Shown piece after piece: positions 1-40,000 of a stretch of DNA of 40,000 nucleotides; the stretch's first letter is position 1; each line of letters starts with the position of its first letter. The DNA comes from Metallibacterium scheffleri. Lineage in GTDB: Bacteria; Pseudomonadota; Gammaproteobacteria; Xanthomonadales; Rhodanobacteraceae. The notes below the pieces were generated by a model that was given only the letters and a program-made list of their open reading frames with translations, was not told where the DNA came from and made no database searches. The stretch is taken from the NCBI RefSeq assembly GCF_002077135.1, contig NZ_LDOS01000002.1, positions 1,411,865 through 1,451,864 on the forward strand, given 5' to 3'. A program made the translations under genes and the position numbers.

Positions 1-133
1 ACAAACTGGTCAATCAGTTCCTTGGGAATGCGCGGCAGCACCGCTGCGGCCTTCCCCGCCTTCTTCGTCTTGCTTGGCATACATGCTCCGGTTCGTCATG
101 GTATGCCTCACACACAAAATTTTTGACAGGCTC
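1..133 (-). mobile_element. Terminal part of an IS256-family insertion sequence (partial, continues off the left edge)
   Basis: A minus-strand ATG at 80 opens [26 protein letters not shown], the typical N-terminus of IS256/mutator-type transposases. Identity to the full group II intron copy starts abruptly at 134, which places the IS terminus at ~133. Confidence 0.5.
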
Positions 134-1204
134 TTCGCGGCCCATGCCGAGCGCTACCTCGACGAGCTGGCGAGGGCGCTGCGCAGTGACACGTACCGGC
201 CCCAAGCGATCAGGCGGGTCGAGATTCCCAAAGGGCGGGGCCAAACCCGTCCACTGGGGATACCGACGGTGAAGGATCGCGTGGTGCAAACGGCGGTACG
301 GCTGGTGATTGAGCCGATCTTCGAGTCGCTCTTTTGCGCACACAGCTACGGGTTTCGGCCCGGCCGCGGTGCCAAGCGTGCGCTGCGGGAGGTGGATGCA
401 CTGCTGCGGGCGGGGTATTGCCATGTGGTGGATGCCGACCTTGCCGGCTACTTTGACAGCATTCCGCACGCCGGTCTGATGGCGCGGGTGCGCGAGCAGA
501 TCGCGGATGGCCGCGTACTGCGCTTGCTGGAATCGTGGCTCAAGCAGGAAGTGATGGCGGGACTGGAACGCTGGATCCCCACGGGCGGTACGCCGCAGGG
601 TGCGGTGATCAGTCCGCTGTTGTCCAATATCTACCTGCATGGGCTCGACGAGACGATGGCCGCAGGCGGCTATCGGATGGTGCGTTATGCCGATGACTTC
701 GTGGTGCTGTGTCAGACCGCGGATGAGGCGCAACGTGCGCTGGCCGAGATTGGCACGTGGGTGGACGCCCACGAGCTGACCTTGCACCCGGACAAGACCC
801 ACGTCGGCGACTGCCGACAGGTAGGCCGCGGGTTCGAGTTTCTGGGCTATCGGTTCGAGGCCGGTCAACGCCGGGTACGCACGAAGAGCTGGAACGCGAT
901 GCTGGACAAAATTCGACAGCACACGCCGCGTACCAAGGGGCGTTCGCTGGCGAGCATCATCAGCCAGATCAACCCGATGCTGCGGGGCTGGTACCAGTAC
1001 TTCAGGCATGCCCACCGGATCACTTTCAGCAAGCTCGACGGGTTTATCCGCCGGCGTCTGCGCTCTATCCTTCGTGCATACGAGGGTCGGCGTGGGCACG
1101 GTCACACCCGCGAGGACCATCAGCGCTGGCCCAATAGCTACTTCGCTCAGCAGGGGCTTTTCACGTTAACCCAAGCCCATGCCTTGGCGTGCCGATCTCG
1201 ATGA
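134..1204 (+). pseudogene. Group II intron reverse transcriptase/maturase, N-terminally truncated
   Basis: From [12 protein letters not shown] onward the ORF 74..1204 matches the 443-aa RT at 26846..28177, including YADDFVV and the maturase RGWYQYF. The first ~20 codons of the ORF are unrelated junction sequence. Confidence 0.85.
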
Positions 1205-1221
1205 AGCAACCACCCACTGGA

Positions 1222-1254
1222 GAGCCGTGTGCGGGAGAACCGCACGCACGGTTC
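1222..1254 (+). ncRNA. Group II intron domain V (catalytic hairpin) of the truncated copy
   Basis: GAGCCGTGTGCGG-GAGA-ACCGCACGCACGGTTC: AGC triad, GNRA loop and bulged 3' arm, matching the domain V consensus. Confidence 0.8.
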
Positions 1255-1295
1255 GGAGGGCGGGGAGGTGATGAGCCTTCCCGACCCCTATCAGC

Positions 1296-1550
1296 AGAAA
1301 GTGACGTTATCCCGGACCATTCTTCCCTGACGTCATCCCGGACGGCGCGCAGCGCCGAGCCGGGATCCAGATACACGCCCCGAAGAATGCGCGAAGCCGC
1401 AGCCACCCCGATCTACGCCACAATCTTGGCGCAACCTGTATCCCGACATCCTCGACAGCGCCGGAGACGCGGCCGCAACCACTGGATCCCCGCCTCCGCG
1501 GGGATGACAGCAAAAAACGACGTCATCCGGGCGGCCTCCGTCTCCCGGCA
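1296..1550. repeat. Cluster of REP-like hairpins between the intron remnant and the glycosyltransferase gene
   Basis: Hairpin ATCCCGG..CCGGGAT at 1335..1366. Hairpin CACTGGATCCCCGCCTCCGCGGGGATGAC at 1480..1508 (the 'IPAxAGM'-type REP). Confidence 0.6.
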
Positions 1551-2750
1551 TCACCCCACGCAGCCGCTCAACACCGCTTCGAAGCGATCGGTGATCGCGG
1601 CCAGATCGAAGGTGCGCTCGGCGTAGGCGCGCGCGCGCGCGGCCATGGCCTGGCGCGCGGCGTGGTCGGTACGCAGCGTGCGCGCGGCGGCGATGAAGGC
1701 CGCCGCGTCGCGCGGCTCGGCCACCAGGCCGGTCCCCTGGTCGCGGACGATGCGCGCGGCGAGGTTATCGGCCGGCACCGCCAGCAGCATCGCGCGCCCG
1801 GCGCAGTGATAGCTCAGCACCTTGGACGGCACCGAATACACGCCGGCATCGGGTTCGAGGATGCTCACCAGCACATCGGCGCTGGCCAGCACATCGGACA
1901 TCGCCTCGTAGGGCTGAAACGGATTCACGCGCAGGTTGCGCAGCCCCGCCGCCGCGGCCTGCGCGCGCAGCCAATCGGCCGGCGCGCCCTGCGAATTGAC
2001 CACCACTTCCACATCGTGGTCATCGGCAAAGGCCTTGGCCAGCGCCAGCAGCAGATCGGGATTGTGCTTGAAGCCCAGCGTGCCCGAATACAGAAACACC
2101 AGCTTGCGCTCCAGCCCCGCCGCCTGCGCCCACAGGTTGTCCTTGGCGCGCGGACGCACCTCATCCAGCGGCGCCCAGTTGGGGATGGTGGTGTAGCGCG
2201 CCGCAGCCACGCCGGCCGCCAGCACCGGCGCGCGGAAATCCTCGGTGATGCCCACCACCGCCGCGCTGCGCGCCAGCAGTCCCGCTTCCACGCGCTTGTA
2301 GTGCGCGCCCACCAGCGCGCCCAGCACCGGCAGGCGTTTGCGCAACACGCGATCGGTGGCCTCGGCCACCAGATCCTGCAGCCAGAACACCCAGGGAATA
2401 CCCTGCGCATGGCACGCCGCATCCAGCGCGCGCACCGCATCCAGCGGCGCGTTGGCGCACATCACCACGTCCGGTTTCAGCGCGACGATGCGCCGTGCCA
2501 GCAAGCGCCCATACAAGCGCTCCAGCCGCCAGCGCCGCACGAACGCGCGCTTGTCCACCGGCCGCGGCAGCGCGATGCCCTCGATCAGCAACTCATCCGG
2601 ATCATCGCCGCGCCGCGCCAGACCGCCCTTGGGCGTGGTCGGATTGGAGGCGTTGTAGAGCAGCGTCACGCGGTGCCCGCGCCGCGCCAGCGAACGCGCC
2701 AGTTGCGCGATGAAGGCGTGACCGCCGTAGTCATGAACCAGCACGTGCAT
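1551..2750 (-). CDS. GT4-family glycosyltransferase, WcaI/WbuB-like
   Basis: Start taken at MHVLVHDYGGHAFIAQLARSL (ATG at 2750). GT-B fold motifs, including SVPSKVLSYHCAGRAML. The upstream 66 codons of the ORF are REP-derived. Confidence 0.8.
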   Translation of the reverse strand: MHVLVHDYGGHAFIAQLARSLARRGHRVTLLYNASNPTTPKGGLARRGDDPDELLIEGIALPRPVDKRAFVRRWRLERLYGRLLARRIVALKPDVVMCANAPLDAVRALDAACHAQGIPWVFWLQDLVAEATDRVLRKRLPVLGALVGAHYKRVEAGLLARSAAVVGITEDFRAPVLAAGVAAARYTTIPNWAPLDEVRPRAKDNLWAQAAGLERKLVFLYSGTLGFKHNPDLLLALAKAFADDHDVEVVVNSQGAPADWLRAQAAAAGLRNLRVNPFQPYEAMSDVLASADVLVSILEPDAGVYSVPSKVLSYHCAGRAMLLAVPADNLAARIVRDQGTGLVAEPRDAAAFIAAARTLRTDHAARQAMAARARAYAERTFDLAAITDRFEAVLSGCVG

Positions 2751-2904
2751 TCCACTCTCCGCTGTGCAATGAGCCGCAAGCATAACCGCGCAAGCACAAG
2801 GCTTGGCGTGATTGCCAGGCACGCCCCGTTGCCATCTGACCCGCCCTGGCATGCCAGACGCAGCGAAGCAACTTCCCCACGCAAACCTTCCCGCGCTCCT
2901 ACTT

Positions 2905-2930
2905 GTCATCCTGAGCACAGCGAAGGATCT
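2905..2930 (+). repeat. REP element (GTCATCCTGAGCNCAGCGAAGGATC type)
   Basis: Same ~26-nt motif recurs more than 15 times in the window. It yields spurious 'ILRCAQDDK/SAAKDL' ORF segments. Confidence 0.75.
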
Positions 2931-2944
2931 TCCCCGCGACCACC

Positions 2945-3242
2945 TCACCTCCCGAACAAAAAATCCGCCTGCACCGCGCGGCCGTCGCGATCGTTCGCCA
3001 TGTTGTACACACGGATCAGCCGCAACCCGCGCGCGCGCAGCCCGGCGATCACCTCATTCGCCAGCGCCTGGCCCGCGTACAGCTCGACAAACGAGCATTC
3101 GCCGTACACCCACGCGAACGCGTCCAGCAAGGTTTCGCAACCGCGCAGCGCCTGCAGTTCGTAGCTCTGCACGTCCAGCTTGAGCGGCGCCGGCGCGGCA
3201 ATGTCCGCGCGCTGAGCACGTCGTCCAGCCGGCGCACCTCGA
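2945..3242 (-). pseudogene. 3' fragment of an FkbM-family methyltransferase gene (junction copy J5, frameshifted)
   Basis: Encodes ...DIAAPAPLKLDVQSYELQALRGCETLLDAFAWVYGECSFVELYAGQALANEVIAGLRARGLRLIRVYNMANDRDGRAVQADFLFGR, homologous to the C-terminus of the intact gene 11686..12444. A 1-nt deletion lies near EVRRLDDVL. Confidence 0.8.
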
Positions 3243-3258
3243 TCGCGGCGCGGCGTGC

Positions 3259-3540
3259 TCAGGCTGCTTCCCGTACGCGCATTTCCACGCGCAGACCGGC
3301 CGCCGCCGCCATGTTGACCAGCGCATCGAGGCCGAACAGGTTGATCTTGCCGCGCATCAGGTCGGAGACGCGCGGCTGCGTCACGCCGAACAGCCTGGCG
3401 GCCTGCGCCTGGCTCATTTCGGTGCGGGTGATGTGCTTCTTGAGCGCCATCATCAGCGCGGAACGCAGCTTCATATTCTCGACCTCGGCCGGCGTATCCT
3501 CGATCGCATCCCACACGCTGGCATGTCGTTGCTTGCTCAT
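3259..3540 (-). CDS. XRE-family HTH antitoxin (HigA-like)
   Basis: 93 aa with HTH MSQAQAARLFGVTQPRVSDLMRGK. ATGA overlap with the upstream toxin gene. Confidence 0.8.
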   Translation of the reverse strand: MSKQRHASVWDAIEDTPAEVENMKLRSALMMALKKHITRTEMSQAQAARLFGVTQPRVSDLMRGKINLFGLDALVNMAAAAGLRVEMRVREAA

Positions 3541-3875
3541 GGTCCCAACTCCTTCTGCAATTCACGGTAGCGCTTGGCGACCAAGTCCAGATCCATCTTG
3601 CGGGTCTTTTCTGTCTTCTTCTGGAAGCAATGCAGCACATAGACGACATCGACCCACTTCGCCACGTAAATGATGCGGAACGCGCCGGCGGCGTCCCGTA
3701 TCCGAATCTCTTTCACACCCTTGCCAATGCTCGCCATCGGCTTCCAGTCGTCAGGCTCCTGACCGTGTTGCACCTGGTCGAGCTGATGGCCTGCCTCGCG
3801 CCGGGCCGCCAATGGAAAGGCGCGCAAGTCGTCGAGGGAGCTGCCGCGGAAATCGACAGGTTTGGGGCCGGGCAT
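3537..3875 (-). CDS. RelE/HigB-superfamily toxin, phage Gp49-like
   Basis: MPGPKPVDFRGSSLDDLRAFP...AFRIIYVAKWVDVVYVLHCFQKKTEKT is the typical Gp49/COG4679 pattern. Start chosen at the ATG at 3875. Confidence 0.75.
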   Translation of the reverse strand: MPGPKPVDFRGSSLDDLRAFPLAARREAGHQLDQVQHGQEPDDWKPMASIGKGVKEIRIRDAAGAFRIIYVAKWVDVVYVLHCFQKKTEKTRKMDLDLVAKRYRELQKELGP

Positions 3876-3884
3876 GCGGCAAAT

Positions 3885-3900
3885 ATACAAAATATTGTAT
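3885..3900. promoter_or_regulatory. Candidate operator palindrome ATACAA-N4-TTGTAT in the AT-rich toxin-antitoxin promoter
   Basis: 6-bp inverted repeat 10 nt upstream of the toxin ATG, in the only AT-rich patch locally. Confidence 0.3.
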
Positions 3901-4020
3901 TGACCAGCAACCGGTGCAAACGATGGCTCGAACCGGGTCAAGCCCTACCTTGCTGAGCGCGGCGAAGAATCTCGGTATTGCTCTCGTGCCCGCACCACCT
4001 GCGCCGTGCTGCATCCAGTC

Positions 4021-4095
4021 TGCGCGCGTCGTCAAGACGACGCGCCGCGCATCCTGGTCATCGATATCGGCAACCGACGTAAAGTCTACCGATGA
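4021..4095 (+). pseudogene. 3' remnant of a RelE/ParE-family toxin gene
   Basis: Reads ...QDDAPRILVIDIGNRRKVYR*, a typical RelE C-terminus, with no upstream gene body. It is part of the 88-bp repeat shared with 7700..7787. Confidence 0.5.
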
Positions 4096-4164
4096 GCGCC
4101 GAGAAACGCGGCGTGGCCACACCGGCACCCCGAATTGCTTGGGGAGTTGGTGTGTTGGCCTAGG

Positions 4165-4312
4165 AGCCTGTCGGACTTTCAGAAAACCGCCAAATTGTGG
4201 CCAGGAATTGATCAAAATGGTCGGCGTGGGTCGCCTCAAATTGAGTTCGAGTGTTCGTGTTGCAACAGAATCATCGACGTACGAGGCGCATCTCATCAAA
4301 GTCCGACAGGCT
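4165..4312. repeat. 15-bp perfect inverted repeat (AGCCTGTCGGACTTT / AAAGTCCGACAGGCT) flanking a 118-bp lower-GC spacer
   Basis: Read directly from the sequence at 4165..4179 and 4298..4312. Confidence 0.6.
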
Positions 4313-4359
4313 GCTAGCGCGGATTTGACCCCACCCGGATGCACTTTTAAAGTAAGAAA

Positions 4360-4375
4360 GTAAGGATTGCCTTAC
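4360..4375. promoter_or_regulatory. Candidate operator GTAAGG-N4-CCTTAC immediately upstream of the mazE-like SD
   Basis: Inverted repeat followed by GGAGG and the ATG at 4390. Confidence 0.3.
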
Positions 4376-4389
4376 CGGAGGCTCTCGCC

Positions 4390-4620
4390 ATGCGCGCCAT
4401 CGCCAAAATCACCGCCAAAGGTCAAACCACGATCCCGCAAGACGTTCGCGCCGCACTGCACGTCGCCCCTGGCGATCTGATCGCGTGGGAAGTCCGCGCC
4501 GATGGCACCGCGACGGTGCGCCGGGTGCAGCCGCTGGACATCGATTATCTGCGCGCCGTCGAGGGCACGCTCTCCGAATGGCACAGCCCTGCGGACGAAG
4601 AGGCCTACCGTGGGCTTTGA
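4390..4620 (+). CDS. AbrB/MazE/SpoVT-family antitoxin
   Basis: MRAIAKITAKGQTTIPQDVRAAL is a swapped-hairpin AbrB-type motif. SD GGAGG lies upstream. Confidence 0.8.
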   Translation: MRAIAKITAKGQTTIPQDVRAALHVAPGDLIAWEVRADGTATVRRVQPLDIDYLRAVEGTLSEWHSPADEEAYRGL

Positions 4621-4954
4621 GCGCTACGCCGTCGTGCGCGTGCCCTTTCCGTTCACCGATCGCAATGCCAGCAAGAACCGCCCGGCGCTGGTGCTCTCGG
4701 ATGACGCTGCGTTCAATACCCCTGCGGGCCATTCGGTGATGGCGATGATCACCACCGCCGCAAATCCACCCTGGCCACTGGACTGCCCGATCACCGATAT
4801 GGCCGCCGCGGGCCTGCCGTCGGTTTCGCTGGTGCGGTTCAAGCTGTTCACGCTGGATCATCGGCTTGTCCGTGGCGTCTTGGGTACGCTGGCCACCGCC
4901 GACGCGGATGCTGTGCGCATGCACATGCTGCGGTTGTTCGCCTGCGCGCCATAG
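4610..4954 (+). CDS. MazF/PemK-family toxin
   Basis: GTG at 4610 overlaps the antitoxin stop. VRVPFPFTDRNASKNRPALVLS...VRFKLFTLD is characteristic of PemK-like proteins. Confidence 0.75.
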   Translation: MGFERYAVVRVPFPFTDRNASKNRPALVLSDDAAFNTPAGHSVMAMITTAANPPWPLDCPITDMAAAGLPSVSLVRFKLFTLDHRLVRGVLGTLATADADAVRMHMLRLFACAP

Positions 4955-4964
4955 GCGGCGCCGA

Positions 4965-5126
4965 TCAAGCACACGCTGGCGATGGTGCGCATCCTGCATG
5001 CGCCCGCACCGCACGATCAGATGCGTGTTCGAGACCACAATCGGCGACATGTTCCGCGACATGGCCACGATCCGCCAGCAGGCGCGCCAACGCTGGCGGA
5101 AGCTGTGCATCCAGCAGAAAGCGCAT
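4965..5126 (-). pseudogene. DUF5615 (PIN-like) toxin homologue, truncated after ~40 conserved codons
   Basis: My own translation gives MRFLLDAQLPPALARLLADRGHVAEHVADCGLEHASDR..., the canonical DUF5615 N-terminus, with a TGATG overlap to the DUF433 gene. It stops at 53 aa, just before the convergent mazF-like 3' end. Confidence 0.55.
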
Positions 5127-5350
5127 CAAGCAGCCCGCAGCACGGGGTGGTCGCTCTGCATGGCGGCAAACTCAAGCGCTGCCGTGATGTCAGCCGGCTC
5201 CAGGTAGGGGTAATCAGCCAGGATCTCTTCGCGGCTGGCGCCGCTGGCCAGCAGATCAAGCACGTCTTTCACCCGCAGCCGCAAGCCACGAATGCACGGA
5301 CGGCCCCCGAGCTGTTCGGAATTCACGGTGATCCGATGTAGCTCACTCAT
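5126..5350 (-). CDS. DUF433-family protein (antitoxin-like partner of DUF5615)
   Basis: MSELHRITVNSEQLGGRPCIRGLRLRVKDVLDLLASGASREEILADYPYLEPADITAAL matches the DUF433 signature. Confidence 0.75.
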   Translation of the reverse strand: MSELHRITVNSEQLGGRPCIRGLRLRVKDVLDLLASGASREEILADYPYLEPADITAALEFAAMQSDHPVLRAA

Positions 5351-5456
5351 GGCAATGCTCCTGATCAAGGCTGCACGACTGATCCGTGCTGTGTGCTCCA
5401 GCGGCGCTTGCGCGGACAAGCACCGGCCCGTGCGCGCTGCGGCAACCCGCAACGCC

Positions 5457-5600
5457 GAGATCCTTCGGGCAATGCCCTCAGGATGACAACGGAAAAGTGA
5501 CAACGAAAACCTTTGTCATTCTGAGCGCAGCGAAGAATCTTCCCCGCACACACCTTCCCGCTCTTTGTCATTCCGGGCGCAGCGAAGAATCTTCCCCACG
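5457..5600. repeat. Composite REP (BIME-like) cluster
   Basis: GAGATCCTTCGGGCAATGCCCTCAGGATGAC (inverted REP) + GGAAAAGTGACAACGAAAACCTTT linker + GTCATTCTGAGCGCAGCGAAGAATC, then another REP. The same composite recurs at ~9975..10058 and ~11625..11708. Confidence 0.75.
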
Positions 5601-5606
5601 ACCACT

Positions 5607-5900
5607 TCACCGCCCAAACAAAAAATCCGCCTGCACCGCGCGGCCGGCATGGTCGAAGGCCATGTTGTACGCGCCCAGCAACCCGAACCCGCGCTCGCGC
5701 AGCCAGGCGATCACCTCGACCGCGGCGTGGCCGGCCTCCTGCGTACCTGGGAAGATCCGCGTCTGCTCGCTGCCGATCGGCAGCAGCGACGACGAGTCGT
5801 CGCGCGCCGACACATGCATCGACGCCATGCCGGCGCGCTCGCCCACCGCGCAGGCATGCAGGGTCACGCGGGCATTACGTGCAAACACGCGGCGAAACAC
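5607..5900 (-). pseudogene. FkbM methyltransferase gene fragment with internal deletion (junction copy J4)
   Basis: ...HVSARDDSSSLLPIGSEQTRIFPGTQEAGHAAVE is joined directly to VIAWLRERGFGLLGAYNMAFDHAGRAVQADFLFGR. About 50 codons present in the intact gene are missing. Confidence 0.8.
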
Positions 5901-5909
5901 CGCGGCAAC

Positions 5910-6317
5910 TCAGGCAGCCCGCACTTCGGCCAGTAAGTCCGGATGACGCTCAAGCACTTTCAAGAGTTTCACCAGTGCCAGAGGTGGCTTGGTCTTGCCG
6001 TTTTCATAACGGGAGAAGGCATTGACACCGCCGCCGAAAATCTCGGCCGCCTCTTGCTGGTCGAGGCGCAGCTTCTTGCGCACGCTGGCGATGAAGTCCG
6101 GATTGACCATCGCGGCGTTCACCTGTTTGTTGAATGCCAACATCAGGCTCATCGTGCGGCGAGATTCAGCCACATCCAGAATCGACTCATCACAGGCAGG
6201 ACAAAAGTCGCCCGTCACTTGGGTAAGCACGGTCGACTCGCCCTTGTAGGTGTAGGGCACATCGCGGGTGTCGTGCACCAGCTTTTCCGCTCCGCAAATC
6301 GGGCACTTCATGGTCAT
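5910..6317 (-). CDS. mqsA: MqsA-family antitoxin (Zn-ribbon + XRE HTH)
   Basis: MKCPICGAEKLVHDTRDVPYTYKGE...GDFCPACDESI, followed by an HTH domain. Overlaps the mqsR-like stop. Confidence 0.85.
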   Translation of the reverse strand: MTMKCPICGAEKLVHDTRDVPYTYKGESTVLTQVTGDFCPACDESILDVAESRRTMSLMLAFNKQVNAAMVNPDFIASVRKKLRLDQQEAAEIFGGGVNAFSRYENGKTKPPLALVKLLKVLERHPDLLAEVRAA

Positions 6318-6610
6318 AGCTCCTTGAAAGACACGATGAGCACGTCATCAATCACCATCAGCTTGAGATACATCTCGCCGGCCGACGTCGTTGGGCGGTA
6401 AACGTCCTGCCACACCCGATGATCCGCGTGGGTTGTCATGCTCTTGTGGAAGTCGGCGGTGGTCAGCGCCAGAACCACGGCAAGCATGCCGTCGAAATCG
6501 AACCCCAACGCCGCGCCACCTTCGCGGGCAGCCCTTGTCGTGCGCACCTGGCCTGCACGGGCCAAGGCCTTCACGACGGCCAGCTTGCAGTGAGGTGTGC
6601 CTTTCTCCAT
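6314..6610 (-). CDS. mqsR: MqsR-family mRNA interferase toxin
   Basis: 98 aa; MEKGTPHCKLAVVKALARAGQVRTT...YLKLMVIDDVLIVSFKEL resembles MqsR. Toxin-first gene order as in mqsRA. Confidence 0.8.
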   Translation of the reverse strand: MEKGTPHCKLAVVKALARAGQVRTTRAAREGGAALGFDFDGMLAVVLALTTADFHKSMTTHADHRVWQDVYRPTTSAGEMYLKLMVIDDVLIVSFKEL

Positions 6611-6619
6611 GGCGAAATT

Positions 6620-6634
6620 TAACCTAGTAGGTTA
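6620..6634. promoter_or_regulatory. MqsA-type operator palindrome TAACCT-AGT-AGGTTA
   Basis: Lies 10 nt upstream of the mqsR-like ATG. Matches the established MqsA recognition palindrome ACCT-N(2-4)-AGGT. Confidence 0.6.
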
Positions 6635-6714
6635 CTTCTAGCAAGGGCCAGCGTGCTGTAGAGGGGGATACGCCCCGGCTCGCTGTCACACCCCGGCTTG
6701 CGGACACATTGCCG

Positions 6715-6870
6715 GCCTGCGGTCGTCACCGGGCGGCGGCAGCGAAGCATCTTCCCCGCACACACCTTCCCGCTCTTTGTCATTCTGAGCGCAGCGAAGA
6801 ATCTTCCCCGCGACCACCTCCCCGCCCCTTCTTGTCATCCTGAGCGCAGCGAAGGATCTTCCACCCGACC
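6715..6870 (+). repeat. REP cluster (three to four GTCATYCTGAGCGCAGCGAAGRATC-type units)
   Basis: Read directly from the sequence. Produces the spurious ORFs 6686..6877 and 6780..7025. Confidence 0.7.
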
Positions 6871-6877
6871 ACCTCAC

Positions 6878-6935
6878 CTCCCAAACAAGGAATCCGCCTG
6901 CACCGCGCGGCCATCGCGGTCATTCGCCATGTCTG
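6878..6935 (-). pseudogene. Very short 3'-end remnant of the FkbM methyltransferase gene (junction copy J3)
   Basis: CCAAACAAGGAATCCGCCTGCACCGCGCGGCCATCGCGGTCATTCGCCATGT aligns with the last ~17 codons (..MANDRDGRAVQAD.LFGR*) of the other copies. Confidence 0.65.
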
Positions 6936-7133
6936 GCAACCGCAGACAACCGCATCCGCATCAGTCCCGCCGCGCCAAAGGGTTCCGAGCGCAGCGAAGC
7001 ATCCCGCACGTGTTCTCGCGCCCATTGTCCGAGCGCGAATGCGGTTATACGGAAGTGGCTGAAGGTGGATGTCTTGCGCGAATCAGACCGGCTGCGGCGG
7101 CGCTCGGGCCAGGTGCTGGCTGCGGCTTGCGCT

Positions 7134-7409
7134 TCACGGGTACTCGCGGTGCGCGTGCAGAACGCCGATGATCTCGATTTGGTCGGCCAGAACCCGGTAG
7201 ATCACGATGTAATTCGGGTGCACGACCAGCTCACGCGTGCCGGCGACTCGGCCGGCGCGGTACAGATAGGGGTGCTCCGACAGCGGCAACACGGACGCCT
7301 CGATGAGGGCTTGCAGTTCTTCGGCGGCAGCCGGATTGAACAGCGCAATGTAGGCCGCGATCGCGTCCAGTTCATCGAGCGCCTTGGCACTCCAGCGAAG
7401 GGGCAGCAT
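7134..7409 (-). CDS. ParE/RelE-family toxin
   Basis: MLPLRWSAKALDELDAIAAYI...YRAGRVAGTRELVVHPNYIVIYRVLADQIEIIGVLHAHREYP is a typical ParE fold signature. Confidence 0.8.
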   Translation of the reverse strand: MLPLRWSAKALDELDAIAAYIALFNPAAAEELQALIEASVLPLSEHPYLYRAGRVAGTRELVVHPNYIVIYRVLADQIEIIGVLHAHREYP

Positions 7410-7603
7410 TACGCCGGCTTCTGTTGCTTGCGCCTCGCCGCCTCGATGGTCGCTCGGACGCGCGCCATCGCTTCATCGTGCGGCACGCTAGGCCGCGGGT
7501 CATCGAGCGCGGCTTGCACCTGGGCACGCAACCAGCGGTCATAGCTGGTCGCTTGCTCATCGGTCTCGAACTCGGAAATCAGCGGGTCAAGGCGTGTGTT
7601 CAT
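7409..7603 (-). CDS. Putative cognate antitoxin of the ParE/RelE toxin
   Basis: 64-aa acidic protein directly upstream, overlapping the toxin start by 1 nt. Family not recognised from sequence alone. Confidence 0.55.
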   Translation of the reverse strand: MNTRLDPLISEFETDEQATSYDRWLRAQVQAALDDPRPSVPHDEAMARVRATIEAARRKQQKPA

Positions 7604-7673
7604 GGTCGCAGTTTACCACTTGGTTTGTTGTTCGGCCGGCTCTGGCAGGTCGAGCGGGGTCTGATCGGCCTGA

Positions 7674-7763
7674 TTCCATTATCGAATCCTCTGCGACATT
7701 CAAGACGACGCGCTGCGCATCCTGGTCATCGATATCGGCAACTGACGTGAAGTCTACCGATGA
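7674..7763 (+). pseudogene. 3' remnant of a RelE/ParE-family toxin gene (second copy, with internal stop)
   Basis: FHYRILCDIQDDALRILVIDIGN*REVYR*. Contains the 88-bp repeat 7700..7787 shared with 4032..4119 (4 mismatches). Confidence 0.5.
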
Positions 7764-7885
7764 GCGCCGAGAAGCGCGGCGTGGCCAGGAAGTACGGGCG
7801 CTGACCCGCTTTCACGGGTGACGACGGTCAGCCCGTGCACCAGGGCGGTGGCGGCGATCAGGGCATCGCGATCCGCCCGCGGCGC
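7754..7885 (-). pseudogene. C-terminal remnant of a PIN-domain (VapC-like) toxin gene
   Basis: ...DRDALIAATALVHGLTVVTRE is the conserved C-terminal PIN motif, with no N-terminal part. Confidence 0.4.
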
Positions 7886-7976
7886 TGCGCTAAATACGGG
7901 CTCTGACCCGCTTCGCGGAACGGCTGAGCGCCTTGCAGTAAGCTCTCCTTGTTTCCTTACCTGGTGAGGGCGAGCC

Positions 7977-8201
7977 ATGCTTGCCAAGAAGACGGTCAAG
8001 AACCAGATCACGCTGCCCAAGGCGGTCGTCGGCCGCTTTGCGGGCGTGGATTACTTCGAGGTCTCCACCGACGGCACCGCCATCGTGCTCAAGCCGCTGC
8101 GGCGCAGCCGCGCCGACGAAGTACGCGCCAAGCTGTCCAGGCTGGGCGTGCGCACGGCCGATGTGCCCGCCGCGGTGAAGTGGGCGCGCAAGGCGCGCTG
8201 A
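7977..8201 (+). CDS. AbrB/SpoVT-type antitoxin (VapB-like)
   Basis: MLAKKTVKNQITLPKAVVGRFAGVDYFEV is an AbrB-like looped-hinge motif. Immediately precedes the PIN gene. Confidence 0.7.
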   Translation: MLAKKTVKNQITLPKAVVGRFAGVDYFEVSTDGTAIVLKPLRRSRADEVRAKLSRLGVRTADVPAAVKWARKAR

Positions 8202-8202
8202 C

Positions 8203-8613
8203 GTGCGCGTCGTGTTCGACACCGGCACGGTGGTCTCGGCGCTGCTGTTTACCCATGGACAACTGGCGTGGCTGCGCACGCATTGGGCGAGCGGCGACTG
8301 CACGCCGCTGCTGAGCGCCGCCACGGCCGCGGAACTGACGCGGGTGCTGGCTTACCCCAAATTCAAGCTCAGCGCGGACGAGCAGCACGAACTACTGGGC
8401 GACTACCTGCCCTTTGCCGAGATCGTGGCCCGCCCGCGGCGCTGCCCGGTCATCTGCCGTGACCCAGCCGACCAGCCCTTTCTGGACCTGGCGCATAGCA
8501 GCGGCGCGACGGTCCTGGTCAGCGGCGATGCCGATCTGTCGAGCTTGGCCGGACAAACGGCTTTCGACATCGAATCACCCGCTGCCTATCGGCAACGCGT
8601 GCTGGGGCGCTGA
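8203..8613 (+). CDS. PIN-domain toxin (TIGR00305-like)
   Basis: GTG start 1 nt after the antitoxin stop. VVFDTGTVVSALLF...DPADQPFLDLAHSSGATVLVSGDADL carries the PIN acidic residues. Confidence 0.7.
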   Translation: MRVVFDTGTVVSALLFTHGQLAWLRTHWASGDCTPLLSAATAAELTRVLAYPKFKLSADEQHELLGDYLPFAEIVARPRRCPVICRDPADQPFLDLAHSSGATVLVSGDADLSSLAGQTAFDIESPAAYRQRVLGR

Positions 8614-8699
8614 GGGCGCCAAGGGCGTCGCGACATGGCCATCACGCGCCGGCAAGGCCATGGACCTGCTGCGTGCAGGATCGGCGCCGTTCGTCGAGC

Positions 8700-8835
8700 G
8701 TGAGATCCCGAGCGCAGCACATCCGGCTGAGCGCAGCGAGGATCCTGGCTCCGCGATCGACAGATCCTTCGGGCTGCACCCTCAGGATGGCAACGGAAAC
8801 CTTTGTCATTCTGAGCGCAGCGAAGGATCTTCCAC
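8700..8835. repeat. REP cluster
   Basis: Includes AGATCCTTCGGGCTGCACCCTCAGGATGGC and GTCATTCTGAGCGCAGCGAAGGATC. Confidence 0.7.
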
Positions 8836-8844
8836 CCGACCACC

Positions 8845-9000
8845 TCACCTTCCAAACAAAAAATCCGCCTGCACCGCGCGGCCATCGCGATCGTTCGCCA
8901 TGTTGTACACGCCGATCAGCCGCAGACCACGCTCGCGCAGCCAGGCAATCACCTCATCCGCCAGCGCCTGGCCCGCGTACAGCGCCACGAACGAGCATTC
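8845..9000 (-). pseudogene. 3' fragment of the FkbM methyltransferase gene (junction copy J2)
   Basis: ECSFVALYAGQALADEVIAWLRERGLRLIGVYNMANDRDGRAVQADFLFGR*. Confidence 0.8.
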
Positions 9001-9113
9001 CGACCAGTCAATCAGGTTCCCGGCCTGCATCTGCAATGACCCCGGACTGCGCTCTGCTGCATCCAGGCCGCGCTCGTTGCACAAACCTATGCCAGGAAGT
9101 GCATAATTCGGCC

Positions 9114-9431
9114 ATGAAGCCGATCGTGTGGGTGGGTAGCAGCAAGGATGATCTCCGGCGCTTTCCTGCGTCCGCGCGCAGCCAGTCGGGTTTCCAACTC
9201 GATAAGGTGCAGCGGGGCGAAGATCCGGACGACTGGAAGCCGATGCCGACCATCGGACCTGGAGTGCGGGAAATCCGCATCCGTGAGGTGGCCGGAGCCT
9301 TCCGCGTCATCTACGTCGCACAGATCGGCCAAGCGCTGCATGTACTCCACTGCTTCCGGAAAAAGACCGAGCGGACTTCGCTCAAGGATCTGCAACTGGC
9401 ACGGCAACGGCTCAGAGAGGTGATGCCATGA
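9114..9431 (+). CDS. RelE/HigB-superfamily toxin, Gp49-like (second, divergent copy)
   Basis: MKPIVWVGSSKDDLRRFPASARSQSGFQLDKVQRGEDPDDWKPMPTIGPGVREIRIREVAGAFRVIYVA... is a paralogue of 3537..3875. Only the last 105 codons of ORF 8673..9431 are genuine. Confidence 0.8.
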   Translation: MKPIVWVGSSKDDLRRFPASARSQSGFQLDKVQRGEDPDDWKPMPTIGPGVREIRIREVAGAFRVIYVAQIGQALHVLHCFRKKTERTSLKDLQLARQRLREVMP

Positions 9432-9862
9432 AGACGACCAACGGAAGTCCCCAAGGGACGACCAACGCGACCAAAGGGAGTCCCTTTTCGGGACGACCGA
9501 AGGAAGTTCAGAGGAGAAGTCCCCAAGGGACGACCTGCCGAAGCCCGCAAGGCGAGGCCAAGTCCAGGAACCGGCCCGGGCAAGCCGGGTTGACCAAGGG
9601 CGATGCGCGCGGCGTGTTCTACGACCTGTTCTCCGCGGAGCAGGCCGCGGAGCTTGCCATGCGTGCCACCCTGCTGCGCGGCCTGCAAGCTTGGCTCGCG
9701 GCAAGCGGCATCACCCAGACCCGGGCCGCGGCCACGCTGGGGACCACCCAGGCACGCATCAGTGACATCAAGCGCGGCAGGATCGAGCGCTTCAGCCTCG
9801 ATCTGCTGGTGCGACTCGCCGGGCGTGCGGGACTGCGGCCCGAAGTGCGACTGGCGGCCTAG
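9428..9862 (+). CDS. XRE-family antitoxin with a repeat-built N-terminal extension
   Basis: ATGA overlap with the toxin stop. The C-terminal 85 aa (VFYDLFSAEQAAEL...TQARISDIKRGRIERFSLDLLVRLA) is HigA-like. The N-terminal ~55 aa is encoded by three 20-22-nt hairpin repeats. An in-frame TTG at 9590 is an alternative start. Confidence 0.7.
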   Translation: MKTTNGSPQGTTNATKGSPFSGRPKEVQRRSPQGTTCRSPQGEAKSRNRPGQAGLTKGDARGVFYDLFSAEQAAELAMRATLLRGLQAWLAASGITQTRAAATLGTTQARISDIKRGRIERFSLDLLVRLAGRAGLRPEVRLAA

Positions 9863-9894
9863 ACAACGGCGCCTGGCGGCTCTGCATTCGGGTG

Positions 9895-10062
9895 ACTCGG
9901 AAGAATCTTCCCCCATCCCTTCGTGTCATCCTGAGCGCAGCGAAGAATCCCGCGCTTCGGCAAACCACCACGCCGAGATCCTTCGGGCAATGCCCTCAGG
10001 ATGACAACAGAAAAGTGACAACGAAAACCTTTGTCATTCTGAGCGCAGCGAAGAATCTCGCG
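9895..10062. repeat. Composite REP (BIME-like) cluster
   Basis: Same inverted-REP/linker/REP unit as at 5457..5540 and 11625..11708. Confidence 0.75.
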
Positions 10063-10065
10063 CCG

Positions 10066-10185
10066 CAGCACATCCTCCAACCGACGCACCTCGACCTCGG
10101 CGCGGCCGGCTTCCTGCGTGTCGGGGGAGATCCGCGTCTGCTCGCTCCCGATCGGCAGCAGCGAGAACGAGTCGTCGCGCGCACT
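10066..10185 (-). pseudogene. Internal fragment of the FkbM methyltransferase gene (junction copy J1)
   Basis: SARDDSFSLLPIGSEQTRISPDTQEAGRAEVEVRRLEDVL aligns with the middle of the intact gene. It is cut off by REPs. Confidence 0.7.
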
Positions 10186-10319
10186 CCCTTTGTCATTCCA
10201 CCAGGATTCACGCCAGCAGTTCCGCGCCCAAAGCCGCGTCCACCACTTGTTCAAATCAAGGAGAAGGTCTTCAGTCGCCCGCGCGCGGCGCTCTTGCGCG
10301 CGTCGAGTGCACTGCGCGG

Positions 10320-10559
10320 TTATGCGACGTTCTGCATCTTGTTCGCAAAGTCACGGCCCGACGTCGGTGGTGGAAGAGCCTTCCCGTCCTGGCGGTAGAG
10401 CGCAACGGCTTCCTCGACAACTTGACAAAGCTGCTCAAAGACGGCCTTTTCGTCCGTACCGTGGCACCCGCCGTAAATCAGCCCCGGAGAACTCCCGACA
10501 AAGCACTGGTCCTCCTCGGACCACTCGACGATCTTCGCGTATCGCGCGGTATCTTTCAT
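10320..10559 (-). CDS. hicB: HicB-family antitoxin
   Basis: MKDTARYAKIVEWSEEDQCFVGSSPGLIYGGCHGTDEKAVFEQL is a HicB N-terminal fold signature. Overlaps the hicA stop. Confidence 0.8.
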   Translation of the reverse strand: MKDTARYAKIVEWSEEDQCFVGSSPGLIYGGCHGTDEKAVFEQLCQVVEEAVALYRQDGKALPPPTSGRDFANKMQNVA

Positions 10560-10753
10560 GATTTTGACTCCTCAACGGCGCGCTTCACTGCGCGTACCTG
10601 ATAGTGCTTCGCGTCGTCGCCAAGCGCACCAGATATTGCGATGGGTTTGGCAACCTTCGGGTGGACAAAGTTTCGGTGACTTCCCTTGCTGCTGCGGTCG
10701 ACGAAGCCCGCTCGCTCAAGGTCGCCCACAAGCTCTCTTATTTTCGGCGGCAC
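10556..10753 (-). CDS. hicA: HicA-family mRNA interferase toxin
   Basis: MPPKIRELVGDLERAGFVDRSSKGSHRNFVHP is the canonical HicA motif. Confidence 0.85.
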   Translation of the reverse strand: MPPKIRELVGDLERAGFVDRSSKGSHRNFVHPKVAKPIAISGALGDDAKHYQVRAVKRAVEESKS

Positions 10754-10839
10754 TCAGTCACCCTTCACGGTTCAGTCGCACACGCCCGAAGTAAGCGGCG
10801 CAACCCGCGCAGCGGGCTTGCGTCCGCTTGACCGAGTTG

Positions 10840-11115
10840 TTAACCAACAGCCCGCCTTGACTTGGGCGCTGACCTTTCAAGAACCTCGACCATGCGAGTT
10901 TGCCAGCCAGGCCCTGTGGACCTCCAGCGTGCAATAACCTTGGGAGGCAACCGCAAGGACAGTAGCTGACGTGGATTTGCGAGCTTCGGACGCCCGCGCC
11001 GCACCAGCTTTTCACCCTGATACAAGTCGGCCTCGGAAATCCAAGCGTCCGTGATCTCGGGCGGGATCTCCGCATCATGTGAGATAGGGTTGGAGTTTTT
11101 TCGCTTCGCGCTCAT
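10840..11115 (-). CDS. brnA: BrnA-family antitoxin
   Basis: ...RRGRPKLANPRQLLSLRLPPKVIARWRSTGPGWQTRM is the BrnA/DUF4415-type C-terminus. Overlaps the brnT 3' end. Confidence 0.75.
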   Translation of the reverse strand: MSAKRKNSNPISHDAEIPPEITDAWISEADLYQGEKLVRRGRPKLANPRQLLSLRLPPKVIARWRSTGPGWQTRMVEVLERSAPKSRRAVG

Positions 11116-11347
11116 GACAATGCCTCATACTGATGATGCGTCTTGCGACGCCGCGCGGCGTCCATGCGAACACGACAAGCCGAGAATCGAGCCAACCCGC
11201 AGTGATGAAGCGAGGCTCGCCGTAGTCTTGGCGATCATCTGCACGTGTGAAGTGCGGCCCGGCAAAGGCCTCCTTGGCTCTGCGCATGTCCAAGCCGCGC
11301 TCCTGCAGCGTCCATTCGCGTTTTGCAGGGCGGCAGGTGATCCGCAT
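11075..11347 (-). CDS. brnT: BrnT-family ribonuclease toxin (DUF497)
   Basis: ...WTLQERGLDMRRAKEAFAGPHFTRADDRQDYGEPRFITAGWLDSRLVVFAWTPRGVARRIISMRHCHEREAK fits the DUF497 pattern. Confidence 0.75.
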   Translation of the reverse strand: MRITCRPAKREWTLQERGLDMRRAKEAFAGPHFTRADDRQDYGEPRFITAGWLDSRLVVFAWTPRGVARRIISMRHCHEREAKKLQPYLT

Positions 11348-11439
11348 GGACTAATTGTAGCTACAGAAAATGATGCTGTCAACAAAGTTGCGACCACGTT
11401 GAACCAGTTGACTAACAAGAAGTAGACGCTGCATCCGGG

Positions 11440-11570
11440 GTGTTGCACAAGATCGTCCGCCAGGCACGATGGTGCGTCAAGGCGGCTTCCCATGTCGCTC
11501 TTGAGCACGCGGCAGCCGCGCTCGATGTCAGACAGCGTCTTGTAGCTTGGCGTAACGAGTCGCCGCGCGC
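11440..11570 (-). pseudogene. Possible degraded remnant of an IS4/IS1634-type transposase C-terminus
   Basis: YKTLSDIERGCRVLKSDMGSRLD... resembles the conserved ..ERxFRxLKSxL..RP.. block. Short and degenerate. Confidence 0.25.
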
Positions 11571-11574
11571 GCCA

Positions 11575-11712
11575 CCCTTGTCATGAGCGCAGCGAAGATT
11601 CTCGCGCTGCGGCAACCCACCACGCCGAGATCCTTCGGGCCATGCCCTCAGGATGACAATAGAAAAGTGACAACGAAAACCTTTGTCATTCCGAGCGAAG
11701 CAAAGAATCTCG
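11575..11712. repeat. Composite REP (BIME-like) cluster directly downstream of the intact methyltransferase gene
   Basis: Same unit as the junction copies. The intact gene's stop codon lies inside the first REP. Confidence 0.75.
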
Positions 11713-12444
11713 CTCTTGCTCTTGCTCCCGCCTCCCGAACAAGAAATCCGCCTGCACCGCGCGGCCGGCATGGTCGAAGGCCATGTTGTACGCGCCCAGC
11801 AACCCGAACCCGCGTTCGCGCAGCCAGGCGATCACTTCATCCGCCAGTGCCTGCCCTTCGTAAAGCTCGACAAACGAGCATTCGCAGTACACCCATGCGA
11901 ACGCATCCAGCAGGGTTTCGCAGCCGCGCAGCGCTTGCAGCTCGTAGCCCTGCACGTCGAGCTTGAGCAGCGCCGGCGCGGCGATATCCGCGCGCTGCAA
12001 CACATCCTCCAGCCTGCGCATCTCGATGTGGGCGATCGCGACCTCCGCCGTGCCCGGGAAAATCCGGTCCTGCTCGCTACCGATCGGCAGCAGCGAGGAG
12101 GAATCATCACGCGCCGATACGTGGATCGGCGCCTTGCCCGACGTGCTCGCGACCGCATAAGGATGCAACCGCACCCGGCCATCGCCGGCAAACACCTTGC
12201 TAAAAATCGCCGCCGGCGCCGGCAATGGCTCGAACGAGTCGATGCGCGCATCCGGAAAAACGTGGCGCGCCGCCAGCGCAAACTGGCCGCGGTTGGCCCC
12301 GATGTCCACCACCGCGCGGCAACCATTAAATTGCCGCAGAACCACCGCATGCTCCACGCCCGCCACCACGCGATGGCGTCGCAGCGCTGCGCGCCAATCG
12401 GCCACCCGCAGAATGCGCAACAACTTTGCAGCCTTGGCGGTCAT
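11686..12444 (-). CDS. FkbM-family SAM-dependent methyltransferase (the intact copy)
   Basis: ATG at 12444 forms an ATGA overlap with the upstream GT stop. VVDIGANRGQFALAA (SAM motif) and ...KLDVQGYELQALRGCE are the FkbM signature. Confidence 0.8.
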   Translation of the reverse strand: MTAKAAKLLRILRVADWRAALRRHRVVAGVEHAVVLRQFNGCRAVVDIGANRGQFALAARHVFPDARIDSFEPLPAPAAIFSKVFAGDGRVRLHPYAVASTSGKAPIHVSARDDSSSLLPIGSEQDRIFPGTAEVAIAHIEMRRLEDVLQRADIAAPALLKLDVQGYELQALRGCETLLDAFAWVYCECSFVELYEGQALADEVIAWLRERGFGLLGAYNMAFDHAGRAVQADFLFGRREQEQERDSLLRSE

Positions 12445-13538
12445 GGCGCGCCGCCAATGATCTGCGCTTGCAGCAGCCTCCAACGCTGCGCGCTGGTCCG
12501 CTGCAAGCTCGCGAAGCTCGCCGCTGCGGCCACCGAAGCCGCCTGGAGCCTCTCCGGCGCCCGCATCCACGCCTCGACCTGCACCAAGGCCGCAGGCACG
12601 AAAGGTGCCTCGGGCGGGATCACGCAGCCGCACTCTGGGGTCACCACCTCGGGGATGCAGCCACGTCCATAAGCGATCACCGGCACGCCATGTTGCGTTG
12701 CTTCGTGGACCACCAGCGGCTCGGCCTCATTGGCATACAGGGTCGGGAAGATCAGGGTATCGATCCCGTCGAAAAACGCATCTTTCTCGGCGCCGTACTT
12801 GGCACCCACATACTCCACATTCGGCAAATCCTGCAGGCGTTGACGTACGCGCGTCTCGGTCGCGACGTCCTGGAACGGCCCTGCGATCCGGCCTTGCAAC
12901 GACGCCCCGGGTTGCCGCAGCGCGGCCATCAGGTCCAGGAACTCGAAGATGCCTTTTTCAGCCGCGATGTTGCCCAGGAACCCCAGCACGCGCAGCTCGT
13001 GACGCGACCGCACCTGAGCCTGCTCGGATGAAGACACAAGAAACACCGCATTGGATACCGCGGCGACGTTGGCCGCGCCATAGAGCGTGCGCAACTGCCC
13101 CGCCATCCCCGCCGACTGCGTGATGTGCGTGGCCCGGCGGCCCGCCGCCCGCACCAGCATCGCGGTCAGGCGCCGACGCTCGTGCAGATAGGCAAAGCTG
13201 TGGTGGTGCACGAACACCCGCATCTTTCGCAGTCGCGCGAGGAGCAGAAAGGCAAGGTCATAGGTCTGGCCGGCCCCGCCCGAAACACCGATGTACAGCG
13301 CTGTGCCTCGCAAATGTCGGGTACCAGCCAGCCGTGCCAGCCCGCGCATGACGCGAGGCAACCGACCCAGCCGTGCCAGCATCGCCCTATCGAGGCTGGC
13401 CGGAGCCGTGTTGATCACGACCACACTTGCTGCCGAGGCCAACAGGCGTCCACGCACCGCAGCGTTCACCGTCGCCATGCCGTGCATGGGCGGTGGGAAG
13501 GTGCCGACCATCGTGACTTGCGATAAAGGCAGCGTCAT
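12441..13538 (-). CDS. GT4-family glycosyltransferase
   Basis: ATGA-coupled start at 13538. GT-B C-terminal motif EAEPLVVHEATQHGVPVIAY. Confidence 0.7.
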   Translation of the reverse strand: MTLPLSQVTMVGTFPPPMHGMATVNAAVRGRLLASAASVVVINTAPASLDRAMLARLGRLPRVMRGLARLAGTRHLRGTALYIGVSGGAGQTYDLAFLLLARLRKMRVFVHHHSFAYLHERRRLTAMLVRAAGRRATHITQSAGMAGQLRTLYGAANVAAVSNAVFLVSSSEQAQVRSRHELRVLGFLGNIAAEKGIFEFLDLMAALRQPGASLQGRIAGPFQDVATETRVRQRLQDLPNVEYVGAKYGAEKDAFFDGIDTLIFPTLYANEAEPLVVHEATQHGVPVIAYGRGCIPEVVTPECGCVIPPEAPFVPAALVQVEAWMRAPERLQAASVAAAASFASLQRTSAQRWRLLQAQIIGGAP

Positions 13539-14809
13539 GAGAGTTGCGCACCACGCTGCGCTAGCTGCAAGCGGCGTGCATCGATCGCCTGCAGAACCGA
13601 AGCACCATATGCGTCCCACGAATGCGCGCCTTGCACCTTCTTGCGTGCCGCATCGCCCAACTGCTGACGCAACTCCGGCTGTTCCGTCAATCGACGAATG
13701 GACTCCGTCAGGACAGTCGCATCGCCTGCAGGAACGATCAAGCCGTCGCAGTCATCTTCGATCAGCTCACCCGAACCGTTGTTGGTGGTAGTCACAACCG
13801 GCAAGCCCGAAGCCATGGCCTCAAGCACGACTAGCGCACAAGCATCCTCAAGAGTTGGAAGTACAAACAGATCTGAGCTCCGCATCGCCTCAGCCACACC
13901 GCCCGGCAAAATCGTGCCTTCGTAAACCACGTTTGAGGGCAGTCCGCCATCGAATACCTCGGCACTGACCATTGGGCCAATCAGGCGAAAACGCACGGGC
14001 AGGTCGCGGCAGCGCCGCGCAGCGTCGAGCAGCACACGGACGCCCTTGCGGTGCGAAATCTGCCCGACGTACAGGCACTCCAGTGGACGCTTGTCCGGCG
14101 CCGATACTTGCTGCAGCCCTGGGTGGAATGCACGCAGGTCGACGCCATAGGGCAGCAAGGCGATCTTGTCGGACGGGACACCATGTGCCAGCAATTGTCC
14201 GGCGACAAAGCGCGATGGCACCAACACCAAATCGGCCAGGGACAACTCAGCCTCGACACGCCGACTCATCCAGCCCGGAATCATCTCGTGGTGCGAAGCC
14301 TTCAAGCCTGCCAATGCCACAAGAAAGCGATTGTGCTCGTCCGGATGACTGTTGACGAAATTCAACACGGTCAAGCCACCCTGCTGCCGCATGATCCGAA
14401 AGCTCTCGAGACTAGCGCCGTACATGCCCACCAAGGCGTCCGCGGGATGCATATCCAAACGCCGCGCTACTGCTTGATCAAATTGCGCTTTAACCCGGTA
14501 CATCCTGCTAGTGGCTAAAGCCGGGAAGCGCGAACCAAACAGCCGTCTCGTACTGATATACGCAAGTTCTGAAAGTATCGCAAGGTTGGTCGCCTGCGCA
14601 GCGGGAATGCCAGCGTAAGCGCGCCTGGAAAACACCTTGGCAAGTTTTGGCCCGATCAATGGCAGCCGCTGCACACCCGGCTGCCATCGAGCCAAATAAA
14701 GTGTCGTGTAGAAGCGCTCAAGCTGCGCATGGGCAGTGGCCGCCTGCGCAATAGAAACGATAGCGTTCTCGCGGTATGGCGTACTGATGAGTAATTGCAT
14801 TTCTGGCAC
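13535..14809 (-). CDS. GT4-family glycosyltransferase
   Basis: ...GQISHRKGV... and LEDACALVVLEAMASGLPVVTT (EX7E motif). Confidence 0.75.
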   Translation of the reverse strand: MPEMQLLISTPYRENAIVSIAQAATAHAQLERFYTTLYLARWQPGVQRLPLIGPKLAKVFSRRAYAGIPAAQATNLAILSELAYISTRRLFGSRFPALATSRMYRVKAQFDQAVARRLDMHPADALVGMYGASLESFRIMRQQGGLTVLNFVNSHPDEHNRFLVALAGLKASHHEMIPGWMSRRVEAELSLADLVLVPSRFVAGQLLAHGVPSDKIALLPYGVDLRAFHPGLQQVSAPDKRPLECLYVGQISHRKGVRVLLDAARRCRDLPVRFRLIGPMVSAEVFDGGLPSNVVYEGTILPGGVAEAMRSSDLFVLPTLEDACALVVLEAMASGLPVVTTTNNGSGELIEDDCDGLIVPAGDATVLTESIRRLTEQPELRQQLGDAARKKVQGAHSWDAYGASVLQAIDARRLQLAQRGAQLS

Positions 14810-14960
14810 CCCTAATTTTTTTGTGGAATAACAGGCTGTGCCTCATAAATCCGTCGCATTAATCATTCACGACCGCTCGTGAATCACATATCCGTCTTCC
14901 GATATGCCCGCGTTGAAGGAATAACCTAGTACCCCTACGTTCTACCCTGTCGGACAGGGC

Positions 14961-15854
14961 TCAGATGTCCCCTCCACTCCACATGATCGGCCGCGCGGTC
15001 TGGAGCCGCTGTTGTATCGCTGAGGAAGGGCGCACGTACAACGTGTTGCCTGTTTTCGAGTATGTTTCCAGTGAAGCGAGTTGACGCGCAAAGGGCTCGT
15101 AACGCATTGGCTGGAATCCGAAGCCTAGGAGTTGCGAATGAATGTCGGCATCGTTGAAGCCATAACGGCCGCCAAGTCCGTTGAGCTCGATCAGCACGGC
15201 CCACAATGTGTCTTGAGCCAGCAATTTTTGCGCACCAGACAAAACCTCAGTTTCGAAACCTTCCACATCGATCTTTATCATGAGCGGCGCGGTGCCATCG
15301 GCGATACGGTCCAGGGTATCGGCGGCAATGCGCACCGCATTACCAGTAGCCCCCTCTTCAAGAAGCACATGATTCGTCGAGCCCTCCTGCGTGGAGAACG
15401 ACAGTTCGCCTTGCTGGCTACTAACGCCGATATTTCTTGCTTGGATCATGGCGCCGTAACGGTTGACAGCGATGTTGTCCAATAACTGATGATAAGTATC
15501 GGGCACTGGCTCCAGCGCCAGTGCCTTCGCCCCACGCCCGGCGGCGATCAGGCTATAAGCACCGACATTGGCGCCGACATCCACGAGCAAATCACCATCC
15601 CGCAATAGATGGGCCGCGAAAGCCATGTCCTCGAATTCCATCAGACCAACATAGAGGTTACCGGTGGCTCCATGCATCCCCGTGCGGACCAGCAAGCGCG
15701 TGCCGTCAACGAAGGGCATGGCGACTGGCGCCTTCAGCAGACGGCTTCCCAGCTGCCAGCGAAAGATCCGGGTCAGGGTTCCCAATCGATCGCGGCGCCC
15801 CAGCGGGTGGTTGAGGTAGTAATTCAAGGTGCGCCACGGGGCGGTGAGTTTCAT
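14961..15854 (-). CDS. FkbM-family methyltransferase (second, unrelated paralogue)
   Basis: ATGA-coupled start at 15854. LLVDVGANVGAYSLIAA and IKIDVEGFETEVLSGA motifs. Confidence 0.8.
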   Translation of the reverse strand: MKLTAPWRTLNYYLNHPLGRRDRLGTLTRIFRWQLGSRLLKAPVAMPFVDGTRLLVRTGMHGATGNLYVGLMEFEDMAFAAHLLRDGDLLVDVGANVGAYSLIAAGRGAKALALEPVPDTYHQLLDNIAVNRYGAMIQARNIGVSSQQGELSFSTQEGSTNHVLLEEGATGNAVRIAADTLDRIADGTAPLMIKIDVEGFETEVLSGAQKLLAQDTLWAVLIELNGLGGRYGFNDADIHSQLLGFGFQPMRYEPFARQLASLETYSKTGNTLYVRPSSAIQQRLQTARPIMWSGGDI

Positions 15855-16987
15855 GTGGGTGGCTTTTCGAAAACTGTATGCACAATGCGTTCGAAATCCT
15901 CGGCCCACCGCTCTGGCGTATGTCCCTTGATCTTATCGGATGAGGTTTTCCCCATGCGCTCGCGCAACGCACCATCCTGGGCCAAGGTCAACATGCGCTC
16001 GGCTAGCGCCGCACTGTCTTCCGGCGGCACGATGTAGCCGTTGACGCCTTCTTCGATGCGGTCGCGAATTTCACCGGCGGCAGTGGTGCTGATGACCGGC
16101 AGACCGCATGCCATCGCCTCGTCTACCACCAAGCCATAGGGGTCGCCAAGTGTAGGGAACACGAAGACATCGCTTGAGGCGTAGTAGCGCGGCACCTCGG
16201 GCTTTTGCTTGAAGCCCGCGAACACCACATGGCGCAGGCCGCGTTCGATGCAAAGCTGCCTGAGCTTGGCCTCGTCCGCACCATCGCCTACCAGTAAAAG
16301 ACTGATCTCGTTACTGAAGCGTGCCTGGACAATCTCGTATGCCTCCAGCAGATAGTCGAGCCCCTTCCCCCACCAGAGGCGGCCCACGTAAATGAAGGTC
16401 GTGCCGTGCAGTCCAAGGTCAGTACGCAGCTGCTCACGATTTTGCCGGGCCAACCGCGCGCCATTCGCGTAATGCGACACATCGATGACGTGTGGCGCAT
16501 AGAAGATCTTTTCGACACTTGCGCCCGCGCGCTCGGCGAAGCCCCTGCCATCATCGCCGACCGTCACGATCGCATCGACCCTCCTGAAGAGCCAGCGCTT
16601 GATCCAGGTCTTGTAGGCGCGGCGTTTGATCCAGCGATCGAACGTGACTTCGGCCCAAAAGCCCGTCTTCGCGCCGCGCAGCTTCGCGACCAGCCAGCCC
16701 AGGATGAACACCGGCTCGGCATAGAGGCTGACCAGTACATCAGGCCGACGCCCAAACGACGGCAAAGGCCAGTGCAGCACGCGCTTGCCGATGCGAGTCG
16801 TCGGCAGATACCGGAACTTGAAGCGCCAAGTGGATTCATCCACATCCCAACTTCGGCCCGGCTCGATGCGGTCGTTGAACCATGCCTCGAACTCGAACGC
16901 GCCGCGATCAGCGAGCACATTGAAGCGCTCGACCATGTAGGGCGATGGGATGTTGTTCCAGTAGACCAGGAATGACTTTGCCGTCAT
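15851..16987 (-). CDS. GT4-family glycosyltransferase
   Basis: ATGA-coupled start at 16987. GDPYGLVVDEAMACGLPVISTT (EX7E). Confidence 0.75.
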   Translation of the reverse strand: MTAKSFLVYWNNIPSPYMVERFNVLADRGAFEFEAWFNDRIEPGRSWDVDESTWRFKFRYLPTTRIGKRVLHWPLPSFGRRPDVLVSLYAEPVFILGWLVAKLRGAKTGFWAEVTFDRWIKRRAYKTWIKRWLFRRVDAIVTVGDDGRGFAERAGASVEKIFYAPHVIDVSHYANGARLARQNREQLRTDLGLHGTTFIYVGRLWWGKGLDYLLEAYEIVQARFSNEISLLLVGDGADEAKLRQLCIERGLRHVVFAGFKQKPEVPRYYASSDVFVFPTLGDPYGLVVDEAMACGLPVISTTAAGEIRDRIEEGVNGYIVPPEDSAALAERMLTLAQDGALRERMGKTSSDKIKGHTPERWAEDFERIVHTVFEKPPT

Positions 16988-18234
16988 CGAGACGCGCTCA
17001 TCCAGCATGACAACCGCCTTGCCACTGCCACTCGGTAGTTGACCCATGTGAACTCGCCTGCCCGTGTCGTCGCATTCAGCGCCATCGTCTTGCGTAGAGC
17101 CGGCGCCTGCTTCAGTTCCTGCATCCGCTTGGCGAGCACGCCCACATCCCGCGGCGGCACGAGGTAGCCATCCACACCATCGCGGACGATATCGCCGTGG
17201 CCGTTCGAGGTCGTGAGCACCGGTAGGCCGCAGGCCATCGCCTCGATTACCACCAGGCCCATGCCCTCGATGAGAGTCGGAAACGCGAATACGTCCGCCT
17301 GCCGGAACAAATCAGCCAATTGCGCGCGTGGCACATGCGGCACATGCCGGAACAGATGGCGCCAGGGCTTCAGCGCGGTGCCGTTGTCCTGCATCTGCCC
17401 TACTAGGGTCAACGTGGTTTTGGCGTCTTGGATCTGCTCGTAGGCCTTGAGCAGGTAAGAAAGGCCCTTGCGCTGGCTGAGCTGTCCTACGAAGACGATG
17501 TTGAAGCTGTCGTCCCACGCAGGCTTGGGTTCGCCCGGGCGAAACAGGGACGTGTCCACCCCGTAAGGGATGACTTCAAGCTTTTCAGCAGGCACGCCCT
17601 CGGCGATGAAGGTGTCGCGGACGAAGCTGGAACCGACCAAGACGTGATCGGCCAACTCGATCTCGCGATCCAGCTGCGCGATCTGCCATGTTGGAAGGTC
17701 ATGGCCGTTGAGTGTCGCGGCAAAGTTGGGTTCAAGCTCGGCCTCCTCCTGCAAATAGCGACGGGTGTAGGCATGATGGGCGAGCGAATAATTCAGTACA
17801 CAAACCGCACCACGCGTTTTGGCAGCCAGAAACGCTGGTTCTGCGCAACCCCAACTGGCAACGACCATGCTTTCATCGCGGAATGCTCGTGCGCCTGCGT
17901 TGGCGATCGCCTTTGCCCAGCGATGCATCAAACGGATTCGCGTTTGCCTGTTCCGCATAGTGCTGTGTGTAAGCCGTGAATGTGCCGCCATCACGATATC
18001 CCAGCCCAGAGCTGCTTGTTGGATGTGTTCACTGATCAAGCGAGCTGGCATCACGCGTCGCCCGAAGGTTTGCGCATAGGCCGAACGCAGCCCCGGGATA
18101 CTCGCAAGAATACGCTCTCCTGCGCGCCCCATATTGGCGTATGGGCGCACATAGCGGGATAGCATTCCCTGCTCGGCCAAGCCCGCAGCCAATTGGTTCA
18201 ATTCCGGGAATGAACTATTAATGACCAGGATCAT
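16984..18234 (-). CDS. GT4-family glycosyltransferase
   Basis: ATGA-coupled start at 18234 (MILVINSSFPEL...). IEGMGLVVIEAMACGLPVLTTS (EX7E). Confidence 0.75.
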   Translation of the reverse strand: MILVINSSFPELNQLAAGLAEQGMLSRYVRPYANMGRAGERILASIPGLRSAYAQTFGRRVMPARLISEHIQQAALGWDIVMAAHSRLTHSTMRNRQTRIRLMHRWAKAIANAGARAFRDESMVVASWGCAEPAFLAAKTRGAVCVLNYSLAHHAYTRRYLQEEAELEPNFAATLNGHDLPTWQIAQLDREIELADHVLVGSSFVRDTFIAEGVPAEKLEVIPYGVDTSLFRPGEPKPAWDDSFNIVFVGQLSQRKGLSYLLKAYEQIQDAKTTLTLVGQMQDNGTALKPWRHLFRHVPHVPRAQLADLFRQADVFAFPTLIEGMGLVVIEAMACGLPVLTTSNGHGDIVRDGVDGYLVPPRDVGVLAKRMQELKQAPALRKTMALNATTRAGEFTWVNYRVAVARRLSCWMSASR

Positions 18235-19694
18235 TTGTGACTCGATGATTCGATGGTGCTGCGGCTGCGCGAAAACGCGGGAGATTTGCCCCAACGAAAA
18301 CGGGTGATCCACATCGCAAGTACCAAAGGCACTACCATGAACAGCATGCGCGACAGGGTGTCGGGCAGGGTTCCGCGCATCAGAATTACCACGAACGGCA
18401 AACCCATGCTGTAGATCAGCAGTGCATTGATATGGCCCTGATAGCGCAGAAACCACCGCCACGACATAGCTAGAACGACGCCGGTAAAAAACATTCCGAG
18501 TGCGACACCGATAAAACCGCTATCAGCATAAAACGGCCCAATGATGGAAAACGCAGCCGATGCGCGCGAGGCAGCGTAATGTGCCGGCCACAGCGCATTC
18601 ACTACAGCACTGTTCATGACCAGCGGCTTATTGGGCCATAGTGGACGCGGTACAGCAGTAACAAACAAATCGGTGAACACACCAGCAGGCTGGTAAGCCA
18701 GCTTGCTTGGTACCACGATCAATTCATTCGTTATTGAATCGAACATTTCATTGTCCGACCCGGTCAATATTTCCTTGAATTGTTGGCCGGGCGCAGCCAA
18801 TGCACTGAACAATATTTCGGTCTTGTCGCGATTCGCCGAGGTAGCAACGGTTCTAACTTCACGCTGCCATCCCATGAGGGAAATCCCGACAATCGCACCA
18901 ATGATCAGTATACGCGCGGCGGGACGCCGCTGCTTCCAGAGATACCAGAAGGTTGGGACCGAGAGCACCAGAGGCAACAACTGGCTACGTGTACCACTTG
19001 CCCCATAGAAAATGATCAACGGCAAGGCCGTGGCCATGAAGGCAATATAATATCTCCTGCGCTTCACCGTAATGGCCAGAGCAAAAAATATGAGCGCCGA
19101 TGCCGCCCACATCGAAATGCCATTATAAAAGTATCCAGTCGAACCCAAATAGATTGCATTGTCCTGACCGGATCTCCCCTTGAGCAAAAAAAGCAACAGG
19201 CTCAAGCCACCGCCTTTTGCAAGAAAGATGCTGAACAATGCCCCTCCGAGTAAGAAGAACATCCATGCTGCTGACGCAGCTCTCCGAGGCTGAAAAGCAG
19301 AAGCGTGCGGGAGATACTTTGCCCATCGAGACGAAAAATTGCTGTGGTAGCCCAATTGGAACGCCAAAATACCTACCAAGACCACCATTAATGCCAAATT
19401 GAATGTCGGCATGATGGGATAACCAAGATGCATCGTTCGCTCCGTCGCAAGATCCGCCAACGGACGGCCAATAAACATCATTGCCATCGCAATCACGCCG
19501 AGCACAAGTGGCTCAAATAAATCAAGCGTACCAAGCAGGGTGCGCAGCAGCACTGGGCCGAGCAGAGCAAGAATGACAGCGTTGAGAAGCAAGCTGCGAA
19601 GTCCAATTCCCGCCAGCCAGATCGCTGTCGCCATCAAGCTGCCGATGAGCGCGAGTTCCCCCAGCACAAGAAAATTTCGTTTAGATCGGCTCAT
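18231..19694 (-). CDS. wzy: Polytopic membrane protein, probable repeat-unit polymerase (Wzy-like)
   Basis: 487 aa with more than 10 hydrophobic segments, lower GC, and a position between wzx and the GTs. No strong sequence motif, so the call is by context. Confidence 0.5.
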   Translation of the reverse strand: MSRSKRNFLVLGELALIGSLMATAIWLAGIGLRSLLLNAVILALLGPVLLRTLLGTLDLFEPLVLGVIAMAMMFIGRPLADLATERTMHLGYPIMPTFNLALMVVLVGILAFQLGYHSNFSSRWAKYLPHASAFQPRRAASAAWMFFLLGGALFSIFLAKGGGLSLLLFLLKGRSGQDNAIYLGSTGYFYNGISMWAASALIFFALAITVKRRRYYIAFMATALPLIIFYGASGTRSQLLPLVLSVPTFWYLWKQRRPAARILIIGAIVGISLMGWQREVRTVATSANRDKTEILFSALAAPGQQFKEILTGSDNEMFDSITNELIVVPSKLAYQPAGVFTDLFVTAVPRPLWPNKPLVMNSAVVNALWPAHYAASRASAAFSIIGPFYADSGFIGVALGMFFTGVVLAMSWRWFLRYQGHINALLIYSMGLPFVVILMRGTLPDTLSRMLFMVVPLVLAMWITRFRWGKSPAFSRSRSTIESSSHK

Positions 19695-19722
19695 TGCCCA
19701 TGTCTCATGAAATCTGGAAATC

Positions 19723-21021
19723 TCATGGCTGCGATGCCCCGTCGAGTGTGGCTGAATCCATATCCCGCTCCGGAATTGAAGTGCCGCTTGACAGTGACGA
19801 TCGCCATGTGAACCAAACCGCGACGGCCAGAGAACCCGCAGATGCAGCTACCACCGCCTGCGCTGCACCAAGTACACCCCAGACCGGAATGCCCACGGCC
19901 AACGCTGGAATGCCAACACCTAGACCGACCAACTCGGCGATAGTCGAAGCGAAAGGTCGCCCCATTCCGCGAAGTCCGTCGGCCAACACTCTGTAGACCG
20001 CACCAAGTAATCCGGCGAACGTCAGGGCTTTCAGGATCGGCGATGCGGGCAAGAATGCGCTCCCGTAAACCAAACGCAGCAAGGGAGATGCCCAGAGCAG
20101 GACCACGAGCAAGGCCAATGTTCCACCTAGTCCTGCAATGCCTGCAAACTTTAAGATAATCTTCATCTGTTCCTGGCGCTGGCTGCACTTTGCCACCTCG
20201 GGCAACACGACTTGACCAAGTGCGAAGCCTTGCGCCCGCAATAAACTGGCCCCGGCCAGTGCTGCCATGTACAGCCCAAGATCATGTACTCCAACCAGCA
20301 TCGTCAGCGCCAGCACGTCGATTTGCAGCCCACTGAACGGCTGTAACGTACCGATATGCGCCGACAAGCCGTAGCGCAAGTCGCCCCAGAGCGTCTTCAC
20401 ATCGAACCAGCCAAGGGGGGACTCTTGACCTCGGCGGACCAGCATCGGCAAGGTCAAACTCAATGCCAGGGCCAACGTCAGCACATTGCTCAGCAGATTA
20501 GCTGATACCACGCTTTCCACATTCATGTGGCCAAATGCCCAAAAGAGCACGAGCAGAAGAACATAGCCAGCAGATACACTCAACCTGACTACATTGAATC
20601 TTGCGTACTGCCCGGAGCCCTGTTGGATGGCATTGATGTAAAGCGTGAGCAGATTGAGCGGCACATAAGCCAGTAGATAGAGAACTGCCAGATGTGCCAG
20701 GACGGTGCCGTGACTCGCTAGCACCACGGGCAACAGCCAAATTCCGAGTGCCGCCAGTACCAACCATTGCAGACCCGCTGCAACTAAGCCATTGCCAAGC
20801 AATTGATGGCGCCGCGCAGGCTCTTTGGCGGATGCATAGGTATATGCAACCGGAATACCCACATTACCTAGATAGGCAAAAAGTGCTGCCCAACTGATCA
20901 CCGCAGCCAACTGGCCGCGCCCGTCTGGCCCAAGCCATCGAGCGACCAAGATCCCAGTAACCAAACCGATGAGCTGGATCGCGATCTGGGCACCGCTGGT
21001 GTAGAAAATTGCCCGCCTCAT
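19723..21021 (-). CDS. wzx: Polysaccharide flippase (Wzx / MOP superfamily)
   Basis: Start at MRRAIFYTSGAQIAIQLIGLVTGILVARWLGPDGRGQLAAV, a typical Wzx N-terminus. About 12 TM segments. Confidence 0.7.
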   Translation of the reverse strand: MRRAIFYTSGAQIAIQLIGLVTGILVARWLGPDGRGQLAAVISWAALFAYLGNVGIPVAYTYASAKEPARRHQLLGNGLVAAGLQWLVLAALGIWLLPVVLASHGTVLAHLAVLYLLAYVPLNLLTLYINAIQQGSGQYARFNVVRLSVSAGYVLLLVLFWAFGHMNVESVVSANLLSNVLTLALALSLTLPMLVRRGQESPLGWFDVKTLWGDLRYGLSAHIGTLQPFSGLQIDVLALTMLVGVHDLGLYMAALAGASLLRAQGFALGQVVLPEVAKCSQRQEQMKIILKFAGIAGLGGTLALLVVLLWASPLLRLVYGSAFLPASPILKALTFAGLLGAVYRVLADGLRGMGRPFASTIAELVGLGVGIPALAVGIPVWGVLGAAQAVVAASAGSLAVAVWFTWRSSLSSGTSIPERDMDSATLDGASQP

Positions 21022-21353
21022 GATGGAGGCAAAAATGGAACATGCGCCGCTTGGCGGGCTAAGTCCGCGAAGCCACGACGGCGCTCTCCGATCATCGTGC
21101 GTGCGCGGCACCGCGCGGCTTCGCGTACTGAGCGCGCGGTCATGTCGTTGCCGGCCGACTGCGAGAAGCCCAGATCAGCCATCAACAGATAGGTGGGGAT
21201 GGCCGCCAAGATCAGCCATTCGCCATAGAGCTGCGTGCCCCAGGCGTGCAGCAGGATCGGCACGCCCGCCAACTGGATGACGACGGCCACCAGTTGCCCG
21301 TAGGCGTTGGCGCCCAGGCCATGCAGGATGCGGCGGGTGACGTGGCGATCCAT
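21018..21353 (-). pseudogene. N-terminal fragment (~75 conserved aa) of a second, different flippase gene
   Basis: MDRHVTRRILHGLGANAYGQLVAVVIQLAGVPILLHAWGTQLYGEWLILAAIPTYLLMADLGFSQSAGNDMTA is a Wzx-like TM1-TM2 plus loop motif, followed by unrelated sequence. Its stop overlaps the wzx ATG. Confidence 0.45.
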
Positions 21354-21655
21354 GGTCAGGCTTGGCCCTCGGTGGCTGCGCCGCAGGCAGGCGCTGGCCC
21401 TCGTGTTGCCTGGCCGTCTACGGCACGCAAGGCGTTGCGCAATTCCGTCAGCGCCAGTCCGACGGCCCTGGTATGTGCAAAAGGCATCCGCCCCCCGATC
21501 CATGTCAGCGCTGCGCACGCCGCGGGTGCGCGCCATGTGCTTCGGCGTCAAGGTCCGCGCCGTGGCGCCGTGAGTATAGAAGCCCGATCGCAGCGAAAGC
21601 AGCCGTGCCGGCTCAAGGCAATCTTACGATTACGACAGGATGCCATTACGCGGGC

Positions 21656-21799
21656 TCATCGCGCTTCGGTGCGCGTGATTTCGCGCGCCACGACGCGCGC
21701 GAGGATGCACGGCTGCAACGGCACGAAACCGGCGGCATCGGTCAGGTGACGGCTGAGAGGCGCGCCGTGGCTGGCGCTGTCGCCCGGCACGCGCACGCC
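21656..21799 (-). pseudogene. C-terminal remnant of an MntA-like nucleotidyltransferase gene
   Basis: GVRVPGDSASHGAPLSRHLTDAAGFVPLQPCIL... parallels GVRVLGDSTRHGALLSRHLTDVADFVPLQRRIL of MntA at 23108/25935. A REP lies upstream. Confidence 0.6.
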
Positions 21800-21811
21800 G
21801 AGGGAAACGCG

Positions 21812-21850
21812 AAGAGCGAGATCCTTCGCTGCGCTCAGCAACATGACAAA
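21812..21850 (-). repeat. REP element
   Basis: GAGATCCTTCGCTGCGCTCAGCAACATGAC. Confidence 0.65.
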
Positions 21851-21867
21851 AGCACGGGATGACGCGG

Positions 21868-21903
21868 CGTGAGCATGGTGGCTTGTTCGCGGGTCAGGCA
21901 CAT
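21868..21903 (-). pseudogene. Stub (first ~12 codons) of an eighth small MNT gene
   Basis: CATGGGTTATTCCAAGCC junction and ...GGCTTGTTCGCGGGTCAGGCACAT align with the 5' ends of the seven MNT genes. Cut off by the REP. Confidence 0.55.
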
Positions 21904-21906
21904 GGG

Positions 21907-22383
21907 TTATTCCAAGCCGAGGCCGAAACGCTGGCCGATGTGTTGCAGGATCGTCTCGATGCGGGCGGCAGCGTCGAAGCCTTGATTGAGGTAGGCGGCG
22001 CGCAATGCGGGTTCGTCCGGGTATTCGTGGGCAACGTGGTTGCGCAGGGCGCGCAGTTTTTCCCATGATTCGGTGCTTTCGAGCAGGCCGAGCTTCTCCA
22101 GCCGGTTGAGCTTGTCCAGCATGGGCCGGTCTTCGTAGGGCTCCTGCAGCACATCGAGCACCGCCGGAAACAGACGCGTGTCCAGCACGTCTTGCAGCTT
22201 GCCGAAGCGCAGCACGAATTGATCGATGTCCTGCACGGCGTCATCGTCGAGATCCGCCAGCGTGGCGGCGCTGAGCGGCCTGCGCGGCGCGATGGAGGCC
22301 AGCGCATGGCGCATGTGGTGGCGGTGGCGCAGGGCTTGCCGCCACACGTCCTGCAAGCGCTGTTGATGGGAGTCGCCGCTCAC
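21907..22383 (-). CDS. HEPN-domain protein, HI0074-like (partner type 1, copy 1)
   Basis: GTGA overlap with the upstream MNT. R-x4-H motif LRALRNHVAHEY near the C-terminus. Confidence 0.7.
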   Translation of the reverse strand: MSGDSHQQRLQDVWRQALRHRHHMRHALASIAPRRPLSAATLADLDDDAVQDIDQFVLRFGKLQDVLDTRLFPAVLDVLQEPYEDRPMLDKLNRLEKLGLLESTESWEKLRALRNHVAHEYPDEPALRAAYLNQGFDAAARIETILQHIGQRFGLGLE

Positions 22384-22685
22384 AGCAGCACCCCCGTGAC
22401 CTTGGCGGTCGTGATGATGTCGCGCGCGGCGCCCAGGACCGGTGCGTCGAGGATCAGATCGATCTTTTGTTCGCCAAGCGCGCGTTGCAGTCGTGCCAGC
22501 ATCGCGATGCTGTCGCGGGCCAATGCGTCGGGCTGGGTTTGCGTGGTTTGCACCAGCAAGTCGATGTCGCCGCCGCGCTTGGCATCATCCACGCGCGAGC
22601 CGAACAGCCACACGCGCGCATCGCTGCCGAAGACCTCGGCGGCGGCGCTGCGGATGATGGCGGCTTGTTCGGGAGTCAGTCGCAT
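22380..22685 (-). CDS. Minimal nucleotidyltransferase (MNT), C-terminal type alpha, copy 1
   Basis: MRLTPEQAAIIRSAAAEVFGSDARVWLFGSRVDDAKRGGDIDLL carries the GS..x..DxD NTase motif. Confidence 0.8.
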   Translation of the reverse strand: MRLTPEQAAIIRSAAAEVFGSDARVWLFGSRVDDAKRGGDIDLLVQTTQTQPDALARDSIAMLARLQRALGEQKIDLILDAPVLGAARDIITTAKVTGVLL

Positions 22686-22729
22686 GGGGTCAGCGGGTTT
22701 GCAGGTTGTCATTGGGCATGACGCATGGC

Positions 22730-23123
22730 CTACAGCGCGAACGCGCCGAAATCGTCCAGATGTCGATGCACGATGCGATGCACGATCTGCCAGTCGATGG
22801 CACGGTAGCTGTGCACGGCCACGTTGCGGAAGCCGACCGCGCCGCGCAGGCGTTGCGCAAACCCGGCGTCGAGCACGCCCGCGTCGGCGAGGCGCGCGAA
22901 GGCTTCACCCATGGTTTGCGGCGCGGGCAGTCCGCTGGCGGCAATCCAGTGCGCTGCGATGTCCACGCACAATTGCACGGCGCGCGTCAGATTCACGGCG
23001 ACGATGGTCTTGCGCATCGATGTCACGCGCGAGGTCCTCGGCAAGTGGCGGGCACTTGTCGTGGGGGCGCCGCGTGCATAGCCGCGGCGATTCGACTTTC
23101 TGCTCGATCAGCGCCCGATCCAT
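22730..23123 (-). pseudogene. hepT: HepT (DUF86 HEPN RNase toxin), frameshifted copy
   Basis: Starts MDRALIEQKVES..., then shifts frame. One extra G (GATGGTCTTGCG vs GATGTCTTGCG at ~23005) relative to the intact copy 25537..25950. The RNVAVHSY motif is retained downstream. Confidence 0.75.
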
Positions 23124-23533
23124 CGCTGCCTCCGCGCGTCGAGGATGCGCCTCTGCAGCGGCACGAAGTCGGCCACATCGGTCAGGTGACGGCTGAGCAG
23201 CGCGCCATGCCGGGTGCTGTCGCCCAGCACGCGCACACCGTGGCTGAGGATTTGCCCGAGCAACAGCTCGCCGGCAGCGGCCAGGTCGATCAGGTCCACC
23301 GGGCGGCCGGTGGCCATCGCCAGATCGCTGATCAGGGCGATGATCTCGTCGGCGTGCAGCGGTCGATCGGCGCCCACGGCCAGATCGAGGTCGCTGTCGG
23401 GCCGCGCCGTGCCGCGCGCCAGCGATCCGAACAACATCGCGAAGTTCACCTGCGGGTGCCGCGCCAGCACGGCGCGCAGTTGGCTGGCCAGCGGCTCGGG
23501 CGCGATGGGGTTGGGCTGCGCGGTCATGTTCAC
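23108..23533 (-). CDS. mntA: MntA-type nucleotidyltransferase antitoxin (type VII TA), copy 1
   Basis: FAMLFGSLARGTARPDSDLDLAV is the GSxxRG..DxD motif. GTGA overlap with the upstream small MNT. Overlaps the hepT start. Confidence 0.8.
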   Translation of the reverse strand: MNMTAQPNPIAPEPLASQLRAVLARHPQVNFAMLFGSLARGTARPDSDLDLAVGADRPLHADEIIALISDLAMATGRPVDLIDLAAAGELLLGQILSHGVRVLGDSTRHGALLSRHLTDVADFVPLQRRILDARRQRWIGR

Positions 23534-23829
23534 AGCTCGATCCCGGTTTCATGAGCGATACGCACGATGGCGCGGGTGTCATCGGGGTGCTGGATGACGA
23601 CATCGATCTTGCGCTCGCCGAGGCTTTCCTCGAGCTTGCCGAGAAAGCGCACCTTGCGCATGAAAGACTCGACTGCGGGCAGTTGCGCGGCTTCGATCAG
23701 CAGATCGATATCGCCGCCGCGCTTGCTGTCGTCCACGCGCGAGCCGAACAGCCACACGCGCGCGTCGCTGCCGAATACCTCGGCGGCGGCGCTGCGGATG
23801 ATGGCGGCTTGTTCGGTGGTCAGGCGCAT
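23530..23829 (-). CDS. Minimal nucleotidyltransferase (MNT), C-terminal type beta, copy 1
   Basis: Conserved N-terminal 44 aa followed by IEAAQLPAVESFMRKVRFLGKLEESLGERKIDVVI... Confidence 0.8.
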   Translation of the reverse strand: MRLTTEQAAIIRSAAAEVFGSDARVWLFGSRVDDSKRGGDIDLLIEAAQLPAVESFMRKVRFLGKLEESLGERKIDVVIQHPDDTRAIVRIAHETGIEL

Positions 23830-23832
23830 GGG

Positions 23833-24309
23833 TTATTCCAAGCCGAGGCCGAAACGCTGGCCGATGCGTTGCAGGATCGTCTCGATGCTGGCGGCCGCGT
23901 CGAAGCCTTGATTGAGGTAGGCGGCGCGCAATGCGGGTTCGTCCGGATACTCGTGGGCAAAGTGGTTGCGCAGGGCGCGCAGTTTTTCCCATGATTCGGT
24001 GCTTTCGAGCAGGCCGAGTTTCTCCAGCCGGTTGAGCTTGTCCAGCATGGGCCGGTCTTCATAGGGCTCTTGCAGCACATCGAGCAAGGCCGGAAACAGG
24101 CGCGTGCCCAGCACGTCTTGCAGCTTGCCGAAGCGCAGCACGAATTGATCGATGTCCTGCACGGCGTCATCGTCGAGATCCGCCAGCGTGGCGGCGCTGA
24201 GCGGCCTGCGCGGCGCGATGGAGGCCAGCGCATGGCGCATGTGGTGGCGGTGGCGCATGGCTTGCCGCCACACGTCCTGCAAGCGCTGTTGATGGGAGTC
24301 GCCGCTCAC
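23833..24309 (-). CDS. HEPN-domain protein, HI0074-like (partner type 1, copy 2)
   Basis: Differs from 21907..22383 at roughly half a dozen of 158 residues by eye. LRALRNHFAHEY motif. Confidence 0.7.
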   Translation of the reverse strand: MSGDSHQQRLQDVWRQAMRHRHHMRHALASIAPRRPLSAATLADLDDDAVQDIDQFVLRFGKLQDVLGTRLFPALLDVLQEPYEDRPMLDKLNRLEKLGLLESTESWEKLRALRNHFAHEYPDEPALRAAYLNQGFDAAASIETILQRIGQRFGLGLE

Positions 24310-24611
24310 AGCAGCACCCCCGTGGCCTTGGCGGTCGTGATGATGTCGCGCGTGGCGCCCAGGACCGGTGCGTCGAGGATCAGATCGATCTTTTGTTCGC
24401 CCAGTGCGCGATGCAGCCGGGCCAGCATCGCGATGCTGGCCCGGGCCAGTGCGTCGGGCTGGGTTTGCGCGGTTTGCACCAGCAGGTCGATGTCACCACC
24501 GCGCTTGCTATCGTCCACGCGCGAGCCGAACAGCCACACGCGCGCGTCGCTGCCGAATACCTCGGCGGCGGTGCTGCGGATGATGGCGGCTTGTTCGGGG
24601 GTCAGACGCAT
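24306..24611 (-). CDS. Minimal nucleotidyltransferase (MNT), type alpha, copy 2
   Basis: Last 101 codons of ORF 24306..25298. ATG at 24611. Confidence 0.8.
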   Translation of the reverse strand: MRLTPEQAAIIRSTAAEVFGSDARVWLFGSRVDDSKRGGDIDLLVQTAQTQPDALARASIAMLARLHRALGEQKIDLILDAPVLGATRDIITTAKATGVLL

Positions 24612-24625
24612 GGGTGGGATTGGAT

Positions 24626-25111
24626 TCAAGGCGCGTGCGGATTCGCGGGCAACAGGCCCAACCGCCGGCCGAGACTGCGCAGGCGCAGAATCACACCGGC
24701 CAGGATCTCGGTGGCCTCGCGGATGGCCTGCAGCACCTCGGGCATGGCAGCGGCTTCGAGGTCGTAATCGTGGGTGAGGCGATTGCGCAGGGCGCGCAGT
24801 TCCATCCACACCTCGGCCTGCTCGATCAAGTCCTGACGCACCGCCCAGTCGATCACGTCCGCGAAGCCGCGATAGCGCTCGCCGATCATCGCGTGGGCGT
24901 GCCGCAGCGCGGCGGAGAGCTGGTCCTGCAGCTTGGTGTAGCGGTCGTTGATGGATGCCAGGCGCTCGAGCACCTCGGCATTGTCGAGATCGCCGGGCGC
25001 GAGCGCCTTGGGCAGGCGCTCCAGCGAATAACGCAAACCCGACTCGATGCGCGTCAGCACCTGCAGTTGCTGTTGCAGCAGGGCCTGCTGCTGGGCGAAC
25101 AGGGCGCTCAT
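24626..25111 (-). CDS. HEPN-domain protein, HI0074-like (partner type 2)
   Basis: ATGA-coupled start at 25111 (MSALFAQQQALL...). LRALRNRLTHDY motif. Confidence 0.7.
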   Translation of the reverse strand: MSALFAQQQALLQQQLQVLTRIESGLRYSLERLPKALAPGDLDNAEVLERLASINDRYTKLQDQLSAALRHAHAMIGERYRGFADVIDWAVRQDLIEQAEVWMELRALRNRLTHDYDLEAAAMPEVLQAIREATEILAGVILRLRSLGRRLGLLPANPHAP

Positions 25112-25410
25112 GCCAGCGGCACTCCGGTGAGGCGCGCGATTTCGTGGATGGGTTGCGGACGGGTGCCCACCGCGCGCACCACGATGTCGATGCGCTGCTC
25201 GCCCAGCCGTTGCTGCAGCAGGCTCCACAGCCGTGCTTGCCGCTGCACCACCGAAGCACTGGTTTGCGCGGTTTCCAAATACAGGTCGATGTCACCACCG
25301 CGCTTGGCGTCGTCCACGCGCGAGCCGAACAGCCACACGCGCGCGTCCGCGCCGAAGACCTCGGCGGCGGCGCTGCGGATGATGGCGGCTTGTTCGGGGG
25401 TCAGGCGCAT
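25108..25410 (-). CDS. Minimal nucleotidyltransferase (MNT), type gamma
   Basis: Conserved N-terminus followed by YLETAQTSASVVQRQARLWSLLQQRLGEQRIDIVV... The ATG at 25410 is preferred over the upstream TTG. Confidence 0.8.
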   Translation of the reverse strand: MRLTPEQAAIIRSAAAEVFGADARVWLFGSRVDDAKRGGDIDLYLETAQTSASVVQRQARLWSLLQQRLGEQRIDIVVRAVGTRPQPIHEIARLTGVPLA

Positions 25411-25436
25411 GGGGCTGTTCAATGGGCTGCGGAGTG

Positions 25437-25525
25437 AGACTGAGATCCTGCGCTGCGCTCAGGATGACACGGCGGAAGCGCGGAGAAGCGCAGGTGTCTT
25501 TCGCTGCGCTCAGGATGACTGACCA
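25437..25525 (-). repeat. Two REP elements between hepT copy 2 and MNT-gamma
   Basis: GATCCTGCGCTGCGCTCAGGATGAC and TCTTTCGCTGCGCTCAGGATGAC. Confidence 0.7.
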
Positions 25526-25536
25526 TTTGCAGGTTG

Positions 25537-25950
25537 TCATTGGGCATGACGCATGGCCTCCAGCGCGAACGCGCCGAAATCATGCAGGTGCCGATGCACG
25601 ATGGTGTGCACGATCTGCCAATCGATGGCGCGGTAGCTGTGCACGGCCACGTTGCGGAAGCCGACCGCGCCGCGCAGGCGTTGCGCAAGCCCGGCGTCGA
25701 GCACGCCCGCGTCGGCGAGGCGCGCGAAGGCTTCGCCCATGGTTTGCGGCGCGGGCAGTCCGCTGGCGGCAATCCAGTGCGCTGCGATGTCTACGCACAA
25801 TTGCACGGCGCGCGTCAGATTCACGGCGACGATGTCTTGCGCGTCGATGTCACGCGCGAGGTCCTCGGCACGTGGCGGGCACTTGTCGTGGATGCGCTGC
25901 GTGCATAGCCGCAGCGATTCGACTTTCTGCTCGATCAGCGCCCGATCCAT
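25537..25950 (-). CDS. hepT: HepT (DUF86 HEPN RNase toxin), intact copy
   Basis: 137 aa; MDRALIEQKVESLRLC... with GFRNVAVHSY (the RNxxxH HEPN motif). Confidence 0.8.
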   Translation of the reverse strand: MDRALIEQKVESLRLCTQRIHDKCPPRAEDLARDIDAQDIVAVNLTRAVQLCVDIAAHWIAASGLPAPQTMGEAFARLADAGVLDAGLAQRLRGAVGFRNVAVHSYRAIDWQIVHTIVHRHLHDFGAFALEAMRHAQ

Positions 25951-26360
25951 CGCCGCCTCCGCGCGTCGAGGATGCGCCGCTGCAGCGGCACGAAGTCGGC
26001 CACATCGGTCAGGTGGCGGCTGAGCAGCGCGCCATGCCGGGTGCTGTCGCCCAGCACGCGCACGCCGTGGCTGAGGATTTGCCCGAGCAACGGCTCGCCG
26101 GCAGCGGCCAGGTCGATCAGATCCACCGGGCGGCCGGTGGCCATGGCCAGATCGCTGATCAGGGCGATGATCTCGTCGGCGTGCAGCGGTCGATCGGCGC
26201 CCACGGCCAGATCGAGGTCGCTGTCGGGCCGCGCCGTGCCGCGCGCCAGCGATCCGAACAACATCGCGAAGTTCACCTGCGGGTGCCGCGCCAGCACGGC
26301 GCGCAGTTGGCTGGCCAGCGGCTCGGGCGCGATGGGGGTGGGCTGCGCGGTCATGTTCAC
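25935..26360 (-). CDS. mntA: MntA-type nucleotidyltransferase antitoxin, copy 2
   Basis: 141 aa. Three differences from copy 1 by eye. Confidence 0.8.
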   Translation of the reverse strand: MNMTAQPTPIAPEPLASQLRAVLARHPQVNFAMLFGSLARGTARPDSDLDLAVGADRPLHADEIIALISDLAMATGRPVDLIDLAAAGEPLLGQILSHGVRVLGDSTRHGALLSRHLTDVADFVPLQRRILDARRRRWIGR

Positions 26361-26656
26361 GGCTCGATCCCGGTTTCATGGGCGATACGCACGCTGGCGC
26401 GGGTGTCGCCGGGGTGCTGGATGACGACATCGATCTTGCGCTCGCCGAGGCTTTCCTCGAGCTTGCCGAGAAAGCGCACCTTGCGCATGAAAGTCTCGAC
26501 GGCGGGCAGTTGCGCGGCTTCGATCAGCAGGTCGATGTCGCCGCCGCGCTTGGCGTCGTCCACGCGCGAGCCGAACAGCCACACGCGCGCGTCGCTGCCG
26601 AAGACCTCGGCGGCGGCGCTGCGGATGATGGCGGCTTGTTCGGGGGTCAGGCGCAT
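26357..26656 (-). CDS. Minimal nucleotidyltransferase (MNT), type beta, copy 2
   Basis: ATG at 26656. About 6 aa differences from 23530..23829. Confidence 0.8.
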   Translation of the reverse strand: MRLTPEQAAIIRSAAAEVFGSDARVWLFGSRVDDAKRGGDIDLLIEAAQLPAVETFMRKVRFLGKLEESLGERKIDVVIQHPGDTRASVRIAHETGIEP

Positions 26657-26683
26657 GGGCTGGTTCAATGGGCGGCGGCGTGT

Positions 26684-26715
26684 AACCGGGATCCTTCGTT
26701 GCGCTCAGGATGACA
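26684..26715 (-). repeat. REP element between the intron 3' end and MNT-beta copy 2
   Basis: GGATCCTTCGTTGCGCTCAGGATGACAG. Confidence 0.65.
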
Positions 26716-26795
26716 GGGAACCTGAGGTGCGATGCGGCTGCATGTCAACTCGAATCCGATAGGGGTCGGGAAGGCTCATCACCTCCCCGCCCTCC

Positions 26796-26828
26796 GAACC
26801 GTGCGTGCGGTTCTCCCGCACACGGCTC
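26796..26828 (-). ncRNA. Group II intron domain V
   Basis: The reverse complement is identical to 1222..1254. Confidence 0.8.
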
Positions 26829-26845
26829 TCCAGTGGGTGGTTGCT

Positions 26846-28177
26846 TCATCGAGATCGGCACGCCAAGGCATGGGCTTGGGTTAACGTGAAAAGCCCCTGC
26901 TGAGCGAAGTAGCTATTGGGCCAGCGCTGATGGTCCTCGCGGGTGTGACCGTGCCCACGCCGACCCTCGTATGCACGAAGGATAGAGCGCAGACGCCGGC
27001 GGATAAACCCGTCGAGCTTGCTGAAAGTGATCCGGTGGGCATGCCTGAAGTACTGGTACCAGCCCCGCAGCATCGGGTTGATCTGGCTGATGATGCTCGC
27101 CAGCGAACGCCCCTTGGTACGCGGCGTGTGCTGTCGAATTTTGTCCAGCATCGCGTTCCAGCTCTTCGTGCGTACCCGGCGTTGACCGGCCTCGAACCGA
27201 TAGCCCAGAAACTCGAACCCGCGGCCTACCTGTCGGCAGTCGCCGACGTGGGTCTTGTCCGGGTGCAAGGTCAGCTCGTGGGCGTCCACCCACGTGCCAA
27301 TCTCGGCCAGCGCACGTTGCGCCTCATCCGCGGTCTGACACAGCACCACGAAGTCATCGGCATAACGCACCATCCGATAGCCGCCTGCGGCCATCGTCTC
27401 GTCGAGCCCATGCAGGTAGATATTGGACAACAGCGGACTGATCACCGCACCCTGCGGCGTACCGCCCGTGGGGATCCAGCGTTCCAGTCCCGCCATCACT
27501 TCCTGCTTGAGCCACGATTCCAGCAAGCGCAGTACGCGGCCATCCGCGATCTGCTCGCGCACCCGCGCCATCAGACCGGCGTGCGGAATGCTGTCAAAGT
27601 AGCCGGCAAGGTCGGCATCCACCACATGGCAATACCCCGCCCGCAGCAGTGCATCCACCTCCCGCAGCGCACGCTTGGCACCGCGGCCGGGCCGAAACCC
27701 GTAGCTGTGTGCGCAAAAGATCGACTCGAAGATCGGCTCAATCACCAGCCGTACCGCCGTTTGCACCACGCGATCCTTCACCGTCGGTATCCCCAGTGGA
27801 CGGGTTTGGCCCCGCCCTTTGGGAATCTCGACCCGCCTGATCGCTTGGGGCCGGTACGTGTCACTGCGCAGCGCCCTCGCCAGCTCGTCGAGGTAGCGCT
27901 CGGCATGGGCCGCGAACGCGTCCACACTTTGACGATCCACCCCGGCCGCTCCGCAATTGCGCACCACCCGTCCCCACGCCGCTTGCAGCGTCGCCGGACG
28001 CATCACCTTGTCCATCAGGCTGAACCATTTTCCTCCCTTCACGCCGTTGTCCAGCGCTGCCAACATTCGGTCCGTCCATACCGAGGCTTCCACCCAACTC
28101 CAATCGCGAGTCTGGGTATCTTCATCGTGCTTAGCCGTTACCGGCACTTGCGATGAGTTTGCGTGCATCGTTCTCAA
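26846..28177 (-). CDS. Group II intron-encoded reverse transcriptase/maturase
   Basis: 443 aa. RT blocks include [14 protein letters not shown] and YADDFVV. Maturase X domain with RGWYQYF. No HNH/En extension. Confidence 0.9.
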   Translation of the reverse strand: MRTMHANSSQVPVTAKHDEDTQTRDWSWVEASVWTDRMLAALDNGVKGGKWFSLMDKVMRPATLQAAWGRVVRNCGAAGVDRQSVDAFAAHAERYLDELARALRSDTYRPQAIRRVEIPKGRGQTRPLGIPTVKDRVVQTAVRLVIEPIFESIFCAHSYGFRPGRGAKRALREVDALLRAGYCHVVDADLAGYFDSIPHAGLMARVREQIADGRVLRLLESWLKQEVMAGLERWIPTGGTPQGAVISPLLSNIYLHGLDETMAAGGYRMVRYADDFVVLCQTADEAQRALAEIGTWVDAHELTLHPDKTHVGDCRQVGRGFEFLGYRFEAGQRRVRTKSWNAMLDKIRQHTPRTKGRSLASIISQINPMLRGWYQYFRHAHRITFSKLDGFIRRRLRSILRAYEGRRGHGHTREDHQRWPNSYFAQQGLFTLTQAHALACRSR

Positions 28178-28604
28178 CCTCCCGAATCCACCTTCCTGCC
28201 TCCCTTCCCTCCACGCGGTTTTGCTAGCCGCGCTTCGCGGACCTCAACTCAAGATCCTGCGGTACTACGAAGGCTCTGACTCCCGCACCCGTTCACATCG
28301 GGCGCGGGTCTCCCCGCTTACTGCATCGCACCTTCCCAATGTTCCGTCCCCAACCACACGGTGTGCCCGATCATCGCTTTGACAGCCACCTCAGCGTGAT
28401 CGGTGAGTTCCAGGCTTCGCCATGAATGAGCAGGCTCGCCGCAACACCCCGCCGAAACGGGTTCGCTTTACTACGGACCATCAGTTCGCTTCCGGTTGCT
28501 CTCCACCCCGCCTCTCAGCGACGCAGTTACCTTCAACTACAGGGCCTGTGGCTTGCCCCGACGCGGATTTGCACCGCGCTGATACGATGCCCTCACGGGC
28601 GCAC

Positions 28605-28812
28605 TCATTCCCGCGAAGGCGGGAATCCAGTGACACTTGCGGACTGGATGACCAGCTTCGCTGTTGGTGAAGCGCCTCCCGCCTGCGCGGGGATGACGAG
28701 GCGAAAGCGCGGGATGGCAGTTTTCAGTTGTCATGCTGAGGCCGACGGCCGAAGCATCTCGCCTTGGGGCGTGGCGATGACGCGAAAAGCGAGATCCTTC
28801 GCTGCGGTCACT
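28605..28812 (-). repeat. REP-rich tract upstream of the intron, including the target hairpin
   Basis: On the minus strand, CACTGGATTCCCGCCTTCGCGGGAATGA lies immediately 5' of the intron GTGCG. A second CCCGCCTGCGCGGGG hairpin lies at ~28672..28697, along with two GATCCTTCGCTGCG-type REPs. Confidence 0.7.
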
Positions 28813-28932
28813 CTCCAGGGCCGGCAAATCGGGCGCCGGCTGGCGACGCCAGTCCGCAACTGACTCGGTGAGTACGCGGGCGTGCTGGTCGGCTTCCCAG
28901 GCAGCGGCAGCAAGTCGGTTGTGCGCGATCAT
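28810..28932 (-). pseudogene. HEPN partner (type 3) of MNT-delta, truncated after ~40 codons
   Basis: ATGA-coupled start. MIAHNRLAAAAWEADQHARVLTESVADWRRQPAPDLPALE, then only REP-derived sequence. No R-x4-H motif remains. Confidence 0.5.
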
Positions 28933-29246
28933 GCGTCCACCATCAGGATGCCGTGGCGCTGGGCCTCGGCCACCACGGGGCGTGGATCGGGCTCGCCCTG
29001 CGCGGTGATCACCATATCGATGCGCTGCTCGCCAAGGCTGCGATACAGGCGTGCGGCATAACGTGTGCGACGCCGCACCAGCTCGGCAGGCGCGAGCCGA
29101 TCACGGGTTTCGATCAGCAGATCGATGTCGCCGCCGCGCCTGGCGTCGTCCACGCGCGAGCCGAACAGCCACACGCGCGCGTCCGTGCCGAAGACCTCGG
29201 CGGCGGCGCTGCGGATGATGGCGGCTTGTTCGGGGGTCAGGCGCAT
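28929..29246 (-). CDS. Minimal nucleotidyltransferase (MNT), type delta
   Basis: Conserved N-terminus followed by IETRDRLAPAELVRRRTRYAARLYRSLGEQRIDMVI... Confidence 0.8.
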   Translation of the reverse strand: MRLTPEQAAIIRSAAAEVFGTDARVWLFGSRVDDARRGGDIDLLIETRDRLAPAELVRRRTRYAARLYRSLGEQRIDMVITAQGEPDPRPVVAEAQRHGILMVDA

Positions 29247-29250
29247 GGGG

Positions 29251-29739
29251 TCAGTGCTCCTCGATCAGGCCGCGACGCGTGAGATCGGCCAGCAGGGCGC
29301 GCGCGGCCCTGGCAAGTATGTGCAGATGCGCGTGCGCCGTCTGCAGTGCATCGGCCAGTATGGCCGGGTCTTCGATGTAGTCGTGCACCATGCGATTGCG
29401 CAATTGGCGCAGCGCCATCCAGTGCTCGGCAGACTCGATGATGCGCCAGCGTTCGGCACGATCGAGGTTGTCCGTCATCGGCCCGACAGGCTCACCGAGC
29501 GCGGCGAGCCATGCCGGCAGCAGCTTGTCGCCAACCGTATCCTGCAGGCGGCCGAAACGGCTGACGAAGGCATCCACGCGCTCGGCCAAGTCGGCATCCT
29601 GGCGTAGTGCAAGTGCTTGCACGGGCGTGAAGGGCACGGCGAACAGTCGCTGATCGGTGGCCTCGGCGTGCGCGACCTCGCGCGCCACGACACGCGCGAG
29701 GAATTGCAAACGTTGCCGCAAATCCGCGGGTGTATTCAC
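29251..29739 (-). CDS. HEPN-domain protein, HI0074-like (partner type 4)
   Basis: GTGA-coupled start at 29739. LRQLRNRMVHDY motif. Confidence 0.7.
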   Translation of the reverse strand: MNTPADLRQRLQFLARVVAREVAHAEATDQRLFAVPFTPVQALALRQDADLAERVDAFVSRFGRLQDTVGDKLLPAWLAALGEPVGPMTDNLDRAERWRIIESAEHWMALRQLRNRMVHDYIEDPAILADALQTAHAHLHILARAARALLADLTRRGLIEEH

Positions 29740-30035
29740 AAGCTCACCCCCTGGCTTCTGGCGATATCGTGAATGGGCAGGCGCAGCAGATCCGGCGCTA
29801 ACAGCAACACATCCACTTTGCGTCCATGCAGGCCGCGTTGCACGCGTGCAGCCATGCGCGCGGCGCTGAACGCAGGGTTGGCAATGGGCTGGTCGCATTC
29901 GATCAGCAGGTCGATGTCGCCGCCGCGCTTGGCGTCGTCCACGCGCGAGCCGAACAGCCACACGCGCGCATCGCTGCCGAACACCTCGGCGGCGGCGCTG
30001 CGGATGATGGCGGCTTGTTCGGGAGTCAGGCGCAT
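29736..30035 (-). CDS. Minimal nucleotidyltransferase (MNT), type epsilon (first gene of the array)
   Basis: Conserved N-terminus followed by IECDQPIANPAFSAARMAARVQRGLHGRKVDVLLL... Confidence 0.8.
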   Translation of the reverse strand: MRLTPEQAAIIRSAAAEVFGSDARVWLFGSRVDDAKRGGDIDLLIECDQPIANPAFSAARMAARVQRGLHGRKVDVLLLAPDLLRLPIHDIARSQGVSL

Positions 30036-30043
30036 GGGTCTGT

Positions 30044-31564
30044 TCAATGGGCTGCGGAATGAGGCCAGGATCCTGCGCCGCGCCCGGCACCCACAATCGT
30101 TTCCAGGCGATGCCTCGATTCCCGTCCTCTGGAGCTTAGATCGACCTTGCCGCCGCGCGCCAACCAGGCGCACAGTATCGCCAGCGTGGCCTCCAGCGCC
30201 AGCGTGCGCAGCGCGTAATCGACCGTGGCGTGCAGCAGCAGCACCAGCACGCCCGCGGCCGCGGCGCGCGCGATCAGCGCGGACAGCGTGGCGTTGCCAG
30301 CGGATGGATCGTCAGCGATCGGCGCGCGCCACGCACGCAGGCTGCGCCACGCCCATCCACCCACGAAGGCCAGCATCAGCAGCAGCGCGGGGATGCCACC
30401 TTCCAGCCACAGCTCGAGGTAGTCGTCGTGGGCGTGGTTGACGTAGGGCGGGATCAGCGTGGCGCGCGCCTGGAACTGCGGCAGCACATGCACGAAGCTG
30501 CCGATGCCGCTACCCAGAAAGCCATAGTGTTGGGCGGCGATCCAGGTGGTGCGCATGATCCACCAGCGCGCATCCTCGAACGGGTCCTGATGCAAGCGCG
30601 CCAGCACCGCGTACAGGCCCCACTGCAGCGCCAGCATGGCGATGACCAGCAACGCCAGCGCCATGCGCCGTACCAGCCGCGGCTTGACCTGGCCGGCGCG
30701 CCAGGCCAGCACCACGATGGCGACCAGGGTCAACGCGCCCAGCGCCACGCCGGCGCGCGATTGCGTCAGCAGCAGCGCCACCAGCAGGGTCGCCAGCGTG
30801 ACCCACCACGCCGCCATGACCAGCATGCGACGCGCCGCGCGCGCACCCGGCTGCAGCCACAGCGCGATCAGCCAGGCGGCGCTCAGCAGCATGCCGATGT
30901 TGAGCAGGTCGGCGAAATGATCGCGATTGGCGAAGAAGCCCTCGGCGCTGGTGCGCTGGGTGTAGGCGAACAGCCGCAACGGGCTGTCCGGCCCACCCGC
31001 CACCTGCGCGAAACCCAGCAGCGCGCCGGCCAGCGCCAGCAGCGGGATCAGCAGGGTGAGGCGCAGCAATTCGCGCCGCGAGAGCGTGAGCGCGGCCAGG
31101 AACAGGGCCGCCGCCGGCAGCATGGCCAGCCACGCACGCCAGGTGCCGGCCGGATCGAGGCTGAGCGGCGCCCAGTGCGGCGCGATGCCGACGCTGGCCT
31201 GGTCCGCGGCCAGCGCGGCGCGACCGGGCAACGCGGTCCACAGAGCGGGCGGCAACGGCAGCAACTGCAGCAGGGGCAACAGCAGCACCGCCAGCAGCAG
31301 GATGCATTCGGCGCGATGGTCACGCAGCAGGTGCGCGGGCCACGCCGCCACCAGCAGCACCGCCAGCAACAGACCCAGCGCGATGACGATGGCGTCGCCG
31401 GGCAGGCCTTGCATGGTGCCGCCGCCGAGCAGCAGGGCCGCGGCCAGCACCAGCATGGCGCAGGCTGCGATCAGCCGCTGCGGCCAGGATCGGGCGTGAT
31501 CGGAGTGCGCGGTGGTTGAAACGAACGCGGCCCGGCGCAAGGCCGGGCCGGGGATCGTGACCAT
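30044..31564 (-). CDS. O-antigen ligase-like (Wzy_C/WaaL-family) polytopic membrane protein
   Basis: 506 aa with many TM segments and an LLTQSRAGVALGAL-type loop motif. The last ~15 codons run into the conserved MNT leader and REP sequence. Confidence 0.6.
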   Translation of the reverse strand: MVTIPGPALRRAAFVSTTAHSDHARSWPQRLIAACAMLVLAAALLLGGGTMQGLPGDAIVIALGLLLAVLLVAAWPAHLLRDHRAECILLLAVLLLPLLQLLPLPPALWTALPGRAALAADQASVGIAPHWAPLSLDPAGTWRAWLAMLPAAALFLAALTLSRRELLRLTLLIPLLALAGALLGFAQVAGGPDSPLRLFAYTQRTSAEGFFANRDHFADLLNIGMLLSAAWLIALWLQPGARAARRMLVMAAWWVTLATLLVALLLTQSRAGVALGALTLVAIVVLAWRAGQVKPRLVRRMALALLVIAMLALQWGLYAVLARLHQDPFEDARWWIMRTTWIAAQHYGFLGSGIGSFVHVLPQFQARATLIPPYVNHAHDDYLELWLEGGIPALLLMLAFVGGWAWRSLRAWRAPIADDPSAGNATLSALIARAAAAGVLVLLLHATVDYALRTLALEATLAILCAWLARGGKVDLSSRGRESRHRLETIVGAGRGAGSWPHSAAH

Positions 31565-31573
31565 GCGCCCGAC

Positions 31574-31996
31574 TCAGGGGCTGATGGGGTTGCTATTGCT
31601 GCTGCTGCCACCGCCGCCCGCGACCAGGGCCGCGAGCACCACCACGCCACCGACGGCGATCAATGGGGTGTAGTTGGTGCCGGAGGACGCTGCGTCCGAT
31701 CCGCCGGCCGCCGCCAGGATGGGCTGGCAATCGGGAGTCACGGTGAAGGTACTGTTGGGCGCGAGCGTCATGCTGCAGCCGCTGCCGTAATCGAGCATGA
31801 CTTGCGAGCCCGGCATCACCATCACGCGATCGCCGACGCTGAGCGGCATGCCGGTCTTGGCCGGAAGGAACTTCTGGCCCTGGTTGACCATGACCTTGCC
31901 TTCGACCTTGTAGATCATGGCCACGGGGTTGGCCTGCGCGACGCCGACCACGCCGAGTGCGAGCGCGGTTGCCAACAAGATGCGGTGGACTTTCAT
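31574..31996 (-). CDS. Small secreted/anchored protein of unknown function
   Basis: Signal peptide MKVHRILLATALALGVVGVAQA. C-terminal hydrophobic segment followed by a GGGGSSSNSN tail. Confidence 0.5.
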   Translation of the reverse strand: MKVHRILLATALALGVVGVAQANPVAMIYKVEGKVMVNQGQKFLPAKTGMPLSVGDRVMVMPGSQVMLDYGSGCSMTLAPNSTFTVTPDCQPILAAAGGSDAASSGTNYTPLIAVGGVVVLAALVAGGGGSSSNSNPISP

Positions 31997-32231
31997 GGCG
32001 ATCTCCCTGCATGAAGGTGGAGCATGGGCGCAGCCCAAGCTCTCGCGCGCAGCTTACTGCCGCTTGCTTGGGCGGTGCAACCGCCGCTGCGACTGGCCTC
32101 GAGCCGGGACCGGTCGCGTTTCGGCGCGCATCGTCCGACCTGCGCGCGCCGCCCAGCGAACCGCCCGGAGTGGTCCGCGTGCGCCGAGGTCGGATCAGCC
32201 GCAGTGACCACACGCTGTCGGCAACTTCGTT

Positions 32232-33473
32232 CTAACGCCCGGGAGCCAGGCGCATGGCGCGCAGATCGGTGAACTCGGCGCGGCCATCCGCCCATTGCTC
32301 GGCGGGGATGCGCCAGGCCAGACGCAGGCTGAGCCACTGCGCGCCGCAACCCTGCGCCGGTACCTCCACGTCGAAAGCAAAATCGTGCCACGGCAGGCTG
32401 CCGCGCATCCGCGCGCTGGCGCCCAGTTGGCCGCCGTTGTCGGCACAGCTCAGCACCCACTGCAGGCCGCGGTCGTTCTGCAGGCCGTGCAGCCGCGCCT
32501 GTCCGCTGACGCGGTAGCGCCCGGGCGCCAGCACCAGCAGTTGCGCCACCTGCCCCGCCAACGGCGCGCGCTGATCGAGGAAGCGCACTTGCAGGGCGTT
32601 GCCGCTCGCCGTGGCACGCGGCACCACCGCGATCTCCGCGCCGGGCACATAGCTGATGCGCCAGTCGAAGCCGCGCCCGCTGGGCGGATACTGGAAATCG
32701 CCATCGAAGATGTTGTCCAGGTGCTGTTGCTGCGCGGGCGGCAGACTTTCGACCCAGGCCATGTAGGCGGGCAGCCAGCGCCGCTGGCCGATCAGGCGAT
32801 CGAGGTAGGCCGACCAGTCGGCCGCGTGCAGCGCGTCGGGCACCGCGCGCAAGGCCGCGAACAACACCCGCACCGGCGCGTCAGCGGTGGCCGGCTGTAC
32901 GCAGGCCCAGCGAAAGAAGTCGCCGCCCCAGGGCGGATGCGCCGCGAACACCGCGCGGTAGGCCAGCGCGGCGCCCGGCACGCGGGCCAGCGTCAGCAGT
33001 TGCGGATACAAGCGCGCGGCGAGTGTGGGGTGCACGCGCAGGATGGCGTCCAGATGCCACAGCGCGGCCTCGAGATGCCCGTCGCGCAGCGCCGCCGCCG
33101 CCAGCCAGGCCTGGGTGGCGGCGTCGCGCGGATCGAGACGCGCGGCGATGTGCAGGCGCGCTTCGGCGCTGGCGCTGGCGCCGCGCCGCAAGGCGACCTC
33201 GGCCAGCACGCGATAGGCGTCGGCGCTCAGCGGCGAAGCGATCAGGGCGGCGCGCGCCAGCCGCGAGGCCGCGGCCGTGTCGCCCGCATCGAAGCGTTGC
33301 TGCGCCCAGTCGGCGGCGGCGGCCGCGGACTGCGCGGCCCACGCATGCGCCGCGGCCGGATCGGCGTGCAGTCGTTGCATGGAGAGTGTCAGACCCAGCA
33401 GCCGCCAGCCGAGCAGCGCGGCGATCAGCAGCGCGGCGGCGCTGCGCGCGGCGATGGCGGCCGCACGGCTCAC
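32232..33473 (-). CDS. Membrane-anchored TPR-like protein of unknown function (EPS-cluster associated)
   Basis: N-terminal TM segment, Ala-rich helical repeats, then a beta-rich C-terminal domain. No catalytic motif recognised. Confidence 0.45.
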   Translation of the reverse strand: MSRAAAIAARSAAALLIAALLGWRLLGLTLSMQRLHADPAAAHAWAAQSAAAAADWAQQRFDAGDTAAASRLARAALIASPLSADAYRVLAEVALRRGASASAEARLHIAARLDPRDAATQAWLAAAALRDGHLEAALWHLDAILRVHPTLAARLYPQLLTLARVPGAALAYRAVFAAHPPWGGDFFRWACVQPATADAPVRVLFAALRAVPDALHAADWSAYLDRLIGQRRWLPAYMAWVESLPPAQQQHLDNIFDGDFQYPPSGRGFDWRISYVPGAEIAVVPRATASGNALQVRFLDQRAPLAGQVAQLLVLAPGRYRVSGQARLHGLQNDRGLQWVLSCADNGGQLGASARMRGSLPWHDFAFDVEVPAQGCGAQWLSLRLAWRIPAEQWADGRAEFTDLRAMRLAPGR

Positions 33474-33598
33474 CGCGGCGCAGTCATCACGGCGCCACGC
33501 GCGTGCGCGCCACGCATACCGTGCATCCGCTGCGGTCCACGCTCACGCCGCCGCCGGCGCCCGCAGTAACTCGATGCGCGAACGCCGTGCGCCGCGAC

Positions 33599-35788
33599 TC
33601 AGGCGTCGCGGCGACTCGTCTTGCCGCCATAGGCGCCACCATAGTCGTAGCTGTAGCCATAGCCGTAGGCGCCGTGCCGCGCGTCAAGCTTGGTCAGTGC
33701 CGCGCCGACCACGCGCGCGCGCGCCGCGCGCAGACGCTTGAGCGCGTCGCGGATGTCGTCGATGCGCGCGCCGCCGGCCTCGATGACCAGCAGGGTGGCG
33801 GCGACGCTGTGCGCCAGCACGGGGGCATCGGCCAGACCCAGCACGGGCGGGCTGTCGAGGATCACCAGGTCGTACTCGGCCTGGGCCTCGGCGAGCAAGG
33901 TGGCCAGGCGCGGCCCGGCCAGCAGTTCGGCGGGATTGGGTGGCAGCGGCCCGCAGGCGAGCACGGCCGCGCCGTGTTCGCTGCTGACGATCGCTTCGCG
34001 CCAGGTGAGCGCGCCGGCCAGTACGTTGCTCAGGCCACGGCTGTTGTCGACCGCGCCGAGATTGTGCTGCGCCGGATTGCGCATGTCGGCGTCGACCAGC
34101 AGCACGCGCCGCCCCATCTGCGCGAAGCTCTGCGCCAGCGCCAGGGCGGTGGTGCTCTTGCCCTCGCCTGGGCGCGTGCTGGTGATCAGCAGCGAGCGCG
34201 GCACGCCGTCGGCGGTGGCGAACTGCAGCGCGGTGCGCGCCGAGCGATAGGCCTCGGCCAGCGCCGAGCGCGGATCTTGCATCGCCTGCTCCGGCGTGCC
34301 CGTGCGCGCCAGCGGGATGATGCCGAGCACGGCCAGGCCGAGTTTCTGCTCGGCATCCGTCGCCACATGCACGGTGTCGTCGAGGTGGTCCAGCACCAGG
34401 GCCGCTGCGATACCGGCGAACAGGCCCAGCAGCAGGCCGATGGTCAGATTCAACTTCAGCCGCGGCCGGTAACGCACCATGGGCGGCTCCGCGCGGTCCA
34501 CCACCGAGATGTTGTTGATGCCGACGCCGCCGGCGACGCCGATCTCCTTGTAGCGCTGCAGGATGGCGTCGTAGAGCTGACGGTTGGTGTCCACCTCGCG
34601 CTTGAGGATGTTGTAACGGATGCTGCGCTGTTCGAGATTCAGCACCTGCTGGCGCAGGTCGGCCACGCGCTGGCGCAGCAGCGTCTCGCGCGCCTTGGCC
34701 GCCGCGTAGGCGCTCTGCACGGAGCCACGCACCAGCGCGGTGCGCGCGGTGATCTGGCGGTGGATTTCATCCAGTTTGGCGTGCAATTGCAGCATGGCCG
34801 GGAACGCCGGCTTGTAGATGCGCAACTGGTCCTGGTACTTGGCCTGGTCCTCGGCGTAGGCCTGCTGCAGCTTCTCGATGACCGGATCGCCCAGCACCTG
34901 CGCGATCTGGTCGGCGGGCGCGCCCTGCAGTTGGCGCCACTTGGCCTCGGCCTTGTAGCGGTCCTGCTCGGCCTGCGCCAGCGCGACGTTGAGCTGCTCG
35001 AGCTGCTGTCCGACCAGGCTTTGTCGATCGCTGATGTTGACGATCTGGTGCTTTTGCGCGAACGCCACCAGATCCGTGTCGGAATCCTCGAGGCGCAGCT
35101 TGAGCTCCTGCAGGCGATCCTCGAGGTACTGCTTGGCGTAACCCGATGCGGCCATGCGCCGGTCGAGGTTGGAGCGGATGAACTGGTCGGCGTAGACGTT
35201 TGCGATCCGCGCGGACAGCCGCGGATCGGGCGTGTCGACGGACACATCCACCAGCTTGGAGTTGAGCACCGGCTGCACCGAGACCATGTTCAGCAGCGCA
35301 TCGGCATCGGCGCGCAATTGATCGGTCGGGCTGGGCTTGCGCGTCGATGCGCCATGCAGAAAGCCCAGCAGGCGTGCCAGCGGCGAGGGCCGCAGCAGCT
35401 TCTGGAATGCCGCGTCGTGCTGCAGATCCATCGCCACCACCACGCGCCGCGCCAGCGAGTGGCTCTTCAGCAGGTCGTACTGGGTCTGGTAGAAGGTTTG
35501 GTCATTCAGCGATTCGACCGGCTGGAAGCCTTGCACCTGCACGACGTTGACCGTGTCGCGGTTGATCTGCAGCGTGGTATCGGCGCGGAAGATGGGCGTG
35601 GCCAGCAGGGTCAGGATCAACGCGATCAGCACGCACAGTCCGGTCGCGCCGAGGATCAGCCAGCGCCGACCCACCAGCGCGCGCCAATAGGCTTGCAGGT
35701 CGATGTCGTCATCGCCCGGCATGCCGCCATCGGGCATGCGCGTGCCCGATTCCGGGACGGTTTCCGTGTCGAGGGTATTGGGGGTCAT
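33599..35788 (-). CDS. wzc: Polysaccharide co-polymerase / tyrosine autokinase (Wzc/GumC-like)
   Basis: Wzz domain with a coiled coil. Walker A TSTRPGEGKST. C-terminal Tyr cluster YGYGYSYDYGGAYGG. Confidence 0.85.
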   Translation of the reverse strand: MTPNTLDTETVPESGTRMPDGGMPGDDDIDLQAYWRALVGRRWLILGATGLCVLIALILTLLATPIFRADTTLQINRDTVNVVQVQGFQPVESLNDQTFYQTQYDLLKSHSLARRVVVAMDLQHDAAFQKLLRPSPLARLLGFLHGASTRKPSPTDQLRADADALLNMVSVQPVLNSKLVDVSVDTPDPRLSARIANVYADQFIRSNLDRRMAASGYAKQYLEDRLQELKLRLEDSDTDLVAFAQKHQIVNISDRQSLVGQQLEQLNVALAQAEQDRYKAEAKWRQLQGAPADQIAQVLGDPVIEKLQQAYAEDQAKYQDQLRIYKPAFPAMLQLHAKLDEIHRQITARTALVRGSVQSAYAAAKARETLLRQRVADLRQQVLNLEQRSIRYNILKREVDTNRQLYDAILQRYKEIGVAGGVGINNISVVDRAEPPMVRYRPRLKLNLTIGLLLGLFAGIAAALVLDHLDDTVHVATDAEQKLGLAVLGIIPLARTGTPEQAMQDPRSALAEAYRSARTALQFATADGVPRSLLITSTRPGEGKSTTALALAQSFAQMGRRVLLVDADMRNPAQHNLGAVDNSRGLSNVLAGALTWREAIVSSEHGAAVLACGPLPPNPAELLAGPRLATLLAEAQAEYDLVILDSPPVLGLADAPVLAHSVAATLLVIEAGGARIDDIRDALKRLRAARARVVGAALTKLDARHGAYGYGYSYDYGGAYGGKTSRRDA

Positions 35789-35833
35789 GCAAGGTCCATG
35801 TCGATTCGTGGCATCGCGGAGTCGATCCTGCGG

Positions 35834-36535
35834 TCAGAGCTTGTAGGCCTGGAAGTAGAGGAACCCGCGCAGGTTGTCGACGATTCCCTTCAGCGTGGAC
35901 TTCAGGCCCGACTCGTCGACCACGATGATGTCGTTGGGGTACAGCGGCGGATCGATCATCGTGCCGGCGCGGATCCGGTCGATGTCGAAACGCGCGGCCA
36001 TCGGCTTGCCATCGATGGCGCGGAAGATCACCACCCGACTATCGTTGGCCAGCGTGGTGGGTCCCTCGGCCATGGCGATGGCCTGCAGCAGATTCATCTG
36101 CCCGACCATCGGATACACCCCGGGCTTGTGCACGGCGCCGTCCACGGTGAAGCGTTCGTTGGCGGACTTGTCCACGAACAGCGAGACTTGCGGATCCTGC
36201 AGGTAGGTCGCCGCGAGTTGTCGCGTGATCGCCTGCCGCGCCTCGTTGACGGTGAGGCCGCCGACCTTGACCACGCCGGCCAGCGGCAGGGCGACGTCGC
36301 CGACGCTGTCCACGCGCACCTTGACCTTGTTGAAGTCCTTCACCTGGAACACGCTGACCTCGAGCAGATCGCCGGGGCCGAGGCGGTATTGCAACGCCTC
36401 AGAGGCTGTGAGTTTTTCGGTTGTCGGCGTGGGCGCGACGGCTGCTGATGCTGGACGTGGTCGCCTGCGCGTGCGGTCGAATGGCGCAGACGGTGCCCGT
36501 GATGGGTGTCGGTCTCCCGAACTTCGCGCTGGCTG
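35834..36535 (-). pseudogene. wza: wza (outer-membrane polysaccharide export protein), 3' part separated from its 5' end by an IS
   Basis: YRLGPGDLLEVSVFQVKDF... is the Poly_export + SLBB signature. It lacks a signal peptide. The in-frame open sequence continues up to the IS junction. Confidence 0.75.
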
Positions 36536-38075
36536 AGCGCTTTGGGGCCATTTCTTGCCCTCTCATGCGGCCTGCGCCGCCATGGCGGACGGATCTGTCC
36601 CCCAACCGATGAGTTGCGGTGCCAGCGCGGCGGTGCGCAACAGGTTGTGCGCCAGCACGAACAGGCCCACCACCGAGCGGACCTTGGCCAAGCCACGCAC
36701 GGGCATGCGCAGCAGGCCTCGGTTACGCGCCTGGGCGTTGACGCATTCGGCGGTTGCCGCGCGCTGCTTGTAGATGTCCCTGGCCTCGCTGCCGGCCATG
36801 CGCACGCGCCACTGGGCCACCGCCTCGGAGTCATCGGGCTTGGGTTGGTGCTTGTCCTGCGCGACCTCCTTGCCCTGCGCGTCCTGCTTCGTCCTGGGTT
36901 CTGGCACCGGCGCGTAGACCTTGGTCCTGCCGGCCACCGCATCGATCTGCTCGTGCGCGGGGAAGCCGCCATCGACCAGCCACTGCTCCGGGCTGCGCCC
37001 CAGGCGCTGCGCGACCTGCTCGACCATCGGCGCCAGTTGCGCCATGTCGCTGCCGGCGGTGACCACGTCCATGCCGACGATGACCTGTTCTTCGCAGGTG
37101 GTGGCAAACTGCACGTTGAACGCCGGACGGAAACCGCCGTCGCCCATCTTCATGACCCGCGCGTCGGCGTCGGTGGTGCTCGCTCTGGCGTCTTCGGCCC
37201 TGGAGCCGTTGCGCTTCTTGGCAGCGGCCACTTCAGGCAGTTGCTCCAGCGCCGCCTGGATGCGCGCTTCGCGCTCCCGGGCCGCGCGCAGCTTGGCCGC
37301 CTGCGCTTGCCGCCGGGCTTGACCCGGATCGGCCTGGGCCTGCGTCTTGATCGTCTGCACCAGCTCGCGGGCCTGGCTCAGGTGGTCGTCCAGGCTGGCT
37401 TGGCGGCGGAACGAGGCGGCACCCGCAGCGGCGCGAACGCGCATGCCGTCCTGCGCCACGCGCTGCAAGGTGATCGCACCCACCGCGGCCAGGGCGGCTA
37501 CGTTATCCGTGAGCAGCTCGTCCATCAGCGCTTCGTTGCCCGCACGAAAATCATTGAGCGCGTGATAGTTCACCGACACGCCGCCGCAAATCCACCGGTA
37601 CGCATCGTGCTCCAGGCTCAGCCGCGCCACTTCGCGGCCGCTGCCCACACCGTCCAGCGTGGCGTACAGCCACAGTGCGAACAGAATGCGCGGGTCGATC
37701 GCCGCACGACCGGCGTTGCTGCCGCGCGCCTTGACCGCCTCGATCAACCGACTCAGGTCCTGACGCTCGACGTAACCCCACACCAGTCGCGCCCGGTGGT
37801 CCTCGGGCAACAACGATTCCAGGTCCGAGGCGCGCAGCTCCACCTGCAAACGGTTGGGTTCGAGCAATCGCGGCGCGCCTTGCTCTCGCTGCATCGCCGC
37901 CTTGGCCTGCGCCTCCCGTACCTGGGCTTCGCTGGGCTCGGGCAGGTCCAGAAACAGGCCTGTCTGCGTCGCCGCCGGGTCATGCTCAGTGGATGTCGTC
38001 ATGCTCGCTATCATGCCTGCCGCACAACCGTTTGGGTGGCTCAGAGAAAAACTCTCACCCTCTCAGGCCCCAGCA
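36536..38075 (-). mobile_element. IS1182-family (IS5-like) insertion sequence, ~1.54 kb (boundaries approximate)
   Basis: Single 483-aa DDE transposase. Short imperfect terminal inverted repeats (..GCTTTGGGGCC / GGCCCCAGC..). Flanked by an imperfect 9-10-bp direct repeat, GCGCTGGCTG / GCGCGGCTG. Confidence 0.6.
36563..38014 (-). CDS. IS1182-family transposase
   Basis: N-terminal LLPEDHRARLVWGYVERQDLSRL...GRAAIDPRILFALWLYATLDGVGSGREVARL is the DUF772-type block typical of IS1182/IS5, followed by a C-terminal DDE region. Confidence 0.8.
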   Translation of the reverse strand: MIASMTTSTEHDPAATQTGLFLDLPEPSEAQVREAQAKAAMQREQGAPRLLEPNRLQVELRASDLESLLPEDHRARLVWGYVERQDLSRLIEAVKARGSNAGRAAIDPRILFALWLYATLDGVGSGREVARLSLEHDAYRWICGGVSVNYHALNDFRAGNEALMDELLTDNVAALAAVGAITLQRVAQDGMRVRAAAGAASFRRQASLDDHLSQARELVQTIKTQAQADPGQARRQAQAAKLRAAREREARIQAALEQLPEVAAAKKRNGSRAEDARASTTDADARVMKMGDGGFRPAFNVQFATTCEEQVIVGMDVVTAGSDMAQLAPMVEQVAQRLGRSPEQWLVDGGFPAHEQIDAVAGRTKVYAPVPEPRTKQDAQGKEVAQDKHQPKPDDSEAVAQWRVRMAGSEARDIYKQRAATAECVNAQARNRGLLRMPVRGLAKVRSVVGLFVLAHNLLRTAALAPQLIGWGTDPSAMAAQAA

Positions 38076-38211
38076 GCGCGGCTGGATTGAACGCGCGGGC
38101 ACCGGGCGACACCATCGGCACCACGGTGTCGGCGGGGGGATTGGAGGCGCAGGCGGCCAGCAGCAGCAAGCCGCAGACAAGCAGTACGAATTTCAGTATC
38201 GGCTTGCCCAT
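38076..38211 (-). pseudogene. wza: wza 5' part (lipoprotein signal peptide)
   Basis: My translation gives MGKPILKFVLLVCGLLLLAACASNPPADTVVPMVSPGARAFNPAA with the lipobox LLAAC. SD GGGAG lies upstream of the ATG at 38211. Confidence 0.7.
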
Positions 38212-38331
38212 TACGACTCCCTGAGTGGATGCGGGTCACGACCCGCGCAGCGCGTGTTCGATTCGGCGAACCATCACCACGTGGCGGCCATCACCGGCGC
38301 CGCGCCGGCATGCGCGTGACGGCGCGACCAT

Positions 38332-39126
38332 TCATGCGCGGCGCCGCCAGCGCGACCACCAGCTTGCCTTGGGCGTCCGCGCGGACATGGCGGGCAACGC
38401 TGGCGCCTCGTGGGCCGGGCGATTGTAGAGGATGCATTGCGGTCGCGTCAGCACGAGATGCAGCGCTTCATCCGCGCCCACGCGCACGGCGGCGGCGTCG
38501 CGCGCCTCGGCCAGCAACGGCACGCGGCGCTCGCTGTGATGGGCATCGGTCGCCAGCAGATGCACCAGCCCCTCGTCCAGCATGCGCTCGGCCCAATAGC
38601 GCGGACGCCGCCCGTAACGACCGGTGAGACTGCCGGCGGTGACCTGCATCCAGGCGCCCCCGCGCACCAGCTTTGCGAAGACCGGATAGTGCTCCTCGAT
38701 CCAGGTCAGCCGTTCGGGATGCGTCAGCACCGGCACATAGCCGGCCGCCAGCACCTGAAACACTGACTCCTCGAGCCGCGGAGGCGCGACATGGTGCGGT
38801 GGCTCGAACAGGAAGTAGCGGCTGTCGGCCAACGTCGGAATGCGACCGCCGCGCAGACCCTCGAGCAGATCCGGGGCGAGGTGGATATCAGCGCCCGTGG
38901 TCAACGTCAGGTCGATGCTGGCGCGCGCCAGCTCCTGTCGAAACGCCTCCACGGCGACGAGGATGCGCGCGCGATCGTTGTCGTAAAGCCCCGGATAGAT
39001 GTGCGGCGTGCAGGCGACGATGCTGATGCCGTCCTGCGCGGCCATGCGCGCCATCGCCAGCGCCACCGCCAGATCCGGCGCGCCATCGTCGATCGCGGGC
39101 AGCATGTGGCAGTGCAGGTCGATCAT
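38332..39126 (-). CDS. CpsB/CapC-family (PHP-domain) protein-tyrosine phosphatase
   Basis: MIDLHCHMLPAIDDGAPD... and ...LLATDAHH... are metal-binding motifs typical of CpsB/Wzh. Confidence 0.85.
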   Translation of the reverse strand: MIDLHCHMLPAIDDGAPDLAVALAMARMAAQDGISIVACTPHIYPGLYDNDRARILVAVEAFRQELARASIDLTLTTGADIHLAPDLLEGLRGGRIPTLADSRYFLFEPPHHVAPPRLEESVFQVLAAGYVPVLTHPERLTWIEEHYPVFAKLVRGGAWMQVTAGSLTGRYGRRPRYWAERMLDEGLVHLLATDAHHSERRVPLLAEARDAAAVRVGADEALHLVLTRPQCILYNRPAHEAPALPAMSARTPKASWWSRWRRRA

Positions 39127-39249
39127 TGCGATGACCGTGTCGGGAAATCGCCGCGGGTTGGCCTCGCGGAGAACCGACAGCCCCGGACACGAGGCCGGCG
39201 CACGATCGGGCGCGTGCCGCGCCTCATTCCGTCGCGACCCTGGGCGCGT

Positions 39250-40000
39250 TCAGTAGGCATTCTTGTTCACGAAGCCGCGCAGCAAGGTGAGCGCGATGAT
39301 GCGCAGGTCGAAGGCCAGCGACCAGTGCTCGATGTAGTACAGGTCGTGCTCGATGCGGCCCTGCATCTTGTTCACGGTCTCGGTCTCGCCGCGCCAGCCA
39401 TTGATCTGCGCCCAGCCGGTGATGCCCGGCTTGACCGTGTGGCGCAGCGCGTAGTGATCGATCAGGTTCATGTATTGCGCGTTGTGCTCGACCGCGTGCG
39501 GACGCGGGCCGACGATGGACATGGCGCCCTTGAGCACGTTGAAGAACTGCGGCAGCTCGTCGAGGCTGCTGCGGCGCAGAAACGCGCCGAGGCGGGTCAG
39601 GCGCGGATCGTCGTGCGCCGCCTGGGTGAGCACGCCGGGCGCTTCGTGATGCAGGCGCATGCTGCGGAACTTCCACACCTCGATCTCGCGTCCGTCCCAG
39701 CCGTGGCGCTTCTGCCGGAACAGCACCGGCCCGCGCGAAGTCAGCTTGACCGCCAGCGCGATCGTCAGCAGCAGCGGGCTGACCAGCAGCAGGATCAGCA
39801 GCGAGAGCAGCACATCCTCGGCGCGCTTGAGCGCGCGGTTGAAGCCCTGCATCGGCGTGGCGGTGAGGTCCAGCATCGGCGTGTCGAGGACCTCGGTGAC
39901 GCCGTGGTTGAGCAGGAACAGGCCGAGCATGTCCGGCACGTAGCGCACGTTGGCGGTGCTGTTGCGCAGTTGCGCCAGCACCGGCTCCAGCAAGGCGCTC
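39250..40000 (-). CDS. Priming sugar-phosphate transferase (bacterial sugar transferase family, WbaP/GumD-like); the 5' end lies beyond the window
   Basis: ...GPVLFRQKRHGWDGREIEVWKFRSM...LDELPQFFNVLKGAMSIVGPRP...ITGWAQINGWRGE are PF02397 motifs. Confidence 0.85.
   Translation of the reverse strand, partial: SALLEPVLAQLRNSTANVRYVPDMLGLFLLNHGVTEVLDTPMLDLTATPMQGFNRALKRAEDVLLSLLILLLVSPLLLTIALAVKLTSRGPVLFRQKRHGWDGREIEVWKFRSMRLHHEAPGVLTQAAHDDPRLTRLGAFLRRSSLDELPQFFNVLKGAMSIVGPRPHAVEHNAQYMNLIDHYALRHTVKPGITGWAQINGWRGETETVNKMQGRIEHDLYYIEHWSLAFDLRIIALTLLRGFVNKNAY

Follow-up and report, generated by a model that had tools for sequence, protein, structure and literature searches.

The 40-kb window analyzed here, from Metallibacterium scheffleri DSM 24874, contains an interval (2945-11712) bounded by two polysaccharide genes: an intact FkbM-type methyltransferase (MT) gene at 11686-12444 (-) and a gene for a WcaI-like GT4 glycosyltransferase at 1551-2762 (-). 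The MT has 252 aa (Pfam Methyltransf_21, E 1.5e-19) and anchors the array, whereas the GT4 protein, with Pfam Glyco_transf_4 and Glycos_transf_1 domains, marks its distal flank. Between them we found nine type II toxin-antitoxin (TA) modules from eight families. The first-pass annotation had reported this content, together with punctuation of the modules by fragments of the MT 3' part and REP clusters, and this observation was confirmed.

Starting from the MT-proximal end, Pfam searches identified BrnT/BrnA at 10840-11347 (-) and HicA/HicB at 10320-10753 (-), of which HicB has no Pfam hit and is assigned by position and sequence only. These are followed by a HigB-like/XRE pair (Gp49/HTH_37) on the opposite strand at 9112-9862 (+), an AbrB-like/PIN_3 pair at 7977-8613 (+; PIN_3 E 1.7e-16), PaaA2/ParE at 7134-7603 (-), and MqsR/MqsA at 5910-6610 (-; E 2.7e-34 and 1.4e-62). 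The distal part comprises DUF433/DUF5615 at 4965-5350 (-), with a toxin truncated to 54 aa, a MazEF-like PrlF/MazE-PemK pair at 4390-4954 (+), and a second Gp49/HTH_37 pair at 3259-3875 (-), which is 79.5% identical at the nucleotide level to Cupriavidus metallidurans plasmids. In addition, remnants occupy 7680-7900: a weak hit to a PIN C-terminal fragment at about 7754-7900 on the minus strand, and a relE-like 3' end at 7680-7787 on the plus strand, which is repeated at 4032-4121 (95% identical) and whose translation, by our reading, ends in RILVIDIGNRRKVYR before the stop codon. The transposase remnants proposed in the first-pass annotation found no Pfam support inside the interval.

An nhmmer profile of MT genes placed five 5'-truncated MT fragments (J units), all on the minus strand, within a few bases of the positions annotated before. 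J1 lies at 10182-10054 (aa 111-153, E 2e-15), extends to about aa 160 by alignment, and is joined by an internal deletion to its REP cluster, REP1 (9885-10061). J2 lies at 9003-8850 (aa 187-237, E 6e-43) and is followed by REP2 (8728-8848). J3 at 6932-6879 (aa 220-237, E 1e-8) is 94% identical to MT 11731-11766 and is followed by REP3 (6729-6877). J4 (5611-5916) is a chimera of J4a, 5916-5729 (aa 74-136, reaching about aa 143; E 7e-31), and J4b, 5722-5611 (aa 201-237, E 5e-28), joined at the microhomology GAGGTG and followed by REP4 (5433-5610). J5 at 3249-2950 (aa 138-237, with the start possibly at aa 131; E 3e-74) is followed by REP5 (2850-2945) directly upstream of the GT gene and forms the conserved distal end of the array. 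J2 to J5 end at the natural MT stop and are followed by the REP cluster. Three J units start exactly at the stop codon of the preceding antitoxin gene; the MqsA stop codon abuts J4, and the XRE stop codon abuts J5.

The REP clusters are REPIN-like. REP0 (11400-11730, -) directly follows the intact MT, whose last 14 codons run into it; it matches the other REP clusters in a blastn self-comparison, contains a REP core at 11685-11709, and folds as a hairpin (z -2.5). The 25-nt REP core occurs 11 times in the window compared to 0 expected. Nine of these copies are located at the J/MT junctions, all on the minus strand.

Comparison with related loci

In order to assess whether the array varies, we compared it with related loci (designated L followed by a number). 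The close relative L023 has the same flanks, with a downstream GT that is 99.3% identical (block 3561-1556, including J5) and an MT that is 93.6% identical, with the differences concentrated at nt 361-540 in a mosaic pattern. L023 carries the same cassettes in another order, plus unique ones, and lacks BrnTA, with block boundaries in the J/REP units. The HicAB block is 97% identical to L023 5301-6156 at a different array position, and the proximal Gp49/HTH_37 cassette is 99.6% identical to L023 3216-4508, where it sits directly after the MT. Window J2 is a hybrid of two J-REP copies present in L023 that share about 270 nt of homology. The DUF5615 toxin is full length in L023, while MazF is partly deleted and the toxin of the distal Gp49 module is deleted there. 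The single-cassette indels (BrnTA, the Gp49 toxin) have no J or REP at their ends, and the BrnTA indel is clean, with only about 6 nt of imperfect microhomology.

Further arrangements were found in the metagenome contigs L077/78, L024, and L059. The AbrB-like/PIN_3 cassette is absent from this position in L077/L078, the relE-like remnant recurs in L023, L024, and L077/78, and an identical ParE protein is encoded on four other contigs in different contexts. L059 carries the uninterrupted J (aa 74 to at least 200) after MqsA. Cassettes homologous to DUF433/DUF5615 occur in L002, L006, and L018, and the cargo of the arrays elsewhere also consists of TA modules.

The architecture of intact MT, TA cassettes, MT 3' fragments, and a GT4 gene recurs in 10 of 12 loci whose MT is at least 64% identical, but in 0 of 13 loci with an MT of at most 63% identity, so that it occurs in one MT clade only. 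A homologous GT4 gene ends the arrays in L002, L003, L006, and L023. In L031 (MT 67% identical), the MT is followed after about 100 nt by the GT4 gene, which represents the empty site. In L030, a duplicated target spanning the MT/GT4 junction flanks a Phd/PIN module, and in L003, L018, and L057 a cassette is inserted cleanly into a J copy at aa 96. The same cassette plus J unit occurs at different array positions in these three loci.

Overall, cassettes are 94-97% identical between arrays whose MT genes are only 82-88% identical. Specifically, cassettes of L018 are 95.8-96.9% identical to those of L006 (MT 84.7%), 95.9% to those of L028 (MT 82%), and 95.5% to those of L003 (MT 88%). We also found that the J units are not decayed copies of the present neighboring gene, as the first-pass annotation had assumed, but belong to other MT alleles, foreign or older, which fall into two C-terminal classes. 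J2 belongs to the class LRLIGVYNMANDRDGR and is 90% identical to the L001 MT. J4a is 85.5% identical to the L001 MT but only 73.9% to the resident MT, whereas J4b is 94% identical to the resident MT. The J of L003 is 96% identical to the intact MT of L006. All J units of the window share their orientation and, except J1, their 3' boundary, whereas 5' boundaries vary from aa 62 to aa 220, as homology-driven insertion predicts and site-specific insertion does not.

No integrase domain was detected in any ORF of at least 180 aa within the 40-kb window, nor in the gene table of the 20 kb of L023. Searches for attC core pairs and for a dif/pdif core gave no hit either.

Inferred mode of array growth

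The first-pass annotation had interpreted the layout as the product of repeated Campbell-type integration of circular molecules at the MT 3' end or of serial homology-facilitated insertion, resembling an integron cassette array without integrase or attC. This interpretation is supported by our data: the points it had set as tests, namely array polymorphism, an empty site, the alignment of the J units, and the searches for a recombinase and attC, came out in its favor, as did the search for dif. We therefore favor, with moderate confidence, an integrase-independent, integron-like gene-capture site that grew at the 3' end of an EPS-operon methyltransferase gene by serial homology-driven insertion and is now reshuffled by homologous recombination between its own linkers. 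The architecture, its recurrence and polymorphism, the exchange of cassettes, the allele differences, the position of the breakpoints, and the absence of nearby integrase, attC, and dif sites are evident from the sequences. In contrast, the recombination itself, its RecA dependence, the form of the incoming DNA, the direction of growth, and the addiction ratchet are inferred.

In this model, DNA from a relative carrying MT'-REP'-cassette would recombine with the resident locus through a left crossover that is homologous, in or upstream of the MT. The right joint would be either illegitimate, at microhomology inside the resident MT 3' part, or homologous, between a donor J and the resident MT 3' part; a Campbell-type single crossover of a circle carrying such a segment would give the same product. 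The MT gene would be restored with a donor 3' end next to the new cassette, and the former 3' end displaced downstream as a 5'-truncated J with its REP cluster. Repetition would give MT-REP-cassette-J-REP-cassette-J...GT4. As dispersed direct repeats, the J and REP copies would provide portable homology for RecA-type recombination, which would delete, duplicate, transpose, and exchange cassettes within and between genomes, and J pseudogenes would also serve as neutral landing pads for new cassettes. Cargo flanked by direct repeats is easily looped out; TA modules would resist loss by post-segregational killing and might thus be what remains.

Growth at the MT-proximal end is suggested by L018, which has an extra proximal VapBC unit followed by a displaced GT-MT copy relative to its close relative L003, and by the proximal cassettes, which differ between the window and L023 while the distal end is 99.3% identical. 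However, there is no clear identity gradient along the array that would date the cassettes. Several cassettes are adjacent with no J between them, which, together with the single-cassette indels, indicates that illegitimate events also contribute. The J4a|J4b joint likewise looks like homology-facilitated illegitimate recombination (HFIR) rather than the integration of a circle. Some J 5' boundaries recur, at about aa 74 in five contexts and at aa 200-220 in about ten. We attribute these, and the starts at antitoxin stop codons, to shared descent and deletional trimming, although a preferred site is not excluded.

Related systems and alternative readings

Among the closest parallels is the insertion of restriction-modification (addiction) gene units with long target duplication (Nobusato et al. 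2000; Furuta, Abe & Kobayashi 2010, PMC2853133). There too, comparison of related genomes revealed a small post-segregational-killing module inserted without transposase or integrase and flanked by long direct repeats of the target that vary in length (46-420 bp there; about 35-530 bp here) and often overlap the 3' end of the neighboring gene. L030 shows exactly this pattern around its Phd/PIN module. Those cases, however, are single insertions at scattered loci, whereas here the cargo is type II TA modules, the same target gene is hit repeatedly to give arrays of up to nine or more cassettes, the duplicated target copies are different alleles, and the architecture is conserved across a whole clade of MT genes in several bacterial lineages.

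Chromosomal integrons and CALINs (attC clusters lacking an integrase) share the one-sided, TA-rich array of small, mostly promoter-bearing cassettes next to a fixed anchor, with repeated linkers and cassettes that are shared and reordered between strains. They differ in that no intI lies nearby here and no attC R''/R' cores were found, the linkers are fragments of a protein-coding gene plus REPs with variable boundaries, cassettes lie in both orientations, and the implied recombination is homologous or illegitimate rather than site-specific. In HFIR and in the exchange of minimal mobile elements between conserved flanking genes of naturally transformable bacteria, foreign DNA is integrated without a mobility gene through one homologous anchor plus a microhomology joint, or by flanking homology, which fits the GAGGTG joint and the conserved MT/GT4 flanks. 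Yet HFIR is known from laboratory single events and minimal mobile elements are allelic replacements, and neither has been described as building multi-cassette arrays that retain a fossil series of displaced gene ends. Finally, in the tandem accretion of genomic islands at tRNA/tmRNA or protein-gene 3' ends, and in Xer-dependent modules (IMEX, Acinetobacter pdif modules), successive insertions restore the target 3' end and leave displaced copies as direct repeats, and pdif modules also carry TA pairs without their own recombinase. Those systems use a site-specific recombinase with a fixed crossover site and constant repeat length, in contrast to the variable boundaries and the lack of a nearby integrase or dif-like core here.

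Among the alternatives, a site-specific system acting in trans appears unlikely but survives best. An unlinked tyrosine or serine recombinase, a REP-associated HUH transposase (RAYT), or host Xer might recognize the MT 3' end or the REPIN hairpin as an att-like site, as IntI does with attC, and insert and excise cassettes. The units keep the last roughly 60-110 nt of the MT plus an imperfect REP hairpin, many independent short J units start at aa 200-220, the junctional REP cores share one orientation, starts at a stop codon are frequent among attC sites, and our recombinase searches cover only the 40 kb here and the 20 kb of L023, not the rest of the genome. However, 5' boundaries are widely scattered, and some J units lack the 3' end altogether (J1; L018 aa 96-167). 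The L018 lineage uses a different REP family at the same junctions, so no conserved site sequence exists beyond coding conservation. Moreover, cassettes lie in both orientations, several without J or REP between them, breakpoints between relatives fall at different places in J or REP, and neither an attC core, a dif core, nor a recombinase was found in the sequence searched.

A local tandem duplication of the MT 3' end, REP, and neighboring DNA, followed by decay and occasional unrelated TA insertions into an essentially static island in which the J units play no part in cassette traffic, is very unlikely and already largely refuted. REP elements are known join points of tandem duplications, the J units are 71-94% identical to the resident gene, and L018 carries a duplicated GT-MT segment. 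Against this reading, order and content differ between strains that are 99% identical in the flank, cassettes are shared between genomes at higher identity than the MT, the J units belong to different MT alleles, some matching intact MT genes of other genomes, and the same cassette plus J unit changes position among L003, L018, and L057. An assembly artefact of collapsed or chimeric repeats can practically be dismissed, even though the region is repeat-rich and one public contig breaks at the adjacent group II intron, since 16,281 nt including the whole array are 100% identical in an independent NCBI contig (L076), Logan contigs from separate read sets (L075, L079) match at 99.9-100%, the J copies (71-94% identical to each other) are too different to be collapsed or mis-joined, and the same architecture appears in many unrelated assemblies.

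Composition of the array

The interval 2945-11712 lies between a GT4 glycosyltransferase gene (1551-2762, minus strand) and an FkbM-family methyltransferase gene (MT, 11686-12444, minus strand; Pfam Methyltransf_21). Both flanking genes belong to a 40-kb exopolysaccharide (EPS) cluster with further glycosyltransferases, a flippase, Wzy, Wzc, CpsB and a sugar transferase. A Pfam search confirmed nine predicted type II toxin-antitoxin (TA) modules from eight families, namely Gp49/HTH_37 (twice), PrlF-MazE/PemK, DUF433/DUF5615 with a toxin truncated to 54 aa, MqsRA, PaaA2/ParE, AbrB-like/PIN_3, HicAB, and BrnTA. Of the 18 proteins, 16 gave hits above the curated cut-off, while the AbrB-like protein (7977-8201) fell below it and HicB had no hit. 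Only TA genes and remnants lie between the MT and the GT, the remnants being a PIN C-terminal fragment and two copies of an 88-nt relE-like 3' end. The latter form an 88-108-nt repeat on the plus strand (4032-4121 and 7680-7787, 95% identical), whose translation ends 'RILVIDIGNRRKVYR*', a RelE/ParE-like C-terminus. The repeat recurs in L023, a 185-kb metagenome contig from a close relative (8523-8630 and 12815-12904), and in the short contigs L024 and L077/78 from other samples, and thus represents a third kind of recurrent linker or remnant in these arrays. The first-pass annotation had additionally listed transposase remnants, for which we found no evidence inside the interval.

In order to locate the junction (J) units that punctuate the array, we searched the window with a nucleotide profile of 23 MT genes. 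This search returned exactly five extra MT fragments, all on the MT strand and downstream of the intact gene: J1 at 10182-10054 (aa 111-153), J2 at 9003-8850 (aa 187-237), J3 at 6932-6879 (aa 220-237), J4 at 5916-5729 plus 5722-5611 (aa 74-136 and 201-237), and J5 at 3249-2950 (aa 138-237), with E-values from 1e-8 to 3e-74. J2-J5 end at the natural stop codon and continue into a REP cluster like the one after the intact gene, whereas J1 is fused to its REP by an internal deletion. The 25-nt REP core occurs 11 times in the window against 0 expected. Nine of these copies sit at the J/MT junctions in one orientation, and within this window 11 of 11 cores lie in the two TA arrays. REP doublets fold into REPIN-like hairpins (z -2.3 to -3.5). 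In a search against Rfam, only the domains of two group II introns reached the gathering score, and no known RNA family matched J or REP. The resident MT, like that of L023, has lost the ancestral stop codon kept by J2-J5 and reads 14 further codons into the REP element (11686-11730, '...RREQEQERDSLLRSE*'), while homologues end at 'ADFLFGR'. A second FkbM methyltransferase gene in the cluster (14961-15908, minus strand) is only about 25% identical to the anchor MT and has no fragments of its own anywhere in the window. Overall, the array reported by the first-pass annotation is real, and its coordinates and description were accurate.

The sequence 17409-1129 of the window is 100% identical to NCBI MWQO01000038.1, from the draft genome of Metallibacterium scheffleri DSM 24874, a gammaproteobacterium of the Lysobacterales (PMC7470346). 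Assemblies of independent read sets match at 99.9-100%, so the structure is not an assembly artefact.

Variation among relatives and recurrence in one clade of MT genes

L023 carries the same flanks, with a downstream GT that is 99.3% and an MT that is 93.6% identical at the nucleotide level. Between them, the shared cassettes are 97-99.6% identical, but their order differs. The Gp49/XRE-J2 block is MT-proximal in L023, while it follows HicAB-J1 in the window, and DUF433/DUF5615 sits elsewhere. BrnTA, the Gp49 toxin at 3537-3875 and part of MazF are found only in the window, whereas HigBA, an Xre_MbcA antitoxin and an extra J are found only in L023. Block boundaries fall in J or REP units, and J2 of the window is a recombinant of two J-REP copies of L023 that share about 270 nt. 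However, the single-cassette indels (BrnTA, the Gp49 toxin) have clean joints with 1-6 nt of microhomology and no target-site duplication. The short contigs add further arrangements: in L077/78 the ParE cassette lies directly after a J2-like unit without PIN/AbrB, in L024 MqsRA is followed by a J cut at aa 108 and then by other genes, and in L059 MqsA is followed by an uninterrupted J (aa 74 to at least 200). Further TA modules lie beyond the GT flank in L023 (Gp49/HTH and HigB plus partner, 15025-15650 and 17004-17662), and TA insertion in this EPS region is therefore not confined to the MT-GT interval.

Scans of species-representative genomes and of metagenomes gave 72 loci with MT homologues. 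Among loci with an intact MT at least 64% identical to the window protein and at least 600 nt of downstream sequence, 10 of 12 carry same-strand, 5'-truncated MT fragments downstream, with five in locus L018 and six in locus L060. None of 13 loci with an MT at most 63% identical does. The genes between the fragments are again TA modules (PIN, Unstab_antitox/ParE, HicAB, DUF433/DUF5615, RHH/ParE, Phd/ParE, Phd/PIN, RES/Xre, RelE/HTH, Gp49/HI1420, BrnT, PemK, and HigB), with occasional non-TA genes, i.e. an AAA_14/DUF4143 ATPase, Uma2, RNase_T and HNH. The distal flank is a WcaI-like GT4 in the loci L002, L003 and L006, in L023 and in the window, with arrays of about 2.8 to 10.5 kb. In locus L031, the MT is followed after about 100 nt by that GT4, which represents the empty site. 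The L018 lineage has a different REP family at the same junctions, so the REP sequence itself is not the conserved feature. In L018 (15724-15792) and L003 (about 11740-11830), a REP element of the 'GAAPTG' family is inserted inside a J copy at MT aa 167-174, and truncated J copies in L018 end at exactly this REP. REPs therefore invade the pseudogene copies and then become deletion end-points.

Shared cassettes are more similar between arrays than the MT genes next to them. Cassettes of L018 are 95.8-96.9% identical to those of L006 (MT 84.7%), 95.9% to those of locus L028 (MT 82.0%), and 95.5% to those of L003 (MT 88.2%). The antitoxin-ParE cassette occupies different positions in L003, L018 and the further locus L057. 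In all three it is inserted into a J copy at aa 96, with at most 5 nt lost and no duplication, and it is therefore flanked by MT homology on both sides. A 9-bp inverted repeat (GTTATGTTC / GAACATAAC) around this cassette looked transposon-like at first, but its right arm is 85 nt inside the cassette end and overlaps the ParE stop codon, while its left arm lies in a promoter palindrome. GC content does not mark the cassettes as foreign. In comparisons with plasmids and phages as possible vectors, only the Gp49/XRE module matched plasmids (79.5% to Cupriavidus metallidurans), and no phage matched.

Alleles and joints of the J units

The first-pass annotation had described the J units as decayed copies of the neighbouring MT gene. 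Our comparison shows instead that they belong to other alleles. Two C-terminal allele classes coexist in the window, 'FGLLGAYNMAFDHAGR' in the resident gene and J4b, and 'LRLIGVYNMANDRDGR' in J2, J3 and J5. J4a is 85.5% identical to the MT of locus L001 but 73.9% to the resident MT, and J2 is 90% identical to the L001 MT but about 71% to the resident MT, while the resident MT itself is 77.8% identical to that of L001. Similarly, the L003 J is 96% identical to the intact L006 MT in its last 112 nt but about 85% to its own MT. The MT genes of the window and of L023 differ mostly in nt 361-540, a mosaic pattern. We therefore infer that the MT 3' end has been replaced repeatedly, and that the J units are the displaced versions.

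J4 is a chimera in which J4a (foreign allele, up to aa 143) is joined at the microhomology GAGGTG to aa 201-237 of a resident-type MT, followed by its REP and by DUF433/DUF5615. The uninterrupted J is seen in L059. This is the product expected of homology-facilitated illegitimate recombination (HFIR), with a homologous crossover upstream and a microhomology joint inside the resident MT 3' part that leaves the remnant behind. J4a and J5 may be one J split with a 20-35 nt target duplication or two independent J units. In locus L030, a Phd/PIN module is flanked by a duplicated segment spanning MT aa 206 to GT4 aa 31, a pattern of insertion with long target duplication that a single crossover with a circle carrying that segment would also give. 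Relative to its close relative L003 (97.7% identical further upstream), L018 has an extra MT-proximal VapBC unit, which is followed by a displaced copy of the upstream GT 3' half fused to an MT fragment. Growth therefore appears to occur at the MT-proximal end. In L030 (3446-5694) and locus L052 (187-741), a 3'-truncated N-terminal MT fragment lies upstream of the intact MT. In L030, the one of the two inspected more closely, the fragment covers aa 1-165 and a HigBA module sits between it and the intact gene. This mirror image of the usual layout shows that the intact copy can be on either side of the insert.

Proposed mechanism and comparison with described systems

These data support the interpretation of the first-pass annotation, which had proposed an integron-like accretion without integrase or attC, by repeated Campbell-type integration of circular molecules at the MT 3' end or by serial homology-facilitated insertion. 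In this view, incoming DNA from relatives, whether circular or linear, would carry MT'-REP'-cassette, with the TA modules themselves coming from the plasmid pool. The left crossover would be homologous, and the right joint illegitimate or homologous within the resident MT 3' part, by HFIR or double homologous crossover. The MT would be restored and a displaced J left behind, and repetition would build the array. J and REP repeats would then mediate RecA-type deletion, duplication, transposition and inter-strain exchange. What the sequences show directly is the J4 joint, the location of breakpoints in J/REP, the hybrid J units, and the use of J pseudogenes as neutral landing pads for cassettes, while the remaining steps are inferred, as are the toxicity of the toxins and its neutralisation by the antitoxins. 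Only cargo that penalises its own loss would survive between direct repeats, which would explain the near-exclusive TA content. This is an inference by analogy with TA cassettes that limit deletions in superintegrons (Szekeres et al. 2007, cited in PMC2654758).

Several findings argue against a site-specific system. J 5' boundaries range from aa 62 to aa 220, and some J units lack the 3' end. Cassettes lie in both orientations, and some are adjacent without any linker. No Phage_integrase or recombinase domain was found in any ORF of at least 180 aa of the 40-kb window, nor in the genes called on 20.4 kb of L023. The only transposase-like ORF of the window (DDE_Tnp_1_6, 36563-38014) is 25 kb away, and the two group II introns lie outside the interval. 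A search for attC cores (R'' RYYYAAC and R' GTTRRRY) with 40-130 nt spacing in 2801-11800 gave zero pairs on either strand, against a mean of 0.6 in shuffles, and the core CATAA-N6-TTATG of the 28-bp XerC/XerD dif/pdif site had no match in the window with up to 1 mismatch. However, a recombinase or RAYT encoded elsewhere in the genome is not excluded. The recurrence of boundaries near aa 74 and aa 200-220 keeps this rival alive, although it is unlikely, as do three J units that start exactly at a stop codon (of MqsA, XRE and an L060 antitoxin). The latter suggested precise cassette ends, but across 14 junctions the spacing runs from 0 to 200 nt, which fits deletional trimming. An equally unlikely but more far-reaching possibility is that the J-REPIN units are not just passive homology but the recombination sites of a dedicated cassette system of a new kind, in which an unlinked enzyme, for example a REP-associated HUH transposase or an unknown recombinase, would act on the hairpin at the end of the MT gene. 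This would make the array an integron analogue, specialised for addiction modules, that locks a public-good EPS operon against deletion.

The closest description is the insertion with long target duplication of restriction-modification (RM) units (Furuta et al. 2010, PMC2853133). It shares an addiction cargo, the lack of any mobility gene in the insert, and long, variable direct repeats of the target that often include a gene's 3' end. In the window, these repeats are the J units of 54-300 nt, and they align with a single copy of the MT 3' part at the empty site of L031. It differs in that it describes single insertions, that the cargo is RM rather than type II TA modules, and that its repeats are near-identical copies of one target, whereas the repeats here are diverged (71-94% identical) and belong to different MT alleles. 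The array works like an integron or CALIN cassette array but shows none of the features examined: no intI was found near it and no attC core pairs lie between cassettes, and the cassettes are not co-oriented and mostly promoterless, since three of nine modules are on the opposite strand and all are autonomous TA operons. In layout it resembles tandem island accretion at tRNA genes and Xer-dependent pdif modules (IMEX), but it lacks a fixed site. Full-text literature searches found no paper describing TA arrays with gene-fragment linkers.

If correct, this interpretation would show that bacteria can build and maintain integron-like, multi-cassette arrays with nothing but general recombination, short relics of a target gene and the selfishness of the cargo. 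It offers a concrete explanation for how chromosomal TA 'islands' arise where no mobile element is visible, and it extends the long target duplication mode of addiction-gene mobility from single RM insertions to serial accretion. The array also provides a readable fossil record, in which each J is a former allele of the MT 3' end. As the architecture of an intact gene followed by same-strand, 5'-truncated copies of itself is simple to search for, other anchors could be found systematically.

The array lies inside an EPS operon that also holds a second TA array, which raises the testable idea that addiction modules may stabilise costly public-good loci. This second array (21600-30200, minus strand) is located between the flippase (19723-21111) and Wzy (30044-31564) and holds at least seven small nucleotidyltransferase (MNT-like) genes paired with HepT/HEPN-like partners, for example 22730-23044 (HepT-like, E 9e-24) and 23108-23533 (Polbeta, E 3e-19). 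It is punctuated by roughly 150-nt repeats, 89-92% identical, that are the 5' ends of the MNT genes, and it also contains two segmental duplications at 95-96% identity. No fragments of the flanking genes are present, so here the linker is part of the cargo itself. The two group II introns (74-1291, plus strand, and 26759-28177, minus strand) are near-identical and carry an RVT_1+GIIM reverse transcriptase, with the Rfam RF00029 domain at 1220-1291 and 26759-26830. One lies just beyond the GT flank of the first array, and the other lies inside the second array next to REP hairpins (26690-26714 and about 28715-28810), which suggests hairpin-targeted insertion.

Follow-up and report, generated by a model that had tools for sequence, protein, structure and literature searches.

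Probable gene conversion among the shared 5′ segments of antitoxin genes in a tandem MNT–HEPN array of Metallibacterium scheffleri

How do the members of a tandem gene array come to share a nearly uniform 5′ segment when their 3′ halves fall into five distinct types? The question is raised by a locus of Metallibacterium scheffleri at which seven MNT genes of about 100 codons and one 29-nt gene stub lie on the minus strand (table 1). The window referred to throughout is the whole stretch of DNA analysed, 40,000 nucleotides in length. The array forms part of a Wzx/Wzy polysaccharide cluster, flanked on one side by a Wzy_C/waaL-like gene and on the other by wzx. Its cassettes are packed co-directionally with inter-cassette gaps of 3–14 nt, and each of the seven MNT genes lies upstream of a gene with which it shares a 4-nt overlap (ATGA or GTGA). 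Two copies of a canonical MntA–HepT pair are also present. The alpha cassette occurs twice, with 95.1% identity between copies, as does the beta cassette (96.4%), and the cassettes are probably co-transcribed with the polysaccharide operon. An earlier note on this DNA had placed the seven genes at the starts given in table 1 and had described the overlaps and five C-terminal types, all of which are borne out; the eighth copy, which it drew as a stub at 21868..21903, exists but spans 21903..21875.

Table 1. Features of the array and its wzx-side flank, in order along the minus strand.
Feature	Position	Strand	Remarks
Epsilon MNT, 99 aa, first cassette	29736..30035	-	PF01909 24.7 bits; starts 8 nt past Wzy_C/waaL-like gene
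Epsilon HEPN, 162 aa, RNRMVHDY	29251..29739	-	GTGA 4-nt overlap with epsilon MNT
Delta MNT, 105 aa	28929..29246	-	
Delta HEPN remnant, 45 codons only	28796..28932	-	Homology to intact 159-aa L121 gene stops at 28796
REP/MITE-like repeats, GTCATCC...GCGCAGGCGGGA stem-loops	28598..28795	-	In place of rest of delta HEPN
Group II intron	26758..28597	-	RT/maturase ORF 26846-28177; domain V/VI 26759-26830
Beta2 MNT, 99 aa	26357..26656	-	
Canonical MntA, 141 aa, GSX10DXD	25935..26360	-	NF047752 89.6 bits, cutoff 60
Canonical HepT, 137 aa	25537..25950	-	NF047751 138.5 bits, cutoff 60
Gamma MNT, 100 aa	25108..25410	-	126-nt REP-like spacer before gene
Gamma HEPN, 161 aa, RNRLTHDY	24626..25111	-	
Alpha2 MNT, 101 aa	24306..24611	-	
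Alpha2 HEPN, 158 aa, RNHFAHEY	23833..24309	-	
Beta1 MNT, 99 aa	23530..23829	-	Orthologue of L121 beta-prime (partner there: zeta HEPN)
Second MntA copy, 141 aa	23108..23533	-	
Second HepT copy, frameshifted	22730..23123	-	1-nt insertion near 23006
Alpha1 MNT, 101 aa	22380..22685	-	
Alpha1 HEPN, 158 aa, RNHVAHEY	21907..22383	-	
Head stub, first 29 nt of MNT gene	21875..21903	-	Fused to REP-like repeats
Decayed remains	21656..21874	-	REP-like unit 21807-21837; MntA 3′ part 21694-21803 (84% to intact MntA copies); short epsilon-HEPN-like piece 21663-21705
wzx 5′ fragment, type of L121/L130/L133	21132..21359	-	

The shared segment, termed here the head, comprises codons 1–44 (the first ~135–140 bp) and encodes helix 1, strand 1, the GS loop and strand 2; the remainder of the gene is the tail. 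Heads are 89–98% identical at the DNA level in every pair of the seven MNT genes, in agreement with the ~44 shared codons noted earlier, and beyond the head identity is 34–61%. Mean nucleotide identity between tail types is 0.87–1.00 over codons 1–40, 0.74 over codons 41–48 and 0.34–0.61 thereafter; in the 45 nt upstream of the MNT starts it is 0.33–0.45. Head identity does not track tail type: alpha1 is 91.7% identical to alpha2 and 96.2% identical to epsilon. Where two types encode the same amino acid, the codons are identical in 665 of 757 cases (88%) in the head versus 186 of 335 (56%) in the tail, so that synonymous sites of the head are homogenised and not as diverged as those of the tail. 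The head carries the motif G29-S30-x9-D40-x-D42 (GSX9DXD), one residue shorter than GSX10DXD, and is conserved best within the family, with 21 of the 24 columns invariant among 40 homologues falling in residues 1–43. The catalytic module extends beyond the head: the third catalytic Asp (D76), also invariant in 40 homologues, sits in the tail.

The 3′ halves had been described as unrelated and unalignable, but as proteins the five tail types (alpha, beta, gamma, delta and epsilon) align at 24–40% identity (13–22 of 54–57 aligned positions) and have in common the motif LGE(Q/R)(K/R)ID, which contains the third catalytic Asp. According to the alpha1 MNT model, the tail provides helix 2, strand 3 and helix 3 of the nucleotidyltransferase (NTase) antitoxin. 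Judged by sequence, the tails represent homologous, anciently diverged paralogous subfamilies. Closer relatives of the epsilon, beta and gamma tails are found in other genomes (Thermithiobacillus L039, Aromatoleum L107, several MAGs, L016 and L095) than in their own array, and these relatives carry different heads; in the same nearest-relative comparison across genomes, the delta tail has no clear relative outside the array. The earlier statement that the array does not fit simple paralogy is therefore not upheld.

The cassettes are best explained as MNT–HEPN toxin–antitoxin (TA) pairs of the HI0073/HI0074 kind, type VII-like. The alpha1 MNT matches HI0073 (1NO5) in sequence (E=0.0015, 28% identity), and 1NO5 is the top Foldseek match of its AlphaFold model (pLDDT 80), which also matches the MNT of Legionella pneumophila (8XEO/8XEH). 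The alpha1, beta1, delta and epsilon MNTs score 21.1–28 bits on PF01909 (cutoff 21) and the gamma MNT 18.7. On the MntA equivalog NF047752 (cutoff 60), a scan of five small MNTs gave 20.4–24.1 bits for four and no match for gamma; only the 141-aa MntA and the HepT of the beta cassette exceed the NCBIfam cutoff. A profile of the HEPN partners matches HI0074 (1JOG) with E=7.6e-6, so the HI0074 likeness attributed earlier to the alpha partner holds at profile level only, and it extends to all HEPN partners. In Pfam, the gamma partner scores 27.2 on PF08780 (cutoff 31.8) and the epsilon partner 20.7 on PF01934 (cutoff 23.5); the alpha partner is without a match. The R, N, H and Y of R-N-x3-H-x-Y are invariant in all eight partners aligned (alpha, gamma and epsilon of the window, delta and zeta of the sister strain L121, and the partners of L016); the motif is also present in HepT, and the window's truncated delta partner lacks it. 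The ~160-aa HEPN proteins are putative RNase toxins, and the Tyr of this motif would be the expected site of AMPylation by the MNT.

HEPN type varies together with tail type in four of the types (alpha, gamma, delta and epsilon), and to this extent the pairing proposed earlier is borne out. The exception is beta: elsewhere (the L121 beta1 orthologue, L128, L130 and L016), the gene coupled to a beta-tail MNT encodes a HEPN of a sixth type, zeta (161–168 aa), which makes MntA+HepT a complete TA pair in its own right behind the beta MNT. Both copies of that pair are present as described earlier, but the frameshifted HepT of the beta1 cassette is either a pseudogene or a sequencing error. Likewise, the ~160-aa HEPN proteins with R-x4-H ascribed to gamma, delta and epsilon are found for gamma and epsilon, delta being reduced to a remnant. 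Partner specificity may be borne by the tail.

The 5′ ~135 bp of the cassettes is probably subject to ongoing gene conversion between tandem paralogues. With the seven heads of the window as the only input, 18 of the 45 informative site pairs are incompatible under the four-gamete test, and adjacent cassettes have variants in common (gamma and alpha2 at nt 114 and 117; alpha2 and beta1 at nt 103–104), a result that is independent of metagenome assemblies. The amino-acid variants A8V, S21T/A and A35S are shuffled among the heads as well. Comparison with L121, whose flank is 99.3% identical to the window, reveals differences at 46 of 792 sites (5.8%) in orthologous heads versus 56 of 3574 (1.6%) in the rest of the cassettes (Fisher p=2e-10), an excess that may be inflated by mis-phasing of the 135-bp repeats, L121 and most comparators being metagenome assemblies. 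For 39 of these 46 head differences, both alleles are also found in other paralogous heads. The mean head distance is of the same size within genomes (8.6), between genomes (8.9) and between orthologues (7.7), and heads group by genome, their nearest neighbours being same-genome paralogues, whereas tails group by type across genomes. Val8 occurs in four of the six L121 heads and in none of the window, a lineage-specific state common to paralogues. The identity boundary inside the gene is thus a signature of recombination at the DNA level and not of protein constraint alone, as the earlier note had read it.

In six other genomes, linked pairs of the same MNT family have un-homogenised heads (48–64% amino-acid and 50–61% nucleotide identity), and homogeneity is therefore not a property of the family. 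An unrelated MAG, L016, carries two linked cassettes directly upstream of wzx, with homogenised heads (89% nucleotide identity) that differ in sequence from the window head and tails of 29% ungapped identity, and Acidithiobacillus concretivorus (L018) has a truncated beta-type MNT at the equivalent position. Such recurrence could mean that the architecture is selected and did not arise passively.

Because the tails are old subfamilies with different heads in other genomes, the process runs towards uniformity of the 5′ segment among paralogues already present (concerted evolution) and not towards the donation of one head to many tails. The tail types and their HEPN partners are old subfamilies inherited together. 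The head, as the most conserved segment of the family, would have stayed similar enough in DNA to recombine homologously, and the heads of a genome would then be homogenised by recurrent short-tract gene conversion between tandem paralogues (segmental concerted evolution), ending where similarity runs out. The head direct repeats, ~93% identical and 0.8–2.6 kb apart, may also serve as substrates for unequal crossing-over; a head-to-head exchange would preserve the reading frame, and since a tail and its own toxin would be lost or duplicated as a unit, no toxin would be orphaned.

The head repeats plausibly mediate some gain, loss and reordering of cassettes. Cassette content differs in all eight related contigs, and content or order differs in L121, L122, L128, L130, L132, L133 and L134, so that the waaL-like-to-wzx locus is not fixed. 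The earlier note had named a fixed order and content, and synonymous head sites as diverged as the rest, among the outcomes contrary to its reading; none of the testable ones was observed. Homology with L121, L130 and L133 ends at 21132, beyond which lie a different wzx and glycosyltransferase set, and the array occupies the exact point at which the polysaccharide locus passes from its conserved half to its non-homologous half. The alpha1 duplicate of the window extends 29 nt into the next head, and the stub–REP junction is identical in L121, L122 and L134. Other junctions lie outside the head: homology between beta1 and beta2 stops ~10 nt upstream of the alpha1 start, and the switch from beta-prime in L121 to MntA in the window falls at the 3′ end of the MNT gene. 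Duplicated cassettes are 4–5% diverged, more than the two strains are, and the duplication is therefore old or imported. The delta cassette is disrupted in the window, where a 131-aa ORF has only 45 genuine codons and then continues through REP-like repeats into the group II intron at its 5′ end (GTGCG, set by eye); L121 has an intact delta HEPN gene and lacks the intron.

Could the head instead be kept as a handle for homologous recombination, in a selected platform for modular diversification by which tail-plus-toxin cassettes are captured, shuffled and exchanged between strains, in the manner of an integron without integrase or of polymorphic-toxin orphan arrays? The variation of cassette content and order in every related contig would be expected of such a platform, as would the array's position at the junction of the polysaccharide locus, the like architecture with another head in L016 and the truncated copy in L018, and anatomy suggests that in-frame exchange would hold tail and toxin together. 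This explanation is nonetheless unlikely: each cassette is a complete gene, head and start codon included, headless silent modules and a single expression site are both lacking, the tail subfamilies have their own heads elsewhere, the heads of the window are 2–11% diverged rather than identical, several junctions lie outside them, and passive conversion with unequal crossing-over covers all the data without selection for evolvability. The constant head fused to exchangeable tails proposed earlier, after the model of polymorphic toxins, is not upheld on the same grounds, and the array is not a switching system of that kind. An integron-type or other site-specific cassette array is the least probable reading of all. 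Chromosomal integrons likewise contain tandem, small, same-strand and mostly promoterless TA cassettes, and the group II intron of the array follows a stem-loop; in bacteria, introns of this class are in some cases inserted behind stem-loops or within attC sites. Against this, no integrase occurs among the Pfam-scanned ORFs of the 40-kb window (almost all at least 150 aa), gaps of 3–14 nt leave no room for attC, the longer inter-cassette spacers have no inverted repeats, and what repeats is the beginning of a coding sequence.

Two further readings do without exchange of DNA between paralogues. Selection on a nucleic-acid signal in the head (an mRNA hairpin hiding the start codon, an operator or a recombinase site) would keep the DNA alike; all copies are predicted to fold as the same long hairpin, with the AUG region paired with the GCGCGUGG segment, and by eye the MNT genes have no obvious Shine–Dalgarno sequence. 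We consider this very improbable, since relative to dinucleotide shuffles the folding z-scores reach just -0.2 to -1.9, variation in the head is mosaic and common to paralogues rather than compensatory, no recombinase or integrase is found among the Pfam-scanned ORFs of the window, and a signal leaves unexplained why orthologous heads differ more than tails. Protein-level constraint combined with strong GC-rich codon bias draws on the conservation of the head across the 40 homologues, and codon bias by itself yields the 56% identical codons of the tail. It is barely credible and already contradicted: the head exceeds that value at 88%, linked copies in other genomes tolerate 48–64% head identity, and the four-gamete failures, the shared polymorphisms and the shuffling of amino-acid variants stand against it.

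Gene conversion among paralogous heads, the preferred reading, has parallels and contrasts in known systems. Arrays of orphan toxin–immunity modules are a feature of CDI/Rhs polymorphic toxin loci, with which the array has in common a conserved and then a variable segment with a cognate partner gene, and recombination between conserved segments. In CDI/Rhs the tail is a secreted toxin followed by an immunity gene, whereas here it belongs to an antitoxin, whose C-terminal half it forms, and the HEPN toxin is encoded by the gene downstream. The array lacks a large secreted protein, a single expressed gene and headless orphans; its truncated elements are head stubs only, the opposite of headless orphans, and neither a secretion domain nor a dedicated recombinase was found in it. 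Segmental concerted evolution by gene conversion is known from tufA/tufB, the opa and pil loci and the PE/PPE genes of Mycobacterium tuberculosis (PMC13061034 for the last). Likeness within a genome beyond what history accounts for, mosaic shared polymorphisms and sharp tract boundaries are common to these cases and the array; the difference is that the tract here is the N-terminal half of an antitoxin only, across five anciently diverged, toxin-tied subfamilies.

Among TA systems, class I HEPN/MNT pairs are defined by neighbouring RX4HXY and GSX10DXD motifs, the Tyr being the poly-AMPylated residue (PMC7641770). With the type VII HepT/MntA system of Shewanella oneidensis (SO_3166/SO_3165; PMC7641770), the cassettes share an MNT gene 5′ of the HEPN gene, a Pol-beta-type G-S...D-x-D motif and R-x4-H-x-Y with its acceptor Tyr, and the two MntA/HepT pairs of the beta cassettes are true members. 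Unlike HepT/MntA, the seven small MNTs (~100 aa, GSX9DXD) have no long C-terminal helix and score 20–24 bits against a cutoff of 60, and they pair with HEPN proteins of the HI0074/PF08780 rather than the PF01934 kind. The L. pneumophila MNT (PMC11586414), among the best structural matches, is also short (~108 aa) and without helix alpha4; its HEPN interface is formed by helix alpha2 and the alpha2–beta3 loop (PMC11586414), a region that in the model would correspond to residues 52–74 of the variable tail. That module is a single pair, not an array, with 18–21% sequence identity and no shared head described. HI0073/HI0074 of Haemophilus influenzae, the closest solved relatives of both partners, are likewise a single pair; identity to the array is 28%, and TIGR01987 gives 25 bits here versus a cutoff of 55.8. 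Several MNT–HEPN modules also lie side by side in clusters of extremophile crenarchaea (Anantharaman et al. 2013, PMC3710099); these are of other subfamilies, and neither a homogenised 5′ segment nor strain-level cassette turnover is reported in that paper. The M. scheffleri array, as read here, is an unusual form of an ordinary evolutionary process and not a new kind of system.

The array lies inside a minus-strand, co-directional Wzx/Wzy polysaccharide cluster, whose other genes include CpsB, Wza and a Wzc-type kinase, with glycosyltransferases and methyltransferases following the flippase. In what follows, the head of an MNT gene is codons 1–44 and the tail is the remainder; Greek letters from alpha to epsilon denote the five tail types and are numbered where a cassette is duplicated, and MntA/HepT is the canonical type VII pair found behind the beta MNT. 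In the direction of transcription, from Wzy_C to wzx, the array comprises epsilon MNT and HEPN; delta MNT and a HEPN remnant; REP-like repeats and a group II intron; beta2 MNT, MntA and HepT; gamma MNT and HEPN; alpha2 MNT and HEPN; beta1 MNT, MntA and a frameshifted HepT; alpha1 MNT and HEPN; and a 29-nt head stub followed by decayed gene fragments. Every MNT in the array overlaps its downstream gene by 4 nt, and 3–14 nt separate each HEPN stop from the MNT start that follows, except across the REP-like spacers. A promoter and terminator scan of the array returned no promoter-like and no convincing terminator-like sites, none being above shuffle expectation. Coordinates of these features, and the cassettes of the comparison contigs, are collected in the table.

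Features of the array and its surroundings in the window, and corresponding cassettes in comparison contigs
Feature	Location	Strand	Remarks
Wzy_C/waaL-like gene	30044-31564	-	polysaccharide cluster member (Pfam scan)
Polysacc_synt flippase (wzx)	19723-21111	-	Pfam scan
wzx 5′ fragment	21132-21359		type of L121/L130/L133; ends abruptly at 21132
Segment overlapping wzx start	21063-21119		57 nt; 81% identical to gamma HEPN gene part 24857-24913
HepT, second copy (beta1)	22730-23123
Group II intron, array copy	26758-28597	-	absent from L121
Group II intron, second copy	134-1292	+	window start
REP-like elements in longer spacers	25411-25536, 26657-26757, 28598-28795, 21807-21837		GTCATCCTGAGCGCAGCGAAGGATC and GTCATCCCCGCGCAGGCGGGA types
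DDE transposase gene (DDE_Tnp_1_6, DUF772)	36563-38014	-	within polysaccharide cluster, between Wza-like and CpsB genes; adjoining Wza-like ORF short (186 aa)
Head stubs	window 21875-21903; L121 12371; L122 10034; L134 8501, 9669, 9865; L128 6072
Cassettes, L121 (sister strain)			epsilon, delta (intact), beta + MntA/HepT, gamma, alpha, beta-prime + zeta HEPN, stub
Cassettes, L128 and L130			MntA/HepT, beta + zeta, alpha, gamma-prime
Cassettes, L134			delta, mazEF, alpha, gamma; three stubs
Cassettes, L133			delta, beta + MntA/HepT
Cassettes, L122			delta; beta MNT split by repeats; MntA/HepT
Cassettes, L132			alpha, gamma-prime
Cassettes, L016 (unclassified Proteobacteria MAG)	1-3900		epsilon + HEPN, then beta + zeta HEPN; wzx-like gene directly 3′
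Cassette, L018	1-2200		truncated beta MNT; wzx-like gene directly 3′
RelB/YafQ and ParE pairs, L134	560-2580		upstream, near Wzy_C
MazE/PemK pair, L134	6703-7334		in MNT array
PIN-domain pairs, L128	245-1406		around same Wzy_C gene

The small MNTs carry a G-S-x9-D-x-D motif and reach or approach the PF01909 threshold. Their closest solved relative, by sequence and by AlphaFold model (pLDDT 80), is HI0073 (1NO5), followed by a short MNT of L. pneumophila (8XEO/8XEH). The HEPN partners form one family, with 32–38% identity between types and the R, N, H and Y of R-N-x3-H-x-Y invariant. A profile of all partners matches HI0074 (1JOG; E=7.6e-6), which is reached only in this way, the alpha HEPN as a single query against the PDB giving no match. 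Class I HEPN/MNT pairs are recognised in the literature by RX4HXY beside a GS...DXD nucleotidyltransferase, and in such pairs the RNase is silenced by MntA through poly-AMPylation of Tyr (PMC7641770). In the beta2 cassette, both MntA (141 aa) and HepT pass the NCBIfam equivalog cutoffs; the small MNTs fall short of them, and the seven cassettes therefore represent a type VII-like branch that resembles HI0073/HI0074 and has no name, for whose HEPN proteins toxicity and AMPylation are predicted. The PADLOC families PDC-S09 and PDC-M05A gave only weak NTase-domain matches and were uninformative.

The shared 5′ module proposed in the earlier note is borne out, since codons 1–44 have 89–98% DNA identity in all 21 pairs of genes. 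Between tail types, mean nucleotide identity is 0.33–0.45 upstream of the ATG, 0.87–1.00 over codons 1–40, 0.74 over codons 41–48 and 0.34–0.61 beyond. The homogeneity extends to synonymous positions: among codons for the same amino acid, 665 of 757 (88%) are identical in the head versus 186 of 335 (56%) in the tail, the latter value being the codon-bias baseline of a genome with 67% G+C. The tails, described in that note as unrelated, can in fact be aligned at 24–40% amino-acid identity and have in common LGE(Q/R)(K/R)ID, which carries the third catalytic Asp. In the predicted model the boundary falls at the end of strand 2 (residues 41–46), and the tail consists of helix 2 (52–70), strand 3 (75–80) and helix 3 (88–97). 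In 40 homologues, 24 columns are invariant and 21 of these fall within residues 1–43, which makes the head the most conserved part of the family; hence this segment, unlike the tail, has retained enough DNA identity to seed recombination.

The evidence points to ongoing gene conversion among paralogues as the cause of this likeness, and not to the fusion of one constant module with tails of foreign origin. A head always has its nearest neighbour among the paralogues of its own genome; for the epsilon, beta and gamma tails, the closest relatives belong to other genomes. Identity of the epsilon tail is 64% with copy 1 of L016 and 60% with a Thermithiobacillus copy, and that of the beta tail with an Aromatoleum copy is 58%; no clear outside relative of the delta tail occurs in this sample. 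A scan of the genome collection with a degenerate WLFGSRVDD pattern, which provides a family-wide baseline only, found linked family copies in six other genomes among the matches listed, with heads at 48–64% protein and 50–61% DNA identity. Since those heads are un-homogenised, the homogeneity in the window is derived and lineage-specific. It is also independent of tail type, alpha1 being 96.2% identical to epsilon and 91.7% to alpha2 in the head. Among the window's heads alone (132 nt), 18 of 45 informative site pairs fail the four-gamete test, and neighbouring cassettes have variants in common (gamma and alpha2 at nt 114 and 117; alpha2 and beta1 at nt 103–104).

Comparison with L121, a short-read metagenome assembly of M. 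scheffleri that may mis-phase 135-bp repeats, gives 46 differences in 792 positions (5.8%) of orthologous heads against 56 in 3574 (1.6%) of the remaining cassette positions (p=2e-10); the within-window evidence is independent of this assembly. Four of the six orthologous tails are 99.4–100% identical. Of the 46 head differences, 39 involve alleles that both recur in other paralogous heads, and heads are on average equally distant whether compared within a genome (8.6), across genomes (8.9) or as orthologues (7.7). Val8, a lineage-specific state common to paralogues, is present in four of the six heads of L121 and missing from all those of the window.

The explanation that protein constraint combined with codon bias by itself keeps heads alike is contradicted by the synonymous contrast, by the un-homogenised heads elsewhere, by the four-gamete failures and by the alleles common to paralogues. 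An RNA or operator signal within the head is likewise not supported. The same long hairpin is predicted for every head (29901-30045 and others), the start-codon region pairing with GCGCGUGG approximately 90 nt downstream, and the MNT genes have no obvious Shine–Dalgarno sequence; against such a signal, folding z-scores of -0.2 to -1.9 represent no significant gain over shuffled sequence, and a compensatory pattern is absent. An integron was rejected, as the scanned ORFs of the window include no integrase and there is neither room nor inverted repeats for attC. Scanning metagenomes for the head's invariant 32-mer gave only three matches and no new arrays.

Beyond conversion of the heads, whole cassettes turn over among relatives. 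Seven related contigs carry cassettes of this family beside wzx and/or Wzy_C genes, the set or order being different in each. The strict pairing of tail and HEPN partner that the earlier note described holds for alpha, gamma, delta and epsilon and breaks down for beta, whose tail is found with either MntA/HepT or the zeta HEPN, a sixth type of 161–168 aa. The beta tail is again accompanied by zeta in L016, so zeta is probably the original beta partner. Relative to L121, the window has lost zeta and the greater part of the delta HEPN; its gains are the repeats, the intron and an additional copy each of MntA/HepT and the alpha cassette. Second copies are 96.4% (MntA/HepT-bearing cassette) and 95.1% (alpha cassette) identical to the first, and the available contigs hold no closer donor for these 4–5% diverged duplicates. 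The alpha1 duplicate continues 29 nt into the head that follows. Some junctions fall within heads, for example at the stub, and others outside them, one some 10 nt 5′ of alpha1 and another at the beta MNT 3′ end; the heads are therefore one recombination substrate among several. Judging from the anatomy of the genes, head-to-head exchange would be in frame and would carry a tail together with its own toxin.

The flank upstream of the array is 99.3% identical between the window and L121. Beyond 21132, the wzx gene and the glycosyltransferase set of the window differ, and are without DNA homology to L121. With one side conserved and the other non-homologous, the toxin–antitoxin (TA) array sits where the conserved half of the polysaccharide locus gives way to the strain-specific half, and this Wzy–Wzx junction is prone to recombination and serves as a parking site at which TA cassettes, repeats and a group II intron have collected. 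In relatives, the Wzy_C site looks like a general TA parking place. The segment overlapping the wzx start may be the relic of a cassette formerly before this wzx (compare gamma-prime in L128), or a chance resemblance.

The two intron copies, the only Rfam matches in the window, are 99.9% identical over 1159 nt, with the first 133 nt of the window-start copy unaligned; the array copy begins directly after a 20-nt stem–loop (28605-28624 / 28677-28696). The REP-like elements yield spurious ORFs on both strands (e.g. ‘...ILRCAQDD...’). Six stubs in four genomes have an identical head cut point (ATGCGCCTGACCCCCGAACAAGCCGCCAT / GC[T/C]C...CCTCGTCATCC) joined to REP/MITE-like units, and the L128 stub is distinct, its head being cut at codon 22 by another repeat. 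The recurrent junction could go back to a single ancient insertion propagated by later copying, or the repeat element may favour this target site. Two partners previously taken as intact are damaged in this sequence: the delta HEPN has only 45 real codons, its 131-aa ORF passing through repeats into the intron, and the beta1 HepT contains a 1-nt insertion, an extra C near 23006 (CAAGACCATCG versus CAAGACATCG in beta2 and L121) that splits the ORF, making this copy either a pseudogene or the product of a sequencing error.

A more ambitious interpretation is that selection keeps the head as an in-frame recombination handle, the Wzy–Wzx junction serving as an integrase-free platform for cassettes with a constant head and exchangeable tails. 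We consider this unlikely. It draws on L016, where a cassette pair with homogenised heads (89% nt identity, against 29% ungapped in the tails) lies directly upstream of wzx, and on L018 (Acidithiobacillus concretivorus), where a truncated beta-type MNT occupies the same position. The hallmarks of polymorphic-toxin arrays are absent, however: every cassette is a complete gene and headless orphans are lacking, and the likeness to orphan-module arrays once suggested for this locus is not sustained. Were the platform real, units of tail and toxin would be gained, lost, duplicated and swapped between strains, with the toxin never parted from its cognate tail; the freely interchangeable heads would constitute a natural domain swap, placing type VII specificity entirely from helix 2 to the C-terminus; and the recurrence upstream of wzx in L016 and L018 would represent convergent or horizontally spread use of one design. 

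L016 and L018 both have an ORF of approximately 120–130 aa, with no family assigned, upstream of the cassettes, and their beta-type heads are nearly identical. This likeness points to a habit common to bacteria of acid habitats, or to horizontal spread among them.

Gene conversion between paralogues, the reading favoured here, is a standard process, and the array is no new kind of system. MNT–HEPN pairs, the type VII mechanism and multi-gene MNT/HEPN clusters were already known (PMC7641770, PMC3710099, PMC2701414), the nearest precedent being a remark on multi-gene clusters in crenarchaea (PMC3710099). A literature search on gene conversion and tandem arrays of HEPN/MNT genes found no paper on homogenisation of antitoxin N-terminal halves across subfamilies, nor on this array. 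The locus offers a clean case of segmental concerted evolution within TA genes, with consequences visible between close strains: head divergence above that of the rest of the cassette, cassette turnover and leftover head stubs. It is also a natural experiment on type VII antitoxin–toxin specificity, in which five old MNT subfamilies have one common N-terminal half (helix 1, strand 1, GS loop and DxD strand), together with their own C-terminal halves and HEPN partners. Because the head is common while tails and partners are retained, the head is predicted to be functionally interchangeable and partner recognition to reside in helix 2 and beyond. Such specificity would fit, by analogy with 8XEH, the interface of the short L. 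pneumophila MNT, which contacts its HEPN partner through helix alpha2 and the alpha2–beta3 loop (PMC11586414). The main value of the array lies in this testable prediction, that specificity is borne by the tail.

Follow-up and report, generated by a model that had tools for sequence, protein, structure and literature searches.

Within a 40,000-nucleotide stretch of the Metallibacterium scheffleri genome, here called the window, a head-to-tail array of type VII-like MNT/HEPN toxin-antitoxin (TA) genes contains a direct duplication of the blocks beta-MntA-HepT and alpha-HEPN-1. The duplication is real and fixed in the DNA of the organism. We give about an even chance to its having arisen, as a 1926-nt repeat, by RecA-type exchange between copies of a module that the MNT genes share. 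By itself, such an event is nothing unusual in evolution; what gives it value is that it is a dated, well-resolved case of a TA array rearranging via a coding-sequence repeat.

A self-BLAST of positions 21000-30500 returned two long direct repeats, Blocks A and B, both with E = 0 (Table 1). The Block B copies are 96.4% identical over 1135 nt (40 substitutions and one indel) and the Block A copies 95.1% identical over 814 nt (40 substitutions); repeat finding concurred, with spacings of 2827/2828 for Block B and 1926 for Block A. Since Block A extends 29 nt inside the MNT module that follows it, Blocks B and A constitute a single 1926-nt repeat unit, copy I of which is split by 911 nt holding two REPs, a leader and gamma/HEPN-2. 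The minus-strand order is beta1-MntA1-HepT1, two REPs, gamma-HEPN2, alpha1-HEPN1a, beta2-MntA2-HepT2psi, alpha2-HEPN1b. With copies on the same strand, adjacent, significantly similar and spaced at a 1926-nt period, the duplication is segmental (tandem). A preliminary description of this DNA had proposed a segmental duplication inside the array, this gene order and differing junctions, all of which are borne out: HepT2 is followed after 44 nt by alpha2, and HepT1 by two REPs, a leader and gamma. Its statement that the copies differ by only a few residues holds for the proteins, at 3-7 per protein (beta 6/99, MntA 3/141, alpha 7/101, HEPN-1 6/158), but the nucleotide identity of 95-96% falls short of near-identity.

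That description had also allowed for an assembly artefact. A second draft assembly of the same strain (GCA_004798955.1, L114) is colinear with and identical to the window over 16357-26990, apart from just two mismatches, both at its contig end, and it carries both HepT2 lesions unchanged; the duplication is therefore no artefact. An expanded repeat, in whose favour no point can be cited, is extremely improbable given 81 inter-copy differences, including the frameshift, and an independent assembly identical over all junctions. The 80 fixed differences, frameshift and nonsense codon between the copies exclude a collapsed or expanded repeat as the source.

Table 1. Features of the duplicated region (positions in the window)
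Feature	Position	Strand	Description
Block B copy I	25526..26659	-	beta1, MntA1, HepT1 + 11 nt tail; self-BLAST
beta1	26357-26656	-	small MNT of Block B copy I
MntA1	25935-26360	-	NCBIfam type VII TA equivalog, 89.6 bits vs cut-off 60
HepT1	25537-25950	-	NCBIfam type VII TA equivalog, 138.5 bits vs cut-off 60
Two REPs + leader L1 (..GCAGCCCATTGAACAGCCCC) before gamma	25414..25525	-	left part of 911-nt segment missing from copy II
REPs after HepT1	25502-25519 and 25451-25468	-	REP motif positions
gamma MNT, 100 aa	25108..25410	-	Pfam NTP_transf_2/Polbeta below cut-off; 71% aa identity to A. marinus m4
HEPN-2, 161 aa	24626..25111	-	RNRLTHDY; 52% identity to A. marinus h3
Block A copy I	23801..24614	-	alpha1, HEPN-1a, first 29 nt of beta2; self-BLAST
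alpha1	24306-24611	-	Block A copy I
HEPN-1a	23833-24309	-	RNHFAHEY (Rx4HxY); 41% identical to epsilon HEPN partner
Block B copy II	22698..23832	-	beta2, MntA2, HepT2 pseudogene
beta2	23530-23829	-	Block B copy II
MntA2	23108-23533	-	Block B copy II
HepT2 pseudogene	22709-23123	-	1-nt insertion + premature TAG
HepT2-to-alpha2 linker, 12 nt, CCCGCTGACCCC	22686..22697	-	leader type L2, relic TGA
Block A copy II	21875..22688	-	alpha2, HEPN-1b, module stub rem3; self-BLAST
alpha2	22380-22685	-	Block A copy II
HEPN-1b	21907-22383	-	Block A copy II
rem3, 29-nt module stub	21875-21903	-	rem3-REP junction common to metagenome contigs L071, L116
REP	21807-21837	-	between rem3 and MntA 3' remnant
MntA 3' remnant	21694-21803	-	84-85% identity to MntA1/2; adjoins flippase flank

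MntA1/2 and HepT1 score above the NCBIfam equivalog thresholds of type VII TA systems, HepT2 being disrupted, and the PDB relatives of MntA/HepT are 5YEP, 6M6U and 7AER. The catalytic toxin motif, Rx4-6H with the modified Tyr, can be read in the translations of HepT (RNVAVHSY), HEPN-1 and HEPN-2, as can the MNT antitoxin motif GSx(n)DxD (GSRVDDAKRGGDIDL). Among the small MNTs, beta alone clears the Pfam cut-offs, scoring 28.1 against 21 for NTP_transf_2 and 27.7 against 26.9 for Polbeta; neither alpha nor gamma reaches either one, and all three score 18-24 bits against NCBIfam MntA, below its cut-off of 60. HEPN-2 reaches 27.2 against Pfam NTase_sub_bind (cut-off 31.8) and is also below the HepT-like and TIGR01987 HI0074 cut-offs; HEPN-1 matched no family model in Pfam or NCBIfam. 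By motif and gene order the small MNT/HEPN pairs appear to act like the type VII family, but they are only candidate members of the curated MntA and HEPN families.

The HepT of copy II has been inactivated since the duplication: it carries a 1-nt insertion at 23007 (+1 frameshift) and a GAG>TAG change at 22730-22732, and its match falls in two separate frames. The other four genes of copy II (beta2, MntA2, alpha2 and HEPN-1b) are intact with dN/dS of 0.19-0.36, showing purifying selection on them since the duplication. The net effect would be an extra alpha/HEPN-1 TA pair plus two toxin-less antitoxins, beta2 and MntA2, which may serve as backup for HepT1 neutralisation. The case also exemplifies a redundant pair that lost its toxin first and kept its antitoxins, which might cross-protect against HepT1.

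The duplication had been described as recent, a view that the divergence does not sustain. Between the copies, dS rises from 0.045 in MntA through 0.073 in HEPN-1 and 0.087 in beta to 0.196 in alpha, versus 0.06-0.13 for orthologues of three long flank genes in the sister species G015 (a fourth flank ORF, of 202 aa, gives 0.00). By these values the duplication would be roughly as old as the splits among the sampled Metallibacterium species. The copies are nearer to one another than to any relative (Block B, 3.6% vs 4.4/5.4% to L109; Block A, 4.6% vs 6.4-8.5% to full-length relatives), as in a lineage-specific duplication, a pattern that gene conversion could mimic. No sister strain of the same species that carries an unduplicated form was found.

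Divergence is uneven among the genes, reaching 7.3% in alpha and 1.9% in MntA (Fisher p = 0.0005), and each block holds one unusually long identical run, of 192 nt in MntA (p = 0.018) and of 150 nt in HEPN-1 (p = 0.009). Both observations would suit a duplication older than the sampled species splits, held at 95-96% by inter-copy gene conversion, with relatives having lost either copy. So would the two kinds of junction downstream of HEPN-1, each shared with other relatives than its counterpart (G009 has the intact module that follows HEPN-1a here, L071 and L116 the truncated module and REP that follow HEPN-1b), and the second, decayed beta/MntA copy found in each of L109 and L116. Yet none of the relatives examined has two alpha/HEPN-1 copies, and the differences run throughout both blocks instead of sparing a few conversion tracts, so that we hold so old an origin to be unlikely.

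Copy II has accumulated about twice as many derived changes as copy I, and the synonymous ones are asymmetric (16 vs 4, p = 0.012), which is unexpected under a simple same-age intragenomic duplication. This asymmetry could instead reflect copies that are diverged alleles, brought together when DNA from another strain, arranged B-A-flank like G009, recombined into a resident array of B-G-A order through two crossovers, one inside an MNT module and one inside the polysaccharide-gene flank. Inter-copy divergence equals inter-species divergence, the required alternative orders exist in relatives, and next to the array lies a variable O-antigen/EPS cluster, itself replaced from ~21132 leftwards relative to L109. 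However, no sampled relative is closer to copy II than to copy I. On its 3' side copy II is followed by the rem3 stub, a REP and the MntA 3' remnant; this REP-MntA remnant is orthologous at 95.9% to L109 positions 2212-2916 and is therefore older than the split from the L109 lineage. Because the remnant and the flippase stub beside copy II match L109 at an ordinary 96%, the flank bears no sign of separate ancestry, and such a merger of alleles seems quite unlikely. Of mobile-element genes, only a group II intron reverse transcriptase was noticed between 21 and 31 kb.

Two of the homology boundaries (26659/23832 and 24614/22688) lie at ATG-3, the 5' edge of the MNT module, and a third (23801/21875) at +29, inside it. 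The fourth (25526/22698) falls 11 nt past the HepT stop; in copy I this point is the edge of a REP, and in copy II it precedes the alpha2 module by 12 nt. The claim that every breakpoint coincides with the module or its leader thus holds for three of four, and the HEPN-1a-to-beta2 joint is located at a module; on its left, the 911-nt difference ends at a REP and not at a module. Boundaries at the 5' edge of the module are gene starts too, and any cassette-wise rearrangement would look alike. The +29 boundary was considered as a crossover point and rejected, being an old REP truncation of the module common to L071 and L116. In copy II, alpha2 begins 44 nt from the premature TAG of HepT2 and 23 nt from the original TGA. 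Its 12-nt leader is unlike both the alpha1 leader and the sequence 3' of HepT1. It resembles the deltaH tail in L109 (ACCCACTGACCCC-ATG) and the L2 leader of G009/G011 (..CCCGCGG(T/C)GGTCCTGACCC(C)-ATG), although with G009 only ~12 nt are alike, with one gap, possibly by chance.

The REP type is numerous, with ~21 genome copies at <=2 mismatches and 14 in the window at <=3 mismatches. Between HepT and the gene after it, REPs or REP clusters are present in the window, G009, G011 and L109; they also stand beside rem3 and the MntA remnant. These positions, together with the exact REP edge of the 911-nt difference, would fit REP-REP recombination or illegitimate joining, in which case the module would coincide with the boundaries only because cassettes begin with it. 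This is improbable, since REPs are lacking from the HEPN-1a-to-beta2 joint and the HEPN-2-to-alpha1 junction, and none separates the conserved upstream sequence from the diverging 3' half in four cross-genome switches.

Evidence for exchange comes from the module itself, a 135-nt 5' segment common to all small MNT genes; modules of different types are 88-98% identical and include perfect runs of 32-69 nt. Its identity is 92% among window paralogues of differing type, 87% in an Acidithiobacillus marinus array and 75% across genera; the MNT 3' halves group by type across genera (~65% nt) and are unrelated within a genome (36%). Nearest-neighbour modules have no regard to cassette type, and 18 of 45 informative site pairs in the module fail the four-gamete test. 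In the four switches, one upstream context leads through the module into different 3' halves. HepT-REPs-L2-module precedes alpha in G009 and gamma in G011, the MntA-HepT of these two differing by only 1.9%; HEPN-1-TAACCC-module precedes beta in the window and gamma' in G009; flank-L1-module precedes epsilon in the window and alpha in G015; and the epsilon-HEPN tail plus module precedes delta in the window and beta in three independent assemblies (L110/L111/L112). The REP-L1 leader of gamma also precedes other MNT types in relatives.

Other permutations, which had been suggested for sister strains, do occur: cassette order differs in every relative sampled, several of these being short-read MAG contigs that may be chimeric at repeats. 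The gamma/HEPN-2 cassette, previously taken for a foreign module between the copies, is resident in the G009, L071 and L116 arrays, and a foreign insertion was rejected on this ground. In G011 gamma alone is visible, the contig ending at that point, and an A. marinus array likewise contains gamma-like and HEPN-2-like genes. Taken together, the four 3'-half switches, the concerted module evolution, the boundaries and the varied orders make it well supported that recombination at the MNT module repeatedly reshuffles cassettes, as judged from comparison among genomes. Module length and identity are sufficient for RecA exchange, although a crossover site inside the module is not mappable because conversion has scrambled the modules. 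The original proposal of unequal crossing-over at the module is supported in part: homologous exchange there is backed by the relatives and the concerted evolution. No single path yields all the junctions, and a simple two-step history of unequal crossover plus one insertion leaves some junction sequences unexplained.

Under the RecA-type history that we favour, homologous exchange between two MNT modules, on misaligned sister chromosomes or through an excised circle, would have put HEPN-1a directly before a module and the beta 3' half. HEPN-1a-TAACCC-ATG-module-beta2 would then be the novel joint of the duplication. HepT2-12 nt-alpha2 is probably no new joint but the ancestral HepT-to-alpha adjacency, as in G009 minus its REP cluster, to judge from the match of ~12 nt. 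The gamma/HEPN-2 cassette, REP-L1 leader included, is a resident one that occupies a different slot here.

Extremophilic archaea are reported to have multi-gene clusters of MNT and HEPN (Anantharaman et al. 2013, PMC3710099). As here, several MNT-HEPN dyads adjoin in one locus; that report differs in describing only clustering, with no concerted 5' module, permuted orders or internal duplication. The type VII HepT/MntA systems (Shewanella oneidensis SO_3165/3166, Aphanizomenon HEPN/MNT) share HepT Rx4HxY and MntA GSx10DxD, and the small MNT/HEPN pairs here have their motifs and gene order. Unlike them, the present array has an extra small MNT (beta) fused upstream, its own HEPN lost, and the scores of its alpha, gamma, delta and epsilon pairs stay under the family cut-offs, their activity being predicted from sequence.

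Tandem or segmental duplication in bacteria can arise via unequal homologous recombination at short direct repeats, as in RecA-dependent duplication-amplification. The direct adjacent copies, the short shared sequence at three of four boundaries and the decay of one redundant gene agree with this process; the differences are that the repeat is the 5' third of a coding gene in seven paralogues rather than an IS, rrn or REP, and that the duplication has persisted to 4-5% divergence without collapse. Integron and superintegron TA cassette arrays likewise consist of small cassettes whose order and content vary among close relatives, carry TA cargo and have a short conserved sequence at every cassette boundary. 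Here the boundary lies within coding sequence, and general homologous recombination would do the shuffling. It is a tentative and rather doubtful proposal that the 135-nt module, often with the REP-L1 leader, is a portable recombination site and the array an integrase-free cassette system. If so, cassettes of an MNT 3' half and a HEPN gene would be duplicated, deleted, permuted and swapped between strains by general homologous recombination, homogenisation of the module within a genome would be maintained since it keeps the HEPN RNase toxin repertoire fluid, and the duplication would be one frozen product of this shuffling. Concerted module evolution in two genera, combined with varied orders, offers a testable system for recombinase-free shuffling of TA/defence cassettes.

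Between 21.6 and 30.1 kb, small MNT nucleotidyltransferase (antitoxin) genes of types alpha to epsilon lie head-to-tail on the minus strand, with a gene for a HEPN protein, the RNase toxin partner, after each. The GSx10DxD and Rx4HxY motifs are present in the small MNTs and their ~160-aa partners. Beta exceeds both Pfam nucleotidyltransferase domain cut-offs, the other small MNTs and the partners score below curated cut-offs, and HEPN-1 gave no family match at all in Pfam and NCBIfam profile searches. Judged by NCBIfam scores (89.6 bits for MntA1 and 138.5 bits for HepT1; cut-offs 60) and by relatives in the PDB (5YEP, 6M6U and 7AER), MntA1 and HepT1 are predicted to be bona fide type VII toxin-antitoxin (TA) proteins. 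Scans for promoters and terminators gave no signal over shuffled background.

Features of the MNT/HEPN array and its flank (window coordinates)
Array order	Feature	Coordinates	Strand
1	Epsilon and its own HEPN gene, after a Wzy_C-like gene		minus
2	Delta and truncated HEPN gene; then REPs and group II intron	26759-26830 (Rfam match)	minus
3	beta1-MntA1-HepT1 (block B, copy I)	25526-26659 (beta1-MntA1, 25935-26656)	minus
4	Two REPs and leader L1		minus
5	gamma-HEPN2		minus
6	alpha1-HEPN1a (block A, copy I)	23801-24614	minus
7	beta2-MntA2-HepT2psi (block B, copy II)	22698-23832 (beta2-MntA2, 23108-23829)	minus
8	12-nt linker, then alpha2-HEPN1b (block A, copy II)	21875-22688	minus
9	rem3 (29-nt module stub), REP, MntA 3' remnant	21875-21903 (rem3)	minus
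10	Flippase stub, flippase		
	Insertion in HepT2	23007	
	GAG-to-TAG change in HepT2	22730-22732	
	Palindrome in alpha1 coding sequence	24417-24444	
	Counterpart of palindrome in alpha2	22491-22518	
	Sequence directly 3' of the intron	26727-26758	

The preliminary description proposed a segmental duplication within this array, and self-BLAST and a repeat search indeed recovered two long direct repeats. Block B is 96.4% identical between copies over 1135 nt, and block A is 95.1% identical over 814 nt. Since block A of copy I overlaps block B of copy II by 32 nt, these constitute one 1926-nt direct repeat, which in copy I is interrupted by 911 nt (25525-24615) containing two REPs, L1, gamma, HEPN-2 and the alpha1 leader, where copy II has 9 nt. 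The duplication is not an assembly artefact: 81 positions distinguish the copies, and a separate draft of this strain's genome (GCA_004798955.1, contig MWQO01000038.1), which begins within the intron, is colinear across all junctions and matches the window except for two bases at the contig's extreme end. An exact-protein look-up with beta1 returned the second assembly of the strain; look-ups with HEPN-1a and MntA1 returned no match.

HepT2 carries a 1-nt insertion and a premature TAG codon, with a 104-aa fragment of it at 22730-23044; no such lesion affects the four remaining duplicated genes, which are intact. Comparison of copy I with copy II gave dN/dS values of 0.19 for alpha (dS 0.196), 0.22 for MntA (dS 0.045), 0.23 for HEPN-1 (dS 0.073) and 0.36 for beta (dS 0.087). 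Flanking orthologues in a sister species (G015) differ by a dS of 0.06-0.13 for three long genes and 0.00 for a fourth, a 202-aa ORF. Because the dS between copies (0.045-0.196) is comparable, the age of the duplication approximates that of species-level splits in the genus, and the recent origin initially ascribed to it is not upheld. The duplication is real and moderately old, lies in an array of type VII-like TA cassettes that is prone to recombination, and was followed by loss of the toxin in the redundant copy. Several features are unexpected for a plain duplication of uniform age: outgroup-polarised changes are about twice as numerous in copy II as in copy I, with synonymous changes biased likewise (16 versus 4, p = 0.012); divergence is uneven by gene (alpha 7.3% versus MntA 1.9%, p = 0.0005); and in each block one stretch of identity is abnormally long (p = 0.018 and 0.009). 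Such irregularities would be compatible with gene conversion after the duplication or with an imported allele. The alpha1 coding sequence also contains a perfect 28-nt palindrome (folding at -30 kcal/mol, z = -3.1) that is kept in G015 and in a related genome, G009, whereas five substitutions break its alpha2 counterpart (-15.6 kcal/mol, z = +0.6); 9 of the 22 differences between the alpha copies lie within 48 nt around it.

Every breakpoint had been placed at the MNT 5' module (the 135-nt 5' part common to the small MNT genes) or its leader. Base-by-base alignment agrees for three of the four internal boundaries, which lie at or in a module: 26659/23832 and 24614/22688 each fall 3 nt 5' of an MNT ATG, and 23801/21875 falls 29 nt inside the next MNT. 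The exception, 25526/22698, lies at the HepT stop + 11 nt, where copy I has the edge of a REP. In G009 and in another relative, G011, HepT is followed by this REP start too, so copy II most likely lost a REP cluster.

More telling for the module as an exchange site than these positions are four cases in which one upstream context continues via the module into differing MNT 3' halves. Behind HepT-REPs-L2 (L2 being a second leader type) stands alpha in G009 versus gamma in G011, whose MntA-HepT genes are only 1.9% different; after HEPN-1-TAACCC, beta in the window versus gamma' in G009; after flank-L1, epsilon in the window versus alpha in G015; and after the epsilon-HEPN tail, delta in the window versus beta in three independent assemblies (L110-L112). 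Module identity is 92% between window paralogues of differing type, 87% within an array of Acidithiobacillus marinus and 75% between genera, and the module's third codon positions are 87% identical in the window versus 53-58% across genera. MNT 3' halves, by comparison, cluster with their type across genera, and within one genome they cannot be aligned. These comparisons show the module evolving in concert within a genome. The four-gamete test is failed by 18 of 45 informative module site pairs, RecA would have perfect runs of 32-69 nt to act on, and nearest-neighbour modules pair irrespective of cassette type. Given the context switches, concerted evolution and four-gamete failures, there is good support for recombination at the module as a process. 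Unequal crossing-over at the shared module, the mechanism originally suggested, is thus plausible and supported in kind, but the specific crossover of this duplication could not be mapped inside the module by SNP patterns or nearest neighbours, because the modules are scrambled and lack a type signal.

A search for other permutations found different cassette orders in every relative sampled, and the window's order, B-G-A-B-A (G, gamma/HEPN-2), is absent from all of them.

Cassette orders in related genomes and contigs (deltaH and epsilonH, HEPN partners of delta and epsilon)
Source	Order
G009	MntA-HepT-REPs-alpha-HEPN1-gamma'-HEPN2' (truncated)-flippase
G011	flank-MntA-HepT-REPs-gamma...
G015	flank-L1-alpha-HEPN1...
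L071	HEPN1-module stub-REPs-L1-gamma-HEPN2
L109	delta-deltaH-beta-MntA-HepT-REPs-REP-MntA remnant-flippase
L110/111/112	epsilon-epsilonH-beta-(HEPN stub)-MntA
L116	Wzy-beta/MntA remnant...delta-deltaH-mazEF-alpha-HEPN1-stub-REPs-L1-gamma-HEPN2-beta...

The gamma/HEPN-2 cassette between the copies had been considered foreign. It is found in three relatives' arrays, with gamma alone in a fourth where the contig ends, and the A. marinus array, too, has gamma-like and HEPN-2-like genes; we therefore reject a foreign origin and regard the cassette as resident.

The 12-nt alpha2 leader, CCCGCTGACCCC, is similar to the L2 leader before alpha in G009 and also to the deltaH tail before beta in L109, and is unlike the alpha1 leader. 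Its likeness to L2, over ~12 nt, suggests that HepT2-to-alpha2 would be an inherited adjacency and HEPN-1a-to-beta2 the novel joint of the duplication. Deriving the window order from those of relatives (B-A-G, A-G-B, B-G) by one unequal crossover and one insertion or deletion fails, since the REP-L1 leader before gamma and the 12-nt leader before alpha2 are never reproduced together. Excision of alpha/HEPN-1 as a circle and its reinsertion at modules could convert an L116-like L1-alpha-HEPN1-gamma-HEPN2-beta into L1-gamma-HEPN2-alpha1-HEPN1a-beta2, all its junctions included. This accounts for the gamma-HEPN2-alpha1-HEPN1a-beta2 segment only, and no short series of events was found for the whole array. 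We also considered whether this duplication had left a third, decayed copy in the form of rem3 and the MntA 3' remnant; however, the rem3-REP junction after HEPN-1b is common to L071 and L116, and the REP-MntA remnant has its orthologue in L109 (95.9% identity), so both predate the duplication and this reading was rejected.

The window is homologous to L109 from the REP at 21836 across the MntA remnant and flippase stub as far as ~21132, beyond which the flippase and polysaccharide genes differ; this point is a replacement breakpoint of the adjoining O-antigen/EPS cluster. Part of the flippase stub (21063-21119) matches mid-HEPN-2 (24857-24913; 57 nt, 81% identical), and the MntA remnant tail (21663-21705) matches the 5' end of the epsilon HEPN gene (29660-29702; 43 nt, 84%). 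The REP type GTCATCCTGAGCGCAGCG has only ~21 copies (<=2 mismatches) in the 3.76-Mb genome; 14 copies (<=3 mismatches) lie in the 40-kb window (at 2905-11657 and 25451-26714), within or beside the two TA arrays. The sequence directly 3' of the intron, which is followed by a REP and L1, recurs intron-free downstream of HepT in L109 (2113-2150), and L116 has a similar sequence upstream of gamma (about 6950-6990). X-REP-L1-module, with X this sequence, therefore seems to form a longer leader unit that is repeated.

Beta (also at loci L117, L118, L110 and L119) is an orphan in the window. Related metagenome contigs carry, after beta, a HEPN of its own that shares 62-71% identity with the partner of the A. 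marinus beta-like MNT; this HEPN is shortened to 27 codons in L110, and in L119 it is chimeric, with residues 1-28 from beta-HEPN and residues 29-117 from HEPN-1. The stop of beta overlaps MntA in the window, and the first 18 codons of this MntA are unlike those of MntA in G009 and G011. Given these stubs and the differing MntA start, the beta-MntA-HepT module looks like two cassettes fused after the loss of one toxin.

The A. marinus array (MXAV01000040.1, 4001-7442) comprises four MNT/HEPN pairs belonging to this family. In their 3' halves, three of the MNTs are orthologues of beta, epsilon and gamma, and the 5' module is genome-specific in all four; its gamma-like MNT has a HEPN partner different from that in Metallibacterium, and its HEPN-2-like gene likewise accompanies a different MNT. 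In the literature searched, neither concerted evolution nor module-mediated shuffling was found described for MNT/HEPN arrays. The duplication event is in itself ordinary; a homogenised common 5' module, together with permuted cassettes in every relative, is of greater interest.
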